DNA of 60,484 nt from a virus. Lineage: Duplodnaviria; Caudoviricetes. Both the position numbers and the translations under genes were made by a program. How positions within the stretch are numbered: the stretch's first letter is position 1; every line of letters starts with the position of its first letter. The stretch lies in IMG/VR virus record IMGVR_UViG_3300032213_001151, positions 1 through 60,484 of that record. One strand, given 5' to 3'. The notes below the pieces were generated by a model. That model did no database searches. It was not told the origin of the DNA and saw only the letters and a program-made list of their open reading frames with translations. Shown here piece by piece: positions 1 to 60,484 of this stretch.

Positions 1-123
1 CCTTGCGTATCTCGTCACTTGTCTTGCCCTTTACGCCTACAGTCACGTGACCCCCACAGCGTCTGTCAGCAGGGCTGTAGCGTGAGTCAATTATCTTCTC
101 AGCCTGCACGAACAAGTCATAGA
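1..123. repeat. Terminal direct repeat, copy 1 (circular assembly overlap)
   Basis: Identical to 60362-60484; the amidoligase ORF reads in frame through the join. Confidence 0.95.
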
Positions 124-475
124 CCTTGTTGCGCCATTTGCCTTCGGGCAGCAGGGGTAAGATGTGGGTCACTGCCTCGTATCCGCATGAGCCGTCACGT
201 TCAAACCCGCAGAACAGTGGGTATTCCTTCACAGCACCTCTGTGTAGTACGTTCTTCTCAACTTCAAAACCGATTGTGAACTTGCTCTCATGCACACCAC
301 CCTCGGTAAGGATTGCGTGCCTGCGCTGCATGGGCTTCAATCCAATCACGTCAACCGTGTAAGGGGTCTTGCTGTGATTCAATGGGCTTGGCTTGCCGTG
401 ATAACTCTGTACAGTGCCTCTTCTTTCGTCACCCGTGTTAGTGTAGGCGATTCCGTTTAAAAAATTGTTCGTCAT
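1..475 (-). CDS. Putative amidoligase (COOH-NH2 ligase, Amidoligase_2-like), 5' part; continues to 59823 across the join (~337 aa)
   Basis: Manual translation from ATG 475: MTNNFLNG...FTIGFEVE...FERDGSCGYEAVT...YDLFVQAEK, which joins ORF 59823..60476. Confidence 0.75.
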   Translation of the reverse strand, partial: MTNNFLNGIAYTNTGDERRGTVQSYHGKPSPLNHSKTPYTVDVIGLKPMQRRHAILTEGGVHESKFTIGFEVEKNVLHRGAVKEYPLFCGFERDGSCGYEAVTHILPLLPEGKWRNKVYDLFVQAEKIIDSRYSPADRRCGGHVTVGVKGKTSDEIRK

Positions 476-502
476 AGTGGTAGTGTTGGTTTAGTATGGG
501 TA

Positions 503-518
503 GTGTCCTCAAAGACAC
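503..518. repeat. 16-bp palindrome site 1 (GTGTCCTCAAAGACAC)
   Basis: Intergenic; extended by GGGTA/TACCC arms (498-523). Confidence 0.95.
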
Positions 519-536
519 TACCCGTGTTGTTGTTGG

Positions 537-1205
537 TTAATTTTCACCCCCTCTGTTGGCAAGTGCTGCCTTCAGGAACTCAAGTGCAAAGTTTAGCTCT
601 TCGTCACTGTTCTGCGTGGTCACAGTGCCGTTGGTGTCTACCCTCACAGCTACGTTTCTGCCAAGGTCCAAGTCAGCAGCCTTGAAAGACATTATGAAGA
701 CTGTCGCAGTGCGCACTTCCACTTCGGGGGTGCTGTCTTCGCCTTCCTCATTTCCACTGCCTTCACCCTCACCTTTTCCGCTGCCTGCGGTCTCTGCTGC
801 TGCACGTGCAAACTTCAATAAGCCCTCAAGTGTTCTGTTAGGCTCTTGCCCTTCTGCCTCTGCCTCGTCACACTTGGTGTTGAACAAGTTAATTGTTTCT
901 TGTGGCAGTTTGCCTGCCTTCAACACTTTGTAGAAGTAGCTTTTTTGCCACCCGAAAACTTTCTTTCCAAACTCTTCGTTGGACCAAGAAACGCCTTCCT
1001 CGCGGAAAACTGCCTTGCCTTCGTCAGACGAAAACCATTCGTGTGCCTTCAACACCAACTTGCTCAAGGCAATTGTGTTGGTGAACTTGCTCTTTTGTGC
1101 GTTGGTGAGAGTGCGCTGCACCTTGCGAATCTCTGTGATGTTCAAACCTGCCTTCACTTGTGGTAAGGCTAAAAGTGCGGTCTCGATTGTTAGTAACTGT
1201 GTCAT
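537..1205 (-). CDS. Early protein with possible helix-turn-helix and an acidic Gly-rich linker
   Basis: 222-aa ORF; segment WSNEEFGKKVFGWQKSYFYKVLK looks HTH-like; follows a TAnnTTTG element. Confidence 0.7.
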   Translation of the reverse strand: MTQLLTIETALLALPQVKAGLNITEIRKVQRTLTNAQKSKFTNTIALSKLVLKAHEWFSSDEGKAVFREEGVSWSNEEFGKKVFGWQKSYFYKVLKAGKLPQETINLFNTKCDEAEAEGQEPNRTLEGLLKFARAAAETAGSGKGEGEGSGNEEGEDSTPEVEVRTATVFIMSFKAADLDLGRNVAVRVDTNGTVTTQNSDEELNFALEFLKAALANRGGEN

Positions 1206-1257
1206 ATTTAATTAGTTAAGTGGTTTTTTCGTGTTGCCGCCTCGTTCATTGGCGGTA

Positions 1258-1265
1258 CAAACATA
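1258..1265 (-). promoter_or_regulatory. Bacteroidota-type -7 promoter element (TATGTTTG)
   Basis: Matches TAnnTTTG upstream of the first - strand gene; context resembles 53561, 57404 and 58542. Confidence 0.65.
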
Positions 1266-1469
1266 GTATATAGTTTGTATATTACCATACATTGAGCAAA
1301 AATTTTTTAGTTTTTTTATTCATTGCCATATTCAGTGCGTCCGCTTTCCCTTGTCCCGCTTGCGTTTGCGCTTGGTACATTGCCCGTAAAAAAATTATAA
1401 AGTTTTTTTGTGGCACATGGGCTAAGCAAGGCTTACCCTTGTGTAGCAAGGGTTTGAGGCTCGTTTGTA

Positions 1470-1485
1470 GTGTCTTTGAGGACAC
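1470..1485. repeat. 16-bp palindrome site 2 (GTGTCTTTGAGGACAC)
   Basis: Non-coding; reverse complement of site 1. Confidence 0.95.
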
Positions 1486-1529
1486 AAAACGTATGCAGAC
1501 AGTGCGCATACTGTATGTATCAGGTATGA

Positions 1530-1643
1530 AAGGCAAGCAGGCAGGCAGCAAGGCAGGGCAAGCAAGCAGGCAAGGCAGGAACAAGGCAGCGCAAGCAGGT
1601 ATGCAAGGCAGGCATGAGCACTATGCAGGCAGGCAGGCAGGGC
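1530..1643. repeat. Low-complexity AGGC/AAGC/GCAG tandem array
   Basis: aggcaagcaggcaggcagcaaggcagggcaagcaagcaggcaaggcagg... Confidence 0.85.
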
Positions 1644-1787
1644 TGCCATAGAAAAAGCCAAAAAGTTTGCAGTGCGCAGCGCAAAGGGTGACCCCCACCC
1701 CTTGGGCAGGGGGGTGCTTCCGCAGGGGGGGCGCTTGGCGCAGGACGGGGGGGAACCCTAATAGTCAGCATATCTAATAAAAAGTTG

Positions 1788-1795
1788 TACCTTTG
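1788..1795 (+). promoter_or_regulatory. -7 promoter element TACCTTTG
   Basis: TAnnTTTG followed 4 nt later by ATG 1800. Confidence 0.65.
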
Positions 1796-1799
1796 TTAT

Positions 1800-2015
1800 A
1801 TGAAAAAGGGAATTGGAAAGATGAGCATAATGGGTCAGCCGGGGTTGACTGTAAGAAATGGTCGATTGATTAACAATCTTCCTGATGGCACGATGGGTAT
1901 TCAAGCAGCAGCAGATGCGAGGAAGTTGAGAAGGAAAGAGGAGAAGATTGAGATGATGGTTGAAGCTGATGTACGTGCGAGTATGAGAGAAAAGTTGCTT
2001 GGGTTGGAAAGTTAA
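1800..2015 (+). CDS. Hypothetical protein (71 aa)
   Basis: ORF 1785..2015 with start moved to ATG 1800; bounded by promoter and terminator. Confidence 0.7.
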   Translation: MKKGIGKMSIMGQPGLTVRNGRLINNLPDGTMGIQAAADARKLRRKEEKIEMMVEADVRASMREKLLGLES

Positions 2016-2046
2016 CCCGCTTCATATATTTTGTTGTTTGTTACAG

Positions 2047-2074
2047 AGAGGGTAGAGATACCCTCTTTTTTTTT
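2047..2074 (+). terminator. Intrinsic terminator
   Basis: AGAGGGTA-gaga-TACCCTCT followed by a T-run. Confidence 0.85.
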
Positions 2075-2368
2075 AGTGTCGTTTTAAAAATTCTTTTGTT
2101 AATGGTTGGCTATTAGATTGGTCTTTCTAAGAGTTTTAGTATTTGTATTATTAGTATCTATAAATATCTATTGATATTATTTTGTCATTAGAATGACTAT
2201 TTTAATGTCAATAATAAATAGATAAGTTATTGATTAATAATAGTTCTGTCGAAAATGTTAAAAATAAGAGAAGTTTCTAACTATAAAAAAAAATAATATA
2301 AAGGAGGAGAGAGAGAGAGAATAGGGGGAGATAAAAATCACACATTGCATATTTGGTGTTAAAGGATA

Positions 2369-2376
2369 TATCTTTG
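2369..2376 (+). promoter_or_regulatory. -7 promoter element TATCTTTG for groEL
   Basis: TAnnTTTG 22 nt before the groEL ATG. Confidence 0.65.
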
Positions 2377-2398
2377 CCACAATCAAATTAAATCAATC

Positions 2399-4018
2399 AT
2401 GATAGACAATGGCATGGGGTATTCCCCGAAGGACCTTCAGTTTGGAGAAGAGGGTCGTAAGAAACTAATCAGTGGTATTTCAAAAATTGCAACTGCAGTC
2501 AAGAGCACATTAGGACCGAGGGGTAACACTGTGTTGATTGAGTCGCCATCACACACGAGCAGTATAACTGTGACCAAGGATGGTGTGACGGTAGCCAAGT
2601 CAATTGACTTGATGGACCCTGTAGAGAACCTTGCGGTAAGGATGATGAAGGAGGCAGCAGACAAGACTGCCAACTCAGCGGGTGATGGTACGACAACTGC
2701 CATTGTGTTGACTGAGGCTATTGTCAAAGCGGGTGACGAGTTGATGGACAGTGACACGAACAGGACGCTTGTGTTGCGAGAGATTGTGGAGATGGGCAAC
2801 AAGATAGTGGAGAAGCTTGCGCAAAAGAACGTGAAGCTAACCGAGCACACCTTGTTGGATGTAGCTAAAATCTCTGCGAACAATGACAAGACTATTGGTG
2901 AGACCATTGCCAAGGTATACAAAGAGATTGGTGAGAATGGTATTGTGACAGTAGAGAAGTCGCAGACCACTGAGACATATGCTGAGTCAACGCACGGGTT
3001 CAAGGTACAGAGAGGGTACTACTCACCGCTGTTCATCAATGACCAAAAGAAGGACGAGTGCATCTATGAGGATGTGATGGTGCTAATCAGTGACGCTGAG
3101 ATACACAACTTGCTGCAGATTGAGCCGGTGCTGAAACCAATTATCCAAGAGGGTAAGAAGCTTCTGATTATTGCTCCGTGCTCAGTGAACGTGGTGAACA
3201 CATTGGCTGCGAATGTGGTGAAGAACAACCTGAAGGTATGTGCGATTGAGCCACCATCATTCGGGTATAAGAAGCATGAGCTGATGCAAGACATTGCCTT
3301 GGCTGTGGGTGCTAAGTATTTCTCAGAGAAGACAGGTGACGACTTGAGCCTAATCTCGTATGCTGACCTTGGTCATGCTGCAAAGATTATCATTGACTCG
3401 AAGAGCACTGTGATAATCAACTCTGAGTTCAGAACAGACTTTGAGGAGATTGACAACAGGGTTGCTCAGTTGTGGGAGGCGCACAAGGCTGCCAACAAGA
3501 AGCATGAGAAGGAGTTCATCCTCTCAAGGATAGCATCACTGACAGGTGGCGTTGGTGTCATCTACGTAGGTGGTACAACTGACATAGAGCAGAAGGAGCT
3601 GTATGACCGTGTCGATGACGCAGTGTGTGCAGTACGTTCAGCATTAGAGGAGGGCATCCTTCCCGGTGCAGGCAAAGCGTTATTCGAGGAGGCACTTGCT
3701 ATTGTTGGCGAGGCTAATGACAGCAAGGAGAGAACTATTGCCAAGAAGATTCTTCACACCGCACTTCAGATACCGCTGATGCAGATACTGCTGAACGCAG
3801 GCATGAACGGGCATGAGGTGTATGCTGATGCGAATATGCGTCAGTCAGGTCGTGGGTACAATGTGGTGACAGGGACCTATGGTGACCTGATTGAGATGGG
3901 TGTGATTGACCCGGTGAAGGTGACAAGGTCAGCCCTGCAGAATGCAATCAGTGTGGCAACAACAATCCTATCAACCAACGCCATCATCACAATGGCGAGA
4001 ACATACGATACAAAATGA
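2399..4018 (+). CDS. groEL: Chaperonin GroEL (Cpn60)
   Basis: TLGPRG, TKDGVTVA, AGDGTTTA, EEGILPGAG and GVIDPVKVTR motifs. Confidence 0.98.
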   Translation: MIDNGMGYSPKDLQFGEEGRKKLISGISKIATAVKSTLGPRGNTVLIESPSHTSSITVTKDGVTVAKSIDLMDPVENLAVRMMKEAADKTANSAGDGTTTAIVLTEAIVKAGDELMDSDTNRTLVLREIVEMGNKIVEKLAQKNVKLTEHTLLDVAKISANNDKTIGETIAKVYKEIGENGIVTVEKSQTTETYAESTHGFKVQRGYYSPLFINDQKKDECIYEDVMVLISDAEIHNLLQIEPVLKPIIQEGKKLLIIAPCSVNVVNTLAANVVKNNLKVCAIEPPSFGYKKHELMQDIALAVGAKYFSEKTGDDLSLISYADLGHAAKIIIDSKSTVIINSEFRTDFEEIDNRVAQLWEAHKAANKKHEKEFILSRIASLTGGVGVIYVGGTTDIEQKELYDRVDDAVCAVRSALEEGILPGAGKALFEEALAIVGEANDSKERTIAKKILHTALQIPLMQILLNAGMNGHEVYADANMRQSGRGYNVVTGTYGDLIEMGVIDPVKVTRSALQNAISVATTILSTNAIITMARTYDTK

Positions 4019-4290
4019 TAGCAATAGGCAAAAACATAATTGTCAACGACATTGACGAGGAGATTAAAACTGAGTCAGGGTTGTTGCTATCCGCAGAGGA
4101 TGCACGTGGGTTCAGATACAAGAAGGCAACTGTGGTTGTTCCGGGTACTGAGGTGTCTGTGATAAACGCAGGCGATGAGATATACTACGACAAGTCGCAC
4201 TCCTACACAATGGTGATAGGCGATAAGCCATACACGATTATTCAGGAACGTGATGTCGTTGTTGTTTCAGATAGGCATTCATCTCTTTGA
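4015..4290 (+). CDS. groES: Co-chaperonin GroES (Cpn10)
   Basis: 91 aa; KTESGLLL mobile loop, ATVVVPG, GDEIYY; coupled to groEL. Confidence 0.9.
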   Translation: MIAIGKNIIVNDIDEEIKTESGLLLSAEDARGFRYKKATVVVPGTEVSVINAGDEIYYDKSHSYTMVIGDKPYTIIQERDVVVVSDRHSSL

Positions 4291-4699
4291 TGAACTCTCT
4301 GTAACGCTTATCCATGTAAGATACATTCTTTGCGAAGATTGGATTATTTGACTGACTAACGGGGATTTCTTCCCCGTTTAGTTTTTTATACATGGATGAG
4401 ATTACACGCTTACCCTTGTATGAGATTTCATACAGAGCCTTCTGTTTCTTCTTTTGGTCATAGTCCCTGAACTTTGAAATCCAACCATCTCTCAAAAGTT
4501 TATCGAATCGGTTCTCATCCCAAGACATGAGCTTATTGAACTCATCGAACTTCTCCTTCGGGAAGTATTTCTCTGAGTAGAGGAACAGCAGCATATCAAG
4601 TTCACACTGAGTTAACCCATACTTGGCTTTCATGAAATACCTGATGACTCTCCAAAACTTTAGGTAGTCGCTTGTGGGGGTGTATCCGTTATATGACAT
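4238..4699 (-). CDS. Winged-helix (MarR-like) DNA-binding protein
   Basis: YGLTQCELDMLLFL...FDKLLRDGWI...YEISYKGK pattern; start set at ATG 4699. Confidence 0.7.
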   Translation of the reverse strand: MSYNGYTPTSDYLKFWRVIRYFMKAKYGLTQCELDMLLFLYSEKYFPKEKFDEFNKLMSWDENRFDKLLRDGWISKFRDYDQKKKQKALYEISYKGKRVISSMYKKLNGEEIPVSQSNNPIFAKNVSYMDKRYREFIKEMNAYLKQQRHHVPE

Positions 4700-4713
4700 T
4701 AGATTTAATTTAT

Positions 4714-4731
4714 TACTTTTGTACAAAGTTA
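4714..4731. promoter_or_regulatory. Face-to-face -7 elements (+ TACTTTTG 4714-4721; - TAACTTTG 4724-4731)
   Basis: Both match TAnnTTTG within the 37-bp gap between divergent genes. Confidence 0.55.
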
Positions 4732-4736
4732 CCATA

Positions 4737-5027
4737 ATGGCAGATAAAAGTAAAATGAAGTGTAACGTGCCCCGTACTTCTGACCGTGCAGGTAAGAAGA
4801 TGATGGTAAAGGCGTGTGCAGGTGGCAAAGAAAAGCTACTTCACTTCGGAGCCAAGGGTTATGGTCACAATTATTCCCCTGCTGCACGTAAAAGCTTCAA
4901 GGCTCGTCACAGTTGTGACACCGCAACCGATAAATTGACCCCAAGATATTGGGCTTGCAAGAAATTATGGGCAGGTCCGGGTGGCTCAACACAGTCATCA
5001 CCAAAAAGTAGGAGAGGAAAGTACTGA
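4737..5027 (+). CDS. Small basic protein (ARKSFKARHSC...YWAC..LW)
   Basis: Lys/Arg-rich, start at ATG 4737. Confidence 0.8.
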   Translation: MADKSKMKCNVPRTSDRAGKKMMVKACAGGKEKLLHFGAKGYGHNYSPAARKSFKARHSCDTATDKLTPRYWACKKLWAGPGGSTQSSPKSRRGKY

Positions 5028-5221
5028 TGAAGAAGGAAAATGTGTCTTGGAAGAGCAAAGGTCACTACCTAAAGGACGGAACAGAGTGGATGGGTGCACA
5101 ACACGCACACAAAAACAAAGTTATGACCGGGAAATCCCACACTGCTACAAGCAAACCGCTATTCCACTTCATGGAATTGGGTTCAGTTGCCAAGAAAAAG
5201 GTCTTATCTAAGAAAAAGTAA
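5027..5221 (+). CDS. Small basic His-rich protein
   Basis: 64-aa ORF coupled to the upstream stop. Confidence 0.75.
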   Translation: MKKENVSWKSKGHYLKDGTEWMGAQHAHKNKVMTGKSHTATSKPLFHFMELGSVAKKKVLSKKK

Positions 5222-5226
5222 CGACA

Positions 5227-5574
5227 ATGAAGGATGCCTGCTACAAAAAAGTGAAAGCACAGTACAATATATTCCCATCTGCACGTGCATCACAGGCTAT
5301 TGCCAAGTGTCGCAAGGAATCGGGCAGTGTTCGCAAGGGTGAGGCAGGCACATCACTGAAAAGATGGCAGAATGAGAAGTGGGTTGACACCAAATCAGGC
5401 AAACCATGTGGTGCAGGTGGCAAGAATGAGTACTGTCGTCCATCAAAGAGAGTGTCTTCAAAGACACCCGTGACGAAATCGGAGTTGAGTTCGTCAAAGC
5501 TTGCAGCAAAGAAAGCAGAGAAGTCAAGAGTGGGTATGGGAAATCGTGTCTCAAACATTAATAAAAAAAAATAG
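5227..5574 (+). CDS. Small basic protein (SLKRWQNEKWVD...CG...YCRP)
   Basis: 115-aa ORF in operon context. Confidence 0.8.
   Translation: MKDACYKKVKAQYNIFPSARASQAIAKCRKESGSVRKGEAGTSLKRWQNEKWVDTKSGKPCGAGGKNEYCRPSKRVSSKTPVTKSELSSSKLAAKKAEKSRVGMGNRVSNINKKK
5452..5467. repeat. 16-bp palindrome site 3 (GTGTCTTCAAAGACAC)
   Basis: Inside CDS, read as VSSKT. Confidence 0.95.
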
Positions 5575-5587
5575 ATAACTTTGCATC

Positions 5588-5761
5588 ATGGCTAAGGCAA
5601 GTAAGTTTGAAAAACTGAGCAACAAGATTGCAGAGAAGCAAGGTATATCAAAGAAAGCAGCAAATGCTATAACTGCTTCCATTGGTCGTAAGAAATACGG
5701 GAACGCTGCCTTCCAAAAAATGGCAGCCAAAGGAAAAGCAAAATCAAAAAACAAAAAATAA
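5588..5761 (+). CDS. Small basic protein (57 aa), not in ORF track
   Basis: MAKASKFEKL...ASIGRKKYGNAAFQKMAAKGK; ATG 4 nt after TAACTTTG (5576-5583). Confidence 0.75.
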   Translation: MAKASKFEKLSNKIAEKQGISKKAANAITASIGRKKYGNAAFQKMAAKGKAKSKNKK

Positions 5762-5762
5762 C

Positions 5763-5921
5763 ATGAAAAAGATGATGACCCCCGGTGTTATGAACTCAAT
5801 CAGTAACCCAAAGAAAGCAGCAGTTAAGAAAGCTGTAGTAAAAGCTGTGGCTAAGAAAGCTGTAGGCAAAGCAGTTGCTAAAAAAGCAATGGGCAAAGCT
5901 GCATCAAAGAAAATGTGCTAA
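5763..5921 (+). CDS. Histone H1-like Lys/Ala-rich protein (52 aa)
   Basis: KKAAVKKAVVKAVAKKAVGKAVAKKA repeats. Confidence 0.7.
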   Translation: MKKMMTPGVMNSISNPKKAAVKKAVVKAVAKKAVGKAVAKKAMGKAASKKMC

Positions 5922-5937
5922 TTCTAAATCATTAACA

Positions 5938-6123
5938 ATGATGAAGGTTAACGGCATTGGCGTGACTCTTAGCAAAGACATTGCTAAGAACAAGTCTAAC
6001 GTGATGAATAAGATGGGCAATAAGAAAGCCCTGATGAAGCGTTCAGATTGCAAAGGGTTGAATGACCCATGCATCATGAACGGAACTGTAGGAAAGCAGT
6101 TGAGCAAACTAATTTCTAAGTAA
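5938..6123 (+). CDS. Small basic protein
   Basis: MMKVNGIG..., A-rich start context. Confidence 0.65.
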   Translation: MMKVNGIGVTLSKDIAKNKSNVMNKMGNKKALMKRSDCKGLNDPCIMNGTVGKQLSKLISK

Positions 6124-6130
6124 ACAAAGT

Positions 6131-6301
6131 ATGAAGCTAAGCGAGGAAAGCCAAGGTCTTGGAGATACCATTGAGAAGATTACCACTGTAACAGGGGTAA
6201 AGAAAGTCGTTGACACTGTATCGAATGCAGTGAAGAAGGACTGTGGTTGCAAAGCAAGAAAGGATGCGCTTAATCGTATGTTTCCGTATCAGAAAAAATA
6301 A
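6131..6301 (+). CDS. Small protein (56 aa, GLGDTIEK...DCGCKARK), not in ORF track
   Basis: Manual translation; fills the operon gap. Confidence 0.75.
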   Translation: MKLSEESQGLGDTIEKITTVTGVKKVVDTVSNAVKKDCGCKARKDALNRMFPYQKK

Positions 6302-6315
6302 AACAAACAAAAGCA

Positions 6316-6582
6316 ATGGCGTATCAAAAACTTCAGGCGTATAGAGCTGCAGCAGTAACACCGAGCAACACGAATGACATACCGAGTGTTTCCAACCAAG
6401 ATGGTACGGGGAACAATGGTTGTGTTATTTATATTGGCGGTGCAGGTAACCTTGATGTTACAACTGCGGGTGGTGACCGTGTAACATTCACAGGATTGTT
6501 AGCCGGTCAATTCGTGCCTGTTCAAGTTGTAAGGGTTTGGGCATCAGGAACAACAGCAACTAACATTTTAGCTCTTTGGTAA
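6316..6582 (+). CDS. Small beta-rich virion protein (head spike/fibre base-like)
   Basis: AVTPS...IYIGGAGNL...VPVQVVRVWASGTTATNILALW. Confidence 0.7.
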   Translation: MAYQKLQAYRAAAVTPSNTNDIPSVSNQDGTGNNGCVIYIGGAGNLDVTTAGGDRVTFTGLLAGQFVPVQVVRVWASGTTATNILALW

Positions 6583-6583
6583 G

Positions 6584-6742
6584 ATGACAGGATTGCTTAT
6601 TTCTATAGGTAACCTTATCGGAGGTAGCATTATGGGGGGTGGTACTCCACCACCTGTTGTTACTTATTTCTTGCTTTGGAAGACACCAACCGATAGAATG
6701 TTGATTAGTGCATCAGGTTCAGACAAACTCGTTTGGAGATAA
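6584..6742 (+). CDS. Hypothetical protein (52 aa), not in ORF track
   Basis: MTGLLISIGNLIGG...KLVWR fills the gap. Confidence 0.6.
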   Translation: MTGLLISIGNLIGGSIMGGGTPPPVVTYFLLWKTPTDRMLISASGSDKLVWR

Positions 6743-6754
6743 AAATAAAAAAGA

Positions 6755-8428
6755 ATGGCAGATTTAACCATATTTCAACTCACGCAAATCCTTCCCGGTG
6801 CTGTAGACAGTGCTGCTGATTTAATTCCATTGTGGGATAATAGTGCGACTGAGACAAAGAAAATCACAATAGATGATTTAAAGACAGTCATAGGATTGCC
6901 TTCGCTAACAAGTGGACAGGTATGGGTAGGCTCTGCAACAAATGTAGCCACTGCACGTACTTTAACATTGAGTGCAACGGGTGGTGCATTTGCATTATCC
7001 AATACAGGTGTATTTACATTCCCTGATGCTAATGGTACAACACGTGGTTTGTTGACAGCAACAGATTGGACTACGTTCAATGGAAAGCAAAGTGCTATAA
7101 CATTAACAACAACAGGTACAAGTGGTGCTGCTACCTTTGTAGGTAATATACTAAATATTCCAAACTATGCAGGTGGAGCTACGAATTGGTCTGAGACATT
7201 TGCTTCAGGCACACAGGCTTCATCACAATGGACACCGAACAATGCAGCAGCTAACGTAAATGCTGTCATAACTCCAAAGGGAACAGGTGCTTTAGTGACT
7301 GACTTTCCTGATGGGACGGCTACAGGTGGTAATGCTCGTGGTGCATATGCAGTTGACCTACAGCATCAAAGAAGTGCTGCTACACAAATTGCATCAGCAG
7401 CTAACAGTGCTATACTTAGTGGATTGAATAACTCTTCACTATCAGCAAGAAGTGTAGTAGTTGGTGGTAGCACAAATACCATAATCGCAGGAGATAGTTC
7501 TGTTATTGTGGGTGGTGTATCTAATACTGTCAACTCAGGAGCAACAGGTCTATCATTCATTGGTGGTGGTACATTAAACTCAATGACAGGAACATATGGG
7601 TTTATTGGTGGTGGTGATTCAAATACTAACGCAGGAGTATATAATGCTATTGGTGGTGGTCAGCAAAACAGCATTATTGCAATTCAATGGGGCTTTATTG
7701 GCGGTGGATTCTCAAACACCATAACAGGTAATGGCAATATAGTTGTTGGTGGTTATGATAATACCGGTAATGGAACATATAGTTTTGTAGGTGGTGGTGA
7801 ACAAAATAGTATATCATCAGGGTCATATGCAGTTTTAGTTGGTGGTCAAACTAACTTGGTAAGTGCGAATTGGGGATTCCTTGGTGGAGGTTTATCAAAC
7901 CAACTGAATGAACAATTCACATCTATTGCAGGTGGTAGACAGGCAAATGCTTACCTATATGGTATGCAGGCATATTCAGCAGGTCAGTTCTCTGCACTTG
8001 CTGATGCACAGATGGCTACACTTCAAATGAGAGCAGCTATAACAGGTACAGCTATTGCTGACCTATGGCTTGATGGCTCAAGTGTAAGACCAATTCTTGC
8101 AGGAACGAATACATTATGGGCTGCAAGAGTTCAGCTTGTTGCTGTATGTACAGCAGCAGGTAATGGTACTACTGCTGTTGGTGCTATGTATGCTGCTGAA
8201 AGACAGCTTGCTATCAAGAGATTGAATACTACTACATCATTGGTTGGTGCTGTTGGTACAATTGGTGCTAACTTATCTGATACATCAATGAGTACTGCTG
8301 CTGTTACAATCACTGCTGATGATACAAACGAAGCTTTGAGAGTACAGTTCACTCCACCCTCAACTGCAGGAACAACAACAACATTCAGAGTCGTTGCTAC
8401 GATTCAATTAACACAAGTTAAATACTAA
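6755..8428 (+). CDS. Tail/head fibre protein with Gly-rich beta-helix repeats
   Basis: 557 aa; repeated (F/V)IGGG..N units. Confidence 0.8.
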   Translation: MADLTIFQLTQILPGAVDSAADLIPLWDNSATETKKITIDDLKTVIGLPSLTSGQVWVGSATNVATARTLTLSATGGAFALSNTGVFTFPDANGTTRGLLTATDWTTFNGKQSAITLTTTGTSGAATFVGNILNIPNYAGGATNWSETFASGTQASSQWTPNNAAANVNAVITPKGTGALVTDFPDGTATGGNARGAYAVDLQHQRSAATQIASAANSAILSGLNNSSLSARSVVVGGSTNTIIAGDSSVIVGGVSNTVNSGATGLSFIGGGTLNSMTGTYGFIGGGDSNTNAGVYNAIGGGQQNSIIAIQWGFIGGGFSNTITGNGNIVVGGYDNTGNGTYSFVGGGEQNSISSGSYAVLVGGQTNLVSANWGFLGGGLSNQLNEQFTSIAGGRQANAYLYGMQAYSAGQFSALADAQMATLQMRAAITGTAIADLWLDGSSVRPILAGTNTLWAARVQLVAVCTAAGNGTTAVGAMYAAERQLAIKRLNTTTSLVGAVGTIGANLSDTSMSTAAVTITADDTNEALRVQFTPPSTAGTTTTFRVVATIQLTQVKY

Positions 8429-8432
8429 GAAA

Positions 8433-8741
8433 ATGGCTATACAAATTAATGCAACTATAGAAACCGCTGAAGGTTTTAGCATTCAACCATTCTGCTATCT
8501 GTTGATTCAGATTTACTCACCCAATGATTCAAAGTCTGTGCTTCAGTACTATAAGTCTGAGCAAGACTATATTGATGGTAAGTCATCAATCAATCTTCCA
8601 ACACTACCATCTTTGGTAAACTTGGGGTTGACGGGTTCTGAGTTTTGGGGTCCTGATTTAGCAACACTAATTCACAACAAATGCATAACTGCTATTGAAG
8701 AAGTAACAGGTGCAGACACTTGTGACATAGCTACTCTTTAA
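8433..8741 (+). CDS. Hypothetical protein (possible fibre assembly factor)
   Basis: 102-aa ORF directly after the fibre gene. Confidence 0.65.
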   Translation: MAIQINATIETAEGFSIQPFCYLLIQIYSPNDSKSVLQYYKSEQDYIDGKSSINLPTLPSLVNLGLTGSEFWGPDLATLIHNKCITAIEEVTGADTCDIATL

Positions 8742-8745
8742 TGAG

Positions 8746-9051
8746 ATGAAAGATTTTCTAATTAGCATAGGTTTAAACGTAGGATTGGCAGTAAGCGGAT
8801 TCTTTGGCTCCCTACTTCTTGTAGGCAAGCAAAAGAACCACAGCTTGCGTGAGCAGATATTCTCCGTGATTGGTGGTACGATGAGTGCTAACTATCTCAC
8901 TCCTGTTGTTGTCAATATTATTGGCGTAAAGGAAGAGTCTCTGAGATATGGGTTTGCTTTCGTCATAGGCTTTGGAGGACTGAAGATAGTTGAGGTGCTT
9001 TATGAAAAGTATATCTCTAAATTAAAATCAGGAAAAAATGGTAATCCTTAA
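8746..9051 (+). CDS. Holin-like membrane protein
   Basis: Three hydrophobic segments, basic C-terminus, near the endolysin. Confidence 0.65.
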   Translation: MKDFLISIGLNVGLAVSGFFGSLLLVGKQKNHSLREQIFSVIGGTMSANYLTPVVVNIIGVKEESLRYGFAFVIGFGGLKIVEVLYEKYISKLKSGKNGNP

Positions 9052-9328
9052 TCTGATAGCCAATATCATACTGACATTGTCCGGTATGATTTTTCTTCTG
9101 CAGTTGTATGGAAGAGAATCTTCAGTAGTACATAGTTGGAGTTTGATTTCACATTGGAGTCTAAAGGGTGGATTGGCTGCTTTTGTTGCAGGTTCTCTAT
9201 TGAATGTGCTCACACTTTCACATCCATCATTTACTCAGGTGCTTTCTAATCTTGGGCTTGCTGCTATCTTCTCATGGGCAGTAATGTTCCACCATAAGAT
9301 ATTCTCAAGTCATGGCAAAGAAGAGTAA
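9038..9328 (+). CDS. Membrane protein (holin/antiholin candidate)
   Basis: Three hydrophobic segments. Confidence 0.6.
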   Translation: MVILNLIANIILTLSGMIFLLQLYGRESSVVHSWSLISHWSLKGGLAAFVAGSLLNVLTLSHPSFTQVLSNLGLAAIFSWAVMFHHKIFSSHGKEE

Positions 9329-9458
9329 AGTATCTGAGATTAATTCTTTCAAGGCAAAGCCTAAAAAGACTCGTAAAGGCGTTCACGCAAAAACAAAAAC
9401 AAGTAAAACAAAAGGTAGTGACAACTACAAGAAACCTTATAACAAGCAAGGAAAATGA
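9312..9458 (+). CDS. Small Lys-rich protein (48 aa), not in ORF track
   Basis: MAKKSK...KTRKGVHAKTK...YKKPYNKQGK; stop overlaps the endolysin ATG. Confidence 0.7.
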   Translation: MAKKSKVSEINSFKAKPKKTRKGVHAKTKTSKTKGSDNYKKPYNKQGK

Positions 9459-10183
9459 ACATTAAACAAGTAAGCTTCGGTGCTGCTCACTATTTCAATC
9501 AAGAGAAACCGAAAAGACAAATCTATTTGCACCACACTGCAGGTAATGACAATGCAGCGGGTGTGTTTAAATATTGGGAACAGACAACTGACCGTGTTGC
9601 AACCTGTGTTGTGATAGGCTCTAACGGAGAAATCGTTCAGGGATTCCCATCAAACAAGTGGGCTTATCACTTGGGTCTAAGTGTAAAGACCTTCAATGCT
9701 CATGGTTTGAAGTATCAGCCTTTGGACGAGATGTCAATCGGTATTGAGCTTTGCAGTTGGGGAGCTTTGACTGAAGTTGTTGATGGCGATGATGTGAAGT
9801 ATCTGAACTACGTAGGGCGTGAGGTTCCGTTGGACCAAGTAATAAAGTTAGATACCCCATACAAGGGCTATCAGTTTTGGCATAGCTACACTGATGCTCA
9901 GATTGAAGCAGTAAAAGAACTACTACTACTTTGGAATGACAAATATCAAATCCCCTTGGAATATAACGATGACATATGGTCAGTATGCTCTCGTGCCCTA
10001 TCTGCACAGCCCGGTGTGTACACTCACAATTCCGTTAGGAAAGACAAGACTGATGTATATCCTCATCCCAAATTGATTGAGATGTTGAAGTCATTGACTG
10101 CAAAGGAGCCTATTGTAGTTGGAGAGAAGAAGTCTCCTGCAAAGGAAACAAAGCCTAAGAGCAGTGAGAAAGCCAAAAAATAG
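9455..10183 (+). CDS. Endolysin, N-acetylmuramoyl-L-alanine amidase (Amidase_2)
   Basis: IYLHHTAG, WAYH, SIGIEL, YTH...KTD. Confidence 0.9.
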   Translation: MNIKQVSFGAAHYFNQEKPKRQIYLHHTAGNDNAAGVFKYWEQTTDRVATCVVIGSNGEIVQGFPSNKWAYHLGLSVKTFNAHGLKYQPLDEMSIGIELCSWGALTEVVDGDDVKYLNYVGREVPLDQVIKLDTPYKGYQFWHSYTDAQIEAVKELLLLWNDKYQIPLEYNDDIWSVCSRALSAQPGVYTHNSVRKDKTDVYPHPKLIEMLKSLTAKEPIVVGEKKSPAKETKPKSSEKAKK

Positions 10184-10736
10184 ATTACTGTTTTTTCTCA
10201 TCGGTTCGATTGCAACATGGTTCCTACTAAGGCAGTGTTCATCTCCTGTCCCCCCAACAGTTAAGTATGTTACGGGGGACTTGGTCCCATATGCTGTATT
10301 CAAAGGGGTCCCTACTCCTTATGCAGTTTATCGTACAGACACAATACCACCATATGATACTGTTTGGCAGGCAGGTGATACGCAGTATGTCTTAATGCCT
10401 ATTGATACTATGGCTATTTTGAGAGACTACTACTCTAAGGTAAAGTATATTGATACGGTGAAGAATGACAGCAGCGCATTGATTGTGCTTAACGAGACCA
10501 TCTTCAAGAATAGAATATCAAACCGAGAGGTTATCTTTCAGAACAGAGTACGAACTGCAATCATAGAAGAACGAACTAAAGCTGTGGTGTTGGGGATAGG
10601 TGGAACAGTCAATGGATTGGATGCATCGATAGGGTATAGGCAGGATAGAAACGTATTCAACCTGACCTATTCAAGTCTTGGATTCGGTGTCAGATACCAA
10701 CGAGAGATAGGTTGGAATAAATCATCAGAAAAATAA
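10119..10736 (+). CDS. Membrane-anchored protein, spanin candidate (start probably GTG 10164)
   Basis: N-terminal TM segment, C-terminal beta strands; follows endolysin. Confidence 0.55.
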   Translation: MERRSLLQRKQSLRAVRKPKNRLLFFLIGSIATWFLLRQCSSPVPPTVKYVTGDLVPYAVFKGVPTPYAVYRTDTIPPYDTVWQAGDTQYVLMPIDTMAILRDYYSKVKYIDTVKNDSSALIVLNETIFKNRISNREVIFQNRVRTAIIEERTKAVVLGIGGTVNGLDASIGYRQDRNVFNLTYSSLGFGVRYQREIGWNKSSEK

Positions 10737-10737
10737 T

Positions 10738-10745
10738 TACCTTTG
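10738..10745 (+). promoter_or_regulatory. -7 promoter element TACCTTTG
   Basis: Intergenic TAnnTTTG. Confidence 0.6.
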
Positions 10746-10769
10746 TAACACACATAATAATTAAATTCA

Positions 10770-11036
10770 ATGAAAACAGTAGAAATGTTTCCGGGAGGAA
10801 AAGAGTTTTTGGAACAAGAAGAGTTGACTAAGACTCAAGAAATGCACAATGAGTTCAACAAGTTGAAGGCTCATCTTGCTGATGTATCTTTACAGAAGCA
10901 CGGTATCCTGAAGCAGATTGATATGTTGCGTGACAGTTTTGCTGCATACGAGAACGGTCTAATATCCAAGTATGGTGTTGATGCTATCATCAATGTCCAA
11001 ACAGGAGAGATAACAAGAAAACAAAAAGATGGCTAA
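10770..11036 (+). CDS. Hypothetical coiled-coil protein
   Basis: 88-aa ORF. Confidence 0.75.
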   Translation: MKTVEMFPGGKEFLEQEELTKTQEMHNEFNKLKAHLADVSLQKHGILKQIDMLRDSFAAYENGLISKYGVDAIINVQTGEITRKQKDG

Positions 11037-11838
11037 GATTAGTACATACCCAAATGATACAAATGTCACCCTAAGCGATAGGCTGATTGGTACTGACAAC
11101 GAGAATAATAATGAGACCAAGAATTTTACCATTGGTTCATTATTGAGTCTTGCTAATGACCCAACTGTATTAACAGGTTTTGTTCCATATACAGGAGCTG
11201 ATGACAATGTTGACTTAGGTTCTAATACTCTTGAATCAGCAGGAGTTATACTTAATGGTCCATTGACAGAACCTGTGAATGGTGATGGAGTATTGAATCA
11301 AATTTTAACATCTCAAGGACCGGGAGTTGCACCAAAATGGTTGGCTCCTGCAGCAGTTCTTGATGCATACAAAGGTTCTTTTTACGATAGTATAACTCAG
11401 ACTCTAACCGGTGGTGCAAATGTAGCAGTACCTGTTATACTTAGACAAACAGATGTTGATGCTACTAATGGCATCTCTGTTGTCACTGATGGTACAAATC
11501 TGACAAGAATTACTGTAGCTCATACAGGTGTTTATAATCTATTATTCTCAGCTCAGTTGACAAACTCAGGTGGTACAGGTCAGACAGTTGATTTTTGGTT
11601 ACGTAAAAATGGCTCAACTGCTGCTCAAAATATTGCTGATACTAATGGTAAGGTTCATTTGCAAAGTAATGCTGCTTTTCTTATGGCTGCTTGGAATTAT
11701 TTTGTAAAATTGAATGCAGGTGATTATATTCAATTAATGTGGACCGCTACGTCTACCAATATTACTATGGTGTCAGAAGTTGCAAATGGAGTTCATCCTG
11801 CTACACCAAGTATTATTGTCACATTAAATAAAGTTTAA
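11029..11838 (+). CDS. Virion fibre-like protein with C-terminal C1q/TNF-like domain
   Basis: TGVYNLLFSAQL...LNAGDYIQL pattern. Confidence 0.65.
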   Translation: MAKISTYPNDTNVTLSDRLIGTDNENNNETKNFTIGSLLSLANDPTVLTGFVPYTGADDNVDLGSNTLESAGVILNGPLTEPVNGDGVLNQILTSQGPGVAPKWLAPAAVLDAYKGSFYDSITQTLTGGANVAVPVILRQTDVDATNGISVVTDGTNLTRITVAHTGVYNLLFSAQLTNSGGTGQTVDFWLRKNGSTAAQNIADTNGKVHLQSNAAFLMAAWNYFVKLNAGDYIQLMWTATSTNITMVSEVANGVHPATPSIIVTLNKV

Positions 11839-12065
11839 TGGATATTAGAAAGATTTCTGTTGGTCCCGACTACAAGAATGGGGCAATGCATTATATAGTT
11901 GGACAGAAGGTTCTTAACGAAACTCAAGAGATACATCTTATCAAGTACGATGATGTAAAAAAGTCTATCAAGATTTATATCATCAACGAAAAGGATGAGG
12001 TTGTTCTTTGGAAAGAGTTCAATGATACTGTTCCAATCTCTATTGAGTACAATATCAATATCTAA
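11838..12065 (+). CDS. Hypothetical protein
   Basis: 75 aa, translationally coupled. Confidence 0.75.
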   Translation: MDIRKISVGPDYKNGAMHYIVGQKVLNETQEIHLIKYDDVKKSIKIYIINEKDEVVLWKEFNDTVPISIEYNINI

Positions 12066-12628
12066 TGCAGTCTCCGTTCTACTTTATAGCAAGACCAATT
12101 GACGGCAAGAGATACGACAACACCAAGAAGATAGAAGGTATTGACATCATATTCAATACATCTGAAGAAGACCATCGTTTCTCGAACCGAAAAGCAGAGG
12201 TAATTGAATTGCCATTAGGGTATAGTGGTCCCATTGAAAAGGGAGATACTCTTCTTGTGCATCACAATACATTCAAGTTTTACAACGACATTAAGGGCAG
12301 GCGCAAGAGTGGTAAGAGCTTCTTCAAGGAAGACTTATTCTTTATTGAGGCTGACCAATTCTTTTTGTACAACAAGGGTGGTAATTGGAATGCATATGAT
12401 AGGTACTGCTTTGTGAAGCCTATCCCACCTGAAGAGTCATACGTAAAGAAGCCAACTACTCATGAGCCACTCATGGGGATTATGGTGTATCCAAATGAAA
12501 CGCTATTGTCGTATGGAGTAAACCCCGGAGACAAAGTGTGCTTTCAGCCTGAAAGCGAATATGAGTTTTATGTCGATGGAGAAAAGCTCTATCGTATGTT
12601 CGACCACCAAATAACAATCAAATTATGA
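12065..12628 (+). CDS. Possible tandem GroES-like protein
   Basis: Two segments resembling Cpn10 (AEVIELP...IEKGDTLL; VNPGDKVCF...EFYVDGEKLY). Confidence 0.5.
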   Translation: MQSPFYFIARPIDGKRYDNTKKIEGIDIIFNTSEEDHRFSNRKAEVIELPLGYSGPIEKGDTLLVHHNTFKFYNDIKGRRKSGKSFFKEDLFFIEADQFFLYNKGGNWNAYDRYCFVKPIPPEESYVKKPTTHEPLMGIMVYPNETLLSYGVNPGDKVCFQPESEYEFYVDGEKLYRMFDHQITIKL

Positions 12629-13122
12629 ATCTAATCGTATTGGACAATGTGTTGATAGACCCTTCAGGGTATGTGCGTGATGCATTGTCTTATGGCTTTG
12701 AAGAGGTCTTTGATTCTGACAAAGTATTCAAAGGCATACAGCCAAGGAGTGATGATGAGTTTCAGCACTTCATTGAAAACTACTTATCGTTTAAGTACGA
12801 GACAGTTTACAACTTCATCAGGCAGTCTCCTGAGAAACAGGACGAGCCAAACTTTGTGCACACTGATGAGAACATGGGCGACTTGCTTGCGCTATTGTAT
12901 CTAAATGAATCCCATCCTGATACTGACGGGACTATCATCTATGACAACGATGGTGGCAAGATGTGCTCAGTGCATATGAAATTCAATCGAGCAGTTATCT
13001 TTGGAACCCGGTTCCCACATTCTCGTGCGCTGTTTGAGAACTTTGGGAATGGTGATGACTCACGACTTGTTCAAGTGTTATTCTTAAAAGTTCGCAAAGA
13101 TGGACCCGAAGGAACTGCGTGA
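12625..13122 (+). CDS. 2OG-Fe(II) oxygenase-like protein
   Basis: HTD...LLYLN...GT...FNRAVIF...H...R motif. Confidence 0.8.
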   Translation: MNLIVLDNVLIDPSGYVRDALSYGFEEVFDSDKVFKGIQPRSDDEFQHFIENYLSFKYETVYNFIRQSPEKQDEPNFVHTDENMGDLLALLYLNESHPDTDGTIIYDNDGGKMCSVHMKFNRAVIFGTRFPHSRALFENFGNGDDSRLVQVLFLKVRKDGPEGTA

Positions 13123-13384
13123 GAAGATTATTGCTGCGGGATACGTGGCTGTTGAGCAACTGATAAAGGTTGCAAAGGAAGACATCATTAAAGGCGACTT
13201 AGATGAAGATATAGCTGCAGACAGATTGAAGAATGCTGCTGCAACAAAAAGGTTAGCTATCTTTGATGCTTTCGAGATTCTTACACGAATAGAAAACGAG
13301 AAGAATATTTTAGAAGGGAATGACGATGGAGATGGAAAGCCTCAACCAAAACAAGGGTTTGCAGAACGAAGGTCAAGAAAATAG
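13100..13384 (+). CDS. Terminase small subunit candidate
   Basis: Helical 94-aa protein directly upstream of the large subunit. Confidence 0.55.
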   Translation: MDPKELREKIIAAGYVAVEQLIKVAKEDIIKGDLDEDIAADRLKNAAATKRLAIFDAFEILTRIENEKNILEGNDDGDGKPQPKQGFAERRSRK

Positions 13385-15608
13385 TCTTTACTATGTAGTT
13401 GAGGACTATATTCCTAAGAAAACAATTTCGACTAAGAACCGCAATCGTAGTTGGGTATATGGATATGACCCACAGCACGATGTTGTCGTTATATCTAAGA
13501 CAGGTCAGATTGGAGATGTTCTGAATATCAGGGGTCTTCACATAGCATTACCTGCTGCTCCGGAAAAGTGTCTTCAAAGACACACTAAAGCATCTGAGCA
13601 ATATTGGGAAAGAGAAGAACTTCCTGTTCCTTTATCCAAAATCAATTCAATCTTTCAGTGGAATGAGATGCCCAATCAGTTTAAGAATAGTTGGGTGGAC
13701 TACATTGAGGAACAGTTTGATAGAAGAGAGCAAGGGCTATGGTTCATGAACAATGGACAGCCAACATATATCACGGGAGCACACTATATGTATCTGCAGT
13801 GGTCCAAGATTGATGTAGGATACCCTGACTTCAGAGAGGCAAATAGAATACTGTACATCTTTTGGGAAGCCTGTAAAGCTGACATTCGTTCTTTCGGAAT
13901 GATATATCTTAAGATAAGGCGTTCAGGATTCTCCTTTATGTCATCATCTGAATGCGTAAACATTGCAACCCTTGCAAGAGATGCTCGCATAGGTATATTG
14001 TCTAAGACGGGAGCAGACGCTAAGAAGATGTTCACCGACAAGGTGGTCCCTATCAGTACGAACCTTCCATTCTTTTTCAAGCCTGTGCAAGATGGTATGG
14101 ATAAGCCAAAGACAGAGTTGGCATATCGTGTACCTGCTTCTAAGATTACCAAGAAGAATATGTCTGAGACATCGAATGATGAGATGGATGGCTTGGATAC
14201 CACAATCGATTGGAAGAATACAGAGGACAACTCATATGATGGTGAGAAGCTATTGTTCTTAGCACATGATGAAAGTGGGAAGTGGGTGAAGCCCGTAAAC
14301 ATCCTGAACAATTGGCGTGTTACTAAAACGTGTCTGCGTCTTGGTAGCAAGATTATTGGTAAGTGCATGATGGGTTCAACATCAAACGCATTGTCAAAGG
14401 GTGGTGACAACTTCAAGAAGATGTATGAGGACTCACGTGTATCCTCAAGAAATGCCAACGGTCAAACAAAGTCAGGTCTATACGCACTGTTCATTCCTAT
14501 GGAGTGGAACATGGAAGGCTTTATAGATAGGTATGGTATGCCTGTGCTACGTAAGCCGACTCAGCCTGTTCGTGGAGTTGACGACAATTGGATTATGAAT
14601 GGGGCTATTGACTATTGGGAAGCTGAAGTAGAATCTCTGAAGTCTGATGCAGATGCATTGAACGAATTCTATCGTCAGTTCCCAAGAACAGAGTCCCATG
14701 CTTTCAGAGATGAGAGCAAAGCTGCACTATTCAATCTAACAAAGATTTATCAGCAGATAGATTATAATGACTCGTTGATTCAAGAGCACCACATGACTCG
14801 TGGTTCTTTCCATTGGAAAGATGGGATAAAGGACTCAAAGGTTATATGGTCCCCTGACTCACGTGGCAGGTTCTTGGTGTCTTGGATACCCGGAAAGAAT
14901 TATCAAAACAGAGTTATTGACCGCAATGGAATGAAGTTTCCCGGCAATGACCACATGGGCGCATTCGGTTGTGACTCATATGACATATCAGGTGTTGTTG
15001 TTGGCAAAGGTTCCAATGGTGCATTGCATGGATTGACAGGATACCATGTTGATGAGGGACCTATAAATACTTTCTTCCTTGAATACATTGCTCGTCCACA
15101 GACTGCAGAGATATTCTTTGAAGAAGTGTTGATGGCAATAGCATTTTATGGAATGCCTATCTTGGTGGAGAACAACAAGCCAAGACTTTTGTATCATTTA
15201 AAGAATAGAGGATACAGAGGGTTCTGTCTCAATCGTCCTGACAAGCCATACACCAAGCTGTCTAAGACTGAACGTGAGCTTGGTGGTATACCAAACTCAT
15301 CAGAAGATGTTAAGCAGGCACACGCAGCAGCGATTGAGTCTTACATTGAGAAGCATATCGGTCTTGACTTAGAAGGAAAGTATAGGGACCCTGAAGAGAT
15401 GGGCACTATGCCATTCGTGCGCACATTGGAAGATTGGGCTAAATTTGACATAAACAATCGTACAATGTTTGACGCATCTATCAGTTCGGGGTTGGCAATT
15501 ATGGCAACTCAAAAACATCTGTATCAACCTGAGAAAACACAATCAAAAATTAGCATTAACTTTGCTACATATAACAATAAGGGGACTATAAGCCAAATCA
15601 ATAGATGA
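13320..15608 (+). CDS. terL: Terminase large subunit (start uncertain)
   Basis: KIRRSGFS Walker A, LAHDESGKW Walker B, GST, GCDSYD nuclease motif. Confidence 0.9.
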   Translation: MTMEMESLNQNKGLQNEGQENSLYYVVEDYIPKKTISTKNRNRSWVYGYDPQHDVVVISKTGQIGDVLNIRGLHIALPAAPEKCLQRHTKASEQYWEREELPVPLSKINSIFQWNEMPNQFKNSWVDYIEEQFDRREQGLWFMNNGQPTYITGAHYMYLQWSKIDVGYPDFREANRILYIFWEACKADIRSFGMIYLKIRRSGFSFMSSSECVNIATLARDARIGILSKTGADAKKMFTDKVVPISTNLPFFFKPVQDGMDKPKTELAYRVPASKITKKNMSETSNDEMDGLDTTIDWKNTEDNSYDGEKLLFLAHDESGKWVKPVNILNNWRVTKTCLRLGSKIIGKCMMGSTSNALSKGGDNFKKMYEDSRVSSRNANGQTKSGLYALFIPMEWNMEGFIDRYGMPVLRKPTQPVRGVDDNWIMNGAIDYWEAEVESLKSDADALNEFYRQFPRTESHAFRDESKAALFNLTKIYQQIDYNDSLIQEHHMTRGSFHWKDGIKDSKVIWSPDSRGRFLVSWIPGKNYQNRVIDRNGMKFPGNDHMGAFGCDSYDISGVVVGKGSNGALHGLTGYHVDEGPINTFFLEYIARPQTAEIFFEEVLMAIAFYGMPILVENNKPRLLYHLKNRGYRGFCLNRPDKPYTKLSKTERELGGIPNSSEDVKQAHAAAIESYIEKHIGLDLEGKYRDPEEMGTMPFVRTLEDWAKFDINNRTMFDASISSGLAIMATQKHLYQPEKTQSKISINFATYNNKGTISQINR
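13568..13583. repeat. 16-bp palindrome site 4 (GTGTCTTCAAAGACAC)
   Basis: Inside terL, read as CLQRH. Confidence 0.95.
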
Positions 15609-18040
15609 AAGATGTCAAGATAGATATATCGTCTGTAGGATTCCCAAGTCAATTCGTGTCCGATGCCGAGAAGAACACGGAGCAATTCGGGCTACAGATA
15701 GGACAAGCCATTCAGTATGAGTGGTTTCGTAAAGATGGGAATCAATGCAGGTATTATAGTCAGTGGAGAGATTTCCATAGGCTACGTTTGTACGCACGAG
15801 GCGAGCAACCAACTCAGAAGTACAAGGATGAGCTTGCAATAAACGGAGACCTTTCATATCTAAACTTGGATTGGACACCTGTTCCTATCATACCCAAGTT
15901 CGTTGACATTGTGGTAAACGGTATGACTGACCGCTTGTTCAAGGTGAAGGCATATGCTCAAGATGCTATGTCTCAAGCCAAGAGAAGCAAGTATCAGGAT
16001 ATGGTGGAAGGACAGATGGTTGCCAAGGACCTTCTTCAAAACATTCAGGAGCAGACAGGTGTGAATCCATTCACAATGAATCCTGATGAACTACCAACTT
16101 CGGATGAGGAGTTGTCATTGTATATGCAGCTCAACTATAAGCCGGCAATTGAGATAGCAGAAGAGGAAGCAATCAATACCATTCTTGATGAGAATAACTA
16201 TGAGTACACCAAGCAGCAGTCAAACTATGACTTGATGACCATAGGTATATCTGTTCAGAAGCATGAGTTTCTTCCCGGTGCAGGCGTTCAAATATCATAT
16301 GTTGACCCTGCCAATGTTGTATACAGTTATACAGAGGACCCTTACTTCAGAGACTGTTTCTATTGGGGTGAGATTAAAACATTGCCAATGACTGAGCTTA
16401 TGAAGATTGACCAATCTCTTACTAAAGAGGACTTGGAAGAAATCTCTAAGTACAGTCAGAGTTGGTATGATTACTACAATGTAGCTCAATACTATGAGAA
16501 TAGCATTTTTTATCGTGATACTTGTACTCTCCTTTACTTTAACTATAAGACTACAAAGAAGATTGTCTACAAGAAGAAGATTTTAGACAATGGCGCAACT
16601 CGCATGGTGGAGAAAGATGATACTTTCAACCCACCTGTAGAGATGATGGAAGATGGTCGCTTTGAGAAAGTAGAGAAGACTATTGATGTATGGTACAATG
16701 GGATTATGGTTATGGGAACCAACATCCTATTGAAGTGGGAGTTGGCTGAGAACATGGTTCGTCCTAAGTCAGCATCACAACACGCATTGCCAAACTATGT
16801 AGCTGTGGCTCCAAGGATGTACAAGGGTGTGATTGAGTCATTGGTTAGAAGGATGATTCCTTTTGCTGACTTGATTCAGATGACCCATTTGAAACTGCAG
16901 CAGGTTATTGCAAGAGTTGTTCCTGATGGTGTATTCATCGATGCAGATGGGCTTAATGAGGTTGACTTGGGAACAGGCAACGCATATAACCCTGAAGATG
17001 CATTGAGGTTGTACTTCCAAACAGGTAGTGTTATTGGTAGGTCCTATACTCAGGACGGTGAGTTCAATAATGCCCGTGTTCCAATCACGGAGTTGAACAG
17101 TAGCTCAGGAGCATCTAAGGCACAAATGCTTATCAGTAACTACAACCATTACATGGATATGATTCGTTCCGTTACAGGATTGAATGAAGCTCGTGATGGT
17201 TCTGACCCGGACCCGCATTCTTTGGTTGGTGTTCAGAAGTTGGCTGCACTTAACTCTAATACCGCTACACGCCATATCCTTGATGGAAGTCTATTCCTGT
17301 ATAAGTCTATTGCAGAAGCATTGACATACAGAGTATCTGACATCCTTGAGTATGCTGACTTCAAAGATGACTTTGCTAATAAGATAGGCAAGTACAATGT
17401 GAGCATTTTGAATGACATAAAGGACTTGTACATCTATGACTTCGGAATCTTTATCGATATATCACCTGATGAAGAGCAGAAAGCACAGCTTGAGCAGAAC
17501 ATTCAGATTGCTTTGCAGAAGGGTGACATCAATCTTGAGGATGCAATTGACATACGTGAGTTGAAAAACATGAAGCTTGCTAATCAGTTGCTCAAGTTGA
17601 AGCGTGTCAAGAAGCAGGAACGTGAGGAGAAGATGATGATGCAGAAGCAAGCTATGACTGCTCAACAACAATTGAAGTCTCAAGAGATGGCTGCTCAATT
17701 GGCTGTTCAGAAAATCGAAATGGAGACCCGTCAGAAGATGCAGTTGAAGCAAGCAGAGATTGCATTCGAGATGGAGAAGATGAACAACGAAGCCAATCTG
17801 AAGAGCAAGCTTATGTCTGAGGAGTTCAACTACAACATTCAGTTAGCTAAGATGAATGGTGGCGAATTGTCAAGGAGAGAGATGGCGAAAGAAGAAGCCA
17901 AATCAAAACGCATAAGCCAACAAAACACTGAGCAGTCGCAGTTGATTAATCAGCGCAAGTTGAATTTGCCACCACAGAATTTCGAATCAAACGAGGATTC
18001 ACTTGATGGTTTTGACTTGGCTGAATTCTCTCCTCGATAA
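15605..18040 (+). CDS. Portal protein
   Basis: 811 aa after terL; VPIIPKFVDIVV, C-terminal Gln-rich coiled coil. Confidence 0.85.
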   Translation: MKDVKIDISSVGFPSQFVSDAEKNTEQFGLQIGQAIQYEWFRKDGNQCRYYSQWRDFHRLRLYARGEQPTQKYKDELAINGDLSYLNLDWTPVPIIPKFVDIVVNGMTDRLFKVKAYAQDAMSQAKRSKYQDMVEGQMVAKDLLQNIQEQTGVNPFTMNPDELPTSDEELSLYMQLNYKPAIEIAEEEAINTILDENNYEYTKQQSNYDLMTIGISVQKHEFLPGAGVQISYVDPANVVYSYTEDPYFRDCFYWGEIKTLPMTELMKIDQSLTKEDLEEISKYSQSWYDYYNVAQYYENSIFYRDTCTLLYFNYKTTKKIVYKKKILDNGATRMVEKDDTFNPPVEMMEDGRFEKVEKTIDVWYNGIMVMGTNILLKWELAENMVRPKSASQHALPNYVAVAPRMYKGVIESLVRRMIPFADLIQMTHLKLQQVIARVVPDGVFIDADGLNEVDLGTGNAYNPEDALRLYFQTGSVIGRSYTQDGEFNNARVPITELNSSSGASKAQMLISNYNHYMDMIRSVTGLNEARDGSDPDPHSLVGVQKLAALNSNTATRHILDGSLFLYKSIAEALTYRVSDILEYADFKDDFANKIGKYNVSILNDIKDLYIYDFGIFIDISPDEEQKAQLEQNIQIALQKGDINLEDAIDIRELKNMKLANQLLKLKRVKKQEREEKMMMQKQAMTAQQQLKSQEMAAQLAVQKIEMETRQKMQLKQAEIAFEMEKMNNEANLKSKLMSEEFNYNIQLAKMNGGELSRREMAKEEAKSKRISQQNTEQSQLINQRKLNLPPQNFESNEDSLDGFDLAEFSPR

Positions 18041-18059
18041 GTATAAAAAATTTTTCTAT

Positions 18060-18067
18060 TAACTTTG
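18060..18067 (+). promoter_or_regulatory. -7 promoter element TAACTTTG
   Basis: Intergenic, upstream of scaffold-capsid genes. Confidence 0.6.
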
Positions 18068-18084
18068 CATAAAAATCATATCAA

Positions 18085-19182
18085 ATGGAATTTAAAGTAA
18101 GAGAAGTAACCGGAGAAGAAAAGGGCATTGCTGAAAAAGAACAAGAGTTGCTCGACAAGCACGAGCAGAACTTGAACGGTAATGAAGGTAAAGCAGAAGA
18201 AGATGGTATTCAAGTTGAATTGCCACCTGCTGTAGAAACCGAAAAGCCTGCAAGCCTAAAGGAAGAGGACGTTCTTTCATATATTAAAGAGAGGTACAAC
18301 AAGGACATCAGCTCATTCGATGAGTTGATTGCTGCACGTAACAGCAACGAAGAGTTGCCTGAAGATGTGTCAGCATTCTTGAAGTACAAAAAAGAAACGG
18401 GTCGTGGAATCCAAGACTTCTTGAAATTGCAAGAGGACTTCGATACTATGGACCCTGACCAAATGCTAAAGCAGTATTTCTTGGCAACTGAGGATGGTCT
18501 TGATGAAGATGATATTGAGGCTATGATGGAAGACTTCAGTTACAATGAAGACTTGGATGACGAGTCAGATGTCAAGAGAGCTAAATTGGCGAAGAAAAAA
18601 GCTATTGCTAAGGCTAAGACTTATTTCACGGAGCAACAGGAAAAGTACAAACAACCCCTTGAGTCAAGAACGGTTGGTATCCCTGAAGCCGAGAAGGAAG
18701 AGTATGAGGCTTACAAGCAATATGTAAAACAGGCTAACACTGCAAGTGAGGAGCAAGAGAGAAAACGTGAGTGGTTCCAACAGAAAACTGACGAAGTATT
18801 CAGTCAAGAGTTCAAAGGTTTTGAGTTCGATGTAAATGACAGAAAACTTGTTTTTTCTCCCGGTGATGCCACTGAGTTGAAGAAGGTCCAATCAACTCCA
18901 ATGAACTTTATCAATAAGTACTTGGATGAGAGTGGTCTTATGAAAGACGCAGTAGGTTATCATAAGTCGTTAGCCATCGCAATGAACCCCGAAAAATTTG
19001 CCAAGTTCTTTTATGAGCAGGGCATGGCAGATGCCACAGAAGATGTGACACGTAAGATAAAGAATGTTAATATGTCGGAACGTAAAGCACCTGAAGCGGT
19101 AAATAAGGGGGGAGTGCAAATACGAGAAGTAAACGCAGGCTCAGGTCGTGGGTTGAAAATCAAAAGCGCAAAAAGAATATAA
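18085..19182 (+). CDS. Capsid scaffolding protein candidate
   Basis: Very acidic helical protein between portal and capsid. Confidence 0.7.
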   Translation: MEFKVREVTGEEKGIAEKEQELLDKHEQNLNGNEGKAEEDGIQVELPPAVETEKPASLKEEDVLSYIKERYNKDISSFDELIAARNSNEELPEDVSAFLKYKKETGRGIQDFLKLQEDFDTMDPDQMLKQYFLATEDGLDEDDIEAMMEDFSYNEDLDDESDVKRAKLAKKKAIAKAKTYFTEQQEKYKQPLESRTVGIPEAEKEEYEAYKQYVKQANTASEEQERKREWFQQKTDEVFSQEFKGFEFDVNDRKLVFSPGDATELKKVQSTPMNFINKYLDESGLMKDAVGYHKSLAIAMNPEKFAKFFYEQGMADATEDVTRKIKNVNMSERKAPEAVNKGGVQIREVNAGSGRGLKIKSAKRI

Positions 19183-19205
19183 ACCCTTAAAATAAACAAA
19201 AAACA

Positions 19206-20654
19206 ATGGCAGTTCTATCAACTCCCGGATTTCAGTTGCAGCCCTCAGCAGAGCAGGTTGCCTTGTCCACCAACTACATTACCAACTTCAACTTCTTGAA
19301 TCAGTATCTTCCTGATACCTATGAGAAAGAATTTGAACGCTATGGTAACCGCACCGTAGCATCCTTCCTTCGTATGGTAGGTGCTGAAATGCCTTCTAAC
19401 TCTGACCAAATCAAATGGGCAGAACAAGGTCGTCTTCACACCAAGTACGTGGATGTTACCACTACTGTTTTGACCAACGCAGACAGTGCCACTTTCACAG
19501 TCAATGACTTGAACGTATCAGGCATCGCAATTCGTCCCGGTCAGACCGTTATGATTACCCCTAACGTAGCAGGTCCTACTCAAAACAAAGGTATCGTTAC
19601 CGCAGTTAACACTACGGCTGATACTTTTGATGTAGCCTTCTACGAAGCAAGTGGTATCACCAACGCTTCAGCAGCAAACAAATTCACCGTATTCGTTTAC
19701 GGTTCTGAATTCAAAAAAGGTACTTCAGGAATGGTTGGCTCTTTGGAAGCAGAAGATGAAATCTTCAGCAACTCTCCAATCATCATCAAAGACAAGTATG
19801 CCGTATCAGGTTCTGACATGGCTCAGATTGGATGGGTTGAAGTAACCACCGAGAATGGTGCTACAGGTTACTTGTGGTACTTGAAGTCAGAGCACGAGAC
19901 TCGTCTTCGTTTCGAAGATTACCTTGAGACCGCTATGTTGGAAGCTGTTCCTGCAGAAACAGGTTCAGGTGTTGCTAACGCATCACTCAACCCAACCTAT
20001 GGTAACAAAGGTTCTGAGGGCGTATTCTACGTGGTTAACTCACGTGGTAACGTGTGGGGTGCAGGTAACCCAACTACCTTGGCTGACTTTGATACTATCG
20101 TTACTCGTCTTGACAAGCAGGGTGCTATCGAAGAGAATGTTCTTTTCGTTAACCGTGACTTCTCTTTCGACATTGACGATATGTTGGCTACCTTGAACGG
20201 CTTCAGCTCTTCAGGTTCTGCAAACGCAGCGTCATTCGGTTTGTTCGACAACGATACTGACATGGCTTTGAATCTTGGCTTCAGCGGATTCCGCAGAGGT
20301 TATGACTTCTACAAGTCTGATTGGAAGTATTTGAACGACCCAACTTTGCGTGGTGGTTTGACCCTGTCTACTTCAGGTGCTACTACCGCAAACGTAATTA
20401 CCGGTATGCTTGTTCCTGCAGGTTCAACTACTGTGTATGACCAAATCCTTGGTAAAAATGCGAAGCGTCCTTTCCTTCACGTGCGTTACCGTGCGTCTGA
20501 AACTGAGGACCGCAGATACAAAACTTGGATTACAGGTTCTGCAGGTGGTGCTCAGACAAGCGACCTTGATGCAATGGAAGTTCACTTCCTCTCTGAACGT
20601 GCCGTGTGCACATTGGGAGCTAACAACTTCTTCTTGTTCCGCTACGGAGCATAA
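19206..20654 (+). CDS. Major capsid protein
   Basis: 482 aa; gene position, codon bias typical of high expression, downstream terminator. Confidence 0.85.
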   Translation: MAVLSTPGFQLQPSAEQVALSTNYITNFNFLNQYLPDTYEKEFERYGNRTVASFLRMVGAEMPSNSDQIKWAEQGRLHTKYVDVTTTVLTNADSATFTVNDLNVSGIAIRPGQTVMITPNVAGPTQNKGIVTAVNTTADTFDVAFYEASGITNASAANKFTVFVYGSEFKKGTSGMVGSLEAEDEIFSNSPIIIKDKYAVSGSDMAQIGWVEVTTENGATGYLWYLKSEHETRLRFEDYLETAMLEAVPAETGSGVANASLNPTYGNKGSEGVFYVVNSRGNVWGAGNPTTLADFDTIVTRLDKQGAIEENVLFVNRDFSFDIDDMLATLNGFSSSGSANAASFGLFDNDTDMALNLGFSGFRRGYDFYKSDWKYLNDPTLRGGLTLSTSGATTANVITGMLVPAGSTTVYDQILGKNAKRPFLHVRYRASETEDRRYKTWITGSAGGAQTSDLDAMEVHFLSERAVCTLGANNFFLFRYGA

Positions 20655-20671
20655 TCGTAGAAAACTAAATT

Positions 20672-20703
20672 GGGGAGTGTCTTCAAAGACACTCCCCTAT
20701 TTT
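20672..20703 (+). terminator. Terminator hairpin built on palindrome site 5 (20677-20692)
   Basis: GGGGA-GTGTCTTCAAAGACAC-TCCCC then TATTTT. Confidence 0.85.
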
Positions 20704-20728
20704 AAATTCAAATTATATCTTATCAAAA

Positions 20729-21484
20729 ATGAAAAAAGTAAAATTAGAGCCGAAGGACAGGTACTACCGCCTTCGCAACGAACTCGCACCGCTATCTTAC
20801 ACAATTGCTACACGCAATTCCCGTAGATACCCTCTCCTTTGGTATGATGAAGAGAAGAACCAAAACCGTCCTCTTCGTTATGCAATCAACCAAAAGTCCC
20901 CATTCGAGGACGAGCAGGATGGCAATGCCATCATTGAGCCAATCACATTTGACAGAGGCTTCTTATTTGTTCCAAGAACTAACCCTGTACTTCAAGAGTT
21001 CCTGTATTACCATCCTCAAGCAAATGTGGTATTTGAAGAGGTTGACAGTGAACGTGACGCACAGCAAGTTGTTGAGGAGCTTACTGCAGAAGTAGATGCA
21101 TTGATTGCTGCACGTGAGATGACCATTGAGCAACTTGAGACAGTTGGTCGTGTGCTCTTCCAACGTGACACCACCAAAGTAACTACTGCTGAGTTGAAGC
21201 GTGACATCTTGGTGTATGCTCGCAACTATCCTAAGCAGTTCCTTGATGCTCTTGAGGACCCAATGCTGAAGCTTCAATCAAGTGTCCATATCTTCTTTGA
21301 TAAGGGCTTGTTGGGATTCCGCAACGGGAACAAAGAGGTGTGGTACAACACTCCAACCAACAAGAAGAAGATGCTTACAGTACCATATGGCGAAGACGCA
21401 TATGTGTTGGTAGCACTCTACTTGAAGTCTGATGAGGGAATCGAAGCTCTGAAGATGTTGGAATTCCACCTGAACGGAGAGTAA
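20729..21484 (+). CDS. Hypothetical protein
   Basis: 251-aa ORF after the capsid gene. Confidence 0.8.
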   Translation: MKKVKLEPKDRYYRLRNELAPLSYTIATRNSRRYPLLWYDEEKNQNRPLRYAINQKSPFEDEQDGNAIIEPITFDRGFLFVPRTNPVLQEFLYYHPQANVVFEEVDSERDAQQVVEELTAEVDALIAAREMTIEQLETVGRVLFQRDTTKVTTAELKRDILVYARNYPKQFLDALEDPMLKLQSSVHIFFDKGLLGFRNGNKEVWYNTPTNKKKMLTVPYGEDAYVLVALYLKSDEGIEALKMLEFHLNGE

Positions 21485-21505
21485 CCATAAACCATGTTAA
21501 ATAAG

Positions 21506-21532
21506 AGAGGGGAATTACCCCTCTTTTTTTTT
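21506..21532 (+). terminator. Intrinsic terminator, followed by TATCTTTG element (21536-21543)
   Basis: AGAGGGG-aatta-CCCCTCT plus T-run. Confidence 0.85.
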
Positions 21533-21558
21533 ACGTATCTTTGTAGAAAGAGAAAAGG

Positions 21559-22497
21559 ATGATTAATTCAGTTAGAAATACTGTGCTTTCCGTAGTTAAC
21601 AAGAACAACTTCGGGTATATATCTCCTTCAGATTTCAATCTGTACGCACAGCAGGCACAGATGGAATTGTTCGAGGGGTACTTTGAGGAGTACAATACGC
21701 TTGTAAATAAAGAGAATGCAAGAGTTTCAGGAACCGGCTATGCTGACTTGAAGCAAGCTGTAGAAGAAATGATTGATACGTTCTCTGTGACAAACTTCCT
21801 AAAACACAACGCATCAAATACATACTTCCTCCCATCATTGACAACTACAGGTGATGAGTACTTCACCATCAATAAGCTATTGTGCTATCCTGTGATACTT
21901 GCTCAGGGTCAGAGTACAAATAACTTGTTGTCTTCATTGGAAGATTCAACTGCAAACTTTATTGCTGATGGTGTAGCTGTTGGTGACATAGTTGCCAATA
22001 CCTCTACCGGGACGCAGGCTACTGTTGTTACAGTAGTATCTGCAACAGTGTTACTATTGTCTTCAAACATATTCACTGCATTCCCTGAAGACTATGCGGT
22101 GTATGACAAGAGTATAGTAAATCAAGTTGAGAAAGTAAGCCATAGCAAAATCACTTTGCTGAACAATTCATTGCTTACTGCTCCATCAAATACTTATCCT
22201 GCATACACTCAAGACGGGTTATCTCTTACGATATATCCTGAGACTGTTGCAAAGCAGGGTCAGATAGTGAGCCAATACATACGCTATCCTAAAGCTCCGA
22301 AGTGGACATATGTTACACTTACCAACGGTGAGCCATCATTTGACCAATCACAACCTGACTACCAAGACTTCGAGCTTCCACTTGAGGATGAGTTCAAGTT
22401 GGTGCACAAGATTCTTCAGTACGCAGGTATATCTATCCGTGAGACAGAGGTGTATCAGTTTGCAAAGGTTGAGGAAAGAGGAATGCCACAACAATAA
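21559..22497 (+). CDS. Structural protein (head-tail adaptor/ring candidate)
   Basis: GYISPSDFN...YIRYPKAPKW; position. Confidence 0.65.
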   Translation: MINSVRNTVLSVVNKNNFGYISPSDFNLYAQQAQMELFEGYFEEYNTLVNKENARVSGTGYADLKQAVEEMIDTFSVTNFLKHNASNTYFLPSLTTTGDEYFTINKLLCYPVILAQGQSTNNLLSSLEDSTANFIADGVAVGDIVANTSTGTQATVVTVVSATVLLLSSNIFTAFPEDYAVYDKSIVNQVEKVSHSKITLLNNSLLTAPSNTYPAYTQDGLSLTIYPETVAKQGQIVSQYIRYPKAPKWTYVTLTNGEPSFDQSQPDYQDFELPLEDEFKLVHKILQYAGISIRETEVYQFAKVEERGMPQQ

Positions 22498-22509
22498 TAA
22501 TAGACAACT

Positions 22510-23415
22510 ATGGCTTATATCTCACAGTTCGACTATTATGACAACCAAGATAATTGGGGGTCATATCAATACGTTAGCCTATATGACATCGTCAACAATT
22601 TCATGTTGATGTATGCCGGTAATCATTCTTTGATTAATAACGAGGAACGCTTCAAGATTTTATTCCATGCTAAGAGAGCTGTGCAGGAATTGAACTATGA
22701 CGCATTCAAAGAAGTTAAGATTTTAGAGTTGTCAGTTACTGACAGCCTGAGATTCATTCTCCCATCTGACTACGTGAATTGGGTTCGCATATCCTTGTAC
22801 AAGGATGGATACTTGCGTCCTCTTACTGAGAACATTCAGACACTATCCTCAGATGCATATCTTCAAGACAACAATGGTAACATTCTGTTTGACCAAAACG
22901 GTAATGTCCTGAAGCCACAGTATTCTGAGATTGACTATGACCGTATCAAAGGGACCAAGAAGAGCATCTACCTAAATGAAGGTAATCAGTATCATGGGCA
23001 GATGGGTTGGAATGTTGATGGGATGTGGTACTTCGACTATGCCATCGGTGCACGTTTTGGTTTGAACACTGAGACCGCAAACTTCAATCCTACTTTTAAC
23101 ATTGATAAGAAGGCAGGAGTGATTAACTTTGACTCGTCAATGTCAGGAGAGCTATGCATACTTGAGTACATATCTGATGGTATGGAGAATGGTGATGACT
23201 CTCGCATTTCTGTAAACAAGCTATTCGAGAAGTACGTGTATGCGTATATCGAATATGAAATCCTTAGCCACAAGCTTGGCGTTCAGGAATACATTATTGC
23301 TCGTGCAAGAAAAGAAAAGACAGCGTTGTTGCGCAATGCAAAAATTCGTTTGAGTAATATTCACCCCGGACGATTGTTGATGAATCTTCGTGGTAGAGAT
23401 AAGTGGATAAAGTAA
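22510..23415 (+). CDS. Structural protein (tail ring candidate)
   Basis: LPSDYVNWVRIS motif; position. Confidence 0.65.
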   Translation: MAYISQFDYYDNQDNWGSYQYVSLYDIVNNFMLMYAGNHSLINNEERFKILFHAKRAVQELNYDAFKEVKILELSVTDSLRFILPSDYVNWVRISLYKDGYLRPLTENIQTLSSDAYLQDNNGNILFDQNGNVLKPQYSEIDYDRIKGTKKSIYLNEGNQYHGQMGWNVDGMWYFDYAIGARFGLNTETANFNPTFNIDKKAGVINFDSSMSGELCILEYISDGMENGDDSRISVNKLFEKYVYAYIEYEILSHKLGVQEYIIARARKEKTALLRNAKIRLSNIHPGRLLMNLRGRDKWIK

Positions 23416-23416
23416 T

Positions 23417-26400
23417 ATGGCAAATATCTCAAGAAACTTTGTAGCAGGTAAAATGAATAAGGCTGTCGATGAACGCCTTATTCCTAATGGAGAATATATC
23501 GATGCACTTAACTGCAGATTGGGTTCAAGTGAAGAGTCTGAGATTGGTGCTATAGAGAATGCAAGGGGTAATCTTCCTTTGACATCTCTGTTGTATCCAC
23601 CAACAGGCACACTTCTTAGTGCAAGTGCTAAGTGTATTGGTGCTTATCAGGATGGAGCCAATGAGACTCTTTATTGGTTTGTGCATGACCCGAACTTCCC
23701 CGAAGGTGCTACAGGAAAGCTTGACCTGATTGTCTCTTTTAATACTGAGACAAACACATTGACATACCATGTTGTCAGCATAGATGTAGATGGCACAAAT
23801 ACTACGTTAAACTTCAATCCTCAGTATTTGATAACAGGTGTAAACCTTGTTGACTCAAATGAAGAGGGGTTGTTGTTTTGGACTGATGACTATAATCAGC
23901 CAAGATGTATAAATATCAGAAGAACATATCCTCAGCCATCAGGTTTTTTAGATGGATTTACCGAAGAGGAGATATTGGTAATTAAAAGACCACCTATTGA
24001 GCCAATTTTAGTTCAGCCATTGACTACAGGTGGTCAACAGAACTTTTTAGAAGAAAGGTTCCTTTGCTTTGCATATCGCTATCGTTATGCTGATGGTGAG
24101 TACTCTGCTACTTCTCAGTTCACTGCTCCTGTATTTGTACCAAATCCATTTGAGTTTAGCATTAATAGCTTTCTAAATGAGGGTATGGTTAACTTGGCTA
24201 ATTCTGTTCGACTCTCATTTTGGTCAGGTGGTTCACTTGTAAAAGGTATTGACTTATTATTCAAAGAGGCAGGCAGTAACACCATAAAGGTAATTGAGAA
24301 AATAGACAAAGCTATTTCAGGTGTTCCTGATGGAACGTATTACCCATATACGTTCACGAATAGTAAGATATTCACTGTGCTTCCTGAATCTGAGTTGCTC
24401 CGTCTTTATGACAATGTACCGCTACTTGCTAATGCGCAGACCATTATGGGGAATCGTCTTGTGTATGGTAACTATGTTGAAGGATACAATCTAATTGACA
24501 AGTTTGATAATCCACTTAGTCTTACATATGTTTCATCATTAGTATCAAATGAAATAAATAATGACGAATTAACAGATGATACTGATAGTGGTAGCTATAC
24601 AATAAATGGTTCTCAAACTATACCTCAAGCAACATTTACTGTTGACCTTGACTCTGTAGCGGGAGAGTTAAATGCAGGAGCACAATTAAACATAGCTATA
24701 CGTGTAACACACGCATTGTTTACAGGTAGTACTCCTGTTCCAACAGAACAGACTCAGAGTGTTCAAATTGATTGGTCATTTACTTTGCTGAATAGTTATG
24801 CATCTGTGTATGAGATGGCTACAAGTAATGAATTTATTGAGGCTGTTGGTACTGCTGCTAACATAAAACCTGTATATGACCCAACACCGGGTAACCCAAC
24901 TTCTTGTGATGGGTTTACTCTTACAGATATATTTAACTGTGCGCTTCCAAATACCTTAAATGGTTCTACACCTGTTACGAAATATGCAAGTGGTATATCT
25001 GCACCGGGTCAGCCATTTGTAATAGTAACAAGCCCTTCAAGTAATGTAATTGGATTCCAAGTCCCTGCAATGAACTATGTAGGTGACTTGAATAATCCTA
25101 CTGCATTTAGTGTTTATGAATACTACAACGTATCATATGGAGAGGCATTTTGGTCAGGCATAGCAACTCCAAAAAGCTTGCACAGTAACAGAGGTTATGA
25201 GGTTGGAATTGTATACATGGATGAGTATTTACGTGCATCAACTGCATTGGTTAGTACTAATAATGCAGTACACGTTCCATGTGAGTATTGTGATAGACAG
25301 AACCAAATTCGCATAACAATACCTACTACTCAACGTGCTCCGTATTGGGCTACAAGCTATAAGTTTGTAATTAAAGCGGATAGAGAGAACTACGAGACTG
25401 TATACGCAAGTATATTCTTCAGGGACCCTAATACCAATAATGTTTATATTCTATTGGAAGGGGAGAACTCTCGTAAGGTTGAGACGGGTGATAGGTTAAT
25501 TGTTAAGGCAGATACTGCAGGTCCTGCTAAAAGTTGCTTATACACTACAGTACTTGAGAAAGAATCAAAGCAGCGTGGCTTCTTAGAAATACCAAGTTCA
25601 TTAGACCCTAATGTGAACTTAGAGGTTCCTTCAGGAGTGTACATGAAAATAAACCCAAGCAACTTGACATTGGTTCAAGATGAGTTGTCATATATAACTG
25701 CTTCAGGCGAGGATATTGCAAGTGGCGCAGGTCGCTATCCAATAACAGAGGTATTGGTAAATAGATTCGATACTGCAACAAGTGCATATGTAGATTATGA
25801 TATTCCCGCAGGAAGTAGAGTATCATTAAACTTTGAATTCGAAAGAAGGGGTAGCGGTGATGGTAACAATGCTTGCGAAAAGCGTATCTATACATTAAAC
25901 AAAACTCTTATTGCATCTGCTGATTACAACAACTTTAAAGATTGGTTCGATGGTGACAATGTAGAAATTGTATTGAATCAAGGCATACAAGATGTAGGAG
26001 CAGGTGGATGTGATATTGGTAATGTATATAACCCAATATTGTTTTCAGGTTCAATGGCAGGTGCAGTTAATCCTGACTATTGTAATAACCAATATAGATT
26101 CAGAAGAAATGGATTTAATAATGCTCTGTATTTAGTTGCAAGTGGAACAAGAGCTTGTGGTACATCTCAGAATAAAAAATCTAAAGTAACATTAAAGATA
26201 GAGGTATTCCGTGCAGAAAGTACATTGATATTTGAGACTGAGCCACAGGATACACTTCCTGATGTTTTCTATGAAAACAATTTATTCTTGCCTATAGGTC
26301 CTGATGGGGAGCACTATGGTAACATACAGAATCAGGACTTTGCATTAAACCAATCAGCAATAATAGACACTGAGTTCTTCAACTGTTTTGCTTATGGCAA

Positions 26401-28075
26401 TGGGGCTGAGTCCTATAAAATTAGAGACTCTATTACGGGAAAGTCATTTAACTTGGGTAACCGGGTTACATCAGTTTCTACTCAAGACTATACTCAGGCT
26501 GATAGATTTGCTGACCTTACATATAGTGGTATCTATAATGATGAGAGCAATCTAAATAGACTCAACGAGTTTAATCTTGGTTTGCTAAACTTTAAAGCAC
26601 TTGAAGATTCATTCGGTCCAATCACTTTGATTGATGGTCGTGAGACTGACATACTTGTTCTACAAGAGGATAAAATATCATATGTATTGGCAGGCAAGAA
26701 TCTTTTGTCAGATTCCGCTGCGGGTGGTGCTATCACATCTGTGCCTGAAGTATTGGGTACTCAGATTGCACGTATTGAAAACTTTGGTAACAGCTTTCAT
26801 CCTGAGAGTTATGCTAAGTGGGGTGAGGACAAGTTCTTTACCGATGCAAAGCGTGGTGCTGTCATCCAATTAAAAGGTGACTCATATAGCAATGAGAGAT
26901 TAGGCGTTATATCTGAAGCAGGAATGCGTCCTTGGTTTAGGGACCTGTTCATAGAATCTTTGACTACTCAGAAGCTTGGTGGTTACGACCCATACATGAC
27001 TGAGTATGTTCTAACGAACAATGACATTCCAACTCCAATGCCTGAAGAATGTATTGGATGTGGAACACAACAGGTATTTACATTTACAGCAGTAACACCA
27101 ATCACATATTGCATTGATGTAGGGACCTTAGTTGGACCGTTTGATGTAATATGGAACCCTGAGTCTATCAATCCGGGAGATGGATTTATTGTTCAGGTGA
27201 CTTATGATGGGTCTACCACTTCTTCAGGAGTTGAATCAACAGCAGGAAGCTTAACAATACAAAAGAACTCTATAAGCCCAACCATAGCTTATATTGAGTT
27301 AATACCTATTGGTACTGAAATTACTCTTAGAGTTGAAGTTGCTTGTCCTGTTCCAAGTCCACTTGTAATAGTAGAGATTGTTATAAGCAATGATGCTGAT
27401 GGTGGTAAGTATACACACGCTGAGTATAAGTATACAGATACGCCATACATAAGCCCAACTACATCAAGATTGGTACAGCTATCTTCAGGAACAGCTAATC
27501 CATTGGTATCGTTCTACAATCAAGTATATGGCTATCAAGGTTCAGGAAGTTTCCCATTGAATGGAACTACTGTATCTATGATTTCAAATAAGATAGGGTT
27601 TGATGACTTTGACTTTGACCCTGCTTTCAATAAGTTCATGTGGTTGAGGACTGATTCATACTATGATGATGACCCAACGAATATAGCAACATTGCTATCA
27701 CTTGCTAATACTGCAACACCAATACTTGGTGCATCTCCAACATATATGGCAGATTTCACAATGCCAACATCAAACCAAGAGTATCTATACTTGATATGGA
27801 ATCTTAGAAAGCCTGTTGAAACTGAGCTATGCTACTCTGATGTTGATGTGTTTGATGCTTGCTGCGGATGTGAGCAATGTGCAGAGTTGTGTTCTTACTA
27901 CGACATATACTCCTCTACAGGTGGTGCTTTTGAATACACTGACTGCTACACTTCAGAGATTGTTGAGACAGATATTGGAATAGATGCAACAATAAGCGTG
28001 TGCTCATCAACTATTCCTGTTGTTTTGACAGGCACTGTAGATGTTACATTTAATCAGTGCGGATGCCCAACATAA
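23417..28075 (+). CDS. Tail stabilisation/nozzle protein with Cys-rich C-terminus
   Basis: 1552 aa; GKMNKAVDERLIPNGEYIDALN start, FAYRYRY, FTDAKRGAV. Confidence 0.75.
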   Translation: MANISRNFVAGKMNKAVDERLIPNGEYIDALNCRLGSSEESEIGAIENARGNLPLTSLLYPPTGTLLSASAKCIGAYQDGANETLYWFVHDPNFPEGATGKLDLIVSFNTETNTLTYHVVSIDVDGTNTTLNFNPQYLITGVNLVDSNEEGLLFWTDDYNQPRCINIRRTYPQPSGFLDGFTEEEILVIKRPPIEPILVQPLTTGGQQNFLEERFLCFAYRYRYADGEYSATSQFTAPVFVPNPFEFSINSFLNEGMVNLANSVRLSFWSGGSLVKGIDLLFKEAGSNTIKVIEKIDKAISGVPDGTYYPYTFTNSKIFTVLPESELLRLYDNVPLLANAQTIMGNRLVYGNYVEGYNLIDKFDNPLSLTYVSSLVSNEINNDELTDDTDSGSYTINGSQTIPQATFTVDLDSVAGELNAGAQLNIAIRVTHALFTGSTPVPTEQTQSVQIDWSFTLLNSYASVYEMATSNEFIEAVGTAANIKPVYDPTPGNPTSCDGFTLTDIFNCALPNTLNGSTPVTKYASGISAPGQPFVIVTSPSSNVIGFQVPAMNYVGDLNNPTAFSVYEYYNVSYGEAFWSGIATPKSLHSNRGYEVGIVYMDEYLRASTALVSTNNAVHVPCEYCDRQNQIRITIPTTQRAPYWATSYKFVIKADRENYETVYASIFFRDPNTNNVYILLEGENSRKVETGDRLIVKADTAGPAKSCLYTTVLEKESKQRGFLEIPSSLDPNVNLEVPSGVYMKINPSNLTLVQDELSYITASGEDIASGAGRYPITEVLVNRFDTATSAYVDYDIPAGSRVSLNFEFERRGSGDGNNACEKRIYTLNKTLIASADYNNFKDWFDGDNVEIVLNQGIQDVGAGGCDIGNVYNPILFSGSMAGAVNPDYCNNQYRFRRNGFNNALYLVASGTRACGTSQNKKSKVTLKIEVFRAESTLIFETEPQDTLPDVFYENNLFLPIGPDGEHYGNIQNQDFALNQSAIIDTEFFNCFAYGNGAESYKIRDSITGKSFNLGNRVTSVSTQDYTQADRFADLTYSGIYNDESNLNRLNEFNLGLLNFKALEDSFGPITLIDGRETDILVLQEDKISYVLAGKNLLSDSAAGGAITSVPEVLGTQIARIENFGNSFHPESYAKWGEDKFFTDAKRGAVIQLKGDSYSNERLGVISEAGMRPWFRDLFIESLTTQKLGGYDPYMTEYVLTNNDIPTPMPEECIGCGTQQVFTFTAVTPITYCIDVGTLVGPFDVIWNPESINPGDGFIVQVTYDGSTTSSGVESTAGSLTIQKNSISPTIAYIELIPIGTEITLRVEVACPVPSPLVIVEIVISNDADGGKYTHAEYKYTDTPYISPTTSRLVQLSSGTANPLVSFYNQVYGYQGSGSFPLNGTTVSMISNKIGFDDFDFDPAFNKFMWLRTDSYYDDDPTNIATLLSLANTATPILGASPTYMADFTMPTSNQEYLYLIWNLRKPVETELCYSDVDVFDACCGCEQCAELCSYYDIYSSTGGAFEYTDCYTSEIVETDIGIDATISVCSSTIPVVLTGTVDVTFNQCGCPT

Positions 28076-28084
28076 TACAAAACT

Positions 28085-29770
28085 ATGGCTACAAGCGGAA
28101 CATATTACTTAAACGGTCCTACACTATCAAGCTCAACAGCAGTATTCACTGATGATATATTGAGCACTTGTGCTCCTGATGGATTTTATTCTGAAGGCTC
28201 AATAGTTAGAGAGCAGGTAGACTGCGTACTATTGCCACCTGTTGTTTGTCCATCATGCGCTGCTCCTTGTAATACCCCAATATCAGGTACGGGCGGTCCG
28301 GGTGTGTATTATGTAGATACCAATACAGGTACAGCTACAGGTGCTATTATTGTTAAGTTCAATGCCTTCTCAGTACCTGACGGGATATTGGCTCAGCTTG
28401 GTCCAAGTCTATACAATGGTATGTCTTCACAATATTTTGGTTGGCTTGAGGGAACTTCAGGTCTACCAACTTATGTTGGAGAAGCAGCAAGTGACTGTGG
28501 ATTGGTAGCAGGCTCTCCGTATTCAGGTGTTATTGAGTATGAATATCAAAGTGGTGCTTTTGTTGATAGTGGGAATACTACGAGTGTTACTGTTATTTCA
28601 GGTCAATTAGATTTGACTACATCAAATGCAGGCGTGTGCACTATGGTGATACCAAAAACATCAAATGCATACAGCGTTCTAAGTACACAGATATTTAGTC
28701 TTTGCCCTGCTACAAGCTTTAGCATTGAGATAGAATGTCCTGAAGCACTTAGCACATGGACAGGAAGCGCATTGGCTGCTTCAGGCTCAGGAGCCTGCGT
28801 ATTGAATGCAGCTACTACATACTACTACGTTCACGTGAATGGTGTAGGTGGCGTTCTTGGACTATACGATATGGTGTTCTCAGATGCAAATGGCGAGTTC
28901 CCATTGGCAGCAGGATACTACAACACAGGCTCAATGAGTCCATCTTATGATTGGATTCAGGTAGATGCATATGGTGTTGTTATAAGCTTTGGTGTTTGTA
29001 CAGCTCCAATAAACTACATTGTAGAGAAGTGCTATACCAATGAGCAATTGATTGTAACTGTACCTGCATTGCTTTCACCCGGAGAACGTGTGTTGGTGGT
29101 TGGTCATCCCGGCTGTATTTGGGAAGTGGTAAGCAGCACAGTTTCACCATCTAACGCTACATTCCTTAGCATTACTACTGACCCATGCACAGCTCAGTGC
29201 TCATCTTGGATACTAACCAATTCATTGGCGATAGACATATCTTTTGATTTTGTGGATTGTGATGGAGCTACTGTGACATTCTCTTTGGGGGGTGGTCAGA
29301 CCATCACTCTATGTGCTCGTGAGATATTGACCACTCCAACAGGGCTTGGTGTTTCAATAGATGATTGTGAGTGCGAACCACAAACTGATGTTTGGGAACT
29401 AAACGGATGTTGCGCTAACGACACGGTGATTGCTATTTCAAACATACCTATCAATATCGGTGACCTTGTGAAAGTATCTGACACAAGCATTGATGATTGT
29501 TGGTATGAGGTAATTGGATTGAGTGGGTCAACGCCAACTACAACAATAATATTGAGCAACTTAGGTGCTTATGGATGTGATGCTGTTTGCTGTGATTATG
29601 AAGTGTGCAACCCTGATACAGTAAACCCACACTCTATTGACTACATAAACTGTGATGGCATACCAAGCAATCTCACTTTGCCACCATTGACTTGTGCTAA
29701 TGTTTGCGCAAGGTCAGGTAGCTTCGGACCTTCAGTATTGACAGTATCATTTAATAGTTGCACTTGCTAA
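28085..29770 (+). CDS. Cys-rich virion surface protein
   Basis: 561 aa, about 31 Cys by manual count, repeated modules. Confidence 0.7.
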   Translation: MATSGTYYLNGPTLSSSTAVFTDDILSTCAPDGFYSEGSIVREQVDCVLLPPVVCPSCAAPCNTPISGTGGPGVYYVDTNTGTATGAIIVKFNAFSVPDGILAQLGPSLYNGMSSQYFGWLEGTSGLPTYVGEAASDCGLVAGSPYSGVIEYEYQSGAFVDSGNTTSVTVISGQLDLTTSNAGVCTMVIPKTSNAYSVLSTQIFSLCPATSFSIEIECPEALSTWTGSALAASGSGACVLNAATTYYYVHVNGVGGVLGLYDMVFSDANGEFPLAAGYYNTGSMSPSYDWIQVDAYGVVISFGVCTAPINYIVEKCYTNEQLIVTVPALLSPGERVLVVGHPGCIWEVVSSTVSPSNATFLSITTDPCTAQCSSWILTNSLAIDISFDFVDCDGATVTFSLGGGQTITLCAREILTTPTGLGVSIDDCECEPQTDVWELNGCCANDTVIAISNIPINIGDLVKVSDTSIDDCWYEVIGLSGSTPTTTIILSNLGAYGCDAVCCDYEVCNPDTVNPHSIDYINCDGIPSNLTLPPLTCANVCARSGSFGPSVLTVSFNSCTC

Positions 29771-29776
29771 AAGTAT

Positions 29777-30583
29777 ATGGCTAATTACACACTAACATAT
29801 GATGATGGAGTAGCGGGATGGACATCCTTCTTCTCCTTTTATCCTGATTGGATGATAGGCATGAATCAGTTCTTCTACACCTTCAAGGGTGGGAACCTGT
29901 ATCGTCACAACGTGAACCCTGTCAGGAACAACTTCTATGGTGTTCAATACACATCTCGTATTCAGAGTGTGTTCAATGACGCACCGTTGGAGAATAAGCT
30001 GTTCAAGACTTTGAACTTAGAGGGGGACCATGCATGGGAAGCAGACATGGAGACGGACCTTCAGACTACAGGCTTCATCAATAAGACATGGTTTGAAAGG
30101 AAAGAGGCATCATGGTATGCGTTTGTCCGTAACTCAGGAACGACTCCTGCGACTCCCGGTCAAGAGTATCCACTAAGGTCTTTGAATGGTATAGGCAGAA
30201 GCTTGTCAATAAACACATCGGTCCCTGCAGCGGTGGTTATCAACTTCTCGATAAACCCACTAATCTCTATTGGTAATATTGTGAGTGTCGGTGACAATCT
30301 ATACAATGCGCCACCACCATACACCACTCCTGTGTTCATCGGTAAGATTGTGGATGTCGTGCAGAATTATCCTGCAGGTAGCAACTACATTGTCGTTGAC
30401 ACTACTGTTCCATCAGGTTCATTACCTACGATTGCAAATGCATACTACCTGTTTATAAAGAACTCGATTGCTGAATCTCATGGAGTATTGGGTCACTACT
30501 GTGTGTTCACACTTGAGAATGACAACACCAATAAAACAGAGCTATTTGCGGTGGAATCAGATGTGATGAAAAGTTATCCATAA
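29777..30583 (+). CDS. Tail protein (GWTSFFSFYPD)
   Basis: Resembles the C-terminal portion of nozzle-type proteins. Confidence 0.65.
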   Translation: MANYTLTYDDGVAGWTSFFSFYPDWMIGMNQFFYTFKGGNLYRHNVNPVRNNFYGVQYTSRIQSVFNDAPLENKLFKTLNLEGDHAWEADMETDLQTTGFINKTWFERKEASWYAFVRNSGTTPATPGQEYPLRSLNGIGRSLSINTSVPAAVVINFSINPLISIGNIVSVGDNLYNAPPPYTTPVFIGKIVDVVQNYPAGSNYIVVDTTVPSGSLPTIANAYYLFIKNSIAESHGVLGHYCVFTLENDNTNKTELFAVESDVMKSYP

Positions 30584-30607
30584 AAAAAACAAGTATCTTT
30601 GTAGTAC

Positions 30608-31018
30608 ATGGTATTCAGAATTGAGCCAATAAAAGAAACCGATTACGATGACTTTCTCGTAGGATGGTGGGAATCATGGGGGTGGGAGCCACCACACAGA
30701 GATTTCCTTCCTGATAATGGGACGGGTGGAGTTTGTGTCTTTGAAGACACTACTCCTATTTGTGCGGGATTTCTTTATACCACCAACAGTGGTGTAGCTT
30801 GGGTCGATTGGGTAGTGTCAAGTAAAGAGTACAGAAAGAAGCCACAACGCCAACAGGCAATTGGCTTACTTGTTGAGACTCTTACAAACATTGCAAAGAG
30901 AACCGGACATAAATACACTTATGCCCTGATAAAGCATAGAGGTCTTATTGAGACATATAAATCTCTTGGCTACATCGAGGGTGATAAGTACACAACAGAA
31001 ATGATAAAAGTATTTTAA
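30608..31018 (+). CDS. GNAT-fold acetyltransferase-like protein
   Basis: VVSSKEYRKK...YKSLGY pattern; TATCTTTG at 30594-30601. Confidence 0.7.
   Translation: MVFRIEPIKETDYDDFLVGWWESWGWEPPHRDFLPDNGTGGVCVFEDTTPICAGFLYTTNSGVAWVDWVVSSKEYRKKPQRQQAIGLLVETLTNIAKRTGHKYTYALIKHRGLIETYKSLGYIEGDKYTTEMIKVF
30735..30750. repeat. 16-bp palindrome site 6 (GTGTCTTTGAAGACAC)
   Basis: Inside CDS, read as VFEDT. Confidence 0.95.
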
Positions 31019-31019
31019 A

Positions 31020-31952
31020 ATGGCAGCATTTACAACTATAGCAGCAGGGGTGGGATTAGCAACAACCGCTGCAACAACAGGGATGTCTTTTGCTCAGGCT
31101 CGTAAGCAAAGAAAGCTACAGCAGCAAGCAGAGGATAAAGCGTCAGAGATGATGGCTGAGGCTCGTAAGAAGCTTGAGGTGAACTTCTATGACCAATTGG
31201 CTATACAGAAGGAGCCATATGAGTTGGAACGTGAGGCTTTGATAGCTGCCGGGGCACAAGCCATTGAGGCAGGTAAAGAGAGTGAACGTGGTGCAGCAGC
31301 AGTTGCAGGTCGTGTTCAGATGGCACAGCAACAAGGTCAGCGTGAGATTGCAACAGCGATGGGGCAAGAGATGATGGGTCTTGAGAAGTTGTCTGCACAA
31401 GAAGATGCAAGGTTGCGTGATTCTTTGGTGCAGTTAGACTTGGGTGAAATAGAGGGTGCTCAATTAGCAGCAGCGCAAGCAGCAGAAGCTAAGAATATAG
31501 CTACACAGCAGGGCATACAAGGTGTTATTAGTTTAGTAGGACAAGGAGCATCATTGGTCCCATTATACCAAAAGCAAAAAGGCATTGACCCGCTGACAGG
31601 ATTACCTATTGTACCTGCCACTACAACTGCTCCAACTGTAACTAACACTCCGCTTAGCACTAATCAAGTTGGTCAAATGAATCCTCAAGATATGACTAAG
31701 CTATTCCCGAACTTGACCACTGAGCAGAAGATGCAGTTGTTCAATGACCCTAAGTTTATGGCACAGTTTCAAGGTATGTCTAAGATGCCTCAAGGTAATT
31801 TATCTCAAATTGGGAGTGACTACCTGAAGCTTGGTGGTATTGATAATGGCAAGTCATATGTTAACCCATACAATTTAAGTGCAGACCAACGAGCAAAATT
31901 ATTTGGCATCCAAAACATAGATGCAAATTTCATGAACCCTTTCTCTTTCTAA
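31020..31952 (+). CDS. Internal virion/ejection protein candidate
   Basis: Ala/Gly-rich hydrophobic N-terminus, Gln/Ala coiled coil. Confidence 0.65.
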   Translation: MAAFTTIAAGVGLATTAATTGMSFAQARKQRKLQQQAEDKASEMMAEARKKLEVNFYDQLAIQKEPYELEREALIAAGAQAIEAGKESERGAAAVAGRVQMAQQQGQREIATAMGQEMMGLEKLSAQEDARLRDSLVQLDLGEIEGAQLAAAQAAEAKNIATQQGIQGVISLVGQGASLVPLYQKQKGIDPLTGLPIVPATTTAPTVTNTPLSTNQVGQMNPQDMTKLFPNLTTEQKMQLFNDPKFMAQFQGMSKMPQGNLSQIGSDYLKLGGIDNGKSYVNPYNLSADQRAKLFGIQNIDANFMNPFSF

Positions 31953-31955
31953 GGC

Positions 31956-33842
31956 ATGGCAACATACTATAAATACGCTGAACGGAATATAGACTCTCAG
32001 ATAAATTGGTCTGAGGTTGGGAAGAACATGGTCGATATGCTCCGTGAAGAGGATAGACTACGTGAAGAAAAGAAAGATGCAATTGATAAAGCATCGAGAG
32101 AGTTTGGTGAAACATTGGCTAATGCGCCTACCGGTGATTTCAAATCTGCAAATGAATGGATATTGGGATATGCAGCAGATGCATCTCAAGCTCGATTGCT
32201 ACAGGATAGATTGCTGAAAAGCGGTATGCTTAAATTAAAAGACTACACCATTGCTCGTCAGAACTTGAACGATGGGACCAATCAAATGTTCCAAGTTGCA
32301 AAAGAGTATCAGGATAAGGCAGGTGAAGCTATGCAGCGATACCAATCAGGACAGTCTCAGGATACTGAGGCTTGGTTGATGGAACAGGTTCAGGGCTTGA
32401 GTAATTTCAAGGATACCAAGGCGTATATCAACCCAACCAATTATACTGTGAGCCTTGCGCCAATGATAAAGAAAGTCGTTGACGGTAAAGAGGTGATGGT
32501 TATGGACCCTAACCCTGACAAGTATCTTACCACAAACCAACTCAGAAACAGAATGAATGTTCGGTTGGATAGGTTTGACTATGTGGGTTCTGTTGATAGA
32601 GAGGTAAGCGCATTGGGTGAATTCCAAACTGCATCAATATCAAAAGTAAAAGGGCTGTACAAGATGGCAAATATTACTGAGGCATTGGACCCAACACAAA
32701 GAGGACGGCTATCAGATGAGGATAATAAGACTATTACTGCTTATCAAGAGTGGGAGAAGAATTCTATAAATGCCCAACTGTCAAACCCATATAATCAGTT
32801 GAGTATATTGACTGATGCTATTGACAAGGTTCCGGGTACTCAGGACTTCTATGAGCCTACATTTGACCCTGAGTTAGCAAAGACAAATTCTAAATATATA
32901 TTGTTAACAGATGATGGCTCAGGTATGCCAAGACCTGAGTTTACAGAGGAGCAAAACAAAGCAGCTACTGAGTTCCTACGTTCTCAAACACGTAATGCCC
33001 TTGATAGAAAGACCAACATTCAAGTAACTCAAGAGGCGCAAATGCAATATGCTCCTCAATATGTTTACGAGGCAGGACAAAGCAAAACCAAAGATGTTGG
33101 TGCTGCTAACATGATTGGTGCTTTGTACTATGGTAATGAAGCAGAAATAGAATCTGCTCTTCAGTATTTCCGTGACACTGTTCCTGATTTAAAAAGTATA
33201 TCAAGAGGGAATGATTTTGTACAACTCACATTTAATGATGGAACTCAAAGAAAGCTTTCATTAAGAGAAAACTCATATGGCGTAAATACTGAGGTTGGAT
33301 TAGAAACATTTATAAAGGGGGCATCACCATTATTAGCAAATATATCTGATATTAATACAGCATTAAAGAGTGGTGGGTTTAAGAAAAATAAGGAATTGTA
33401 TACTATCGAAAATACAATAGTTAAAGATGTAAAGTCTGCAACCGAACCAACAAAAAAAGAAACACCTATTAAGCAAGCATCAAATTATGTGAACTCAAAA
33501 CTTAATTCAAGTATGCTTAAACAAGAACAAAGTGTAGCTGTGCCTCAAATTAGTTCTATTGTGCAGAGGCTTGGATTTGTTGCTGAAGCAACAGGGGGTG
33601 GTTTAGTTGGAAGCTTTGTGACGCTAACTGCTCCTGATGGTAAAACTAAAAAAGAATTCTCATTGAATGATTCAGATGAAGAAGTAAAAGCAACATTAGT
33701 AGATATGAAGGCTTTTATTGATGGGAATTTAGATGCTACAAAAGCTGCCAATGCAGTAGCTGCAGGAACTATAGCGTTGGATGTTGAGTCTGCTCCTACG
33801 CCTAAACCTAAAACTACCCCCGGTAAAGGTAAATATGATTGA
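31956..33842 (+). CDS. Internal virion/ejection protein candidate
   Basis: 628 aa, between the other two ejection-type genes. Confidence 0.6.
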   Translation: MATYYKYAERNIDSQINWSEVGKNMVDMLREEDRLREEKKDAIDKASREFGETLANAPTGDFKSANEWILGYAADASQARLLQDRLLKSGMLKLKDYTIARQNLNDGTNQMFQVAKEYQDKAGEAMQRYQSGQSQDTEAWLMEQVQGLSNFKDTKAYINPTNYTVSLAPMIKKVVDGKEVMVMDPNPDKYLTTNQLRNRMNVRLDRFDYVGSVDREVSALGEFQTASISKVKGLYKMANITEALDPTQRGRLSDEDNKTITAYQEWEKNSINAQLSNPYNQLSILTDAIDKVPGTQDFYEPTFDPELAKTNSKYILLTDDGSGMPRPEFTEEQNKAATEFLRSQTRNALDRKTNIQVTQEAQMQYAPQYVYEAGQSKTKDVGAANMIGALYYGNEAEIESALQYFRDTVPDLKSISRGNDFVQLTFNDGTQRKLSLRENSYGVNTEVGLETFIKGASPLLANISDINTALKSGGFKKNKELYTIENTIVKDVKSATEPTKKETPIKQASNYVNSKLNSSMLKQEQSVAVPQISSIVQRLGFVAEATGGGLVGSFVTLTAPDGKTKKEFSLNDSDEEVKATLVDMKAFIDGNLDATKAANAVAAGTIALDVESAPTPKPKTTPGKGKYD

Positions 33843-33867
33843 TAAATAAAATCCATAACTTTGTGGT

Positions 33868-36800
33868 ATGGATGAATTGAAGAAGCTGTATGATGGTCTT
33901 GTAGAAGATGGAAGTTATACGAAGACTTTCGAGGAATTTCAAAAACAATTCCAAGACGCATCATATCGTGATAGACTATACAATGGTCTTGTGACGGATG
34001 GGCTGTATACAAAATCAAAAGATGAATTTCTTAGAAAGTATGCGGTTGGTCCATCTAAGTCAATCATCGAACCTGTAAAAAAAAAAGAGACTCCGGCTCC
34101 CATTTCAGGGTCGGAATTCTTATCGGGAATTGGTTCATCGGAATCATCAGACACAGAAGCGTATAAGTTTAATCCTGCAGCTAAGCCTGCAGCTAAGCCC
34201 CCTGTAACACCTGCAGAGGATTTCATTTCATCAAGAGCACCTAAGCCTACTAAGGATTATGTGTATACACCTACCATTACTCTTCCTGAAGGATATGTCC
34301 CGGCTCCTGAAACTCCTGAAGTAGTTGCACGTGATAATACACGTATCGTTGCTACTGATTTTGGTGCACCACAAGCTTTAGAAAAGCATGAGGCTTTTAT
34401 TGCTGAGACAAATAAACTCAAAGAGCAAGCTAAAAAAATAGAGAGAGCAAAGGCTCAGGAAGAAGAGCAGCTTATAAAAAGCAGAAATGCTGCTGCTAAT
34501 CAAGATGCTCAGTTTCAAGAATACCTACAAGGCATAGATGCAAATCTAATTGATAAGGTAGAAGAAGATGTTGTACCTGAACTAAATAAAAAATTCAACC
34601 CATATGGCTTCCATTTTGAAGAAGCTGTAGCAGGTGGGGATGCAATGTATGTTCGTACTGCTGATGGCAAGCATGAGCTTCTGATTCCACTTGACCCATT
34701 TACCACATCTCAGGAAGTAGCTACATCTAAACAGTTGCGTGACTTCCTTACACAATATGCTCAAGGTCGTGAAGAGGTGAAGTCTGAGGACTACATAAAT
34801 AAAGCTCTTCGTGCTCAGAACATGAGAGATGTTGGTATGCGCAATGATGACGGCACATATTCAACTGTAAAGTTCACATCATTCGAAGAGAATGGTAAGT
34901 ACTTTGTGGTCCCTACATTGTTTCCGAAAGACCCCAATGCTACCTATACTACCAACAAGAGTGATTGGATAGAGCTTCCATTCGAGCAGGCTGTAGCTGA
35001 GGCACGTAAGCGTGGAGAGATATTCCAATTCGATAGCGACCAAGAGGCAAAGGGATTTGCTCAAGGAGATTGGAAAGGCATTAATGCATTTGATGTTGAA
35101 GGTCAGGCGTTCTATAAAGAAAAGGGCTTAGACTATTACGCTGAGAAAAAGAAGTACGAAAACTACACCAAGCTGCAAGATGAGCTTGACTTTCTTGATA
35201 ATATACTTGGCGGTGGTATTACACCACAACAGGATAAGATAGACAATCCTGAATACTTTGCACCGGATGGAAGAGGGCTATATACCAAAGAAGAACTTGA
35301 GCAAAAAAGAGCAGAGGTATTAAAGAAGAAAGACAGCCTTCTTGAGCAGGTATATGATATAGAGGTAATGGGCGTTGGTGATGGACCCGTTCAAAAAACG
35401 CGTGAAGACTTTGATGTAGTACTGAATAAGCGTCAGAATGAGATTGCAGGTGAAGCTATAAAGATGAATGCTGCAGCCACTGATGAATACAAAGCTTTGG
35501 ATGAGACATCTATGGCATTGTATAATGTGCCTATTGAGAAGATTGGAACTATCATCCCAAAGACTGCGAAGGATGCAGAGAACATCAAGAATCTTACTGC
35601 TCAATTGGTAAAAGTAAATGCTGCTAAAAAAGATGCAGCATTAAGATTTGAGACAGCAAAGACATACTACGATGCCAAGTGGAACAAGGCTGCAAGCTCT
35701 GAGTATGAGGAGAATTGGGCAGGATTCACAACATCAGTTGCCGATGCATGGAACAATGGTCAAGCAGCAGAGCAGATTATGCTTTTGACATTGGGTGTAA
35801 AAAATGCAGAGGATATAAAAGATAGACAAGAAGCTGCAAGAATTATAGCAGAGAATCTTCTTGATGTATCAGGCAAACAATCAAGAGCACTTACAAGACT
35901 AAACTTAGCTCGTGATGGTGAATGGTCTAAAACATTATTAGCAGACCCATTTGAGGCAACAGCAACATTTGTTGCATCAAGTCTTACTCAGATGCTTCCA
36001 TATGCATCATACATTGTCCCAAGTGCAACAGCAGCAGGAGCTGCAACGGGAGCTGTAGCAGGTTTAATGGGTGGTCCATTTGCTGAAGTAACTGTTCCGG
36101 GTGGTGCTATTGCAGGAGCTACACAAGGTTTAAGACTTGGTATGACTGCAGTTTCATTTGGTACTGAATATACCAACTCAATACTTGATGTAATGAGAGA
36201 GAAGGGTTATGACTTATTGGACCCTAAGCAAGTAGAAGCTGCTCTCTCTGATGAATCTGTATGGGCAGAAGGTAGCCAATTGGGTATATCAAGGGGCATA
36301 CCTATTGCTGTAGTAGATTATTTGTCATCAGGTCTTGCAGGTAGAGTATTCAAAACAAGCAAGCTTGCATCAATGCCCGTGAAGCTTGGTGCTATGGCTG
36401 CTGAACGTGCTGTGTTTGACCCTGCAGCAGAAGCGTTAGGCGAATATGCAGCGCAAACAGTAGCAGGTCAGGACATAAATTTTAAAGAAATTGCTTATGA
36501 GGCATTGGGTGGTTTGGGGAATAATACGTCTCATATGGCTGTCAACCTATATCGTGAGGCTCGTAATAACTCTAATGCGGATTTGGCTTATGAGTTAACA
36601 GACATCAATACTGTAGCTAATGAAAGAGTTAGTGATGAAAAAATTTCATCATGGGCTAACAATATGCATAAGCTTGGAAAGATTGATGCTGATGTGAACC
36701 AACGTATACAGGAGAACGTAGGTCTTAGAAGAGAAGCACGTGACCTTACATCAGTTGGAACCACAAGTAGATTGATTGGTGATGGCAAGAAAGTAGAAGC

Positions 36801-39800
36801 ACGTGTAATGCAATTGCTATCTGCAAGGAATGAGTTGTCTTCTACACAGAACAGAAAAGAGATAAATGGTGATAAGATACGTGCAATCAACAAAGAGATT
36901 GCAACTATCTCCGAGACCAAGAAACTTCTTCCTGATAACAAAGATGTTGCCGGTGATGGTGTAACCACTGCTGTGAATCTTGACGCAATTATTGGAACAG
37001 AAAGGCAAGGTGTATCACTGTATAAGATAGGTGGTAAGACATTCACCCGTGAACAATTCTTGAGTGAATTGGACAAAATGAAAAACAGAAGGCTTCTTCG
37101 TGCTCGTGTGGATATAAAGAACGATGAGGAAGCTATAAAGATTTACAATAATAAATTAAACAATGCCATTCAAAAGCAAAGCCCAAGTGCGATTTCTATT
37201 CAGTCAGAAACCGGAGTTAGCAAAACGGTGGAGGAAGGAAAACCCCAAACAGAACTTGAAGTCACTACCGAAGAAACTCAAGTCACAGTCCCAAAAGAAG
37301 AAGTAGCAAAAGCAGAAGAAGATTTAGTGTCTTCAAAGACACGGCTTGATGAGCTTGCTGATGCTATACCACAGCGTATTGACTACACTGAGGATGACCT
37401 AACAAACTTTGATGCATTAGAGCAGCAGAAAGCTGATGGTGTTATAACCGCATTGGCTGAGAAAGTTGCTGAAGGGACCAAGCTATCAACTACTGAGAAG
37501 CAGGTGTATAATGCGAACAAAGAAAAGGTTGATGGCGTATCCCAATTGGTTGCAGAGAAAACTTCAATCGAGGAAGAGGTTGCTGACCTTGAGGCTATGC
37601 TAAAGCCAAGAGCAGAGTTCCGTGCTGAAGAAAGAGTTGTTCCTGCTAAGATTGAAAATGCTATAACTGAAGATGGAGAGGTTGATTTCGAAGCAGAAGA
37701 CCAAGTCCGTAAAATTGCAAATGAAAGGAACATCGGTATTACAAGAGACCGTGAGATTGCTTATGTGGCACGTGATGAACAAGGCAATGTAGTCGGTGGT
37801 GCTTTTACTTCATATGACAATCAGACAGGAAAATATACTTTTGATGTAGTTGTAACCAAAGAAGCTGAGGGAAAAGGCATAGGCAGCAAGCTATTGGATG
37901 CTGTTCAAAATATCCCTTCAGATATAGCTGAAATGAATCCCGATGCTACTGTAGAGGTTGATGTCGTAAACCCACAGATGCAGCGTATGTTGTCTAAAAG
38001 AGGGTTTGAAGTTTCTGAAAAAATAGGAGAGGAACGTGTACTTATGGTTCCCGGAAAGAAATCAAAGACAGAGTTCCGTGCTGAAGAGACAACTGCAGAA
38101 GCACCTATCGATGAAGTCGAGGCAATAACTGATGCCATCAATCAGATTGTATCAGGTAATGTATCAACTGAGCTTGCACCTGAATCTACTGAAGGGACCG
38201 TTGATGTTACTGACCTTAGTAAAAGAACAGGTCAAGCTGTACCAACTGTTAGCTTTAAAATTGTAGAAGGTGTTCCGGTTATCTTCACCATCTCTGACCA
38301 ACTTACCACAGGAGAGATTGTAAATCCACAAACAGGAAGAGCTATAGGTAACTTGATGGGTGGTATAGGATTCAACTTCATGAATCAAAATGCTGCTTGG
38401 GCATATACCACTGAGAAGAAAGCATCAGAATCCTTAAAAAAAGCCAAAAAAGTTTACAAAGAGAATAAGCAAACAATAGAGGAGTTTTGGAAAAACAATC
38501 CCGAATACAATGGTCTTGTTCCAATGATGGTTGTGAAGATGGGAGAAGGCTCAATACTATCAAATGAAGCTACAGCCCGTGTCCTTTCAGACAACATACA
38601 AGAATTTCCTGAAGCTAATCGAAAAAGAGCATTAGCTGTTCTTCAGAAAGAACTTACTAATGAGATAAAGTCTCTTACTAAAAGAGCAGATGCTGCAAAA
38701 AGCGTACTTACAAAAAGGAACTATCAAAAAGAAGCAAGTGGGTATCAGAATATTCTTGACCTTATAGCCAAGAACAATATTCAAACGATTGAGCAATTGC
38801 TTGCTCCTGAAGTTTTCACTCAGATAGAGAACCTTAATGCACGTAAGGATATTGTGAATATGATTGGCTATGGCAAACCTAATCTTCCTCGTGAGAAGAA
38901 GGCAATGTCAAAGCCAACCAAGAACTCATTGGTTGCTCGTGCTATCATTGGCATACCGGCTAATCAAGAGGTGAAAGACATTAATCCAAACAAGAGATAT
39001 GAGCTTTTAAACTTAGGAGAAGTAACCAATACGATTACTGAGTCAACAATTGCCGACATATCTAATCGCAGTATCGTGAGCATAGTGGGTGTAGATGTAT
39101 TGAATCCTCGTATTTTGAATACAGAGAATGGTGATTTCAACCATCCAAACTATCAGTATGGATTGGCAGGAAAGTCAATAGGTATTCTACAGGAGCCAAT
39201 TTCAATCGTGAAAGCATACCCTGAAGCGTATAATCTTGCGCTGAAAGGTCTAATAAAAGAAGAATCAAAATTTGTAAAACCAATAAAAGATGGCAAAAAA
39301 ATTGTTAAGCCCGGCAACAGACTCTTCAATCAGTCTATCCCGGAAGCTTCGGAAATTGCGGATAGATATTATGAAAGAACCTATGGGCGAAAGCGTCCTC
39401 GGTACTATGGCTCAAGGTCAATCGACAAAGCAAGAGCCAAAAGAATAGCGGATTCATTCGCTAAGATGGCAGACAATCCGACTGCCCCTGATGTGAAAAA
39501 AGCTTATGAGGCTATGGCACGAGAAACCCTTGAGCAGTATAAATATATGCTTGATGCGGGTTATGTTGTTGAGATAAACAACAATGAGCCATATGGCAAT
39601 TCACGTGAGATGGTTGATGACTTGCGTAATAACAAGCGCATGAAAATCTTCTCTACTGAATCAGGGTTTGGAGATGAAAAGATTACACCTGAACAACGAG
39701 AAAAGAATGTACTACTTCGTGAATCAGGATTCTACGATATTAACGGTGAGACATTGTTGGTTAATGATGTATTCCGTGCTGTCCATGATTTCTTTGGTCA

Positions 39801-42800
39801 TTCTGAATTAGGTAATTCTTTTGGTGCAATAGGAGAAGAGAATGCTTGGAATGTACACGCACGTATGTATAGCCCATTGGCACGACAAGCAATGACTACT
39901 GAGACACGTGGTCAAAACTCATATGTTAACTTCTCAGGAGTCAATGAGAGAGTTGATGCTATGCGTCAAGAAGCTGCTGTGTTGAGAGACCAAGGTAAAA
40001 TAAAAGAAGCAGAGGCTATTGTCAATAAGATATATGAAGAAATATCTTTTGCAGAGCAGAAGCAAGGTATTCTTCCAAAAGAATTTTCTGATGTTGACCT
40101 TAATGATACAGGAGACAAAGAGTTTCAACCTGCATCTGTTGAGTCAATACTAACAAAAGCTGTTGGTGTTCAGAATGGATTAACACAAGGCGAGTTCATT
40201 GCTGCTGTAGCTGAGGGAGATATATCAAATGCAACAAAACTTGCAAACTTCCTGAGCCTTTCATTCCCAAGTGTAACTGTTTCTACAGATAAGGTTTCGT
40301 TTAACAATGTGATGTCTCAGGTTGGAACTGAGGCGTATATGGTTGGGGACCAAATCATCTATGGTGTAACTGTTGATGGTGACATATACATCAATCCTGA
40401 TGTGCACAATACAGAGTCATCACTATTCAATACCACTATCCATGAGTTTGGACACGTATGGACTGATTATCTTCAGACATCAAAGAAGGGTAAGCAGTTG
40501 TATGAACGTGGCGTACAGTTGGTTGAGGAAGGAATAGCAAATGATGCCAAGGTAAAAGAGATATTCGATGCTCAGATGAAGAAGTATCCGGGAGACCGGG
40601 CACGAGCTATCAATGAGACGATGGCTATTCTTATTGGCAACAAAGGTGAGGTGATTACCAATGCAGCAATCAAATCAAAGTTCAAGGAATGGTTGCTTGG
40701 AATGTGGAGATATGTTAAGGAAACATTCAAGATGTCAAAAGACTTGTCTGTTGAAGAGATTCAGAATCTTACCCTTGACCAATTCATAGGAACAGCATTG
40801 GCTGATATATTCAGTGGAGAGGAAATAAAACTTTCTGAAGCTCAGCAAAAGCAACTGAAGAATCCTGATGCCATGTTCAGTAGCACACAGTCTATGCAGT
40901 CGATTATCCAACAGGCGAGAGCTAATGGATTCTCTGATGCTGCCATCAAGCAAGTGTTGTTGAATCGTGGATTTAAAGCATCTGATATAAACAATGCTCT
41001 TGTTATTCCCATAGATGTAGATACAAATCTTCCAAGAGAGTTTGCAGATATTGACGGTGGTGTACAGAAAGGGCTTCAGCTATTCAATGATGTGCGCATT
41101 GAATTGCAGAGGTTTGCTCATATGGGACCTCGTGGTGGTATTCGTAAAGAGGTAACAAAAACAATGGCTCAGATTCGTGAGAAGGCTATAGAGCTATTGA
41201 AATCTCATCCGATATATCAAGCACAGTCTGATACCGTTCAGATGGAATTGATAAGCGCATTTGACAGAACCCTTGGAACTGCAGCAAATGCTAATGTTAC
41301 CCGTCAGATAACAGCAATAAGAAACAACTTGCGTCAGCGCAAGATTGGAGCAAGAGAATTACAGCAGGCTAAGATTGCGGTAAAGAACATGATACGTTCT
41401 GTTCTTCCTAAGTCTGATACATATTCTCAGGCTCAGATAAATAGGCTTATCTCTATCATCGCTAATTCTACAGAGGATACCATCCTTGCTGATACTGACA
41501 AGGTGATGAAGATAGTTGAGCAGCAGAGGGCAAAGATGAAGACATCCGTTCTTAAACAGATGTTGGAGTTAGTTAATAAAAAAGCCAAGGCTGCTATGAC
41601 TACCACCGGTAAGCGTAGAAGCAAAGGTCTCGACCCTGAAGGTCAGGCATTCTTTGCTCAAGTGAAACCAATCCTAAGAGCAGTCATCAATAATGACATT
41701 GAGTTCATGATTAAGTTGGCTGATGAATTGGCAAAGGCTGATGCTGATGGTTCAATCAATGATGCTCTTATAAAGCAGAATCGTGGAGAACAGTTGACTG
41801 TTCAAGAACAAGCATTGCTAAATAAGGCATATGCGTTTGATACGTTTGGTGACTTGATGAGCATGGAATTAGAGGATGTACAGCAATTGCTTGACGAACT
41901 CGTAGATGCTCGTGCAGAATCAATCAAGAGACTGAATACACGTAGAGAAGTACGTGCATTAAAGTATGCAGCATTGAATGCAGAGGCTTCTGCTCAGGTA
42001 TCTGAGTTGAACCCTGAGTTATTTGTCGAAGAGATTGATGCAAACGGAAACGTAACTGTTAGACCAAAGACCCGTAATGAACTTGTACAAGACCGTGCTG
42101 CTATCCGAAAAGCTTTTCAAGGCGGTAAGATATGGTCAGGGTTTAAACAGTTGGTAGCTCGTTGGGACTATACTACTATCACAGGCATAAAAGACTTCAT
42201 GCGTAAGCGCATCCTTCACTTGGGTTCATTGATGAATCTATTTGATAACGATGCAAAAGGCATGGCATTTTTTAGGGACAATATCTATAGACCTCTTAAT
42301 AGAATGGATGAGAAGTCTAAGCTTGGGTATTTCCTTGAGATGCAGAACTTAGACTCTATTGCTAACAGTATCCCCGGAATAACAAAAGGGTACAAGCAAA
42401 TCCGTAATATGCTTCAGACGGGTATCCATGAGTTCACTATCAATGGCAAGACTGATATATATAATGCAGACAAACTGCTAAGAATATATGCATTGTCTCT
42501 CAACGATGTTCAGCGTGAGAAGCTCAGAAAGATGGGTTGGGATGATGCTCAGATACAGAAGATTAAAGACATCGTTGGTCCTGAGCCGATAGCTTTTGCT
42601 GAGAAGTTGGTTGACTATTTTAGCAATGATTACTATGAATCAGTAAACAATGTATACTCAAATGTAAATGATGTAAACCTTGGGTATGTACCTAACTACT
42701 TCCCAACTATTACTCAGGCTCAGAAAGTAGGCTCAAAGCTTTTAGAAGATGGAGACTTTAATGGAATCTTCAATGCTGAGACAGCTCCTGCACTGAAAGA

Positions 42801-44430
42801 ACGTACTGATGTATTGGGTGAAATTGAATTGAACTATGATTTCTCAGATGTAGTCGAGAGTCATTTCGTTACAATGGAGAAGTACAAAGCATATGCAGCA
42901 GGTGTTAAAGAGCTTAATGCTATATTCCAAAATCCTGCATTCAATGTTCTTCTTGAAGAGTCAGGGCTGAAGTCAGTTGTAAAGCGTTCAGTAAACTTTG
43001 CGATTACGCCAAATGCAGGACAGCAAGAAGAGCAAACCGCACTTGGTAAACTGATGACTAAGTTCACAGGGTTTGCCCTTGCGTTTAAAGCCATTCAGAT
43101 TGTAAAGCAAGCAACTTCTTTCATCAACGCATATGAGGATTACAGCTACTTCCCTGCTGACTCTAAGCTACCGGGGATTGTAAAGGGACCTGTTGACTTA
43201 ATGATGTTCATGGTTGATAGCGCAAAAGTTATTGCCACTCTTCCAAAGCAAATTCGCAAAGCATATGGTATGTCTGCTAACGTAAGAGACCGTATGCTAA
43301 AAGGTATTGAGGGGGATGTATATGGTCTTGAGTCAGGCTCAAGCGTATTCTCTTCTATAGATAAGCGAACAGATATATGGGCACGTGCAGTACGTGCGTT
43401 TAAGACGGGAGCTGCGGGACCAACTGTGCTTGGTGACATACTCGGTGTTATGGGATACATGGTTAACTATAACCGTAACATTGCAAATGGCATGAGTCCT
43501 GATGCTGCATTAGAAGCGTTCAACAACTACAACGCAACAGCACAAAGCCGAAGGGGTACAGAGAAGTCATCCATTCAGCAGAACAGTTCTGAGTTGGCAC
43601 GTGCATTCACAATGTTCGGAAGCACAACATTCCTACAGATAAATAAAGTTCTCGAAGCACAGACAAATATATTCCGTGCATTGAAGGAAGGCAAGATGCC
43701 AAATGCAAAAGACATTCGTGCTTTCGCTATTAACCTTGGTCTCACCAACGCATTGTTCGTTGGCACTGCAAACATTGCTAAGTTCATTAAGGGTGATGAT
43801 GATGACCGTGAAGAAGCATTGAGACAAATGAAGAGGGCGTTGGTTGGTCTTAACCTAATTGAGTCTATACCTTTAGTTGGAGCAGCAGTTGAGACAGCTC
43901 TTGCTCACATTGAAGGAGAGAAGAAGAGAGGTGGAGATGCTGTTGTAAATCCATATATGCAGGTATACAATAAGATTCGCAAAGCATCAGAGGATGGTAT
44001 TGGATTCAAATCATTACAGCCAATAGCTGAGATAGTTATAGGTGCTCAGCTTGACCCATTCATAGGTTTGTATAATGGTGTTGCAGATGGGTTTGATGAA
44101 GAGGCAGTATATGACCTTCTCGGTATCAGCAAATCATATCGTCCAACAGAGGAGAAAGACACCAAGTCAAGTGCTCCAAAGGATATGACCAAGGAAGATA
44201 TGAAGCGATACTTCCCTGAGATGTACGAGCAAATGTATGGTCCCGGCTCTCCACTATATGATTATGAGCAGGAGATGAGAGACATGGAGAAGATGGAAAG
44301 AGAGCAGCTACAGCAGGAGAAAGACTTGATATATGGCTACGATGAAGATGCATCCAAATCAGATGGCACTGTATGGAGCAAGAAGAAGTCAACCAATAAG
44401 AAAGAATCAGGTACAGTTTGGGGTAAATAA
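33868..44430 (+). CDS. Giant multidomain (polyvalent-type) virion protein with GNAT and zincin-like motifs
   Basis: 3520 aa; EGKGIGSKLL GNAT motif A, FRAVHDFFGH, IHEFGH; TAACTTTG at 33856-33863. Confidence 0.8.
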   Translation: MDELKKLYDGLVEDGSYTKTFEEFQKQFQDASYRDRLYNGLVTDGLYTKSKDEFLRKYAVGPSKSIIEPVKKKETPAPISGSEFLSGIGSSESSDTEAYKFNPAAKPAAKPPVTPAEDFISSRAPKPTKDYVYTPTITLPEGYVPAPETPEVVARDNTRIVATDFGAPQALEKHEAFIAETNKLKEQAKKIERAKAQEEEQLIKSRNAAANQDAQFQEYLQGIDANLIDKVEEDVVPELNKKFNPYGFHFEEAVAGGDAMYVRTADGKHELLIPLDPFTTSQEVATSKQLRDFLTQYAQGREEVKSEDYINKALRAQNMRDVGMRNDDGTYSTVKFTSFEENGKYFVVPTLFPKDPNATYTTNKSDWIELPFEQAVAEARKRGEIFQFDSDQEAKGFAQGDWKGINAFDVEGQAFYKEKGLDYYAEKKKYENYTKLQDELDFLDNILGGGITPQQDKIDNPEYFAPDGRGLYTKEELEQKRAEVLKKKDSLLEQVYDIEVMGVGDGPVQKTREDFDVVLNKRQNEIAGEAIKMNAAATDEYKALDETSMALYNVPIEKIGTIIPKTAKDAENIKNLTAQLVKVNAAKKDAALRFETAKTYYDAKWNKAASSEYEENWAGFTTSVADAWNNGQAAEQIMLLTLGVKNAEDIKDRQEAARIIAENLLDVSGKQSRALTRLNLARDGEWSKTLLADPFEATATFVASSLTQMLPYASYIVPSATAAGAATGAVAGLMGGPFAEVTVPGGAIAGATQGLRLGMTAVSFGTEYTNSILDVMREKGYDLLDPKQVEAALSDESVWAEGSQLGISRGIPIAVVDYLSSGLAGRVFKTSKLASMPVKLGAMAAERAVFDPAAEALGEYAAQTVAGQDINFKEIAYEALGGLGNNTSHMAVNLYREARNNSNADLAYELTDINTVANERVSDEKISSWANNMHKLGKIDADVNQRIQENVGLRREARDLTSVGTTSRLIGDGKKVEARVMQLLSARNELSSTQNRKEINGDKIRAINKEIATISETKKLLPDNKDVAGDGVTTAVNLDAIIGTERQGVSLYKIGGKTFTREQFLSELDKMKNRRLLRARVDIKNDEEAIKIYNNKLNNAIQKQSPSAISIQSETGVSKTVEEGKPQTELEVTTEETQVTVPKEEVAKAEEDLVSSKTRLDELADAIPQRIDYTEDDLTNFDALEQQKADGVITALAEKVAEGTKLSTTEKQVYNANKEKVDGVSQLVAEKTSIEEEVADLEAMLKPRAEFRAEERVVPAKIENAITEDGEVDFEAEDQVRKIANERNIGITRDREIAYVARDEQGNVVGGAFTSYDNQTGKYTFDVVVTKEAEGKGIGSKLLDAVQNIPSDIAEMNPDATVEVDVVNPQMQRMLSKRGFEVSEKIGEERVLMVPGKKSKTEFRAEETTAEAPIDEVEAITDAINQIVSGNVSTELAPESTEGTVDVTDLSKRTGQAVPTVSFKIVEGVPVIFTISDQLTTGEIVNPQTGRAIGNLMGGIGFNFMNQNAAWAYTTEKKASESLKKAKKVYKENKQTIEEFWKNNPEYNGLVPMMVVKMGEGSILSNEATARVLSDNIQEFPEANRKRALAVLQKELTNEIKSLTKRADAAKSVLTKRNYQKEASGYQNILDLIAKNNIQTIEQLLAPEVFTQIENLNARKDIVNMIGYGKPNLPREKKAMSKPTKNSLVARAIIGIPANQEVKDINPNKRYELLNLGEVTNTITESTIADISNRSIVSIVGVDVLNPRILNTENGDFNHPNYQYGLAGKSIGILQEPISIVKAYPEAYNLALKGLIKEESKFVKPIKDGKKIVKPGNRLFNQSIPEASEIADRYYERTYGRKRPRYYGSRSIDKARAKRIADSFAKMADNPTAPDVKKAYEAMARETLEQYKYMLDAGYVVEINNNEPYGNSREMVDDLRNNKRMKIFSTESGFGDEKITPEQREKNVLLRESGFYDINGETLLVNDVFRAVHDFFGHSELGNSFGAIGEENAWNVHARMYSPLARQAMTTETRGQNSYVNFSGVNERVDAMRQEAAVLRDQGKIKEAEAIVNKIYEEISFAEQKQGILPKEFSDVDLNDTGDKEFQPASVESILTKAVGVQNGLTQGEFIAAVAEGDISNATKLANFLSLSFPSVTVSTDKVSFNNVMSQVGTEAYMVGDQIIYGVTVDGDIYINPDVHNTESSLFNTTIHEFGHVWTDYLQTSKKGKQLYERGVQLVEEGIANDAKVKEIFDAQMKKYPGDRARAINETMAILIGNKGEVITNAAIKSKFKEWLLGMWRYVKETFKMSKDLSVEEIQNLTLDQFIGTALADIFSGEEIKLSEAQQKQLKNPDAMFSSTQSMQSIIQQARANGFSDAAIKQVLLNRGFKASDINNALVIPIDVDTNLPREFADIDGGVQKGLQLFNDVRIELQRFAHMGPRGGIRKEVTKTMAQIREKAIELLKSHPIYQAQSDTVQMELISAFDRTLGTAANANVTRQITAIRNNLRQRKIGARELQQAKIAVKNMIRSVLPKSDTYSQAQINRLISIIANSTEDTILADTDKVMKIVEQQRAKMKTSVLKQMLELVNKKAKAAMTTTGKRRSKGLDPEGQAFFAQVKPILRAVINNDIEFMIKLADELAKADADGSINDALIKQNRGEQLTVQEQALLNKAYAFDTFGDLMSMELEDVQQLLDELVDARAESIKRLNTRREVRALKYAALNAEASAQVSELNPELFVEEIDANGNVTVRPKTRNELVQDRAAIRKAFQGGKIWSGFKQLVARWDYTTITGIKDFMRKRILHLGSLMNLFDNDAKGMAFFRDNIYRPLNRMDEKSKLGYFLEMQNLDSIANSIPGITKGYKQIRNMLQTGIHEFTINGKTDIYNADKLLRIYALSLNDVQREKLRKMGWDDAQIQKIKDIVGPEPIAFAEKLVDYFSNDYYESVNNVYSNVNDVNLGYVPNYFPTITQAQKVGSKLLEDGDFNGIFNAETAPALKERTDVLGEIELNYDFSDVVESHFVTMEKYKAYAAGVKELNAIFQNPAFNVLLEESGLKSVVKRSVNFAITPNAGQQEEQTALGKLMTKFTGFALAFKAIQIVKQATSFINAYEDYSYFPADSKLPGIVKGPVDLMMFMVDSAKVIATLPKQIRKAYGMSANVRDRMLKGIEGDVYGLESGSSVFSSIDKRTDIWARAVRAFKTGAAGPTVLGDILGVMGYMVNYNRNIANGMSPDAALEAFNNYNATAQSRRGTEKSSIQQNSSELARAFTMFGSTTFLQINKVLEAQTNIFRALKEGKMPNAKDIRAFAINLGLTNALFVGTANIAKFIKGDDDDREEALRQMKRALVGLNLIESIPLVGAAVETALAHIEGEKKRGGDAVVNPYMQVYNKIRKASEDGIGFKSLQPIAEIVIGAQLDPFIGLYNGVADGFDEEAVYDLLGISKSYRPTEEKDTKSSAPKDMTKEDMKRYFPEMYEQMYGPGSPLYDYEQEMRDMEKMEREQLQQEKDLIYGYDEDASKSDGTVWSKKKSTNKKESGTVWGK
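37163..37306 (+). CDS. Nested +1-frame small basic protein (47 aa)
   Basis: MPFKSKAQVRFLFSQKPELAKRWRKENPKQNLKSLPKKLKSQSQKKK with an A-rich initiation region. Confidence 0.6.
   Translation: MPFKSKAQVRFLFSQKPELAKRWRKENPKQNLKSLPKKLKSQSQKKK
37327..37342. repeat. 16-bp palindrome site 7 (GTGTCTTCAAAGACAC)
   Basis: Inside the giant gene, read as VSSKT. Confidence 0.95.
37613..38087 (+). repeat. 19-bp direct repeat CAGAGTTCCGTGCTGAAGA (37613-37631; 38069-38087)
   Basis: Exact copies 456 nt apart flanking the GNAT domain. Confidence 0.85.
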
Positions 44431-44433
44431 AAA

Positions 44434-44457
44434 GTGAGTGTCTTTGAGGACACTCAC
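44434..44457. terminator. Hairpin at the convergence of both transcription units, built on palindrome site 8 (44438-44453)
   Basis: GTGA-GTGTCTTTGAGGACAC-TCAC; T-run follows on the - strand. Confidence 0.75.
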
Positions 44458-44876
44458 ACATACCTTATATACTTCAAGGCTTTCTGCTTATCGTAATATA
44501 CCATTAGCTCTACATCATAGAGTGCTCCTTCTCGTGGGGTACGACCACCTACTCTCAGAGTTCCTTGTAAATCTTTTAGCTTACCATAGATGATGCCATC
44601 ATCACAAGCCCATATCACTGTTGGGTTCAGCATCTTGCTCCAAAGTTTGAATACTTTCTGTACCGATATGGGTAGAGGGTAGGCTTGAGCCATGTTCTTG
44701 AGCCTACCCTTTACCTCAACGTATGCGATTAATGTATTGTCCTTGTCGAATATCCTGAAGTCTATGTCATCAGGGCTGAGCTTCTCAAACCTGCATTTGA
44801 ATACTGATGTGAATCTTTCAATGGCTTTCCTCTCACGGATTAAATCCTGCTCTGTCTCAAAACTTTTTGTCTCCAT
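44454..44876 (-). CDS. PD-(D/E)XK-type nuclease-like protein
   Basis: IDF...YVEVKGR. Confidence 0.7.
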   Translation of the reverse strand: METKSFETEQDLIRERKAIERFTSVFKCRFEKLSPDDIDFRIFDKDNTLIAYVEVKGRLKNMAQAYPLPISVQKVFKLWSKMLNPTVIWACDDGIIYGKLKDLQGTLRVGGRTPREGALYDVELMVYYDKQKALKYIRYV

Positions 44877-45105
44877 TGTCTCTTAATGATTCAAGATATT
44901 CAATTGCTGTATCGACCTCATCCTTGAAGTCTTGGTATTCCCTATCGACAAGGTGCTCATAGATATTGTTAACGCATTGATGAATCCTATTCGTATACGC
45001 CAATATGTCGCCTGCACGTTTCACTTCTCGTGCTCTTGACTCTGATTCCGGAACGCTTGTTACGAAAACCAATATCAACTGATTCGGATTCTTTTTAGCT
45101 TTCAC
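44857..45105 (-). CDS. Hypothetical protein
   Basis: 82 aa, coupled to neighbours. Confidence 0.65.
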   Translation of the reverse strand: MKAKKNPNQLILVFVTSVPESESRAREVKRAGDILAYTNRIHQCVNNIYEHLVDREYQDFKDEVDTAIEYLESLRDNGDKKF

Positions 45106-45341
45106 CCTCGATGAACATCAACTTTAACCCCATGATTTTCGATTTCCATAATACGGTATTTTTGTAGAGGAGAGAGCTTTCCCTTCTCAGACTTCACTTC
45201 TATGAATAGAACATCAGAGTCTTTCGGGATAGCTATTAAGTCAGGGATTCCGTTCTTGTTGGTCTTCGTCAGTTTGATAACGTAGTAGCCTTGGTCCTCA
45301 AGCTCCTTAATCTTCTTGGATTGTATCTGCTGTTCAGTCAT
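45102..45341 (-). CDS. VRR-NUC / Holliday-junction resolvase-like nuclease
   Basis: E..IQ, GIPDL, FIEVK, GKLSPLQ. Confidence 0.9.
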   Translation of the reverse strand: MTEQQIQSKKIKELEDQGYYVIKLTKTNKNGIPDLIAIPKDSDVLFIEVKSEKGKLSPLQKYRIMEIENHGVKVDVHRG

Positions 45342-45357
45342 GATAGTTGAGAACCGA

Positions 45358-46836
45358 TTACAATATTAGCAAATCTCTTTTAAAGTGAGAAACAGTGTAG
45401 TCCTTTTTCTTGGACACAGCCTTATGTATCAGGTCCTCAATGCCACCGTTTGAGAATATCCAATACACCTCATTCTCAAGCCTGTCCTTGGTTGTCATCC
45501 TATCACGGCTCTGCCAATAGCTCGTGGCACTGAAGTCAATGTTGTAGTACACGAGACACTCAGCCTTCTTCAATGATATACCTTCTCTGCCTGAGACAAT
45601 CTGCAATGCTATGCTCTTGTCGGTGTCTTCAAAGACACTTAGCTCGGTGGTCAATGAGTCTCCGAATACCTGCTGCAATGCATTGAGTTCTTCTTTGAAC
45701 TTGTAGAAGATACCAATCTTGCGGTACTTGAACCGTTCCTTTATGTACTTTGCTTTGCTCAGGTCAACCACCATTGACTTACCACTCTCAAACTTTATGG
45801 TCCCGCTGTACAGTTGGTGAAGCTTGCTCATGAGTTTCACCGGTGTATCACCCAATATCACCTCTGACTTACCACTGATGACCAAGTCCTTCTTCAATCT
45901 TGAAATCAACTTATAGGTTGATTCCTCTAAGTCTACCCGCAGAATCTCCTCGGTTGTCTTTACTACAAACCCTGAGTCCTGCTGCGACCACCTGATTGTG
46001 TATGGAAGCATCGCATCAATGATGGTCTGATGCCCATTTGAGTAGTCGTTCACAATCATCCCGTTTATTTTCTTCTGCGTTTTATTAACGTAGTCATCAG
46101 CAAAACGGTAGAAGTTGCTGTACTTCTTAAATGGATTACTTCCAATGCCATAGACTTGATGAAACATTTGAGAGTATGACTCAGGGGTTGGTGTACCTGA
46201 CAGCAGTATCACTCTGCTGTTTGAGTCTCTCACCAAGTCTCTAACTTGCATAGCTCTAAGACTTGGCTTTGGGAAAGCTCCCATGCTGTGCGCCTCATCG
46301 CATATGATGACATCCCACTTTACTTGAGGCAGCTTGTGTATGCTCTCGTAGTTCATAACGAACAATGCATATGACGGGCATAGCTTGTCTGCGTCTTGTG
46401 TGATTGAGCTGATGGCTTTCTTCTTGGTCAGGAACAGAACGTGCTCTACGTTTGGTAGGTTGTCGCAGATGCTAAGGCTCGTCAAAGTCTTACCTGTTCT
46501 GACTTCCATCGCAAGGTATACAAATCCATGTTCGTTAATTATTTCTGATGCTTTTGAGACGATACTCTTTTGGTAGTCTCTTAATTCAATTTGATTATTC
46601 ATTTCGTGTTCGTGTAATTTTTTATAGTACTCTATACTTCTCTCCAATCTATCTACTACATCTTTGGCTACATTATGCTTTAGGACCCTCTCTGTTAAAC
46701 TTTTATTACCCCTGCGTACCTTCACCTCTCTCGTGTCCATAATAATGCCGTAGAGGACCTCGCATCGCTTTAGCATATCAAGGTTAGAGTACGCAGGGAT
46801 TCTTTCAATAAGGTCCATGCCTTTGTAGTCCATCAT
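45358..46836 (-). CDS. SF2 (SNF2-like) helicase
   Basis: RTGKT, DEAH, SGTP, GREGISL, QSRDR. Confidence 0.9.
   Translation of the reverse strand: MMDYKGMDLIERIPAYSNLDMLKRCEVLYGIIMDTREVKVRRGNKSLTERVLKHNVAKDVVDRLERSIEYYKKLHEHEMNNQIELRDYQKSIVSKASEIINEHGFVYLAMEVRTGKTLTSLSICDNLPNVEHVLFLTKKKAISSITQDADKLCPSYALFVMNYESIHKLPQVKWDVIICDEAHSMGAFPKPSLRAMQVRDLVRDSNSRVILLSGTPTPESYSQMFHQVYGIGSNPFKKYSNFYRFADDYVNKTQKKINGMIVNDYSNGHQTIIDAMLPYTIRWSQQDSGFVVKTTEEILRVDLEESTYKLISRLKKDLVISGKSEVILGDTPVKLMSKLHQLYSGTIKFESGKSMVVDLSKAKYIKERFKYRKIGIFYKFKEELNALQQVFGDSLTTELSVFEDTDKSIALQIVSGREGISLKKAECLVYYNIDFSATSYWQSRDRMTTKDRLENEVYWIFSNGGIEDLIHKAVSKKKDYTVSHFKRDLLIL
45623..45638. repeat. 16-bp palindrome site 9 (GTGTCTTCAAAGACAC)
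   Basis: Inside the helicase gene, read as VFEDT. Confidence 0.95.
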
Positions 46837-49253
46837 ATGTCAATGGTCTGTTGGTAGTCCAACTCTGTTCTTCTGCGGATACGAATCCATCTTCCTTGTT
46901 GGTCTCGTCCCTCTTCAGGTGGTACACCTTCCTTGAACATTGCATATGATATGAGCCATTTGTAGAATCGGGTACGGCTGATGGTCATCTTAGCCTTTGG
47001 TCCGTAGTCAGGATACTCAGTGATGAACTCCATGTAAAGGTCCTGCTTGTACCTTCTTTCCCCCGGCTCAAGCATACGGTTAGGCTCAGCGTTGTCTACC
47101 AATCCACACCATTCAATAAAGTCATGGCAAGTCTCTGCGGATAGTTGGCGAATCTTCAGGTTCACGAACTTAGACTTCACAAGACCTGTGTTCAGGTATC
47201 CTTGCAGGCAACCAATCATGTAGTTGTCGAACTGACACCACTCCTCATCATCCCAATCACCGAACATCAACTTACCAAACTCATCCAATGGCGTGAAGTT
47301 CTTGGAGTAGTATTGGTGTAGCTCAAGCTCCCACTTCCTACGTGCGAATGAATTACCTGCACCCTTGATAGCATAGTTGGTGGTGATGGCAATCTTCGGT
47401 GACTTACTGAATGGTATCTTGATTGCGTCCTTGTTCTTCTTCTCAAGAGTAAGACCCTCAGTAACCACACTGAACAATCGTTCAAAGTCAAAGTGCTTCT
47501 TCACATCATCGAAGACAAGTATCTGTGTATCGGCACTAACCAATTGGTATGCGAATGACCTCTCAAAAGTGAATGACTTACCGTCAATTGTAACGACCTT
47601 TTTCATTTGGCTCAGTGCATTCATGAACAGACCTTTACCCGTACCGCCTTCAGGGTTGTCGCTGATTACCTCATCATTGAGTATCACTGCGGGGCAGTAG
47701 GACAAGTTCTTGTGTGCGTGTAGCAGGAACCCAATCGTTGACTCCATCGAGTGCACACGTGTCATGTCACCACCACATACGTTCTTCACGAATACTCTGA
47801 AGTTACATCTGTCGGTCACTGTGCATCCCGTGAAGTTCCTATCTATCACGTGGTCTTTCCACACGTAACCACCAAGGTCAAGGTAGTCGATTGGTGTTAT
47901 CTCATCCTTGCTAATCTTCACCGCACAGTTTCTGTAGTACAGATAGGACGAGTTCTTTGTATCCTCGATGAAGTAAATATCGATTGTGTTCAGCATCGAT
48001 AGGAACTCTTCTTTGAAGAACCTTGTGTTGTCAGCGAAGTAGTTGTACACTGAAGGGTCATCCAACTCCATCAGGTGACTCAGGACGAAGTCCTTGATTT
48101 CTTTCTCTGATGTATGGTCTATCAGGTTATTGGTAACCTTAACGAACACGTAGTTCTTACCACCTTCAGGGCAGTACTTGTAGAAGCCATTGTCTTCTAA
48201 GAAGTGCTTGAAGAGTATGTGCTCAACCTTTACGACACCCTTATCGTTCTTTGTCCAAAAGGTTTTCTTTGCATTGTCCTCTTCGATTTTATTCAGGACC
48301 GCTTCAATTGTATCGGAATCCAAGTCTGAGTCCTGCAACTGACTCCGAACTTCCTTTTTTGATACGCCTCTTCTGAGCTTTGCTCTTATCGAATTCACAC
48401 GTTCCTCGTCCTCATAGTACTTGGTCCCGAAGTTGTGTGTTCTTGAGTAGGCTGAGTCAATCGTTCTCTGTATCTCGGTGAGTGAGAAGTCATCGCTTAC
48501 GTACTGATTGAGTATGTATGCAGCAAGGCTCTTGTTCACACCGAAGTCATTGAATGCAGATGCAAGAATGAATACGTTTGCATTGCGTTGACCATCTACC
48601 ATTGGGTACTTCTTTGTCCACCACCTTACAAGAATCTCCACTATCTTATTCTCGTCTGTGATTGGAATCGTAGGTGAGTCTCTGTGTTTAACCACCTCAT
48701 TGTACTCTGCCTCTTCAATGGTGTCCCATACTGATGAGTTCTCGTTGATGTAAATCAGTGGGTCAAATGATTCGTAGCACACCCGGCTGATGTTCTTTGA
48801 TGTCTTGTCAAAGTATGGTGAGTTGAAGTACTTATCAAGGCTGTTGAAATAGTTGGTGTGCCCATCTATATCTTCGGGTATCTTTACCAATACCTTTAGC
48901 CCATTGCCCGAAGGGCTGATGAATACTGAGTACACATACTTGTTCTTGGTGAGCATCTCTTTGTCTTGAAGCAATTCCTTTTGGCGTTCATAGCCATCAA
49001 AGTCTAAGCATATCAAACCTGAGTGCTCGATGATTGCATTGTCTGCTCTCTTGTTGAATGTCCCACTAAAGCAAATAGCAGGCAGGTCTTTCTTCAGTTC
49101 GTTCCTTTCTTGCTTACGCTTCTCAGAACGAATCTTCTTTACAAGGTCTTTGGACGCACCGTCCTTAATCCTCTCAAGGATTTTGATTACTTCACGATGG
49201 AAGGGAGTACTTGTCTCCTTAATGTTTTGGAATATTGTTATTTTGTTTGGCAT
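46833..49253 (-). CDS. Primase-helicase (VirE_N/BT4734-like primase, PriCT, P-loop helicase)
   Basis: HSGLICLDFD, SPSGNGLK, GQRN, GGTGKG, LVFDD, TTNY; start set at MPNK. Confidence 0.85.
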   Translation of the reverse strand: MPNKITIFQNIKETSTPFHREVIKILERIKDGASKDLVKKIRSEKRKQERNELKKDLPAICFSGTFNKRADNAIIEHSGLICLDFDGYERQKELLQDKEMLTKNKYVYSVFISPSGNGLKVLVKIPEDIDGHTNYFNSLDKYFNSPYFDKTSKNISRVCYESFDPLIYINENSSVWDTIEEAEYNEVVKHRDSPTIPITDENKIVEILVRWWTKKYPMVDGQRNANVFILASAFNDFGVNKSLAAYILNQYVSDDFSLTEIQRTIDSAYSRTHNFGTKYYEDEERVNSIRAKLRRGVSKKEVRSQLQDSDLDSDTIEAVLNKIEEDNAKKTFWTKNDKGVVKVEHILFKHFLEDNGFYKYCPEGGKNYVFVKVTNNLIDHTSEKEIKDFVLSHLMELDDPSVYNYFADNTRFFKEEFLSMLNTIDIYFIEDTKNSSYLYYRNCAVKISKDEITPIDYLDLGGYVWKDHVIDRNFTGCTVTDRCNFRVFVKNVCGGDMTRVHSMESTIGFLLHAHKNLSYCPAVILNDEVISDNPEGGTGKGLFMNALSQMKKVVTIDGKSFTFERSFAYQLVSADTQILVFDDVKKHFDFERLFSVVTEGLTLEKKNKDAIKIPFSKSPKIAITTNYAIKGAGNSFARRKWELELHQYYSKNFTPLDEFGKLMFGDWDDEEWCQFDNYMIGCLQGYLNTGLVKSKFVNLKIRQLSAETCHDFIEWCGLVDNAEPNRMLEPGERRYKQDLYMEFITEYPDYGPKAKMTISRTRFYKWLISYAMFKEGVPPEEGRDQQGRWIRIRRRTELDYQQTIDI

Positions 49254-49429
49254 ATCTGTGTCGTTTTGTTGTCGATTTAAGCTTCGCAAGCTACTGATAA
49301 ATAAGGACTGTGTCAATTATGTCAATTATTTTTTTCTCTTATAATAAATAAAAAAATAATAATAATAGAATATATATATATATATAGATAGGGGGATATT
49401 CAATTGTCATTCTGTCACAGTTAGATGGT

Positions 49430-49467
49430 AAAAAAAGGGGAGCACGTACTCCCCTTTCATTTACGCA
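49430..49467 (-). terminator. Intrinsic terminator after SSB
   Basis: AAAGGGGAG/CTCCCCTTT stem with T-run on the - strand. Confidence 0.8.
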
Positions 49468-49476
49468 GATGTTTTC

Positions 49477-49767
49477 TTAGAATGGTATGTCATCATTATC
49501 CGCAGCTTTCGGTGGCTGAGGAGCAGATTGAGGAGCATTGCTGCTGTTACCATTCTTTGGTTCATAGGTATCCAACTCCATGTATGGATTGCCTGAACGA
49601 CCATAGAGAATGTTTAGGTTTACCCAACCGGCTTTCTCGTAGGTCTTTAAGAAGGTGATGGCTTCATCTACCTTGATTGACATTCTGCCCACTACAAACT
49701 CAGGGGCGTTTTCTCTCCGTTCAAAACGGAAACCTTCAGCGAAGATTTTTTCTTTTTGATTTGACAT
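49477..49767 (-). CDS. Single-stranded DNA-binding protein candidate
   Basis: C-terminal DNDDIPF tail; start set at MSNQ. Confidence 0.75.
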   Translation of the reverse strand: MSNQKEKIFAEGFRFERRENAPEFVVGRMSIKVDEAITFLKTYEKAGWVNLNILYGRSGNPYMELDTYEPKNGNSSNAPQSAPQPPKAADNDDIPF

Positions 49768-49786
49768 ATGTTTTTTGTTTAGGGTT

Positions 49787-50095
49787 TTATTCTTGTTCAA
49801 GTATATCCAACATCTTACGCAGGCATCCAAGTTGTGCTTTTTCTTGTGAGCTAAACTCTTCAACTTCCAAAGAGAACTCATAGAACGGAGTCATCATATC
49901 TCGTCCATAGATTCTATAGGTCCAATGTGTCTCGTCATCTATGAATACAACCATGCATATCAAGCCATGATTTTTCAGTATCCAATTGAATGCTTGCTGA
50001 TACAGTGGTCTGTGGTAGTATGGTATCAATGGACCATCGTACTTCAGCAGCACGAGCCTTGCATACTCTTTCTTAGGTACAAAGTATTCATTCAT
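49787..50095 (-). CDS. Hypothetical protein
   Basis: 102 aa; PLYQQAFNW. Confidence 0.7.
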   Translation of the reverse strand: MNEYFVPKKEYARLVLLKYDGPLIPYYHRPLYQQAFNWILKNHGLICMVVFIDDETHWTYRIYGRDMMTPFYEFSLEVEEFSSQEKAQLGCLRKMLDILEQE

Positions 50096-51135
50096 TTCGG
50101 TAGGTCCCCTTTGTATGGTGCTACTTTAGAGCAGAACAATGTGCTCATATGAATTTTATTGTGTCCTATGCGCCTGATTTCAAATGGGAACTTTACCATA
50201 GTACCACTATGAAACTTCACGAAGTTGCACAGCAGCCACCCCATGTGCTCATTGTAGGCAAGGATGGTTTCACCCTCGTGTGGCATATATACAGGCTTAC
50301 TAATGTCATACTGTTGAGGCTTGTGAAACAATGATGGAGCATCATCAACGTAATTGTATCTGCCATCTTTCATGAATGCTTTGTTCTGTTCACCGATTGT
50401 GCACTTGATAGGATATAAGTCATCAGTTATAGCACGTATTGTACCTATTCCACCGAATGCAAATACCTCTTGCCCTACTTCGAATCCCATGTCACAGTTC
50501 TTGGTCCACTGTGTTGATGATTGCTTGTTGTCTTCTTTTGGTTTCATATCGTTTTGTGTTTCTTGTTTAGCTTGCCATTTAGCACCTTTTATAAAATGAT
50601 TTTTTTTATCAACCTCTACATTACCTATACCACCTAAAGCAAATGGATATAATCTTTCAGCAGCTTCTTCTAATGTTTCTTGTTTAGCTTGCACTTGTGG
50701 TATTAGGATTTTGTATTGGTTAATAATCTCATAATAGTTACCTCCTGTTATTTCATCTACATAAACTTCATTAGTTTTTTTGAAAGTATCTACTTTTTCA
50801 ATCTTAACTTCATCGCACGTTGGGTTATTGACAAACCATTCCAAGAAGCTATGACCAATACCTTGAACACCATCTTTGATTAAGTCTTGGTCTGTGGTTA
50901 GAATGATTTTCTTGCAAAAATGAAATCCATTATTATCTGTTCCAATAACTTTAGATTTATACACTTCTTTATGCTTTGTTAAATACCAATCTCCTTGTCT
51001 AATCTGTTCGTCAGAAGTAATGTAAATATGATAGCTCCTGAAGTTTTTTTGTGAAATTGGGTGATAGTGGTATTGACCACCAAATTCATACAGCACACTT
51101 AGCTTGGAAGTTATTAATAAATGTAGGTTCTTCAT
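50092..51135 (-). CDS. Hypothetical mosaic protein
   Basis: Start set at MKNLHLL; QETLEEAAE...FIKGAKWQ module; AT-rich middle. Confidence 0.7.
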   Translation of the reverse strand: MKNLHLLITSKLSVLYEFGGQYHYHPISQKNFRSYHIYITSDEQIRQGDWYLTKHKEVYKSKVIGTDNNGFHFCKKIILTTDQDLIKDGVQGIGHSFLEWFVNNPTCDEVKIEKVDTFKKTNEVYVDEITGGNYYEIINQYKILIPQVQAKQETLEEAAERLYPFALGGIGNVEVDKKNHFIKGAKWQAKQETQNDMKPKEDNKQSSTQWTKNCDMGFEVGQEVFAFGGIGTIRAITDDLYPIKCTIGEQNKAFMKDGRYNYVDDAPSLFHKPQQYDISKPVYMPHEGETILAYNEHMGWLLCNFVKFHSGTMVKFPFEIRRIGHNKIHMSTLFCSKVAPYKGDLPK

Positions 51136-51152
51136 GTTGTTGTTTGTTTCTA

Positions 51153-51331
51153 CCACCGCAACCCCGCACAAACTGAATTGTACGGGGTGGGTGGACTTGT
51201 CTTTCCAAGCTGTCACTATTTTTTTACGCTTCCTTCAGTTATTGTTTAACCGAGTTCGACCCGTAGCGTATGGGTTTGGCAACCACCGGTGCAACCTTGC
51301 CAACACTTCTGATGCTGCACTTGGTACGGTC
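51153..51331 (-). ncRNA. Candidate structured non-coding RNA
   Basis: At least six complementary pairings with G-U pairs favouring the - strand; includes GUGACAGCUUGGAAAGACAAGU. Confidence 0.6.
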
Positions 51332-51338
51332 TTGATGA

Positions 51339-51617
51339 TTATTTGGTATCGCTTATGTCTTGGTACTTCTCTATGATAATCAAGCAAGTGTCACCAACCT
51401 TCCATCTGCCATCGTATTCAAATGGTATTGAGACTTCTCTTGTATGCTTAGCTGTTTGCACCCATATCTTAGGAAGAGTTCTGTACCTTGAGCCTATATA
51501 TCCACTTTGTGTTGCTGAGATTTTACCATCGATAACTTCCATGCCAATGTACTGTAGATTGTCAGAACATGACAGCAGAAAGATTGATAGGAACAGTGTC
51601 TTCAAAGACACACTCAT
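51339..51617 (-). CDS. Putative lipoprotein (92 aa)
   Basis: MSVSLKTLFLSIFLLSC signal with lipobox-like LLSC. Confidence 0.65.
   Translation of the reverse strand: MSVSLKTLFLSIFLLSCSDNLQYIGMEVIDGKISATQSGYIGSRYRTLPKIWVQTAKHTREVSIPFEYDGRWKVGDTCLIIIEKYQDISDTK
51596..51611. repeat. 16-bp palindrome site 10 (GTGTCTTCAAAGACAC)
   Basis: First codons of the lipoprotein gene (VSLKT). Confidence 0.95.
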
Positions 51618-51618
51618 G

Positions 51619-52359
51619 TTACAAAAGCACCTCATCGATGTAGTGGTTTTCAATATCCTCTGTAGGATTCGGACCAAAGTACTTGTTCCATACCTGCAAT
51701 GCACGTTCAACCTTATCTCTACCACCCATGATGAATGGCTCTGATGGACGGAAGATACCGAGCTGCCCTGTCGCTTTGTCAATTACGTAGAACACCAATG
51801 GTTTGTTGAACAAGGTTTGGTAGATGTAACACTGCGAGTCGTAGTTGTACTTCTTAGCTGAGTACCTGAATCCATTGATGTCTGATGTTGTCTTCAGGTC
51901 AATCAATATATCTATACCATCGCTGACAATGTCTGCCTTGCCTTTGAATTTGTGACCAAGAATATCACCCACCATTGGAACCTCATACTTATTCCCATTC
52001 ATGTAGATGTCGTCATAGAACTGAATATTACCACTCATGCGCTTGGTCAATTCTTTTATGTCCTCTACCTCTTTGGTGAGCAGGCAGAACGATAGACCAT
52101 TGTCATCAAGGAAGTCCTTGTAGATTTTGGTAGTGCGAGTAGATGCATCTACACTCAGCACATCCTTTGCTTTGTCCGGCTCAAGGAGTAGCTGATGGAA
52201 TAGTCTTCCCTCAGCTAACGCCTTGTCGTCCTCACGAACTTTGCCATAGTCCTTCGGGTTGTTAAGCAGTACCCCAATGTCTGAATTGGATAGATACTTT
52301 CTGCCTTCACCACGATAGTACTCATCATCATTCTTCAGGAGTTCAATTATGTCTGACAT
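51619..52359 (-). CDS. RecE/ExoVIII-like PD-(D/E)XK exonuclease
   Basis: LSNS, GRLFH..LLEP, KGKAD, IDLKTT, Y..Q...Y. Confidence 0.85.
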   Translation of the reverse strand: MSDIIELLKNDDEYYRGEGRKYLSNSDIGVLLNNPKDYGKVREDDKALAEGRLFHQLLLEPDKAKDVLSVDASTRTTKIYKDFLDDNGLSFCLLTKEVEDIKELTKRMSGNIQFYDDIYMNGNKYEVPMVGDILGHKFKGKADIVSDGIDILIDLKTTSDINGFRYSAKKYNYDSQCYIYQTLFNKPLVFYVIDKATGQLGIFRPSEPFIMGGRDKVERALQVWNKYFGPNPTEDIENHYIDEVLL

Positions 52360-53021
52360 TATTCTTCCTCCTTAATGATAGCAGCAATCTCTTTCTTCAA
52401 CTCAGGGCTGATGGAATACTTTCTCACCAACTGAACGCCAATCTTTTCTATGCCCAATCCCTTGTTGGCTTTGACATATTTTATAACGGCTTCCCAATTA
52501 GAATCACCCTTCACAAGTTCAACAAGCCCGTCACCTTCTGCCTTCTTAGAGGCTGCTTTCTTTGTTGTAGCAGGTGTCTCAGTAGTTGCTGTTGTCTGCT
52601 CAGGCAAGTCCTCTCCTGCATAGATGTAGATACCCAATCCGAACATCGCCAAGTTCTTTACCAAGCAGCGCATGATTGTCTTGTTGATGTCGAATGTAGT
52701 GGCAGCCTCAACTTGCTTGTCACCGTATCGTGTGGCATAGCTGTAAGCTACCTTCTTCATTGACTTGTTCTTGCCATCCATCACGGGCAACCACATCTCC
52801 AATGTCTCGCCTTCAATTGTTACGGTGGTGTGGCACATGAAGCCAAGTGCCTCATCGTACTCTGTCTCCAAGATTTTGTACGTAGCATCGGGGCAAGCTC
52901 TCTTTGTCTCTGACCAAGCCCAAGCCCAAGATAGGTACGTTAGATTGTCTTTCTTTTCAACGTGCTCGTTTACGTTGATTGCTGATAGTCTTTCGAAGAC
53001 TGTTTGTTTTTGATTTGTCAT
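52359..53021 (-). CDS. sak: Sak (Rad52-like, DUF1071) single-strand annealing protein
   Basis: LTYLSWAWAW, MWLPVMD, INKTIMRCLVKNLAMFGLGIYIYAGEDLP. Confidence 0.9.
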   Translation of the reverse strand: MTNQKQTVFERLSAINVNEHVEKKDNLTYLSWAWAWSETKRACPDATYKILETEYDEALGFMCHTTVTIEGETLEMWLPVMDGKNKSMKKVAYSYATRYGDKQVEAATTFDINKTIMRCLVKNLAMFGLGIYIYAGEDLPEQTTATTETPATTKKAASKKAEGDGLVELVKGDSNWEAVIKYVKANKGLGIEKIGVQLVRKYSISPELKKEIAAIIKEEE

Positions 53022-53031
53022 TTGTATTTGA

Positions 53032-53340
53032 TTAGATTTTTACTGATTTGTTTAGCTCTTCTACGATTTTGCGATAGTCAGGGTCATCGCTGATGCGCTT
53101 GGTCACGACCTTGACACCATGAATAATTGGTGGGTGCTGTGTCTCATAGCCCTCTTCCTTCAGGAACTTCTGTATGTAGACTAACTTCATTGGTCTTGTG
53201 CTGCACATATAGTACAGCAAGTGCCTTGCGTCTACGATAGTTCTCTCTCTTGTCTTAGTCTTTACGAATAGGTCTTCTACACGTATACCAAACATTGCTG
53301 CGATTTTCTCTGCGTACTGATTGAATACTTCTTTTTTCAT
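53032..53340 (-). CDS. DnaA C-terminal-like HTH protein
   Basis: FGIRVEDLF...IVDARHLLYY...HPPIIHG. Confidence 0.7.
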   Translation of the reverse strand: MKKEVFNQYAEKIAAMFGIRVEDLFVKTKTRERTIVDARHLLYYMCSTRPMKLVYIQKFLKEEGYETQHPPIIHGVKVVTKRISDDPDYRKIVEELNKSVKI

Positions 53341-53341
53341 T

Positions 53342-53530
53342 TTAGTGGATTGGTTTGTCGAGAACTTCAGGGCGCATGATAGCACCAAGTTCTTCGAATA
53401 GATTGTTGAATGTGGCAGGCTTGCCTTGGCTGACTTCGTACTCGTGTTCAGTAGTGTCTTTGAAGACACGGTAGTCTACATCATCATGAGACTCCTGCTC
53501 ACGAATAGCTATGAATAATCTTTTTGACAT
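53342..53530 (-). CDS. Hypothetical protein
   Basis: 62 aa, first gene after the promoter. Confidence 0.65.
   Translation of the reverse strand: MSKRLFIAIREQESHDDVDYRVFKDTTEHEYEVSQGKPATFNNLFEELGAIMRPEVLDKPIH
53454..53469. repeat. 16-bp palindrome site 11 (GTGTCTTTGAAGACAC)
   Basis: Inside CDS, read as VFKDT. Confidence 0.95.
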
Positions 53531-53560
53531 TTGATTTAATTAGATTTGATTTGATGGGTA

Positions 53561-53592
53561 CAAATATACTATACGTACATGAATCGTCCAAA
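53561..53592 (-). promoter_or_regulatory. Bacteroidota primary-sigma promoter TTTG-N20-TATATTTG
   Basis: Full -33/-7 consensus. Confidence 0.8.
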
Positions 53593-53605
53593 TAATGTTC
53601 AATAA

Positions 53606-53992
53606 TTATTTGATTAATTTTTGAACGTAGTTGCTCCAAATTTTTTCCTCTATCTCTTTCACATCTTTGGATATGTACTTGGTGCTCACCTCGTCTGACT
53701 CATGCGCATCGTTGGTGTCGAACATCCAATCACCTGATGGTAGAACCTGAATGCAGTACCCACCTGCGTAACGCATCACGTCCTTCACATCATGCATGAA
53801 GTAGTTGTGGTTTACGAACTCTTTCAGGTAGTACTCTTTGCTCATGAATCTGCCGGTGTTGACGAACTCTTCCTTGGTCATGTGCTCTTTGTCCATTAGC
53901 ATTTGTATGGACTGAATGAAGTGCTTGTCAGGGTTGGGACGCATCTTCTGAATTAGGATTTCTGTTGATAGGAAATTTGATAGTTTAGTCAT
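53606..53992 (-). CDS. Hypothetical protein (start may be downstream)
   Basis: ORF in dense operon. Confidence 0.65.
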   Translation of the reverse strand: MTKLSNFLSTEILIQKMRPNPDKHFIQSIQMLMDKEHMTKEEFVNTGRFMSKEYYLKEFVNHNYFMHDVKDVMRYAGGYCIQVLPSGDWMFDTNDAHESDEVSTKYISKDVKEIEEKIWSNYVQKLIK

Positions 53993-54383
53993 TGTGTTTT
54001 GTTTCGTGTTTGATTAATTGATGAACGGTCATTCCTGCCATTACTGTTAACAGCAGCCAAATACCAAAGATGCTTATGCGGGTTGGTGTAGGTATCTCAC
54101 TATCTACATCTACCATAAACTTTACCATTATGATTGGAGTAATTGCTGCGTACAGTACGTAGACTAAGCACACTATGATAAGTGGCAGTGACATCTTCTT
54201 TATGATAGCCTCAGCAGGCTTCTCTCTCTTTGGCACTGCCCATTTCCACTCACTCTCCATGATGGTGTAGTCACAGTTGGTGCAGTTGTGTACGTACAAC
54301 CACCAAGGCTCTGTGTGTCTTACTTCTGCGTCTTGTTCTGCCTCACATACGGGGCAAACTATTTTTTCGATATGCGATTCCAT
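53985..54383 (-). CDS. Zn-ribbon plus two-TM membrane protein
   Basis: CPVC...CTNC and two hydrophobic segments. Confidence 0.7.
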   Translation of the reverse strand: MESHIEKIVCPVCEAEQDAEVRHTEPWWLYVHNCTNCDYTIMESEWKWAVPKREKPAEAIIKKMSLPLIIVCLVYVLYAAITPIIMVKFMVDVDSEIPTPTRISIFGIWLLLTVMAGMTVHQLIKHETKHND

Positions 54384-54398
54384 TTTGTTTTGATTTAA

Positions 54399-54686
54399 TT
54401 AATAGTCATCGTCCAACATTTCACCCGCATCAAGGTAGTCATAGTACGAATCCTTTCGGTATGGATAGTTGTTCTCATAACAGCTATCACACCAATAGCC
54501 CGTACTAAAACCGTATGCATCCTCTCTCTCGCAGGTATCCTCTGATTGGCATCCCTTGCATGGCACAATCTCTTGCACTGAGTAGATGTCTCTGTCGGCT
54601 ACTGACTCCAAGAACTCTTCAAGCTCATCCTCTGTATAGAACTCTATCTGTTCTTTGGTTTTGATGTGTGTTACTTTGTAGTACAT
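54399..54686 (-). CDS. Acidic Zn-finger protein
   Basis: CKGC...CDSC. Confidence 0.7.
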   Translation of the reverse strand: MYYKVTHIKTKEQIEFYTEDELEEFLESVADRDIYSVQEIVPCKGCQSEDTCEREDAYGFSTGYWCDSCYENNYPYRKDSYYDYLDAGEMLDDDY

Positions 54687-54694
54687 AGTGTGTT

Positions 54695-55024
54695 TTACTT
54701 ACAGAATACAAGGTCTTTAAATCTCACATAGATATTACCCTCATGGGTTATCTTATCTGCTGCTGTCCAAGAGTCCTGAGTAACGAAGCCAAGACTGATG
54801 CTCTCTGATACTCTGCCTGCATATATGCATACACTTTTGTTGGTATTCAATGCATGGTTGAGACCTTCTTGTCCCTCAATCGGTGCTCTCATAAGCACAT
54901 CTTCCTCGTTATCCTTTCCCCATACTGCTTGAAGGTTGAATAGTCCCGCATCCAATACAGCTTGTGCTTTGTCGGTGACATCTATCCACAGATGCCCGTC
55001 TTGTGACTTGATTAGCTTTTCCAT
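54695..55024 (-). CDS. Hypothetical protein
   Basis: 109-aa ORF. Confidence 0.7.
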   Translation of the reverse strand: MEKLIKSQDGHLWIDVTDKAQAVLDAGLFNLQAVWGKDNEEDVLMRAPIEGQEGLNHALNTNKSVCIYAGRVSESISLGFVTQDSWTAADKITHEGNIYVRFKDLVFCK

Positions 55025-55043
55025 ATGGTTTCAAATTTAATTT

Positions 55044-55592
55044 TTATCCGTAAACTAATTCTCCTAAAGCAAGATATTGGAACACTGTGTCGCTTGTTGC
55101 TGCGTCACCATTCTCATCCAACTCCTTCAGCAAACTGTCTGAGGATTCACTCATGCACTTGTTAATCCTATATTGGAATGTCTTAATGCTAAGTTCTCCG
55201 ATAGGCTCATCGTCCTCGTTCTCTACATCATAGATTGGAACCACTACTCCCTTGTCATACACCGCCTCGAACACTCTCTCTGAGAATGCTTTGTCACCGT
55301 TTCTTGGGACAGCTTTATCTATGATGTCTATAGACTTTGCATTCATGTAGTACCAATAATTGCTACCTCCCTCAAGTGCAGTGATGAATATATTCTCCAA
55401 CACCTCTCTTGATACATCTAAACTTACTGTGATTTTCATTTTGTCTGTGTTAATTAGTTTGATTAATTGTTGTGCCCACTCTTCTGTTGAGAATCTACCT
55501 ACGACCTCACCGTTCAGGTAAACCCTCCACTCTTTTATGCCTGACACGGTGGCTTGCGTCAGATTTATTATATGCCCTTTCATTTGCTGCAT
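55044..55592 (-). CDS. Hypothetical protein (TALEGGSNYW...GELVYG)
   Basis: 182-aa ORF. Confidence 0.7.
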   Translation of the reverse strand: MQQMKGHIINLTQATVSGIKEWRVYLNGEVVGRFSTEEWAQQLIKLINTDKMKITVSLDVSREVLENIFITALEGGSNYWYYMNAKSIDIIDKAVPRNGDKAFSERVFEAVYDKGVVVPIYDVENEDDEPIGELSIKTFQYRINKCMSESSDSLLKELDENGDAATSDTVFQYLALGELVYG

Positions 55593-55801
55593 ACTTTGAT
55601 TGATGAGTAGTAGCAGATGTCCTCAAGTATTGCGTCCTTGGTCTGCTCATCCCGGCTCTCGTAGTATTCATTCTTGAGGCTGCTGTAGAACCCCTTTAGC
55701 TCGTCAGCATCTAACTCGTTCAGGACATAAGCAGCCTGCTCATGCAAGCCCTGACTCTTGAACACCTTGATTGCATTGAATCTTTGCTCAGTGGTTGCCA
55801 T
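55580..55801 (-). CDS. Hypothetical protein
   Basis: 73-aa ORF. Confidence 0.65.
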   Translation of the reverse strand: MATTEQRFNAIKVFKSQGLHEQAAYVLNELDADELKGFYSSLKNEYYESRDEQTKDAILEDICYYSSIKVCSK

Positions 55802-55802
55802 C

Positions 55803-56072
55803 TTAGTTGTTCTTCTTTAGGTAGTCGAGGAATGCTTCAGCCATAACTTCAGGACTCAGGTAGGTCTCGTACAGTTGGTGGGTTGCCAACAGTAGAATCT
55901 CGTTGTCGGTTAGCTTCTCCTGAATTAAATCTCCAAGCTTGCTTAGCTTCTTGTCTTCACCATCAGATAGGAATGCTTGAATGACTTCGAATACTTTTTT
56001 CTCCATGTCTTCTTTGTGGCATCCGAATGCTTTGATTGTTTCTTTTGCGGTGTGGTTTAATTGTAATTCCAT
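55803..56072 (-). CDS. Hypothetical protein
   Basis: 89-aa ORF. Confidence 0.7.
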   Translation of the reverse strand: MELQLNHTAKETIKAFGCHKEDMEKKVFEVIQAFLSDGEDKKLSKLGDLIQEKLTDNEILLLATHQLYETYLSPEVMAEAFLDYLKKNN

Positions 56073-56092
56073 TTTGTTATTTGTTTAAGGGT

Positions 56093-56136
56093 TGGCAGGC
56101 GTGGGAGGAATCGAACCCCCCAATAACCATTCGCCT
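56093..56136 (-). ncRNA. tRNA-like minihelix (44 nt) ending GCCA
   Basis: AGGCG-AATGGTTAT-TGGGGGG-TTCGATT-CCTCCCA-CGCCT-G-CCA. Confidence 0.65.
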
Positions 56137-56137
56137 T

Positions 56138-56153
56138 GTGTCTTTGAAGACAC
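56138..56153. repeat. 16-bp palindrome site 12 (GTGTCTTTGAAGACAC)
   Basis: Between the GATase-GGCT stop and the minihelix. Confidence 0.95.
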
Positions 56154-56155
56154 TG

Positions 56156-57250
56156 TTACAGTAGGTTGTCTACATCATTCTGAGTATACCACTCGTTGCA
56201 TCCAACACAGCAGTAGTTCCCGAACCCGTCATGCTCAAGGTCTCTGTAGCATGAAGTGCAGTATGGTGTGTCAACTATCTCCTCGTCACACTCTTCCTCT
56301 ATGTCAGCAGGATAGTTGTCAAACTTGTCGAATGAACTGAAGTCAAGTTGCTTGTATGTGCTTGACGCAGTTGGCTCGAATGGGTGTGGGCGATATGGCT
56401 TCTGCTCGAAAGACTCATGCAGCGTATCAAAACTACTCACTCGCTTGGTTGGGTTGAAGTATATCCAAGCATTGACTACGTTGCCCCTTGCTGTCACGAT
56501 TGGAATCTTCTTACGGCAATACCAATTGGGGTGTCCCTCAAGTTGGTCTAACTTGGCAAGCACTGTGTCACTCACCTTGAACAAGTCAACCTTGACATTG
56601 TGCCCCACTCCCTTCTGTTCTATCATGTATGGTATGCCTTCAACGAGCATGGGATACTTGTCTTCTGTTTTGCCTGAGCCAATGTATCTTGAGTCGGTAA
56701 GGTATCTGTAGTAGTTGTTGTTGCCCTTCTTCAGTGTGCCATACACAGCGACAAGATTGTTCTGCAACACGTTGTCCTTTGAGTACCACACACCATCCTT
56801 GAAAGTCCAAAGGTCACGGTTGTATAGTTGGAATGTGCGGGTGCGCACGTTGATAGTGATGAACCTTACAAGTCTGTTCTTCTCCAAGGTATCCTTCCAC
56901 TTGTGCCTTGGCACTGAGTCCAATGACTCAGCTAATACCTTTGAGTCGCACGTGTTGTTGTCACCAAGCCCATGAATAGTACCGTTCATCATCAGGTACT
57001 CGTGACTGTTTGCACCACACCTGAATGGGTGTGTGTTTGACTTACCGACCTTGCCTACTGTGGCGTATCGGAAGTGTGCAATGAAAGGACGGTCAGTGTC
57101 GAGCACCTTCCACTGCTTTGATGTGTGATAGCTCACCTCAAATGTGTCGAGCCAAACTACACCTAACCCGTGTGGGTTGATGCGTGATGAGTTCTTGAGA
57201 ACCTCTTTAGGAATCTCAATGTTGCGTTGCTTTACGATTATGATACACAT
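56156..57250 (-). CDS. Class II glutamine amidotransferase fused to gamma-glutamylcyclotransferase and a Zn ribbon
   Basis: Cys2, NPHGLG, AHFRYAT, NTHPF, NG; VAVYGTLKKG...LDQLEG; CTSC/CVGC. Confidence 0.85.
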   Translation of the reverse strand: MCIIIVKQRNIEIPKEVLKNSSRINPHGLGVVWLDTFEVSYHTSKQWKVLDTDRPFIAHFRYATVGKVGKSNTHPFRCGANSHEYLMMNGTIHGLGDNNTCDSKVLAESLDSVPRHKWKDTLEKNRLVRFITINVRTRTFQLYNRDLWTFKDGVWYSKDNVLQNNLVAVYGTLKKGNNNYYRYLTDSRYIGSGKTEDKYPMLVEGIPYMIEQKGVGHNVKVDLFKVSDTVLAKLDQLEGHPNWYCRKKIPIVTARGNVVNAWIYFNPTKRVSSFDTLHESFEQKPYRPHPFEPTASSTYKQLDFSSFDKFDNYPADIEEECDEEIVDTPYCTSCYRDLEHDGFGNYCCVGCNEWYTQNDVDNLL

Positions 57251-57272
57251 ATATTTGATTTGATTTTGGGCA

Positions 57273-57288
57273 GTGTCTTTGAAGACAC
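57273..57288. repeat. 16-bp palindrome site 13 (GTGTCTTTGAAGACAC)
   Basis: Between the tRNA-like CCA end and the GATase start. Confidence 0.95.
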
Positions 57289-57298
57289 AGAACCCGAT

Positions 57299-57372
57299 TG
57301 GCAGTCAGGGCAGGATTCGAACCTACACAATAGGGCATCGCCCATAGCGTTTACCAATTTCGCCACCTGACT
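57299..57372 (-). tRNA. Atypical tRNA-like RNA (74 nt), isotype undetermined
   Basis: AGTCAGG/CCTGACT acceptor, GCGAAATTGGTAAACGC D arm, GTAGG-TTCGAAT-CCTGC T arm, G-CCA; short aberrant anticodon region. Confidence 0.7.
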
Positions 57373-57403
57373 ATTTGTATTACTATTGTGTACTGAACTG
57401 CTA

Positions 57404-57435
57404 CAAAGGTAATACATATTGTGAACATCACCAAA
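57404..57435 (-). promoter_or_regulatory. Promoter TTTG-N20-TACCTTTG
   Basis: Full -33/-7 consensus upstream of the tRNA-like RNA. Confidence 0.8.
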
Positions 57436-57583
57436 CTTTTTTTGCAATTAATTTTGCTCTGTCATGCTGCCAATTAGTTTGGTGCATGGCTCTCTCAATT
57501 GCCTCCCACTTTGTGCCTGCTGACACCCTCGCTACCACCATGCCCTTGTGATATACGTTCCACAGATAGTTGCTCTCCATCAT
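57428..57583 (-). CDS. Hypothetical protein (51 aa), not in ORF track
   Basis: MMESNYLWNVYHKG...KKVW. Confidence 0.6.
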   Translation of the reverse strand: MMESNYLWNVYHKGMVVARVSAGTKWEAIERAMHQTNWQHDRAKLIAKKVW

Positions 57584-57597
57584 GTTACTTGTTATTT

Positions 57598-58233
57598 TCA
57601 GGTGTAAAGTAGGTTTGTTTGTACTGTCTCAACGTGTGAACTCACAATGTCTCTTGCCTTCTGAATATCTTTCGGACGCACGATAAGGTAATGATGCACA
57701 CAGAACACATTGCTTGACTCGCAGGTCATAAGCTTGGTCTGTATCTTTGCCTTGCTTAGTGCCTTCTTGACTGCTGTCAATTCAGCCTCAGCTATGTCGG
57801 ACCTGCATGGTGAATCGTCCCACATACCCGTGTCATTGGCTCCGCACACTGCATATGCAGGCTGCTCATATCCTCGCATCCCGTCAGTGCTTACCCATGA
57901 CTTGCTCATGTTCCATATATTGCCTGCTGCTTCCTCGTCCACAGTAGGTGGTGTTGATGTGTTTACTTTGGTCCATGTCCCATCCCACTCGTTGCCATTG
58001 AGGAACCATTTCCCCTTGCTTACTCTTATGTCAACTCCACGCAGTCCATTTAGCCTGTCTTTTGTGGTCTTGCTGAACCACCCTGCGTTGGTGATATACA
58101 GCCCTTCTGCACGGTGCTCTGCTATCAGGTTGTCGAAAAGATACAGTGCCTTACCATCAGTAAAACTGTTGGATTTACGTAGTGGTGTGCCACTCTGAAA
58201 TGCCTCAATGATTTCGCTTGTTATCTGTCTCAT
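57598..58233 (-). CDS. Hypothetical protein
   Basis: 211 aa; AGWFSKTTKDRLN. Confidence 0.75.
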   Translation of the reverse strand: MRQITSEIIEAFQSGTPLRKSNSFTDGKALYLFDNLIAEHRAEGLYITNAGWFSKTTKDRLNGLRGVDIRVSKGKWFLNGNEWDGTWTKVNTSTPPTVDEEAAGNIWNMSKSWVSTDGMRGYEQPAYAVCGANDTGMWDDSPCRSDIAEAELTAVKKALSKAKIQTKLMTCESSNVFCVHHYLIVRPKDIQKARDIVSSHVETVQTNLLYT

Positions 58234-58234
58234 G

Positions 58235-58513
58235 TTACTTGTAATTAAAGTACCTCTTTAGCTCGGTGATTTGGTCTTGCAGTTCACCGTTCTCTGCATC
58301 GTAGTAGAAGGTCTCTTCTACCCATCTGAAGAAGGCAGCCATCTGCCCTTGCATCCCCTCGGACAGCACATTGAACAGCTCCCTTGCCTGCGTGTGCTGC
58401 CCGTTGGCTCTGCTCTCCATGATGTACATGAAGAACTCCTCAACACTGTTGAATTCCAATTCAACGATTTTGTTTCTCAACTCTAAGTCCTTGTGCTCTG
58501 TTATTTGTATCAT
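58235..58513 (-). CDS. Hypothetical protein
   Basis: Start set at MIQIT, downstream of the promoter. Confidence 0.7.
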   Translation of the reverse strand: MIQITEHKDLELRNKIVELEFNSVEEFFMYIMESRANGQHTQARELFNVLSEGMQGQMAAFFRWVEETFYYDAENGELQDQITELKRYFNYK

Positions 58514-58541
58514 ATTGTTTGTTGTTTGTTTGTTTCGGGTA

Positions 58542-58573
58542 CAAAGGTAGTACATAGTTTGTATATATGCAAA
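58542..58573 (-). promoter_or_regulatory. Promoter TTTG-N20-TACCTTTG
   Basis: Full -33/-7 consensus. Confidence 0.8.
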
Positions 58574-58783
58574 TTATTTTTCAACTTTTTTTTCATCGCT
58601 GTGAATCCTTACTGCGAGGACGGTTACGTTCTTTGCTGACACCTGACCCCACCCCGCTGAACCTTTGCGTATGTAGAACAGTCTGCCATCATGGCTAAGG
58701 CTTGCCCACTGCTCATATAGATGCAGTGGGAGCCTTGCTATTGGCTTGTCTATCCTTATCAGGTACACGTTTGTCTTTATCAT
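58574..58783 (-). CDS. Hypothetical protein
   Basis: 69 aa, coupled to the upstream gene. Confidence 0.6.
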   Translation of the reverse strand: MIKTNVYLIRIDKPIARLPLHLYEQWASLSHDGRLFYIRKGSAGWGQVSAKNVTVLAVRIHSDEKKVEK

Positions 58784-59061
58784 CTGCCACCCCCCTGCAA
58801 TAAGGTCTTGAACCCATTGTACACGTTGCGTTTGTACGCCTGACTTTGGTAGTCAAATTTGTTCGACATCAGTATGCTCGTGATGCTGCAAAATCTTATC
58901 TCAATTTGATGCAGCACCTCTTCGAAGGTCTTGCCGTCCATGAGATTCTTAATCACCTCATCACGTGTGCTCACGATAGGGTTGTCGAATGTGCCGTTGG
59001 CTTTTGCGTTGATGTGCGCATCAGCAATGGCTTTTACTTGTTTTGAAATGCGTGTTGTCAT
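58780..59061 (-). CDS. Hypothetical protein
   Basis: 93 aa, directly after hammerhead A. Confidence 0.7.
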   Translation of the reverse strand: MTTRISKQVKAIADAHINAKANGTFDNPIVSTRDEVIKNLMDGKTFEEVLHQIEIRFCSITSILMSNKFDYQSQAYKRNVYNGFKTLLQGGGR

Positions 59062-59086
59062 ATCTGTTTTTTGTTATTGGTTGTTT

Positions 59087-59135
59087 GTGTTTCGTCCTTT
59101 CGGACTCATCAGCCTGAGCACTCACTCAGGGACAC
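59087..59135 (-). ncRNA. Type III hammerhead ribozyme A
   Basis: GUGUC^CCUGAG-UGAGUG-CUCAGG-CUGAUGA-GUCC-GAAA-GGAC-GAA-ACAC. Confidence 0.95.
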
Positions 59136-59141
59136 GGGGCA

Positions 59142-59157
59142 GTGTCTTTGAAGACAC
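59142..59157. repeat. 16-bp palindrome site 14 (GTGTCTTTGAAGACAC)
   Basis: Apex of a GGGGUG...UGCCCC hairpin abutting hammerhead A. Confidence 0.95.
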
Positions 59158-59183
59158 CACCCCTACTCACTACCACATGAGTA

Positions 59184-59501
59184 TTATCTTTCAGGGAACA
59201 CGTGTGCCCATATTGAGTTGTCACTTACCCACTCATCAGCAGGAACGCGTGGTGCAAGCCAATTCAGTGCGTCAATTATCACCTGACTTGTTGTCGGGTC
59301 ACCCTCCCAATCGTTCATGTAGGTCTTGTCCTCAGACAGTTCGTCCCATATGTAGTTGTTCAGGTCGCAGTCATTGAGATTGCGTTGGTAGTACGTGGTG
59401 ATGTAGTGTTCACCGTTGTGGTGTAGGCTCGCTACTCCACCGTCTTCGGTAATGATGTCCAATGACTCATCAACTTGGCTTTGGATTACTCTGTATTTCA
59501 T
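59184..59501 (-). CDS. Acidic hypothetical protein
   Basis: 105 aa between the hammerheads. Confidence 0.7.
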   Translation of the reverse strand: MKYRVIQSQVDESLDIITEDGGVASLHHNGEHYITTYYQRNLNDCDLNNYIWDELSEDKTYMNDWEGDPTTSQVIIDALNWLAPRVPADEWVSDNSIWAHVFPER

Positions 59502-59701
59502 GCTGTTAGGTATGGTGTTGGGTTAATGTTGTAGGTCTTGCATAGGTTAACGATAACAGATGCTTGTTGTGTGTAGATGACAGCGTCAAACCTTTCGGCA
59601 GCCACTTCTATCCATTTTTGTGCGGTCTCATAGGTGTTGAACATCTTGATGTGAATCGTGTCCTCGTCTTGGTCAACGCAGGCGGTCCAATGTGTTGTCA
59701 T
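59498..59701 (-). CDS. Hypothetical protein
   Basis: 67 aa between the hammerheads. Confidence 0.7.
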   Translation of the reverse strand: MTTHWTACVDQDEDTIHIKMFNTYETAQKWIEVAAERFDAVIYTQQASVIVNLCKTYNINPTPYLTA

Positions 59702-59732
59702 ATTTGTGTGTTGTTTGTTGGTTTAGTCGGTT

Positions 59733-59783
59733 GCTGTTTCGTCCTTTTGGACTCGTCAGGGACAGTGCTCACTGTCCGACAGC
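59733..59783 (-). ncRNA. Type III hammerhead ribozyme B
   Basis: GCUGUC^GGACAG-UGAGCA-CUGUCC-CUGACGA-GUCC-AAAA-GGAC-GAA-ACAGC. Confidence 0.95.
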
Positions 59784-59791
59784 GGGGGGAA

Positions 59792-59807
59792 GTGTCCTTG
59801 AAGACAC
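59792..59807. repeat. 16-bp palindrome site 15 (GTGTCCTTGAAGACAC)
   Basis: Apex of a G/C-rich hairpin abutting hammerhead B. Confidence 0.95.
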
Positions 59808-59822
59808 CCCCACCCCCTTGGT

Positions 59823-60484
59823 TTAAAATGGTGTTTCTCTGTCGTGGTTGTAGTGCCCCACCACTCGACCCCCCGTTACCTGCACTGTGTGCATCTCAGG
59901 GTGTCTGAAGTTCGGGTCAAGGAAGTGCGCCACCTCTTCGTCAATTTTCCCGTCCATTATGAACTTGCGATAGTGGCGTGCCTTCTGTAGCTTCTCTTCA
60001 GTCTTGGCTACATCACCCCCGTACATCGATAGAACTATAGGTCTGATGTGGGCAAGGAACTTCTCGTGTGTTACACCTGACACGTTGAATGCGAAGTCAA
60101 GCATGGCATAGAATAGCTCGTATCTGCGCATGGTTTGCTTCACTGACTCAAACTTGCTTGGGATACGGAACTCAACCACATACTCATTGTAGCCCACCTG
60201 CTTTAGAAGTGCCATTTTGTACCTGCTGCCACCTCTGTTGTTCGGTCCGTCAAAGTGGCTTCTCTCGGTCTCAGGCTGCATACGCAAGTTCCCGTTGCAG
60301 TACCCGTTTGAGATGCGACTCTCGTACAGGGCAAGTAGAATCCCACTCAGCGGACGCAAAGCCTTGCGTATCTCGTCACTTGTCTTGCCCTTTACGCCTA
60401 CAGTCACGTGACCCCCACAGCGTCTGTCAGCAGGGCTGTAGCGTGAGTCAATTATCTTCTCAGCCTGCACGAACAAGTCATAGA
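59823..60484 (-). CDS. Putative amidoligase, 3' part (begins at 475)
   Basis: CGGHV, SRY and VVEFR motifs of the COOH-NH2 ligase fold. Confidence 0.75.
   Translation of the reverse strand, partial: YDLFVQAEKIIDSRYSPADRRCGGHVTVGVKGKTSDEIRKALRPLSGILLALYESRISNGYCNGNLRMQPETERSHFDGPNNRGGSRYKMALLKQVGYNEYVVEFRIPSKFESVKQTMRRYELFYAMLDFAFNVSGVTHEKFLAHIRPIVLSMYGGDVAKTEEKLQKARHYRKFIMDGKIDEEVAHFLDPNFRHPEMHTVQVTGGRVVGHYNHDRETPF
60362..60484. repeat. Terminal direct repeat, copy 2
   Basis: Identical to 1-123. Confidence 0.95.

Follow-up and report, generated by a model that had tools for sequence, protein, structure and literature searches.

The window analysed here, a complete circular genome of about 60.4 kb (60,484 nucleotides) from a freshwater Bacteroidota phage, shows one recurring architecture between genes: on the strand that is transcribed, an RNA module follows immediately 3' of a hairpin. 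The modules are of two kinds, hammerhead ribozymes and tRNA-like elements, and the same arrangement, which a sequence-only reading of this genome had proposed, is seen across relatives. We consider it probable that hairpin and interchangeable cutter together cut polycistronic RNA at gene boundaries and stabilise the upstream 3' ends. The argument draws on module structure, covariation and placement, and on the exchange of modules in evolution.

Palindromes and RNA elements in the window

The palindrome GTGTCTTYRAAGACAC occurs 15 times in the window, as compared with 0.09 copies expected from shuffles (up to two mismatches allowed). The copies at 56138–56153, 57273–57288 and 59142–59157 are exact, and that at 59792–59807 has one mismatch. 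These four intergenic copies had been placed beside RNA elements by the sequence-only reading, and all of them lie at those positions with modules 0–10 nt away, the motif-to-module gaps at the four window junctions being 6, 3, 10 and 0–1 nt. At E ≤ 1, an Rfam scan of the whole window gave three RNA matches and no more, namely a pair of type III hammerheads and a tRNA-like gene, and all three lie 3 to 10 nt from a palindrome copy. The minus-strand block of the window contains seven intergenic gaps of at least 45 nt, four with motif and module, one with the motif only and two with neither. Taken by itself, the window shows no significant tendency of motif and module to share these gaps (Fisher p = 0.14); the significance of the association is therefore drawn from relatives.

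Hammerhead ribozymes and their hairpins

Two of the four junctions hold a hammerhead:

59784–59816, minus strand: junction 1 hairpin (MFE fold), motif core 59792–59807 with G/C-rich flanks
59731–59785, minus strand: type III hammerhead 1 (Rfam RF00008, 41.6 bits, E 7.7e-7 in a regional scan)
59136–59163, minus strand: junction 2 hairpin, motif core 59142–59157, stem extended to about 13 bp
59084–59138, minus strand: type III hammerhead 2 (Rfam, 41.4 bits, E 8.9e-7 in a regional scan)

The junction 1 hairpin lies 10 nt past the stop of a 217-aa gene (59823–60476). Hammerhead 1 has an intact CUGACGA...GAAA core and a GUC cleavage triplet, and is predicted to cleave itself after GUC, between 59778 and 59777; on the 3' side of this site, an A/C-rich leader of about 28 nt is followed by the AUG at 59701. 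The junction 2 hairpin is placed 3' of a 105-aa gene (59184–59501), and hammerhead 2, with an intact CUGAUGA...GAAA core, a GUC triplet and a predicted cleavage between 59131 and 59130, is followed by the gene 58780–59061 and has orthologues in the related loci L001–L003. Both hammerheads score below the Rfam gathering score of 48.5, and their E-values are near 1e-6 when the region is scanned and near 1e-5 over the whole window; our own hammerhead model, R1, gives them 71.5 and 76.2 bits, respectively.

Covariation supports the reality of these structures, which the sequence-only reading had predicted. Pairing holds in 97.1% of cells across 15 hairpin-plus-hammerhead units, where 14 of 23 pairs show double changes; a set of 127 distinct hammerheads has 96.0% pairing and 551 cells with a double change. 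In each set, 0 of 500 shuffles reached these values. Extension of the motif stem by its flanks is typical of hammerhead-linked copies, and all 12 Rfam hammerheads in the window and L001–L009 begin 2–7 nt past a motif copy. Applied to 29 sources not chosen for hammerheads, R1 found 24 hammerheads, 19 behind the motif and five behind another GC hairpin; a different GC hairpin stands in front of five of the nine new hammerheads from sources not selected for hammerheads. Upstream of 126 distinct hammerheads, the adjoining 46 nt have a median folding energy of –17.0 kcal/mol (–6.35 in control windows), and a clear upstream hairpin is absent in four of the 126.

tRNA-like modules

The other two junctions hold tRNA-like elements:

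56138–56153, minus strand: junction 4 hairpin, the bare 16-nt motif, beginning 3 nt past the stop of the GGACT-like gene
56093–56136, minus strand: tRNA-like minihelix (acceptor/T-arm) ending in GCCA, recognised by folding and abutting the junction 4 motif
57299–57372, minus strand: tRNA-like gene (Rfam tRNA, 44.8 bits; ARAGORN 'tRNA-???')
57268–57295, minus strand: junction 3 hairpin, motif core 57273–57288
57404–57435, minus strand: promoter-like site of Bacteroidota type (TTTG-N-TAnnTTTG, pattern match)

The junction 4 minihelix consists of a 5-bp acceptor stem, a 9-nt linker with an invariant GG and a T arm of 7 bp whose loop reads UUCGAUU, and RNase P would cut it between 56137 and 56136. 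That such elements are real covarying structures is supported by the 24 of 25 distinct units that form 11–13 stacked pairs, and by acceptor stems that are unit-specific, reaching at least 5 bp in 24 of 25 units as compared with 12.6% of partner-swapped controls. The 3'-CCA is not conserved among the distinct minihelices compared. Minihelix-linked motif copies are typically bare, weak hairpins (median 0 extra bp, –8.7 kcal/mol), and several minihelices stand behind a non-motif GC hairpin.

At junction 3, the tRNA-like gene keeps its acceptor stem (AGUCAGG/CCUGACU), D arm, T arm and encoded GCCA intact; its anticodon arm is degenerate, and ARAGORN flags an aberrant anticodon loop. Its central part is swapped for 59 other letters in close strains, and elements sharing its acceptor stem occur in other contigs. 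The hairpin follows the tRNA-like gene at a distance of 10 nt, and from the hairpin another 22 nt lead to the AUG of the GGACT-like gene (56156–57250). In L002–L006 the hairpin stands at the same place without the tRNA-like gene. The promoter-like site just upstream of the tRNA-like gene is conserved in L001–L005 and L007. The order of this junction is thus reversed, since the tRNA-like gene lies upstream of the hairpin, behind the promoter-like site. This one of the four window modules fits poorly with the logic of a 3'-end cap.

Exchange of modules between relatives

Our comparison reveals that relatives swap ribozyme and tRNA-like element beside the hairpin, an exchange that the sequence-only reading had proposed to look for. 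At the junction after the GGACT-like gene, a minihelix is found in the window and L001–L003 and a hammerhead in L004, L005 and L007; at that after the 217-aa gene, a hammerhead is found in the window, L001–L003 and L006 and a minihelix in L004, L005, L007 and L008. Quick trees require at least two and at least six hammerhead/minihelix switches at these two orthologous junctions, where a module is present in 51 of 64 and 63 of 66 distinct variants, shares from such large counts being biased because most of the loci were retrieved by patterns requiring motif and module. At one further site, L005 has a true tRNA-Thr and L004 a minihelix-like remnant, with the same non-motif hairpin before both.

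This exchange bears on the idea that the tRNA-likes are functional small RNAs, acting for instance on tRNA-binding host factors or defences as decoys or hijackers, with the hammerheads as unrelated processing aids and the site shared only because both elements need intergenic space beside a generic hairpin. Such a role would suit the graded series from true tRNA-Thr through tRNA-likes with odd central domains and forms without an anticodon arm to minihelices, the hypervariable centre of the AGUCAGG-type element, which is replaced among close strains, the tandem motif–minihelix arrays without ORFs in L106, and the presence of tRNA-likes in genomes without the motif (MW202828.1 and L008). It is hard, however, to see why these elements and a 55-nt self-cleaving ribozyme should replace each other at two orthologous junctions unless the cut is the shared function, and the minihelices retain only those tRNA parts that RNase P recognises. 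We judge the small-RNA role improbable.

Some mobile elements target terminator stems, and the modules could likewise be selfish or neutral insertions that home to hairpins without benefit to the phage. Their precise placement relative to the hairpin, their patchy presence (missing from 13 of 64 variants at one junction and from 3 of 66 at the other) and the many switches on the trees agree with this. By comparison, module orientation always agrees with transcription, most genomes keep a module at the same two junctions, and stems that are strongly diverged retain their pairing, which indicates long purifying selection; neither flanking repeats nor ORFs inside the units were noticed in passing. 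The chance that the modules are mere insertions is very slight.

Other copies of the palindrome

Further copies lie outside the four junctions:

44434–44457, minus strand: terminator-like end of the minus-strand block, motif hairpin then TTTTTATTTA
20672–20697, plus strand: motif hairpin flanked by GGGGA/TCCCC, with T-rich tail (sequence context)
498–523, minus strand: hairpin-only junction without a module, GGGTA/TACCC flanks, AUG 27 nt downstream
13568–13583, unstranded: example of an ORF-internal motif, in the large terminase at aa 83

The hairpin at 44434–44457, listed first in the terminator scan and with the most G-C pairs (five), closes the block with its U-tract in the manner of a terminator, which fits a 3'-end hairpin role. 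The hairpin at 20672–20697 lies 3' of a capsid-like gene (19206–20654), and relative G001 has the motif in the same intergenic place. With further ORF-internal copies at 5452, 30735, 37327 and 45623, about a third of the window copies lie in ORFs; all five have identical codon positions in G001 and occupy three different reading frames. Because of these copies and the terminator copy, the motif appears to have a wider role, and its sequence distribution in ORFs and terminators points to a possible second, genome-wide function. The earlier notion of one motif as the anchor stands in part: 19 of the 24 R1 hammerheads lie behind it, but other GC hairpins substitute for it, junction 3 has the reverse order, and the motif also occurs in ORFs and a terminator. 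The 16-nt motif is the favoured hairpin, though not an obligatory one.

These copies also raise the reading that a dimeric phage regulator uses the palindrome as an operator in double-stranded DNA; the nearness of palindrome and RNA modules would then be incidental, as both crowd into the few intergenic gaps. Conservation of ORF-internal copies in three reading frames and near invariance of all 12 stem positions are consistent with an operator, as is G003 (the genome of L006), which has a genome-wide compensatory variant, GTCTCT..AGAGAC, and two half-changed copies that would be mispaired as RNA; the window-only gap test, with its non-significant outcome, agrees as well. Against it, the stem-extending flanks covary in intergenic copies, unrelated hairpins stand in for the motif before both module types, and hairpin and module keep a constant order and abutment. 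An operator with merely incidental RNA neighbours is a quite unlikely account, and a DNA role of the motif could coexist with its RNA role.

Proposed mechanism

From the observed structures and their placement we infer cleavage in vivo, a role for RNase P and a stabilising effect. A few Bacteroidota-type promoters would drive transcription of the minus-strand replication/recombination block as polycistronic RNA. Modules encoded in cis, each immediately 3' of a stable hairpin, would cut this RNA at defined boundaries between genes. A type III hammerhead would cut itself 5–7 nt past the hairpin base, whereas a miniature tRNA mimic (acceptor stem, T arm and D-loop remnant) would be cut by host RNase P at its 5' end, 1–6 nt past the hairpin. 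The upstream mRNA would be left with a 3' hairpin and a very short tail and may resist 3' exonucleases; the downstream mRNA would receive a structured 5' end, with a 5'-OH where a hammerhead had cut. Neighbouring cistrons could thereby have separate lifetimes without transcription termination.

The modules might instead mainly serve the downstream gene, by stripping upstream RNA or a 5'-triphosphate leader and leaving a structured 5'-OH or tRNA-capped end that insulates translation initiation and blocks 5'-end-dependent decay, with the hairpin as a folding insulator only. In the cultured relative elemoA_7-9A, a single hammerhead, with no upstream hairpin evident by eye, occupies the 5' UTR of the gene that opens that relative's own minus-strand gene block, a placement that favours a 5'-end role. 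Similarly, the window tRNA-like gene and a tRNA-like element of L007 stand right behind the conserved promoter-like site, before the GGACT-like gene, and every module is followed by a 20–35 nt A/C-rich leader and then AUG. Perreault et al. 2011 (PMC3088659) report that a mapped transcript 5' end of halovirus HF2 falls within 3 nt of a hammerhead site. By comparison, the hairpin lies nearly always on the 5' product side, adjoining the cut, and the motif hairpin also makes the terminator at 44434–44457; a mainly downstream function is unlikely, though it merits some weight. It is compatible with our preferred explanation, as one cut creates both ends.

Relation to known systems

In mitochondrial tRNA punctuation and MALAT1–mascRNA, mRNA ends are made by RNase P (and RNase Z), which a tRNA or tRNA-like structure draws to the longer transcript around it; MALAT1 also has a protective structure immediately upstream of its RNase P site. 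The polycistronic early mRNA of T7 is cut between genes by RNase III, leaving stabilising 3' hairpins; the T7 cutter is a host enzyme acting on long duplex hairpins, whereas here a ribozyme or, as we propose, RNase P would cut beside a short hairpin. Plant mitochondrial t-elements are tRNA-like structures in mRNA end formation, as outlined in PMC1920247. All these tRNA-based systems are organellar or nuclear rather than phage-borne, and none is known to alternate with a self-cleaving ribozyme, unlike the element here, a 44–50 nt minihelix without D or anticodon arm.

Clustered hammerheads flanking prophage genes were described by Perreault et al. 2011 (PMC3088659), who, in the sections concerned, proposed that they cut long phage transcripts into gene-length mRNAs and showed in vitro cleavage for three arrays; a passage of a later review (PMC6765202) still calls their function unproven. 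As here, a single phage transcription unit has more than one hammerhead in its intergenic positions. Hosts and phage lineage are different, and the passages compared show neither a conserved hairpin 5' of the ribozyme nor a tRNA-like alternative at the same junction. Kienbeck et al. 2024 (PMC10879173), in the portion relevant here, report theta (HDV-like) ribozymes by tRNA genes in Bacteroidota phages and propose that the ribozyme trims the tRNA's own 3' trailer. Both systems link a small self-cleaving ribozyme with tRNA elements in Bacteroidota phages. As compared with that account, the ribozyme here is a hammerhead that alternates with a tRNA-like element at mRNA junctions, and the tRNA-likes seem unfit for decoding.

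Our literature search found no paper on a design that joins a hairpin to an interchangeable ribozyme or tRNA-like module. Man-made separation of functional RNA units likewise places a ribozyme or tRNA between them, in RiboJ, an insulator made of a ribozyme and a hairpin, and in tRNA-spaced guide RNA arrays. If our reading is true, the phage would have a natural counterpart of these designs with both solutions used interchangeably, and module swapping at one boundary suggests a natural means of dividing long messages into protected pieces.

Hairpins and RNA modules in the minus-strand block

A permissive-threshold Rfam search of the whole genome returned three RNAs only, two type III hammerheads and one tRNA, and each lies 3–10 nt from one of four copies of a 16-nt palindromic motif, in agreement with the sequence-only reading. 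The four palindromes (56138, 57273, 59142 and 59792) are all present, and the motif occurs 15 times in the window as compared with 0.09 expected. The elements beside the hairpins, hereafter modules, are as follows:

59731–59785 (–), hammerhead
59084–59138 (–), hammerhead
57299–57372 (–), tRNA-like gene
56093–56136 (–), tRNA-like minihelix

On the transcribed strand, three of the junctions run from a stop codon through the hairpin and the module to an A/C-rich leader and an AUG, and the fourth runs from a promoter-like site through the tRNA-like gene and the hairpin to an AUG. A reading of the four hairpins as intrinsic terminators was rejected, as a terminator scan found no T run after any of them. 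A further motif copy at 44434–44457, forming a hairpin with a U tract, ends the whole block. Among the seven intergenic gaps of at least 45 nt in the block, motif and module occur together in four, the motif alone in one and neither in two, a co-occurrence that is not significant for the seven gaps of the window alone (Fisher P = 0.14). The proposed association beyond what scarce intergenic space would produce is thus not demonstrable from the window by itself, and chance is not dismissed at this level.

The window ends are identical over 123 bp (1–123 and 60362–60484), and since the genome is one contig, it is complete, either circularly permuted or terminally redundant, with a length of ~60.4 kb (~60,361 bp). 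The genes assigned by PHROGs include:

13320–15608 (+), large terminase
15605–18040 (+), portal
plus strand, capsid-like protein and GroEL
minus strand, helicase, primase-like protein, exonuclease and Sak-like annealing protein

The minus-strand block extends from ~1771 through the origin down to 44454; 'early' is a reasonable, putative label for it, and its minus strand carries three pattern matches to the Bacteroidota promoter consensus TTTG-N(17–21)-TAnnTTTG. In close strains, represented by DNA contigs of four runs on lake metagenomes, 400 or 122 letters are inserted at 58517–58526, just upstream of a promoter-like site (58542–58573). At the upstream end of the block (1290–1490), a motif copy lies beside a conserved TTAGCCC-containing stretch of ~100–200 nt without an ORF; such a stretch also follows or precedes a motif copy in four relatives (L002 815, L003 151, L004 2951 and L005 2052) and may be a control region.

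The datasets listed as containing this phage DNA are lake and freshwater metagenomes, and none of those listed is an RNA dataset. Among named records, the closest is that of an uncultured podovirus sampled in a Florida spring (MW202828.1; terminase identity 78%), and the cultured Flavobacterium 'elemo' phages and Cellulophaga phages come next (37–44%). Megablast found no close DNA relative among named phages, and blastn with one hairpin-plus-hammerhead unit gave just three weak partial matches.

Exchange of modules at orthologous junctions

Nine IMG/VR loci (L001–L009) were retrieved through the GGACT-like gene (56156–57250), and two junctions, one after this gene and the other after a 217-aa gene (59823–60476), were traced by homology of the flanking genes. 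Relatives indeed swap a hammerhead for a tRNA-like minihelix at the same junction, and do so at both; between the window and the pair L004/L005, the choice of module is reciprocal at the two junctions.

Modules at two orthologous junctions in the window and its relatives
After the GGACT-like gene, before an 89-aa gene. Hammerhead: L004, L005, L007. Minihelix: window, L001–L003. No module: L006 (hairpin only).
After the 217-aa gene. Hammerhead: window, L001–L003, L006. Minihelix: L004, L005, L007 (behind a non-motif hairpin), L008.

Distinct junction variants in all loci, with classes assigned by regular expressions rather than covariance models (after the GGACT-like gene, 64 variants; after the 217-aa gene, 66 variants)
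Motif and hammerhead: 43; 36
Other or no hairpin and hammerhead: 2; 18
Motif and minihelix: 4; 7
Other or no hairpin and minihelix: 2; 2
Motif only: 4; 1 (a weak minihelix by eye)
Neither motif nor module: 9; 2

Trees built from the flanking proteins require at least two switches between hammerhead and minihelix for the GGACT-like gene (50 rows) and at least six for the 217-aa gene (62 rows), counted in two states with module-less rows (13 and 3, respectively) omitted and identical proteins entered once. These numbers are rough because of phage mosaicism and error in the trees, which are FastTree trees without support values. At a third site, a genuine tRNA-Thr in L005 corresponds to an acceptor/T remnant only in L004, with the same non-motif hairpin before both, which suggests decay of a tRNA as one possible route to minihelices.

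Structure and covariation of the hammerheads

Both window hammerheads contain a complete CUGA(C/U)GA...GAAA core and a GUC cleavage triplet, and are predicted to cleave themselves. They score 41.6 and 41.4 bits (E ~1e-6 to 1e-5), under the gathering score of 48.5 for Rfam RF00008, and the hammerheads of relatives score 40.5–48.4 bits; the scores are lowered by a short stem III of 4–5 bp. In 15 hairpin-plus-hammerhead units, the catalytic core columns (C3 U4 G5 A6 N7 G8 A9 ... G12 A13 A14) are invariant in all 15, and covariation supports three helices around the core, with stem III open: 97.1% of cells are paired. Double changes occur in 14 of the 23 pairs, a value equalled by none of 500 shuffles, and slid controls are 34–48% paired. 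The larger set of 127 distinct hammerheads, aligned by fitting to R1, a hammerhead-only covariance model built here, gives 96.0% paired cells and 551 double-change cells (0/500 shuffles). R1 finds 160 hammerheads in the 77 loci retrieved by pattern.

Variants in which two U residues face each other at the first stem II pair (CUGAUGAUUCC...GGAUGAAAC) recur across distant genomes (L003 3312, L007 5298 and 7105, L096 5432); they are missed by Rfam at E < 0.05 and found by R1. Among cultured phages, vB_FspP_elemoA_7-9A carries one hammerhead (NC_055852.1 19080–19138, corresponding to L128 1501–1559, minus strand), which R1 scores at 40.7 bits. It lies in the 5' UTR of gp62, the gene with which a minus-strand gene block begins, and no motif was found within the 33 kb searched. 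R1 detected no hammerhead in Cellulophaga phages phi13:2 and phi38:1 or in Tenacibaculum phage Gundel_1.

A compact tRNA mimic

The window minihelix comprises an acceptor stem of 5 bp, a linker of 9 nt, a T arm of 7 bp with a UUCGAUU loop of tRNA type, and a terminal GCCA, and its stacked helix therefore measures 12 bp (7 + 5). About twelve stacked pairs are the length of the acceptor/T arm of tRNA. Of 25 distinct minihelices following the motif, 24 stack acceptor and T stems into 11–13 pairs (12 in 11 units) when counted outward from the T loop, a count fitted to the structure and guarded by a partner-swap control: the acceptor sequences are unit-specific yet pair over at least 5 bp in 24/25 units, compared with 12.6% when the 3' strands are swapped between units. 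Two MAFFT alignments (A2 and A3) were left out of these counts because their acceptor and T stems slip out of register. In 24/25 minihelices, the acceptor stem begins to pair 1–6 nt past the motif, and GG is present in the linker of every one, as in a D loop. Single-sequence folding z-scores are modest (–1.0 to –2.6), and the 3' ends read GCCA in the window and L003 and GCUA, CAAA, ACUA and similar elsewhere. These features define a compact class of tRNA mimic, 44–50 nt long in all, that consists of acceptor stem, T arm and a linker carrying GG.

T arms were also sought independently of the motif in the window and L001–L014, which gave 18 elements. Ten start directly after a motif copy, one (the window tRNA-like gene) lies just before a copy and three follow a different strong hairpin; the remaining four have no evident hairpin or belong to motif-less genomes. 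Two other identities for the minihelix were considered and rejected. A tmRNA is contradicted by the length of the element (<50 nt) and by ARAGORN, which calls none; the only match is a partial one to tRNA-like ends in L003, at 16.8 bits against a gathering score of 47. An attP core is disfavoured by the minihelix having its own covarying 5' acceptor strand, and by the search of the whole genome for PF00589, which gave no match while controls matched.

The tRNA-like gene at 57299–57372 scores 44.8 bits with Rfam RF00005 (threshold 29), and ARAGORN reports it as 'tRNA-???', with a two-letter anticodon that names none. Its anticodon arm folds into a 4-bp stem with a 3-nt loop, and Rfam aligns 4 nt instead of the expected 6; the standard 5-bp stem, 7-nt loop and readable anticodon are absent from this gene. 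In close strains, its centre (57323–57353) holds 59 other letters, and the acceptor, D and T parts are kept. A depth peak over 57210–57491 reflects many other contigs matching the tRNA-like region. Long tRNA-like elements, here directly after the motif, occur in seven other contigs (L018 10148, L027 6176, L055 6693, L056 7404, L061 7369, L080 6774 and L090 6082); the acceptor stem AGUCAGG/CCUGACU is common to the window and several of them, the others differ by about one base, and their central domains vary widely. In the motif-less MW202828.1 (523–697 of that locus), two odd tRNA-like genes are adjacent and followed by a classic terminator, one of 108 nt with a long central insert and the other of 61 nt without an anticodon arm; ARAGORN calls neither. 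In L106 (6898–7110), three motif copies alternate in tandem with two minihelices, with no ORF between the units.

A stable hairpin precedes most hammerheads

The motif is present in seven of the nine loci (L001–L007), in L006 in the compensatory form GTCTCT..AGAGAC, and is absent from L008, L009 and MW202828.1; complete relatives carry 7–15 copies, compared with none for a reversed control. All ten Rfam hammerheads in L001–L009 start 2–7 nt after a motif copy. Pattern scans of IMG/VR yielded 77 stretches with the motif and a hammerhead core and 20 with the motif and a T loop, mostly from contigs of 55–65 kb. The 98 loci contain 346 distinct motif sites, which were classed by regular expressions and whose shares are biased because the loci were picked by motif-plus-module pattern. 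A hammerhead comes next at 113 sites and a minihelix at 22; a further 89 consist of the hairpin alone, with an AUG no more than 45 nt away, 42 are ORF-internal and 80 fall into other arrangements, including long tRNA-like elements, variant hammerheads and tandem motif–minihelix arrays.

Applied to 29 sources that were selected without regard to hammerheads, R1 detects 24, namely 15 training units and nine new ones, of which four stand behind the motif and five behind a different GC-rich hairpin. The motif likewise precedes 107 of 126 distinct hammerheads in the pattern-picked loci, with another hairpin before 15 and no clear hairpin before four, and the 46 nt upstream of these hammerheads fold with a median of –17.0 kcal/mol, compared with –6.35 in control windows. 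What stays constant is thus a stable hairpin that ends immediately ahead of the predicted cut. The idea of a single motif as the anchor holds insofar as the motif is the commonest hairpin, and fails insofar as others are used too, as before five of the nine new hammerheads. Hairpins ahead of hammerheads are lengthened by a median of 4 extra pairs (–18.7 kcal/mol), and those ahead of minihelices are bare, with a median of 0 (–8.7 kcal/mol). After the 217-aa gene homologue of L032, L033, L045, L048 and L059, a shared element, CCTAAGCA(A)GAT...TAAAACTGCT, which is not a strong hairpin, precedes the hammerheads.

Motif copies inside ORFs

Five window copies (5452, 13568, 30735, 37327 and 45623) lie inside ORFs, namely at aa 83 of the terminase, at aa 400 of the helicase, in the 3520-aa ORF (33868–44430) and in ORFs of 136 aa and 115 aa. 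All five are kept at the same codon positions in the complete relative genome G001, in three different reading frames; thus, the nucleotide sequence itself is selected. Within the late region, neighbouring ORF-internal copies lie ~7–10 kb apart. The L006 genome, G003, has the symmetric change to GTCTCT..AGAGAC in six of eight copies and a half-change in the other two, a pattern consistent with a sequence-specific factor that recognises the motif, possibly as DNA.

Three genes are present in four motif-bearing complete genomes and not in two motif-less ones, of which only MW202828.1 really discriminates because G005 is very distant, and they are weak candidates for a motif-binding protein:

10770–11036, 88-aa gene
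53606–53992, no match in Pfam, PHROGs or the protein atlas
55044–55592, only phrog_2355 (unknown function) and a sub-threshold DUF6176 match in the same three resources

A reading of the motif as an N4-type promoter for a virion RNA polymerase was dropped for lack of support, rather than disproved: the palindromic motif varies in its loop and is also found inside ORFs, and the 3520-aa ORF gave, apart from an unknown PHROG, only a GNAT acetyltransferase domain (approximately aa 1286–1381), its sole recognisable part, with no PDB relative by sequence.

Discussion

A hammerhead does one thing, which is to cut its own strand, and an acceptor/T minihelix is the part of tRNA recognised by RNase P. 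Since the minihelix repeatedly replaces the hammerhead at the same junction, it most likely causes a cut too. From its shape and its interchange with a self-cleaving ribozyme, we infer that RNase P would cut at the 5' end of the acceptor stem. The exchange argues that the function selected at orthologous junctions would be cutting of the RNA at an exact place.

Each of the two predicted cuts is only a few nucleotides away from the 3' side of the hairpin, so the upstream RNA would terminate in a hairpin and carry hardly any single-stranded tail, and the downstream RNA would start with the folded module. A motif hairpin with a U tract stands at the end of the block, and another motif hairpin follows the capsid-like gene, which fits a role of the motif as a general 3'-terminal hairpin. 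We therefore favour intercistronic processing into hairpin-capped mRNA segments as the probable function. Two cases show that 5'-end formation is at least part of the story, namely the tRNA-like gene next to a promoter-like site in the window and the hammerhead in a 5' UTR of elemoA_7-9A.

Beyond intercistronic processing, we tentatively consider an RNA 'punctuation code', which is possible rather than probable. A sequence-specific hairpin might mark mRNA 3' ends, both terminators and processing sites, and be read by a putative factor that also reads the ORF copies, and interchangeable cis modules might do the cutting, with the hammerhead repeatedly exchanged for a minimal tRNA mimic that recruits RNase P. 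Cleavage by a protein, at the many junctions with a hairpin alone, would be a third mode compatible with this scheme.

Textbook analogues are tRNA punctuation, MALAT1–mascRNA and T7 RNase III processing. Thousands of hammerheads were found in 2011, and their role in bacteria and phages has been an open question ever since. A review still calls a role in mRNA processing unproven (PMC6765202). Clustered hammerheads in prophage operons, with the idea of phage transcript processing, were reported in 2011 (PMC3088659), and theta ribozymes beside phage tRNAs in 2024 (PMC10879173). The full-text literature searched, mostly outside subscription journals, contained no description of a hairpin-anchored junction with mutual replacement of hammerhead and minihelix. 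Synthetic designs that place ribozyme or tRNA spacers beside protective hairpins were invented independently by synthetic biologists, and the junctions described here would be a natural version of them.

The lineage is widespread in lake metagenomes, with hairpin-plus-hammerhead units in 77 IMG/VR stretches, and the cultured Flavobacterium phage vB_FspP_elemoA_7-9A is a possible experimental system. As orthologous junctions carry either a hammerhead or a minihelix, the question of the role of phage hammerheads becomes directly testable. If the punctuation code were true, the exchange of modules would amount to a natural complementation experiment on what bacterial and phage hammerheads are for.

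Follow-up and report, generated by a model that had tools for sequence, protein, structure and literature searches.

Hairpin-linked type III hammerhead ribozymes between small phage genes: candidate intercistronic self-processing modules

We analysed a 60,484-nucleotide (nt) stretch of DNA, here called the window, in which two type III hammerhead ribozymes, A and B, lie on the minus strand between small genes of a 60-kb phage (Table 1). The gene upstream of ribozyme A extends across the 123-bp terminal repeat of the record. Its two pieces (59823 to 60476 and 2 to 475) constitute one gene of approximately 330 amino acids (aa), and both match one continuous 324-aa frame in the related phage L061. 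Hairpin A begins 6 nt past the stop codon of this gene. The predicted cuts in ribozymes A and B are separated by a 647-nt segment (59777 to 59131) that holds a 67-aa and a 105-aa open reading frame (ORF). In L061, a hairpin and a hammerhead likewise stand before a homologue of the 67-aa ORF, elsewhere in the gene order, and the orthologues of the 93-aa ORF in L061 and in a second relative, L060, follow both elements too. The 105-aa protein gave no family match and only three homologues, all without names, and family searches with the proteins beside the ribozymes returned no informative matches. Upstream of the modules, the nearest minus-strand box of the type TAnnTTTG, a Bacteroidota promoter element, lies at 1258 to 1265; the next one is at 58549. 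Since none occurs from 1265 to 58549, both ribozymes would belong to one transcription unit of approximately 3 kb. The host of the phage is probably a member of the Bacteroidota.

Table 1. Features of the two hairpin-hammerhead units and of their surroundings in the window
Feature	Position	Strand	Remarks
Gene upstream of module A, 3′ part	59823..60476	(-)	stop codon 59825-59823
Hairpin A, 14 bp and one bulge	59784..59816	(-)	-24.0 kcal/mol, z -3.06, 1/200 shuffles as good
Hammerhead A, type III	59733..59783	(-)	RF00008, 41.6 bits; family-specific model R1, 76.4 bits; minimum-energy fold
Leader A, 31 nt	59702..59732	(-)	A/C-rich, no Shine-Dalgarno-like motif
67-aa ORF, first gene between the cuts	59498..59701	(-)	no family match
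105-aa ORF	59184..59501	(-)	ATG overlaps stop of 67-aa ORF (ATGA)
Hairpin B, 12 bp	59136..59163	(-)	-21.2 kcal/mol, z -4.94, 0/200 shuffles as good
Hammerhead B, type III	59087..59135	(-)	RF00008, 41.4 bits; R1, 77.9 bits; fold
Leader B, 25 nt	59062..59086	(-)	A-rich, no Shine-Dalgarno-like motif
93-aa ORF downstream of hammerhead B	58780..59061	(-)	orthologues in L060 and L061
Hairpin-only junction, 16-mer hairpin, no ribozyme	498..523	(-)	-19.3 kcal/mol, z -4.90
Nearest upstream TAnnTTTG box	1258..1265	(-)	

In ribozyme A, the 5′ strand of stem III is followed by the GUC triplet, a 6-bp stem I with the loop UGAGCA, the CUGACGA segment, a 4-bp stem II with the loop AAAA, the GAAA segment and the 3′ strand of stem III. 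Ribozyme B likewise carries GUC, a stem I with the loop UGAGUG, CUGAUGA and a stem II with the loop GAAA. Stem III comprises 5 bp in A and 4 bp in B. A type III core was defined by an NUH triplet, the segments CUGANGA and GAA, and closing pairs that are A-U in stem III and G-C in stem II; all core positions are present in both copies, with GUC as the triplet, and in the Rfam alignments stems I and II are capped by loops and stem III is open. C17 falls at 59778 in A and at 59131 in B, which places the predicted cuts at 59778/59777 and 59131/59130. The original prediction had arrived at the same cuts, and the two perfect type III cores that it described are borne out by the RF00008 alignments, as are stems I and III that differ between the copies yet stay paired and a UGAGYR loop I common to both. 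Its estimate of approximately 25 to 30 nt from ribozyme to ATG agrees with the measured 31 nt for A and 25 nt for B (by position; 24 nt by the model-based count).

The RF00008 matches span 59785 to 59731 for ribozyme A and 59138 to 59084 for ribozyme B, with E values for the whole window of 1.1 × 10−5 and 1.3 × 10−5, respectively. Neither reaches the Rfam gathering cut-off of 48.5 bits, and a default Rfam scan therefore overlooks both: run on the window at gathering scores, it reported one tRNA and nothing else. Routine annotation will thus miss such copies. At E ≤ 0.01, A and B are the sole non-tRNA Rfam matches in the whole window. The low RF00008 score accompanies a loop II of 4 nt, where the Rfam consensus has 8 positions. 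A family-specific model, the seed alignment of which included both window copies, yielded only A and B when run on the window with filters off, and the next best match scored 13.4 bits.

Each ribozyme stands immediately 3′ of a hairpin, as had been predicted: hairpins A and B end on the base preceding stem III, with 0 nt between, and each contains a copy of the same 16-mer (59792 to 59807 and 59142 to 59157). At minimum energy, the 101-nt and 105-nt modules fold into the hairpin and the hammerhead; for the 55-nt copy B alone, this fold lacks stem III. With at most one mismatch, the 16-mer occurs 15 times in the window, on both strands and in part inside genes, against 0.01 copies expected, and none of 100 shuffles reached 15. 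Thirteen of these 15 copies have no ribozyme, as is the case for four of six in L060 and two of six in L061. At one such junction in the window (498 to 523), a 22-nt leader separates the hairpin from the ATG at 475. The orthologous junction of L061 carries a hammerhead between hairpin and leader, which is absent from the window and from L060. The presence of hairpins between genes in places without a ribozyme argues that the hairpins have a role of their own.

Like intrinsic terminators and 3′ stabiliser hairpins, hairpins A and B are GC-rich and directly follow a stop codon. We nevertheless rejected them as intrinsic terminators: they lack a T-run, the sequence directly 3′ of them is the stem III strand (GCUGUC or GUGUC) and not U, and neither is among the four terminator-like sites found by scanning. 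In contrast to termination, the 3′ end would here come from RNA cleavage. Two other 16-mer hairpins of the window, at 20677 and 44438, do precede T-runs. N4-like hairpin promoters for a virion RNA polymerase were set aside as well, since the 3520-aa protein of the window has no polymerase match in PHROGs; the location of the 16-mer on both strands and partly within genes was also counted against them.

For comparison, we assembled 79 distinct phage copies of related ribozymes, which come from 44 loci. To collect them, we used a 24-nt pattern derived from the ribozymes of the window and a model built from its matches; the set thus describes one subfamily and not all phage hammerheads. In the 25 related copies used to assess covariation, 98.4% of 375 cells were paired, and 10 of 15 pairs had changed on both sides, including all six of stem I and three of the five of stem III. 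The covariation score of 0.692 was reached by none of 500 shuffles, which scored 0.177, and slid partners gave 0.130 at most. Covariation of the stems around an intact core indicates selection on the RNA fold. A chance motif was ruled out by this covariation, by conservation in relatives and by the lack of further matches in the window even with filters off. The cleavage triplet among the 79 copies is GUC in 60, GUA in 15 and GUU in 4.

The geometry of the related copies proved to be narrow. No nucleotide separates the hairpin from stem III in 66 of the 79 copies, and in 76 the gap is at most 2 nt; a gap of 0 was found in 131 of 2,000 random 40-nt windows. The 40 nt upstream of the ribozyme fold with a median energy of −15.5 kcal/mol, compared with −6.1 kcal/mol for segments slid 60 nt upstream and −4.4 kcal/mol for random ones. 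Stem III measures 4 to 6 bp in 75 of 79 copies, and a hairpin touching so short a stem leads to a predicted 3′ tail of 5 to 7 nt, as calculated for 72 of 78. Downstream, an ATG-started ORF is present in 77 of 79 copies at a median distance from stem III of 24 nt (quartiles, 21 and 29; at most 51 nt in 69 of 77), and the leaders of the related phage copies consist of 52% A and 7% G. Upstream, an ORF is present in 75 of the 79 copies, with a median of 32 nt between its stop and stem III. The ORFs that follow the ribozyme are small, with a median of 93 aa and 55 of 67 shorter than 150 aa, and mostly lack a known function; nine PHROG families were matched, each by a single member, and one of these is an anti-restriction protein. 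Taken together, the arrangement of these copies fits an upstream mRNA with a hairpin-capped 3′ end and a downstream mRNA with a 5′-OH.

Both ribozyme sites of the window are kept in L060 and L061, with different stems, and the earlier view of a repeated unit gains support from this comparison: the two are real, conserved type III hammerheads within the early, minus-strand arm. Nine other whole phage records with the ribozyme hold one to five copies each, and in the eight multi-copy phage records the ribozymes lie on one strand within approximately 6 kb. A distant relative, GenBank MW202828.1, carries no ribozyme. The ribozyme region had no match in annotated phage records; the 105-nt module B aligned there over no more than 27 nt of the core, in Xanthomonas phage RiverRider.

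The adjacency of 16-mer and hammerhead that the original prediction expected in relatives was found in L060 and L061, where all five Rfam-detected ribozymes follow a 16-mer hairpin, but it did not extend to the wider set: the 16-mer forms the hairpin in 26 of the 79 copies, a GTGTC..GACAC variant in 8 and unrelated sequence in 45. The fixed coupling to a DNA-type motif must consequently be abandoned, the partner being a stable RNA hairpin, whatever its sequence; the ribozyme-free 16-mers of the window and the ribozyme found only in L061 at an orthologous junction contradict it as well. The 16-mer is the preferred hairpin sequence of this lineage and no ribozyme-specific partner.

Collectively, we consider it probable (approximately 0.6), from sequence comparison, that each unit is a self-processing module between the cistrons of a polycistronic early phage transcript, with the order stop codon, stable hairpin, type III hammerhead, A-rich unstructured leader of approximately 25 to 30 nt, and ATG. 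The hairpin would fold first and the ribozyme second, and the 4- to 5-bp stem III abutting the hairpin could stack on it. The ribozyme would then cut itself 3′ of C17. The upstream mRNA would end in the hairpin and a tail of 5 to 6 nt with a 2′,3′-cyclic phosphate, expected to be a poor substrate for 3′ exonucleases, and the short stem III would ease separation of the products. The 5′-OH of the downstream mRNA would be paired into stem I of the compact ribozyme, which would act as a folded 5′ cap, with the open leader and the start codon directly behind it. The chemistry of both ends is deduced from the known hammerhead reaction. In this way the flanking genes would be uncoupled in decay and folding with no host RNase required, and the two cuts of the window would release a 647-nt bicistronic mRNA. 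Cleavage in the cell and its effects on stability and translation are what we infer from this arrangement. Several observations count against the self-processing module. At a given junction the ribozyme is dispensable, to judge from the window, L060 and L061, and MW202828.1 has none. Hairpins stand between genes without a ribozyme as well. Both window copies score below the Rfam cut-off. Thermodynamic folding does not favour the short stem III, which is missing from the minimum-energy fold of hairpin and ribozyme in 57 of the 79 copies. In bacterial genome contigs, the subfamily holds to the hairpin less strictly and its spacing to an ATG is loose. A search among sequencing runs listed none of RNA.

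What the comparison adds is a fixed, measurable architecture, in which the hairpin is in direct contact with a short stem III, and approximately 24 nt of leader precede the ATG. It leads to specific predictions on how both cleavage products end and how stable they are, and the related phages supply natural junctions with and without the ribozyme that can serve as controls; the role of the hammerhead can thus be tested directly. For engineering, the module offers a natural, ready-made element with which the genes of an operon can be kept apart. It would work much like RiboJ, a synthetic insulator in which a hammerhead removes the upstream RNA and leaves a defined 5′ end and an undisturbed ribosome-binding region. 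RiboJ differs in being man-made, in carrying its additional hairpin 3′ of the ribozyme and in being placed behind promoters rather than between genes.

A more far-reaching version of this proposal is possible, and we advance it tentatively. The hairpin-hammerhead-leader cassette may be a distinct natural RNA device, widespread in phages, in which hairpin and ribozyme form one structural unit with the hairpin stacked on a stem III that is kept short on purpose. Once cleavage has occurred, the 5- to 7-nt tail might fold back onto bases just upstream of the hairpin, giving a blunt cyclic-phosphate 3′ cap and making the cut irreversible, and the mRNA that follows would carry the ribozyme as its 5′ cap. 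In 40 of 77 predicted 5′ products, at most one 3′ nt was left unpaired, compared with 32.3 ± 3.5 (maximum, 39) in 20 permutations of the tails. This modelled signal is weak and only suggestive; copy B showed no fold-back, and copy A showed it with a distant partner only. If the cassette does act in this manner, host-independent punctuation and end-protection of each cistron would be the long-missing role of prokaryotic hammerheads.

The close contact of hairpin and ribozyme can also be read the other way round, with the hairpin serving the ribozyme by stacking on the 4- to 6-bp stem III, keeping the ribozyme from pairing with coding sequence upstream and letting the weak stem form during transcription. 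This is compatible with a self-processing module, although the purpose of the cut could then differ. The gap of exactly 0, the short stem III and its weakness in the energy model all speak for such a service. Bacterial genome contigs moreover hold members of this subfamily, and these too are accompanied by the hairpin, less strictly than in phages (gap of 0 in 47 of 108 copies and of at most 2 nt in 80 of 108) and with a loose spacing to the ATG (median, 57 nt). However, the same kind of hairpin stands at ribozyme-free junctions, 498 to 523 of the window among others, and its close position after stop codons points to a role in the upstream mRNA; we regard service to the ribozyme as the main purpose as unlikely. 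The titles of many of these bacterial contigs name Patescibacteria groups, and four of the bacterial-contig copies exceed the Rfam cut-off (48.8 to 52.1 bits). No paper on hammerheads in Patescibacteria was found in a literature search that was light on subscription journals.

A different purpose of the cut would be to disconnect the upstream RNA, so that Rho or 5′-to-3′ decay runs off the cut end and the downstream small genes stay transcribed whatever the state of upstream translation. The ribozymes do lie within a long unit of many small genes and cluster in one region per genome. In addition, the motif YTCTTTNA (e.g., GTTCTTTGAA), which we take to resemble an antitermination box, is present within 25 nt downstream of 33 of 111 bacterial-contig copies. 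This motif follows none of the 57 copies examined in the phage set, however, and such a protection from polarity, itself pure conjecture with no feature of the window pointing to Rho, would leave the hairpin and the fixed distance to the ATG unexplained. We consider it quite improbable. In eight loci scanned, no rRNA was found near the bacterial copies.

The variable presence of the ribozyme at an orthologous junction, the 0 to 5 copies among records, and the different modules that flank the 67-aa and 105-aa genes in L061 and in the window would be expected of mobile or shuffled cassettes with hairpin and ribozyme as recombination points, or of a selfish ribozyme insertion of little benefit to the phage. 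We find this very doubtful: the covarying stems and intact core show that the RNA fold is under selection, the narrow spacing to hairpin and ATG indicates selection on RNA function and not on DNA homology, and besides the 16-mer no flanking direct repeats were found. Circularisation of the 647-nt segment into a circular mRNA by the ribozyme or an RNA ligase, as in viroid-like RNAs and retrozymes, is hardly credible, for although the two cuts would give the 5′-OH and 2′,3′-cyclic phosphate needed for ligation and the accessible text of PMC3088659 raises the possibility, its authors report there that circular or spliced products were undetected, the differing stems III would leave a joined chimera only three pairs, the length and content of the segment vary among relatives, many genomes have single or odd numbers of ribozymes, and, as judged from A and B, stem I also differs and no long direct repeat flanks the segment.

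Clustered phage hammerheads have been published before; their fusion to a hairpin was not found in print. In prophage and phage DNA, clusters on either side of one gene or of a short run of small, non-conserved genes were described by Perreault et al. in 2011 (PMC3088659) and reviewed in PMC6155905 and PMC6765202, as far as the accessible text of these papers goes. In that of PMC3088659, processing of polycistronic phage RNA by such clusters is proposed and three clusters are cleaved in vitro, and in that of both reviews the role of bacterial and phage hammerheads is termed an open question. The modules described here share with those clusters, as portrayed in the accessible text, several close hammerheads flanking small phage genes, and differ in that all are type III, are joined to a hairpin with no gap and lie approximately 24 nt before a start codon. 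The available main text of PMC3088659 uses the words "terminator" and "stem-loop" not once and "hairpin" twice, for ribozyme loops and for another ribozyme class. A hairpin joined to phage hammerheads was likewise not found in a literature search short on subscription journals and supplements. The same accessible text reports, for the haloarchaeal viruses HF1 and HF2, a hammerhead 13 nt upstream of the helicase start codon in an early polycistronic transcript, with a mapped transcript 5′ end within 3 nt of the cleavage site. That ribozyme resembles the modules of the window in its position a few nucleotides before a start codon of an early polycistronic transcript; it differs in its variant core with an insertion, its single copy and its archaeal virus, and no adjoining hairpin is mentioned in that text.

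The type III hammerheads of viroid-like and satellite RNAs have a core and stem II identical letter for letter to those found here, with a stem I of similar length and a loop I of similar size, and the 24-nt pattern of the window also matches four records of 322 to 457 nt (L016, L018, L023 and L056). In those small RNA replicons the ribozyme resolves multimers, whereas here it belongs to an mRNA made by a DNA phage of 60 kb, with a hairpin on one side and a translated gene on the other.

At other junctions, tRNA-like minihelices appear to occupy the same slot as the ribozyme, namely, at 56137 to 56082 of the window and at the site in L062 that is orthologous to ribozyme B. If so, these tRNA-like elements and the hammerheads would be interchangeable processing signals.

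The original prediction placed two type III hammerhead ribozymes, here called A and B, near the end of the window; both lie on the minus strand. Reading of the sequence bore out their intact cores and GUC triplets, stems I and III that are unlike between the two yet paired, the UGAGYR loop I common to both, and the positions of the putative cleavage sites (59778/59777 in A and 59131/59130 in B). The default Rfam scan of the window returned no hammerhead match because both ribozymes score under the gathering cutoff of 48.5. At an E value of ≤0.01, they were the only non-tRNA matches in the whole window, and they were also the sole matches of a family-specific model run with filters off, of whose seed alignment both are part. 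As claimed, each ribozyme abuts a palindromic hairpin capped by a 16-mer, starting on the very next base (−24.0 and −21.2 kcal/mol), and ends close to an ATG, with leaders (from stem III to the ATG) of 31 nt and 25 nt. For both modules, the predicted minimum-energy fold of the whole consists of hairpin plus hammerhead. No T-run follows either hairpin.

Features of the phage record, with positions and strand
Feature	Position	Strand	Remarks
Plus-strand gene arm	2399 to 44430	+	GroEL-like chaperonin, structural proteins, 3520-aa protein
Minus-strand arm	44454 to end, on across the repeat into 2..1205	-	helicase, primase/helicase among genes
Ribozyme A	59785..59731	-	Rfam type III hammerhead model, 41.6 bits
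Ribozyme B	59138..59084	-	Rfam type III hammerhead model, 41.4 bits
Repeat D7 (29 nt, two copies)	1254-1282; 58538-58566		90% identity; TTG plus TAnnTTTG box on minus strand
16-mer hairpin	20677-20692	+	extended stem, then T-run; follows gene ending at 20654
16-mer hairpin	44438-44453	-	extended stem, then T-run; between convergent ends of both gene arms
tRNA gene	57299-57372	-	sole tRNA gene; 44.8 bits in Rfam
364-aa protein gene	56156-57250	-	Pfam GGACT, 1.1e-22
Minihelix-like element	56082-56137	-	7-nt UUCGAUU loop, GCCA end

To place these modules in a wider family, we used a comparison set ascertained by the window's own pattern: a 24-nt pattern from the cores of A and B matched 57 viral-contig stretches, and a model from 25 copies gave 100 matches in 57 sources, the best 88 of which (≥46.9 bits) yielded 79 distinct copies at 44 loci. 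In the covariation analysis, 98.4% of cells were paired, 6/6 stem I pairs changed on both sides, and the score was reached by 0/500 shuffles. A hairpin ended directly at stem III (gap of 0 nt) in 66/79 copies and within 2 nt of it in 76/79, compared with a gap of 0 in 131/2000 random 40-nt windows. The 40 nt upstream of the ribozyme folded with a median energy of −15.5 kcal/mol over the 79 copies, against −6.1 kcal/mol when slid 60 nt upstream and −4.4 kcal/mol for random sequence. Stem III measured 4 to 6 bp in 75/79 copies and the predicted 3′ tail 5 to 7 nt in 72/78; energy minimization failed to recover the short stem III in 57/79 copies, a count made with imperfect script indexing. Downstream, an ATG-started ORF was found for 77/79 copies, at a median of 24 nt from stem III (quartiles, 21 and 29), behind a leader of 52% A and 7% G. 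An upstream ORF was present in 75/79, its stop lying at a median of 32 nt before stem III. The ORFs after the ribozyme are small (median, 93 aa) and of unknown function in nearly all cases; one matches an anti-restriction family, which parallels ardA in PMC3088659. Nine of ten other whole records carried 1 to 5 copies, those of multicopy records lying on one strand within ~6 kb, and no ribozyme copy was found in the distantly related GenBank record MW202828.1.

The supposedly fixed coupling of the ribozyme to a DNA-type motif is explained away by this comparison. Of the 79 copies, 26 had the 16-mer in their hairpin, 8 had a GTGTC..GACAC variant, and 45 had hairpins of unrelated sequence, in many cases capped by common stable tetraloops; what accompanies the ribozyme is therefore a hairpin rather than the 16-mer. 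All five Rfam hammerheads of the related viral contigs L060 (two) and L061 (three) follow a 16-mer hairpin. The family-specific model added a fourth hammerhead in L061, where one ribozyme follows a 16-mer in reversed orientation and another 16-mer is perfectly palindromic.

The 24-nt pattern also matched at least 120 stretches in bacterial genome contigs, and the overwhelming share of record titles among the matches listed named Patescibacteria groups (Saccharibacteria, Paceibacterota, and others). Among these listed matches, we obtained 111 distinct copies, 108 of them scorable, with a gap of 0 in 47/108 and of ≤2 nt in 80/108, a stem III of 4 to 6 bp in 89, a loose ATG distance (median, 57 nt), and YTCTTTNA within 25 nt downstream in 33/111 (GTTCTTTGAA-like motif). 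The subfamily is very common in the contigs listed (L068 to L147), often with several copies per 8 kb and up to 6 at an E value of ≤1e-8; no rRNA was found in eight bacterial loci examined. Since bacterial copies keep the hairpin while their ATG distance is loose, hairpin fusion belongs to the ribozyme subfamily as such and tight start-codon spacing to the phage setting. We found no account of this hammerhead subfamily in Patescibacteria in the openly accessible literature searched.

The window, 60,484 bp long with 42% G+C and a 123-bp terminal repeat, represents a complete virus record. Its end ORFs (2..475, 158 aa; 59823..60476, 217 aa) overlap by way of the repeat and match a single 324-aa frame in L061, forming one ~330-aa gene split by the record ends; the repeat may therefore have arisen in assembly as an overlap between the ends of a genome that is circular or permuted. 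A Shine-Dalgarno-like 4-mer precedes 2/44 window genes, versus 8.3% of random 15-mers, and regions upstream of genes are 50% A. Several genes are preceded by TAnnTTTG boxes. Along with the scarcity of Shine-Dalgarno motifs, and in view of the promoters and translation starts of Bacteroidota, these boxes suggest a Bacteroidota host. On the minus strand of the early arm, such boxes occur only at 1265, 58549, and 57411, from which we infer that both ribozymes share one ~3-kb transcription unit. Its order is 222-aa gene, hairpin, ~330-aa gene, module A, 67-aa and 105-aa genes, module B, and 93-aa and 69-aa genes. Repeat D7, like site 57411, resembles a Bacteroidota-type promoter.

Viral contigs supplied three relatives of the 93-aa protein encoded downstream of ribozyme B. 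Two sites, one after the ~330-aa gene and one before the 93-aa gene, carry a ribozyme in the window, L060, and L061 alike, the stem sequences varying among the three. The 67-aa gene of L061 is likewise preceded by hairpin and ribozyme, though at a different genomic place, and small genes seem to have been reshuffled among hairpin/ribozyme modules. The 105-aa and 67-aa genes lie after the 93-aa gene in L061 (4279-4940) and before it in the window (59184-59701). Upstream of the ~330-aa gene, the ribozyme of L061 stands between hairpin and leader, whereas in the window (498-523) and L060 the same hairpin is followed directly by a similar leader; the ribozyme therefore behaves as a discrete insertion or deletion. 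It is dispensable at some junctions. No ribozyme was found before the 93-aa gene of the more distantly related contig L062, a site orthologous to hammerhead B. A hairpin-like element at that site (3912-3957, plus strand) shows a weak match to the tRNA-like part at the end of tmRNA (20.4 bits; E value of 1.1e-4) and folds no better than shuffles (z, −0.31).

After hammerhead cleavage, the upstream product ends in a 2′,3′-cyclic phosphate and the downstream product begins with a 5′-OH. The best reading of the modules, supported by sequence comparison, is that they would act as self-processing punctuation marks between cistrons. The stable hairpin would end up 5 to 7 nt from the new 3′ end, and the folded ribozyme would sit at the new 5′ end with the open leader right behind it; both RNA ends might thereby be protected and neighboring genes insulated from one another. 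According to PMC3088659, PMC6155905, and PMC6765202, clustered hammerheads flank small nonconserved genes in phages and prophages, and processing of polycistronic RNA by them has already been proposed. Three clusters are reported to have cleaved in vitro (PMC3088659), and the reviews call the biological role open (PMC6155905 and PMC6765202). A eukaryotic parallel to the phage modules comes from fungal and plant RNA viruses, for which PMC13725137 (2026) reports translation initiation that depends on a ribozyme. The ribozyme and the kind of setting are thus known; for the precise composite architecture, we found no description of gap-free hairpin fusion or of a fixed leader length in the openly accessible main texts searched. 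This hairpin-ribozyme-leader architecture makes hammerhead function testable.

The window holds 15 copies of the 16-mer itself, the number expected being 0.01. Six copies (1470, 5452, 13568, 30735, 37327, and 45623) sit within long ORFs in either orientation relative to the gene and in different reading frames (frame 0 for the copies at 5452 and 37327 but not for that at 13568), mostly without extended flank pairing, some of which is seen at 30735. These exact intragenic copies suggest that the sequence is specifically recognized, either as DNA or as RNA. The two hairpins followed by T-runs resemble genuine terminators, which means that one hairpin core is employed both with a T-run and without. 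A further 16-mer hairpin (57273-57288) follows the tRNA gene, which has a TAnnTTTG box before it at 57411 and to which ARAGORN assigned the label 'tRNA-???' and an anticodon of two letters (at). An element folding like a tRNA acceptor/T-arm minihelix abuts the 16-mer hairpin at 56138-56153 on its downstream side and stops ~10 nt short of the ATG at 56072, filling the slot that the hammerhead has in other modules; it received no ARAGORN call and its Rfam match was insignificant (14.5 bits; E value of 2.4). The 364-aa protein, with a gamma-glutamyl cyclotransferase-like domain and weak glutamine amidotransferase matches, is encoded by an auxiliary metabolic gene of the early arm.
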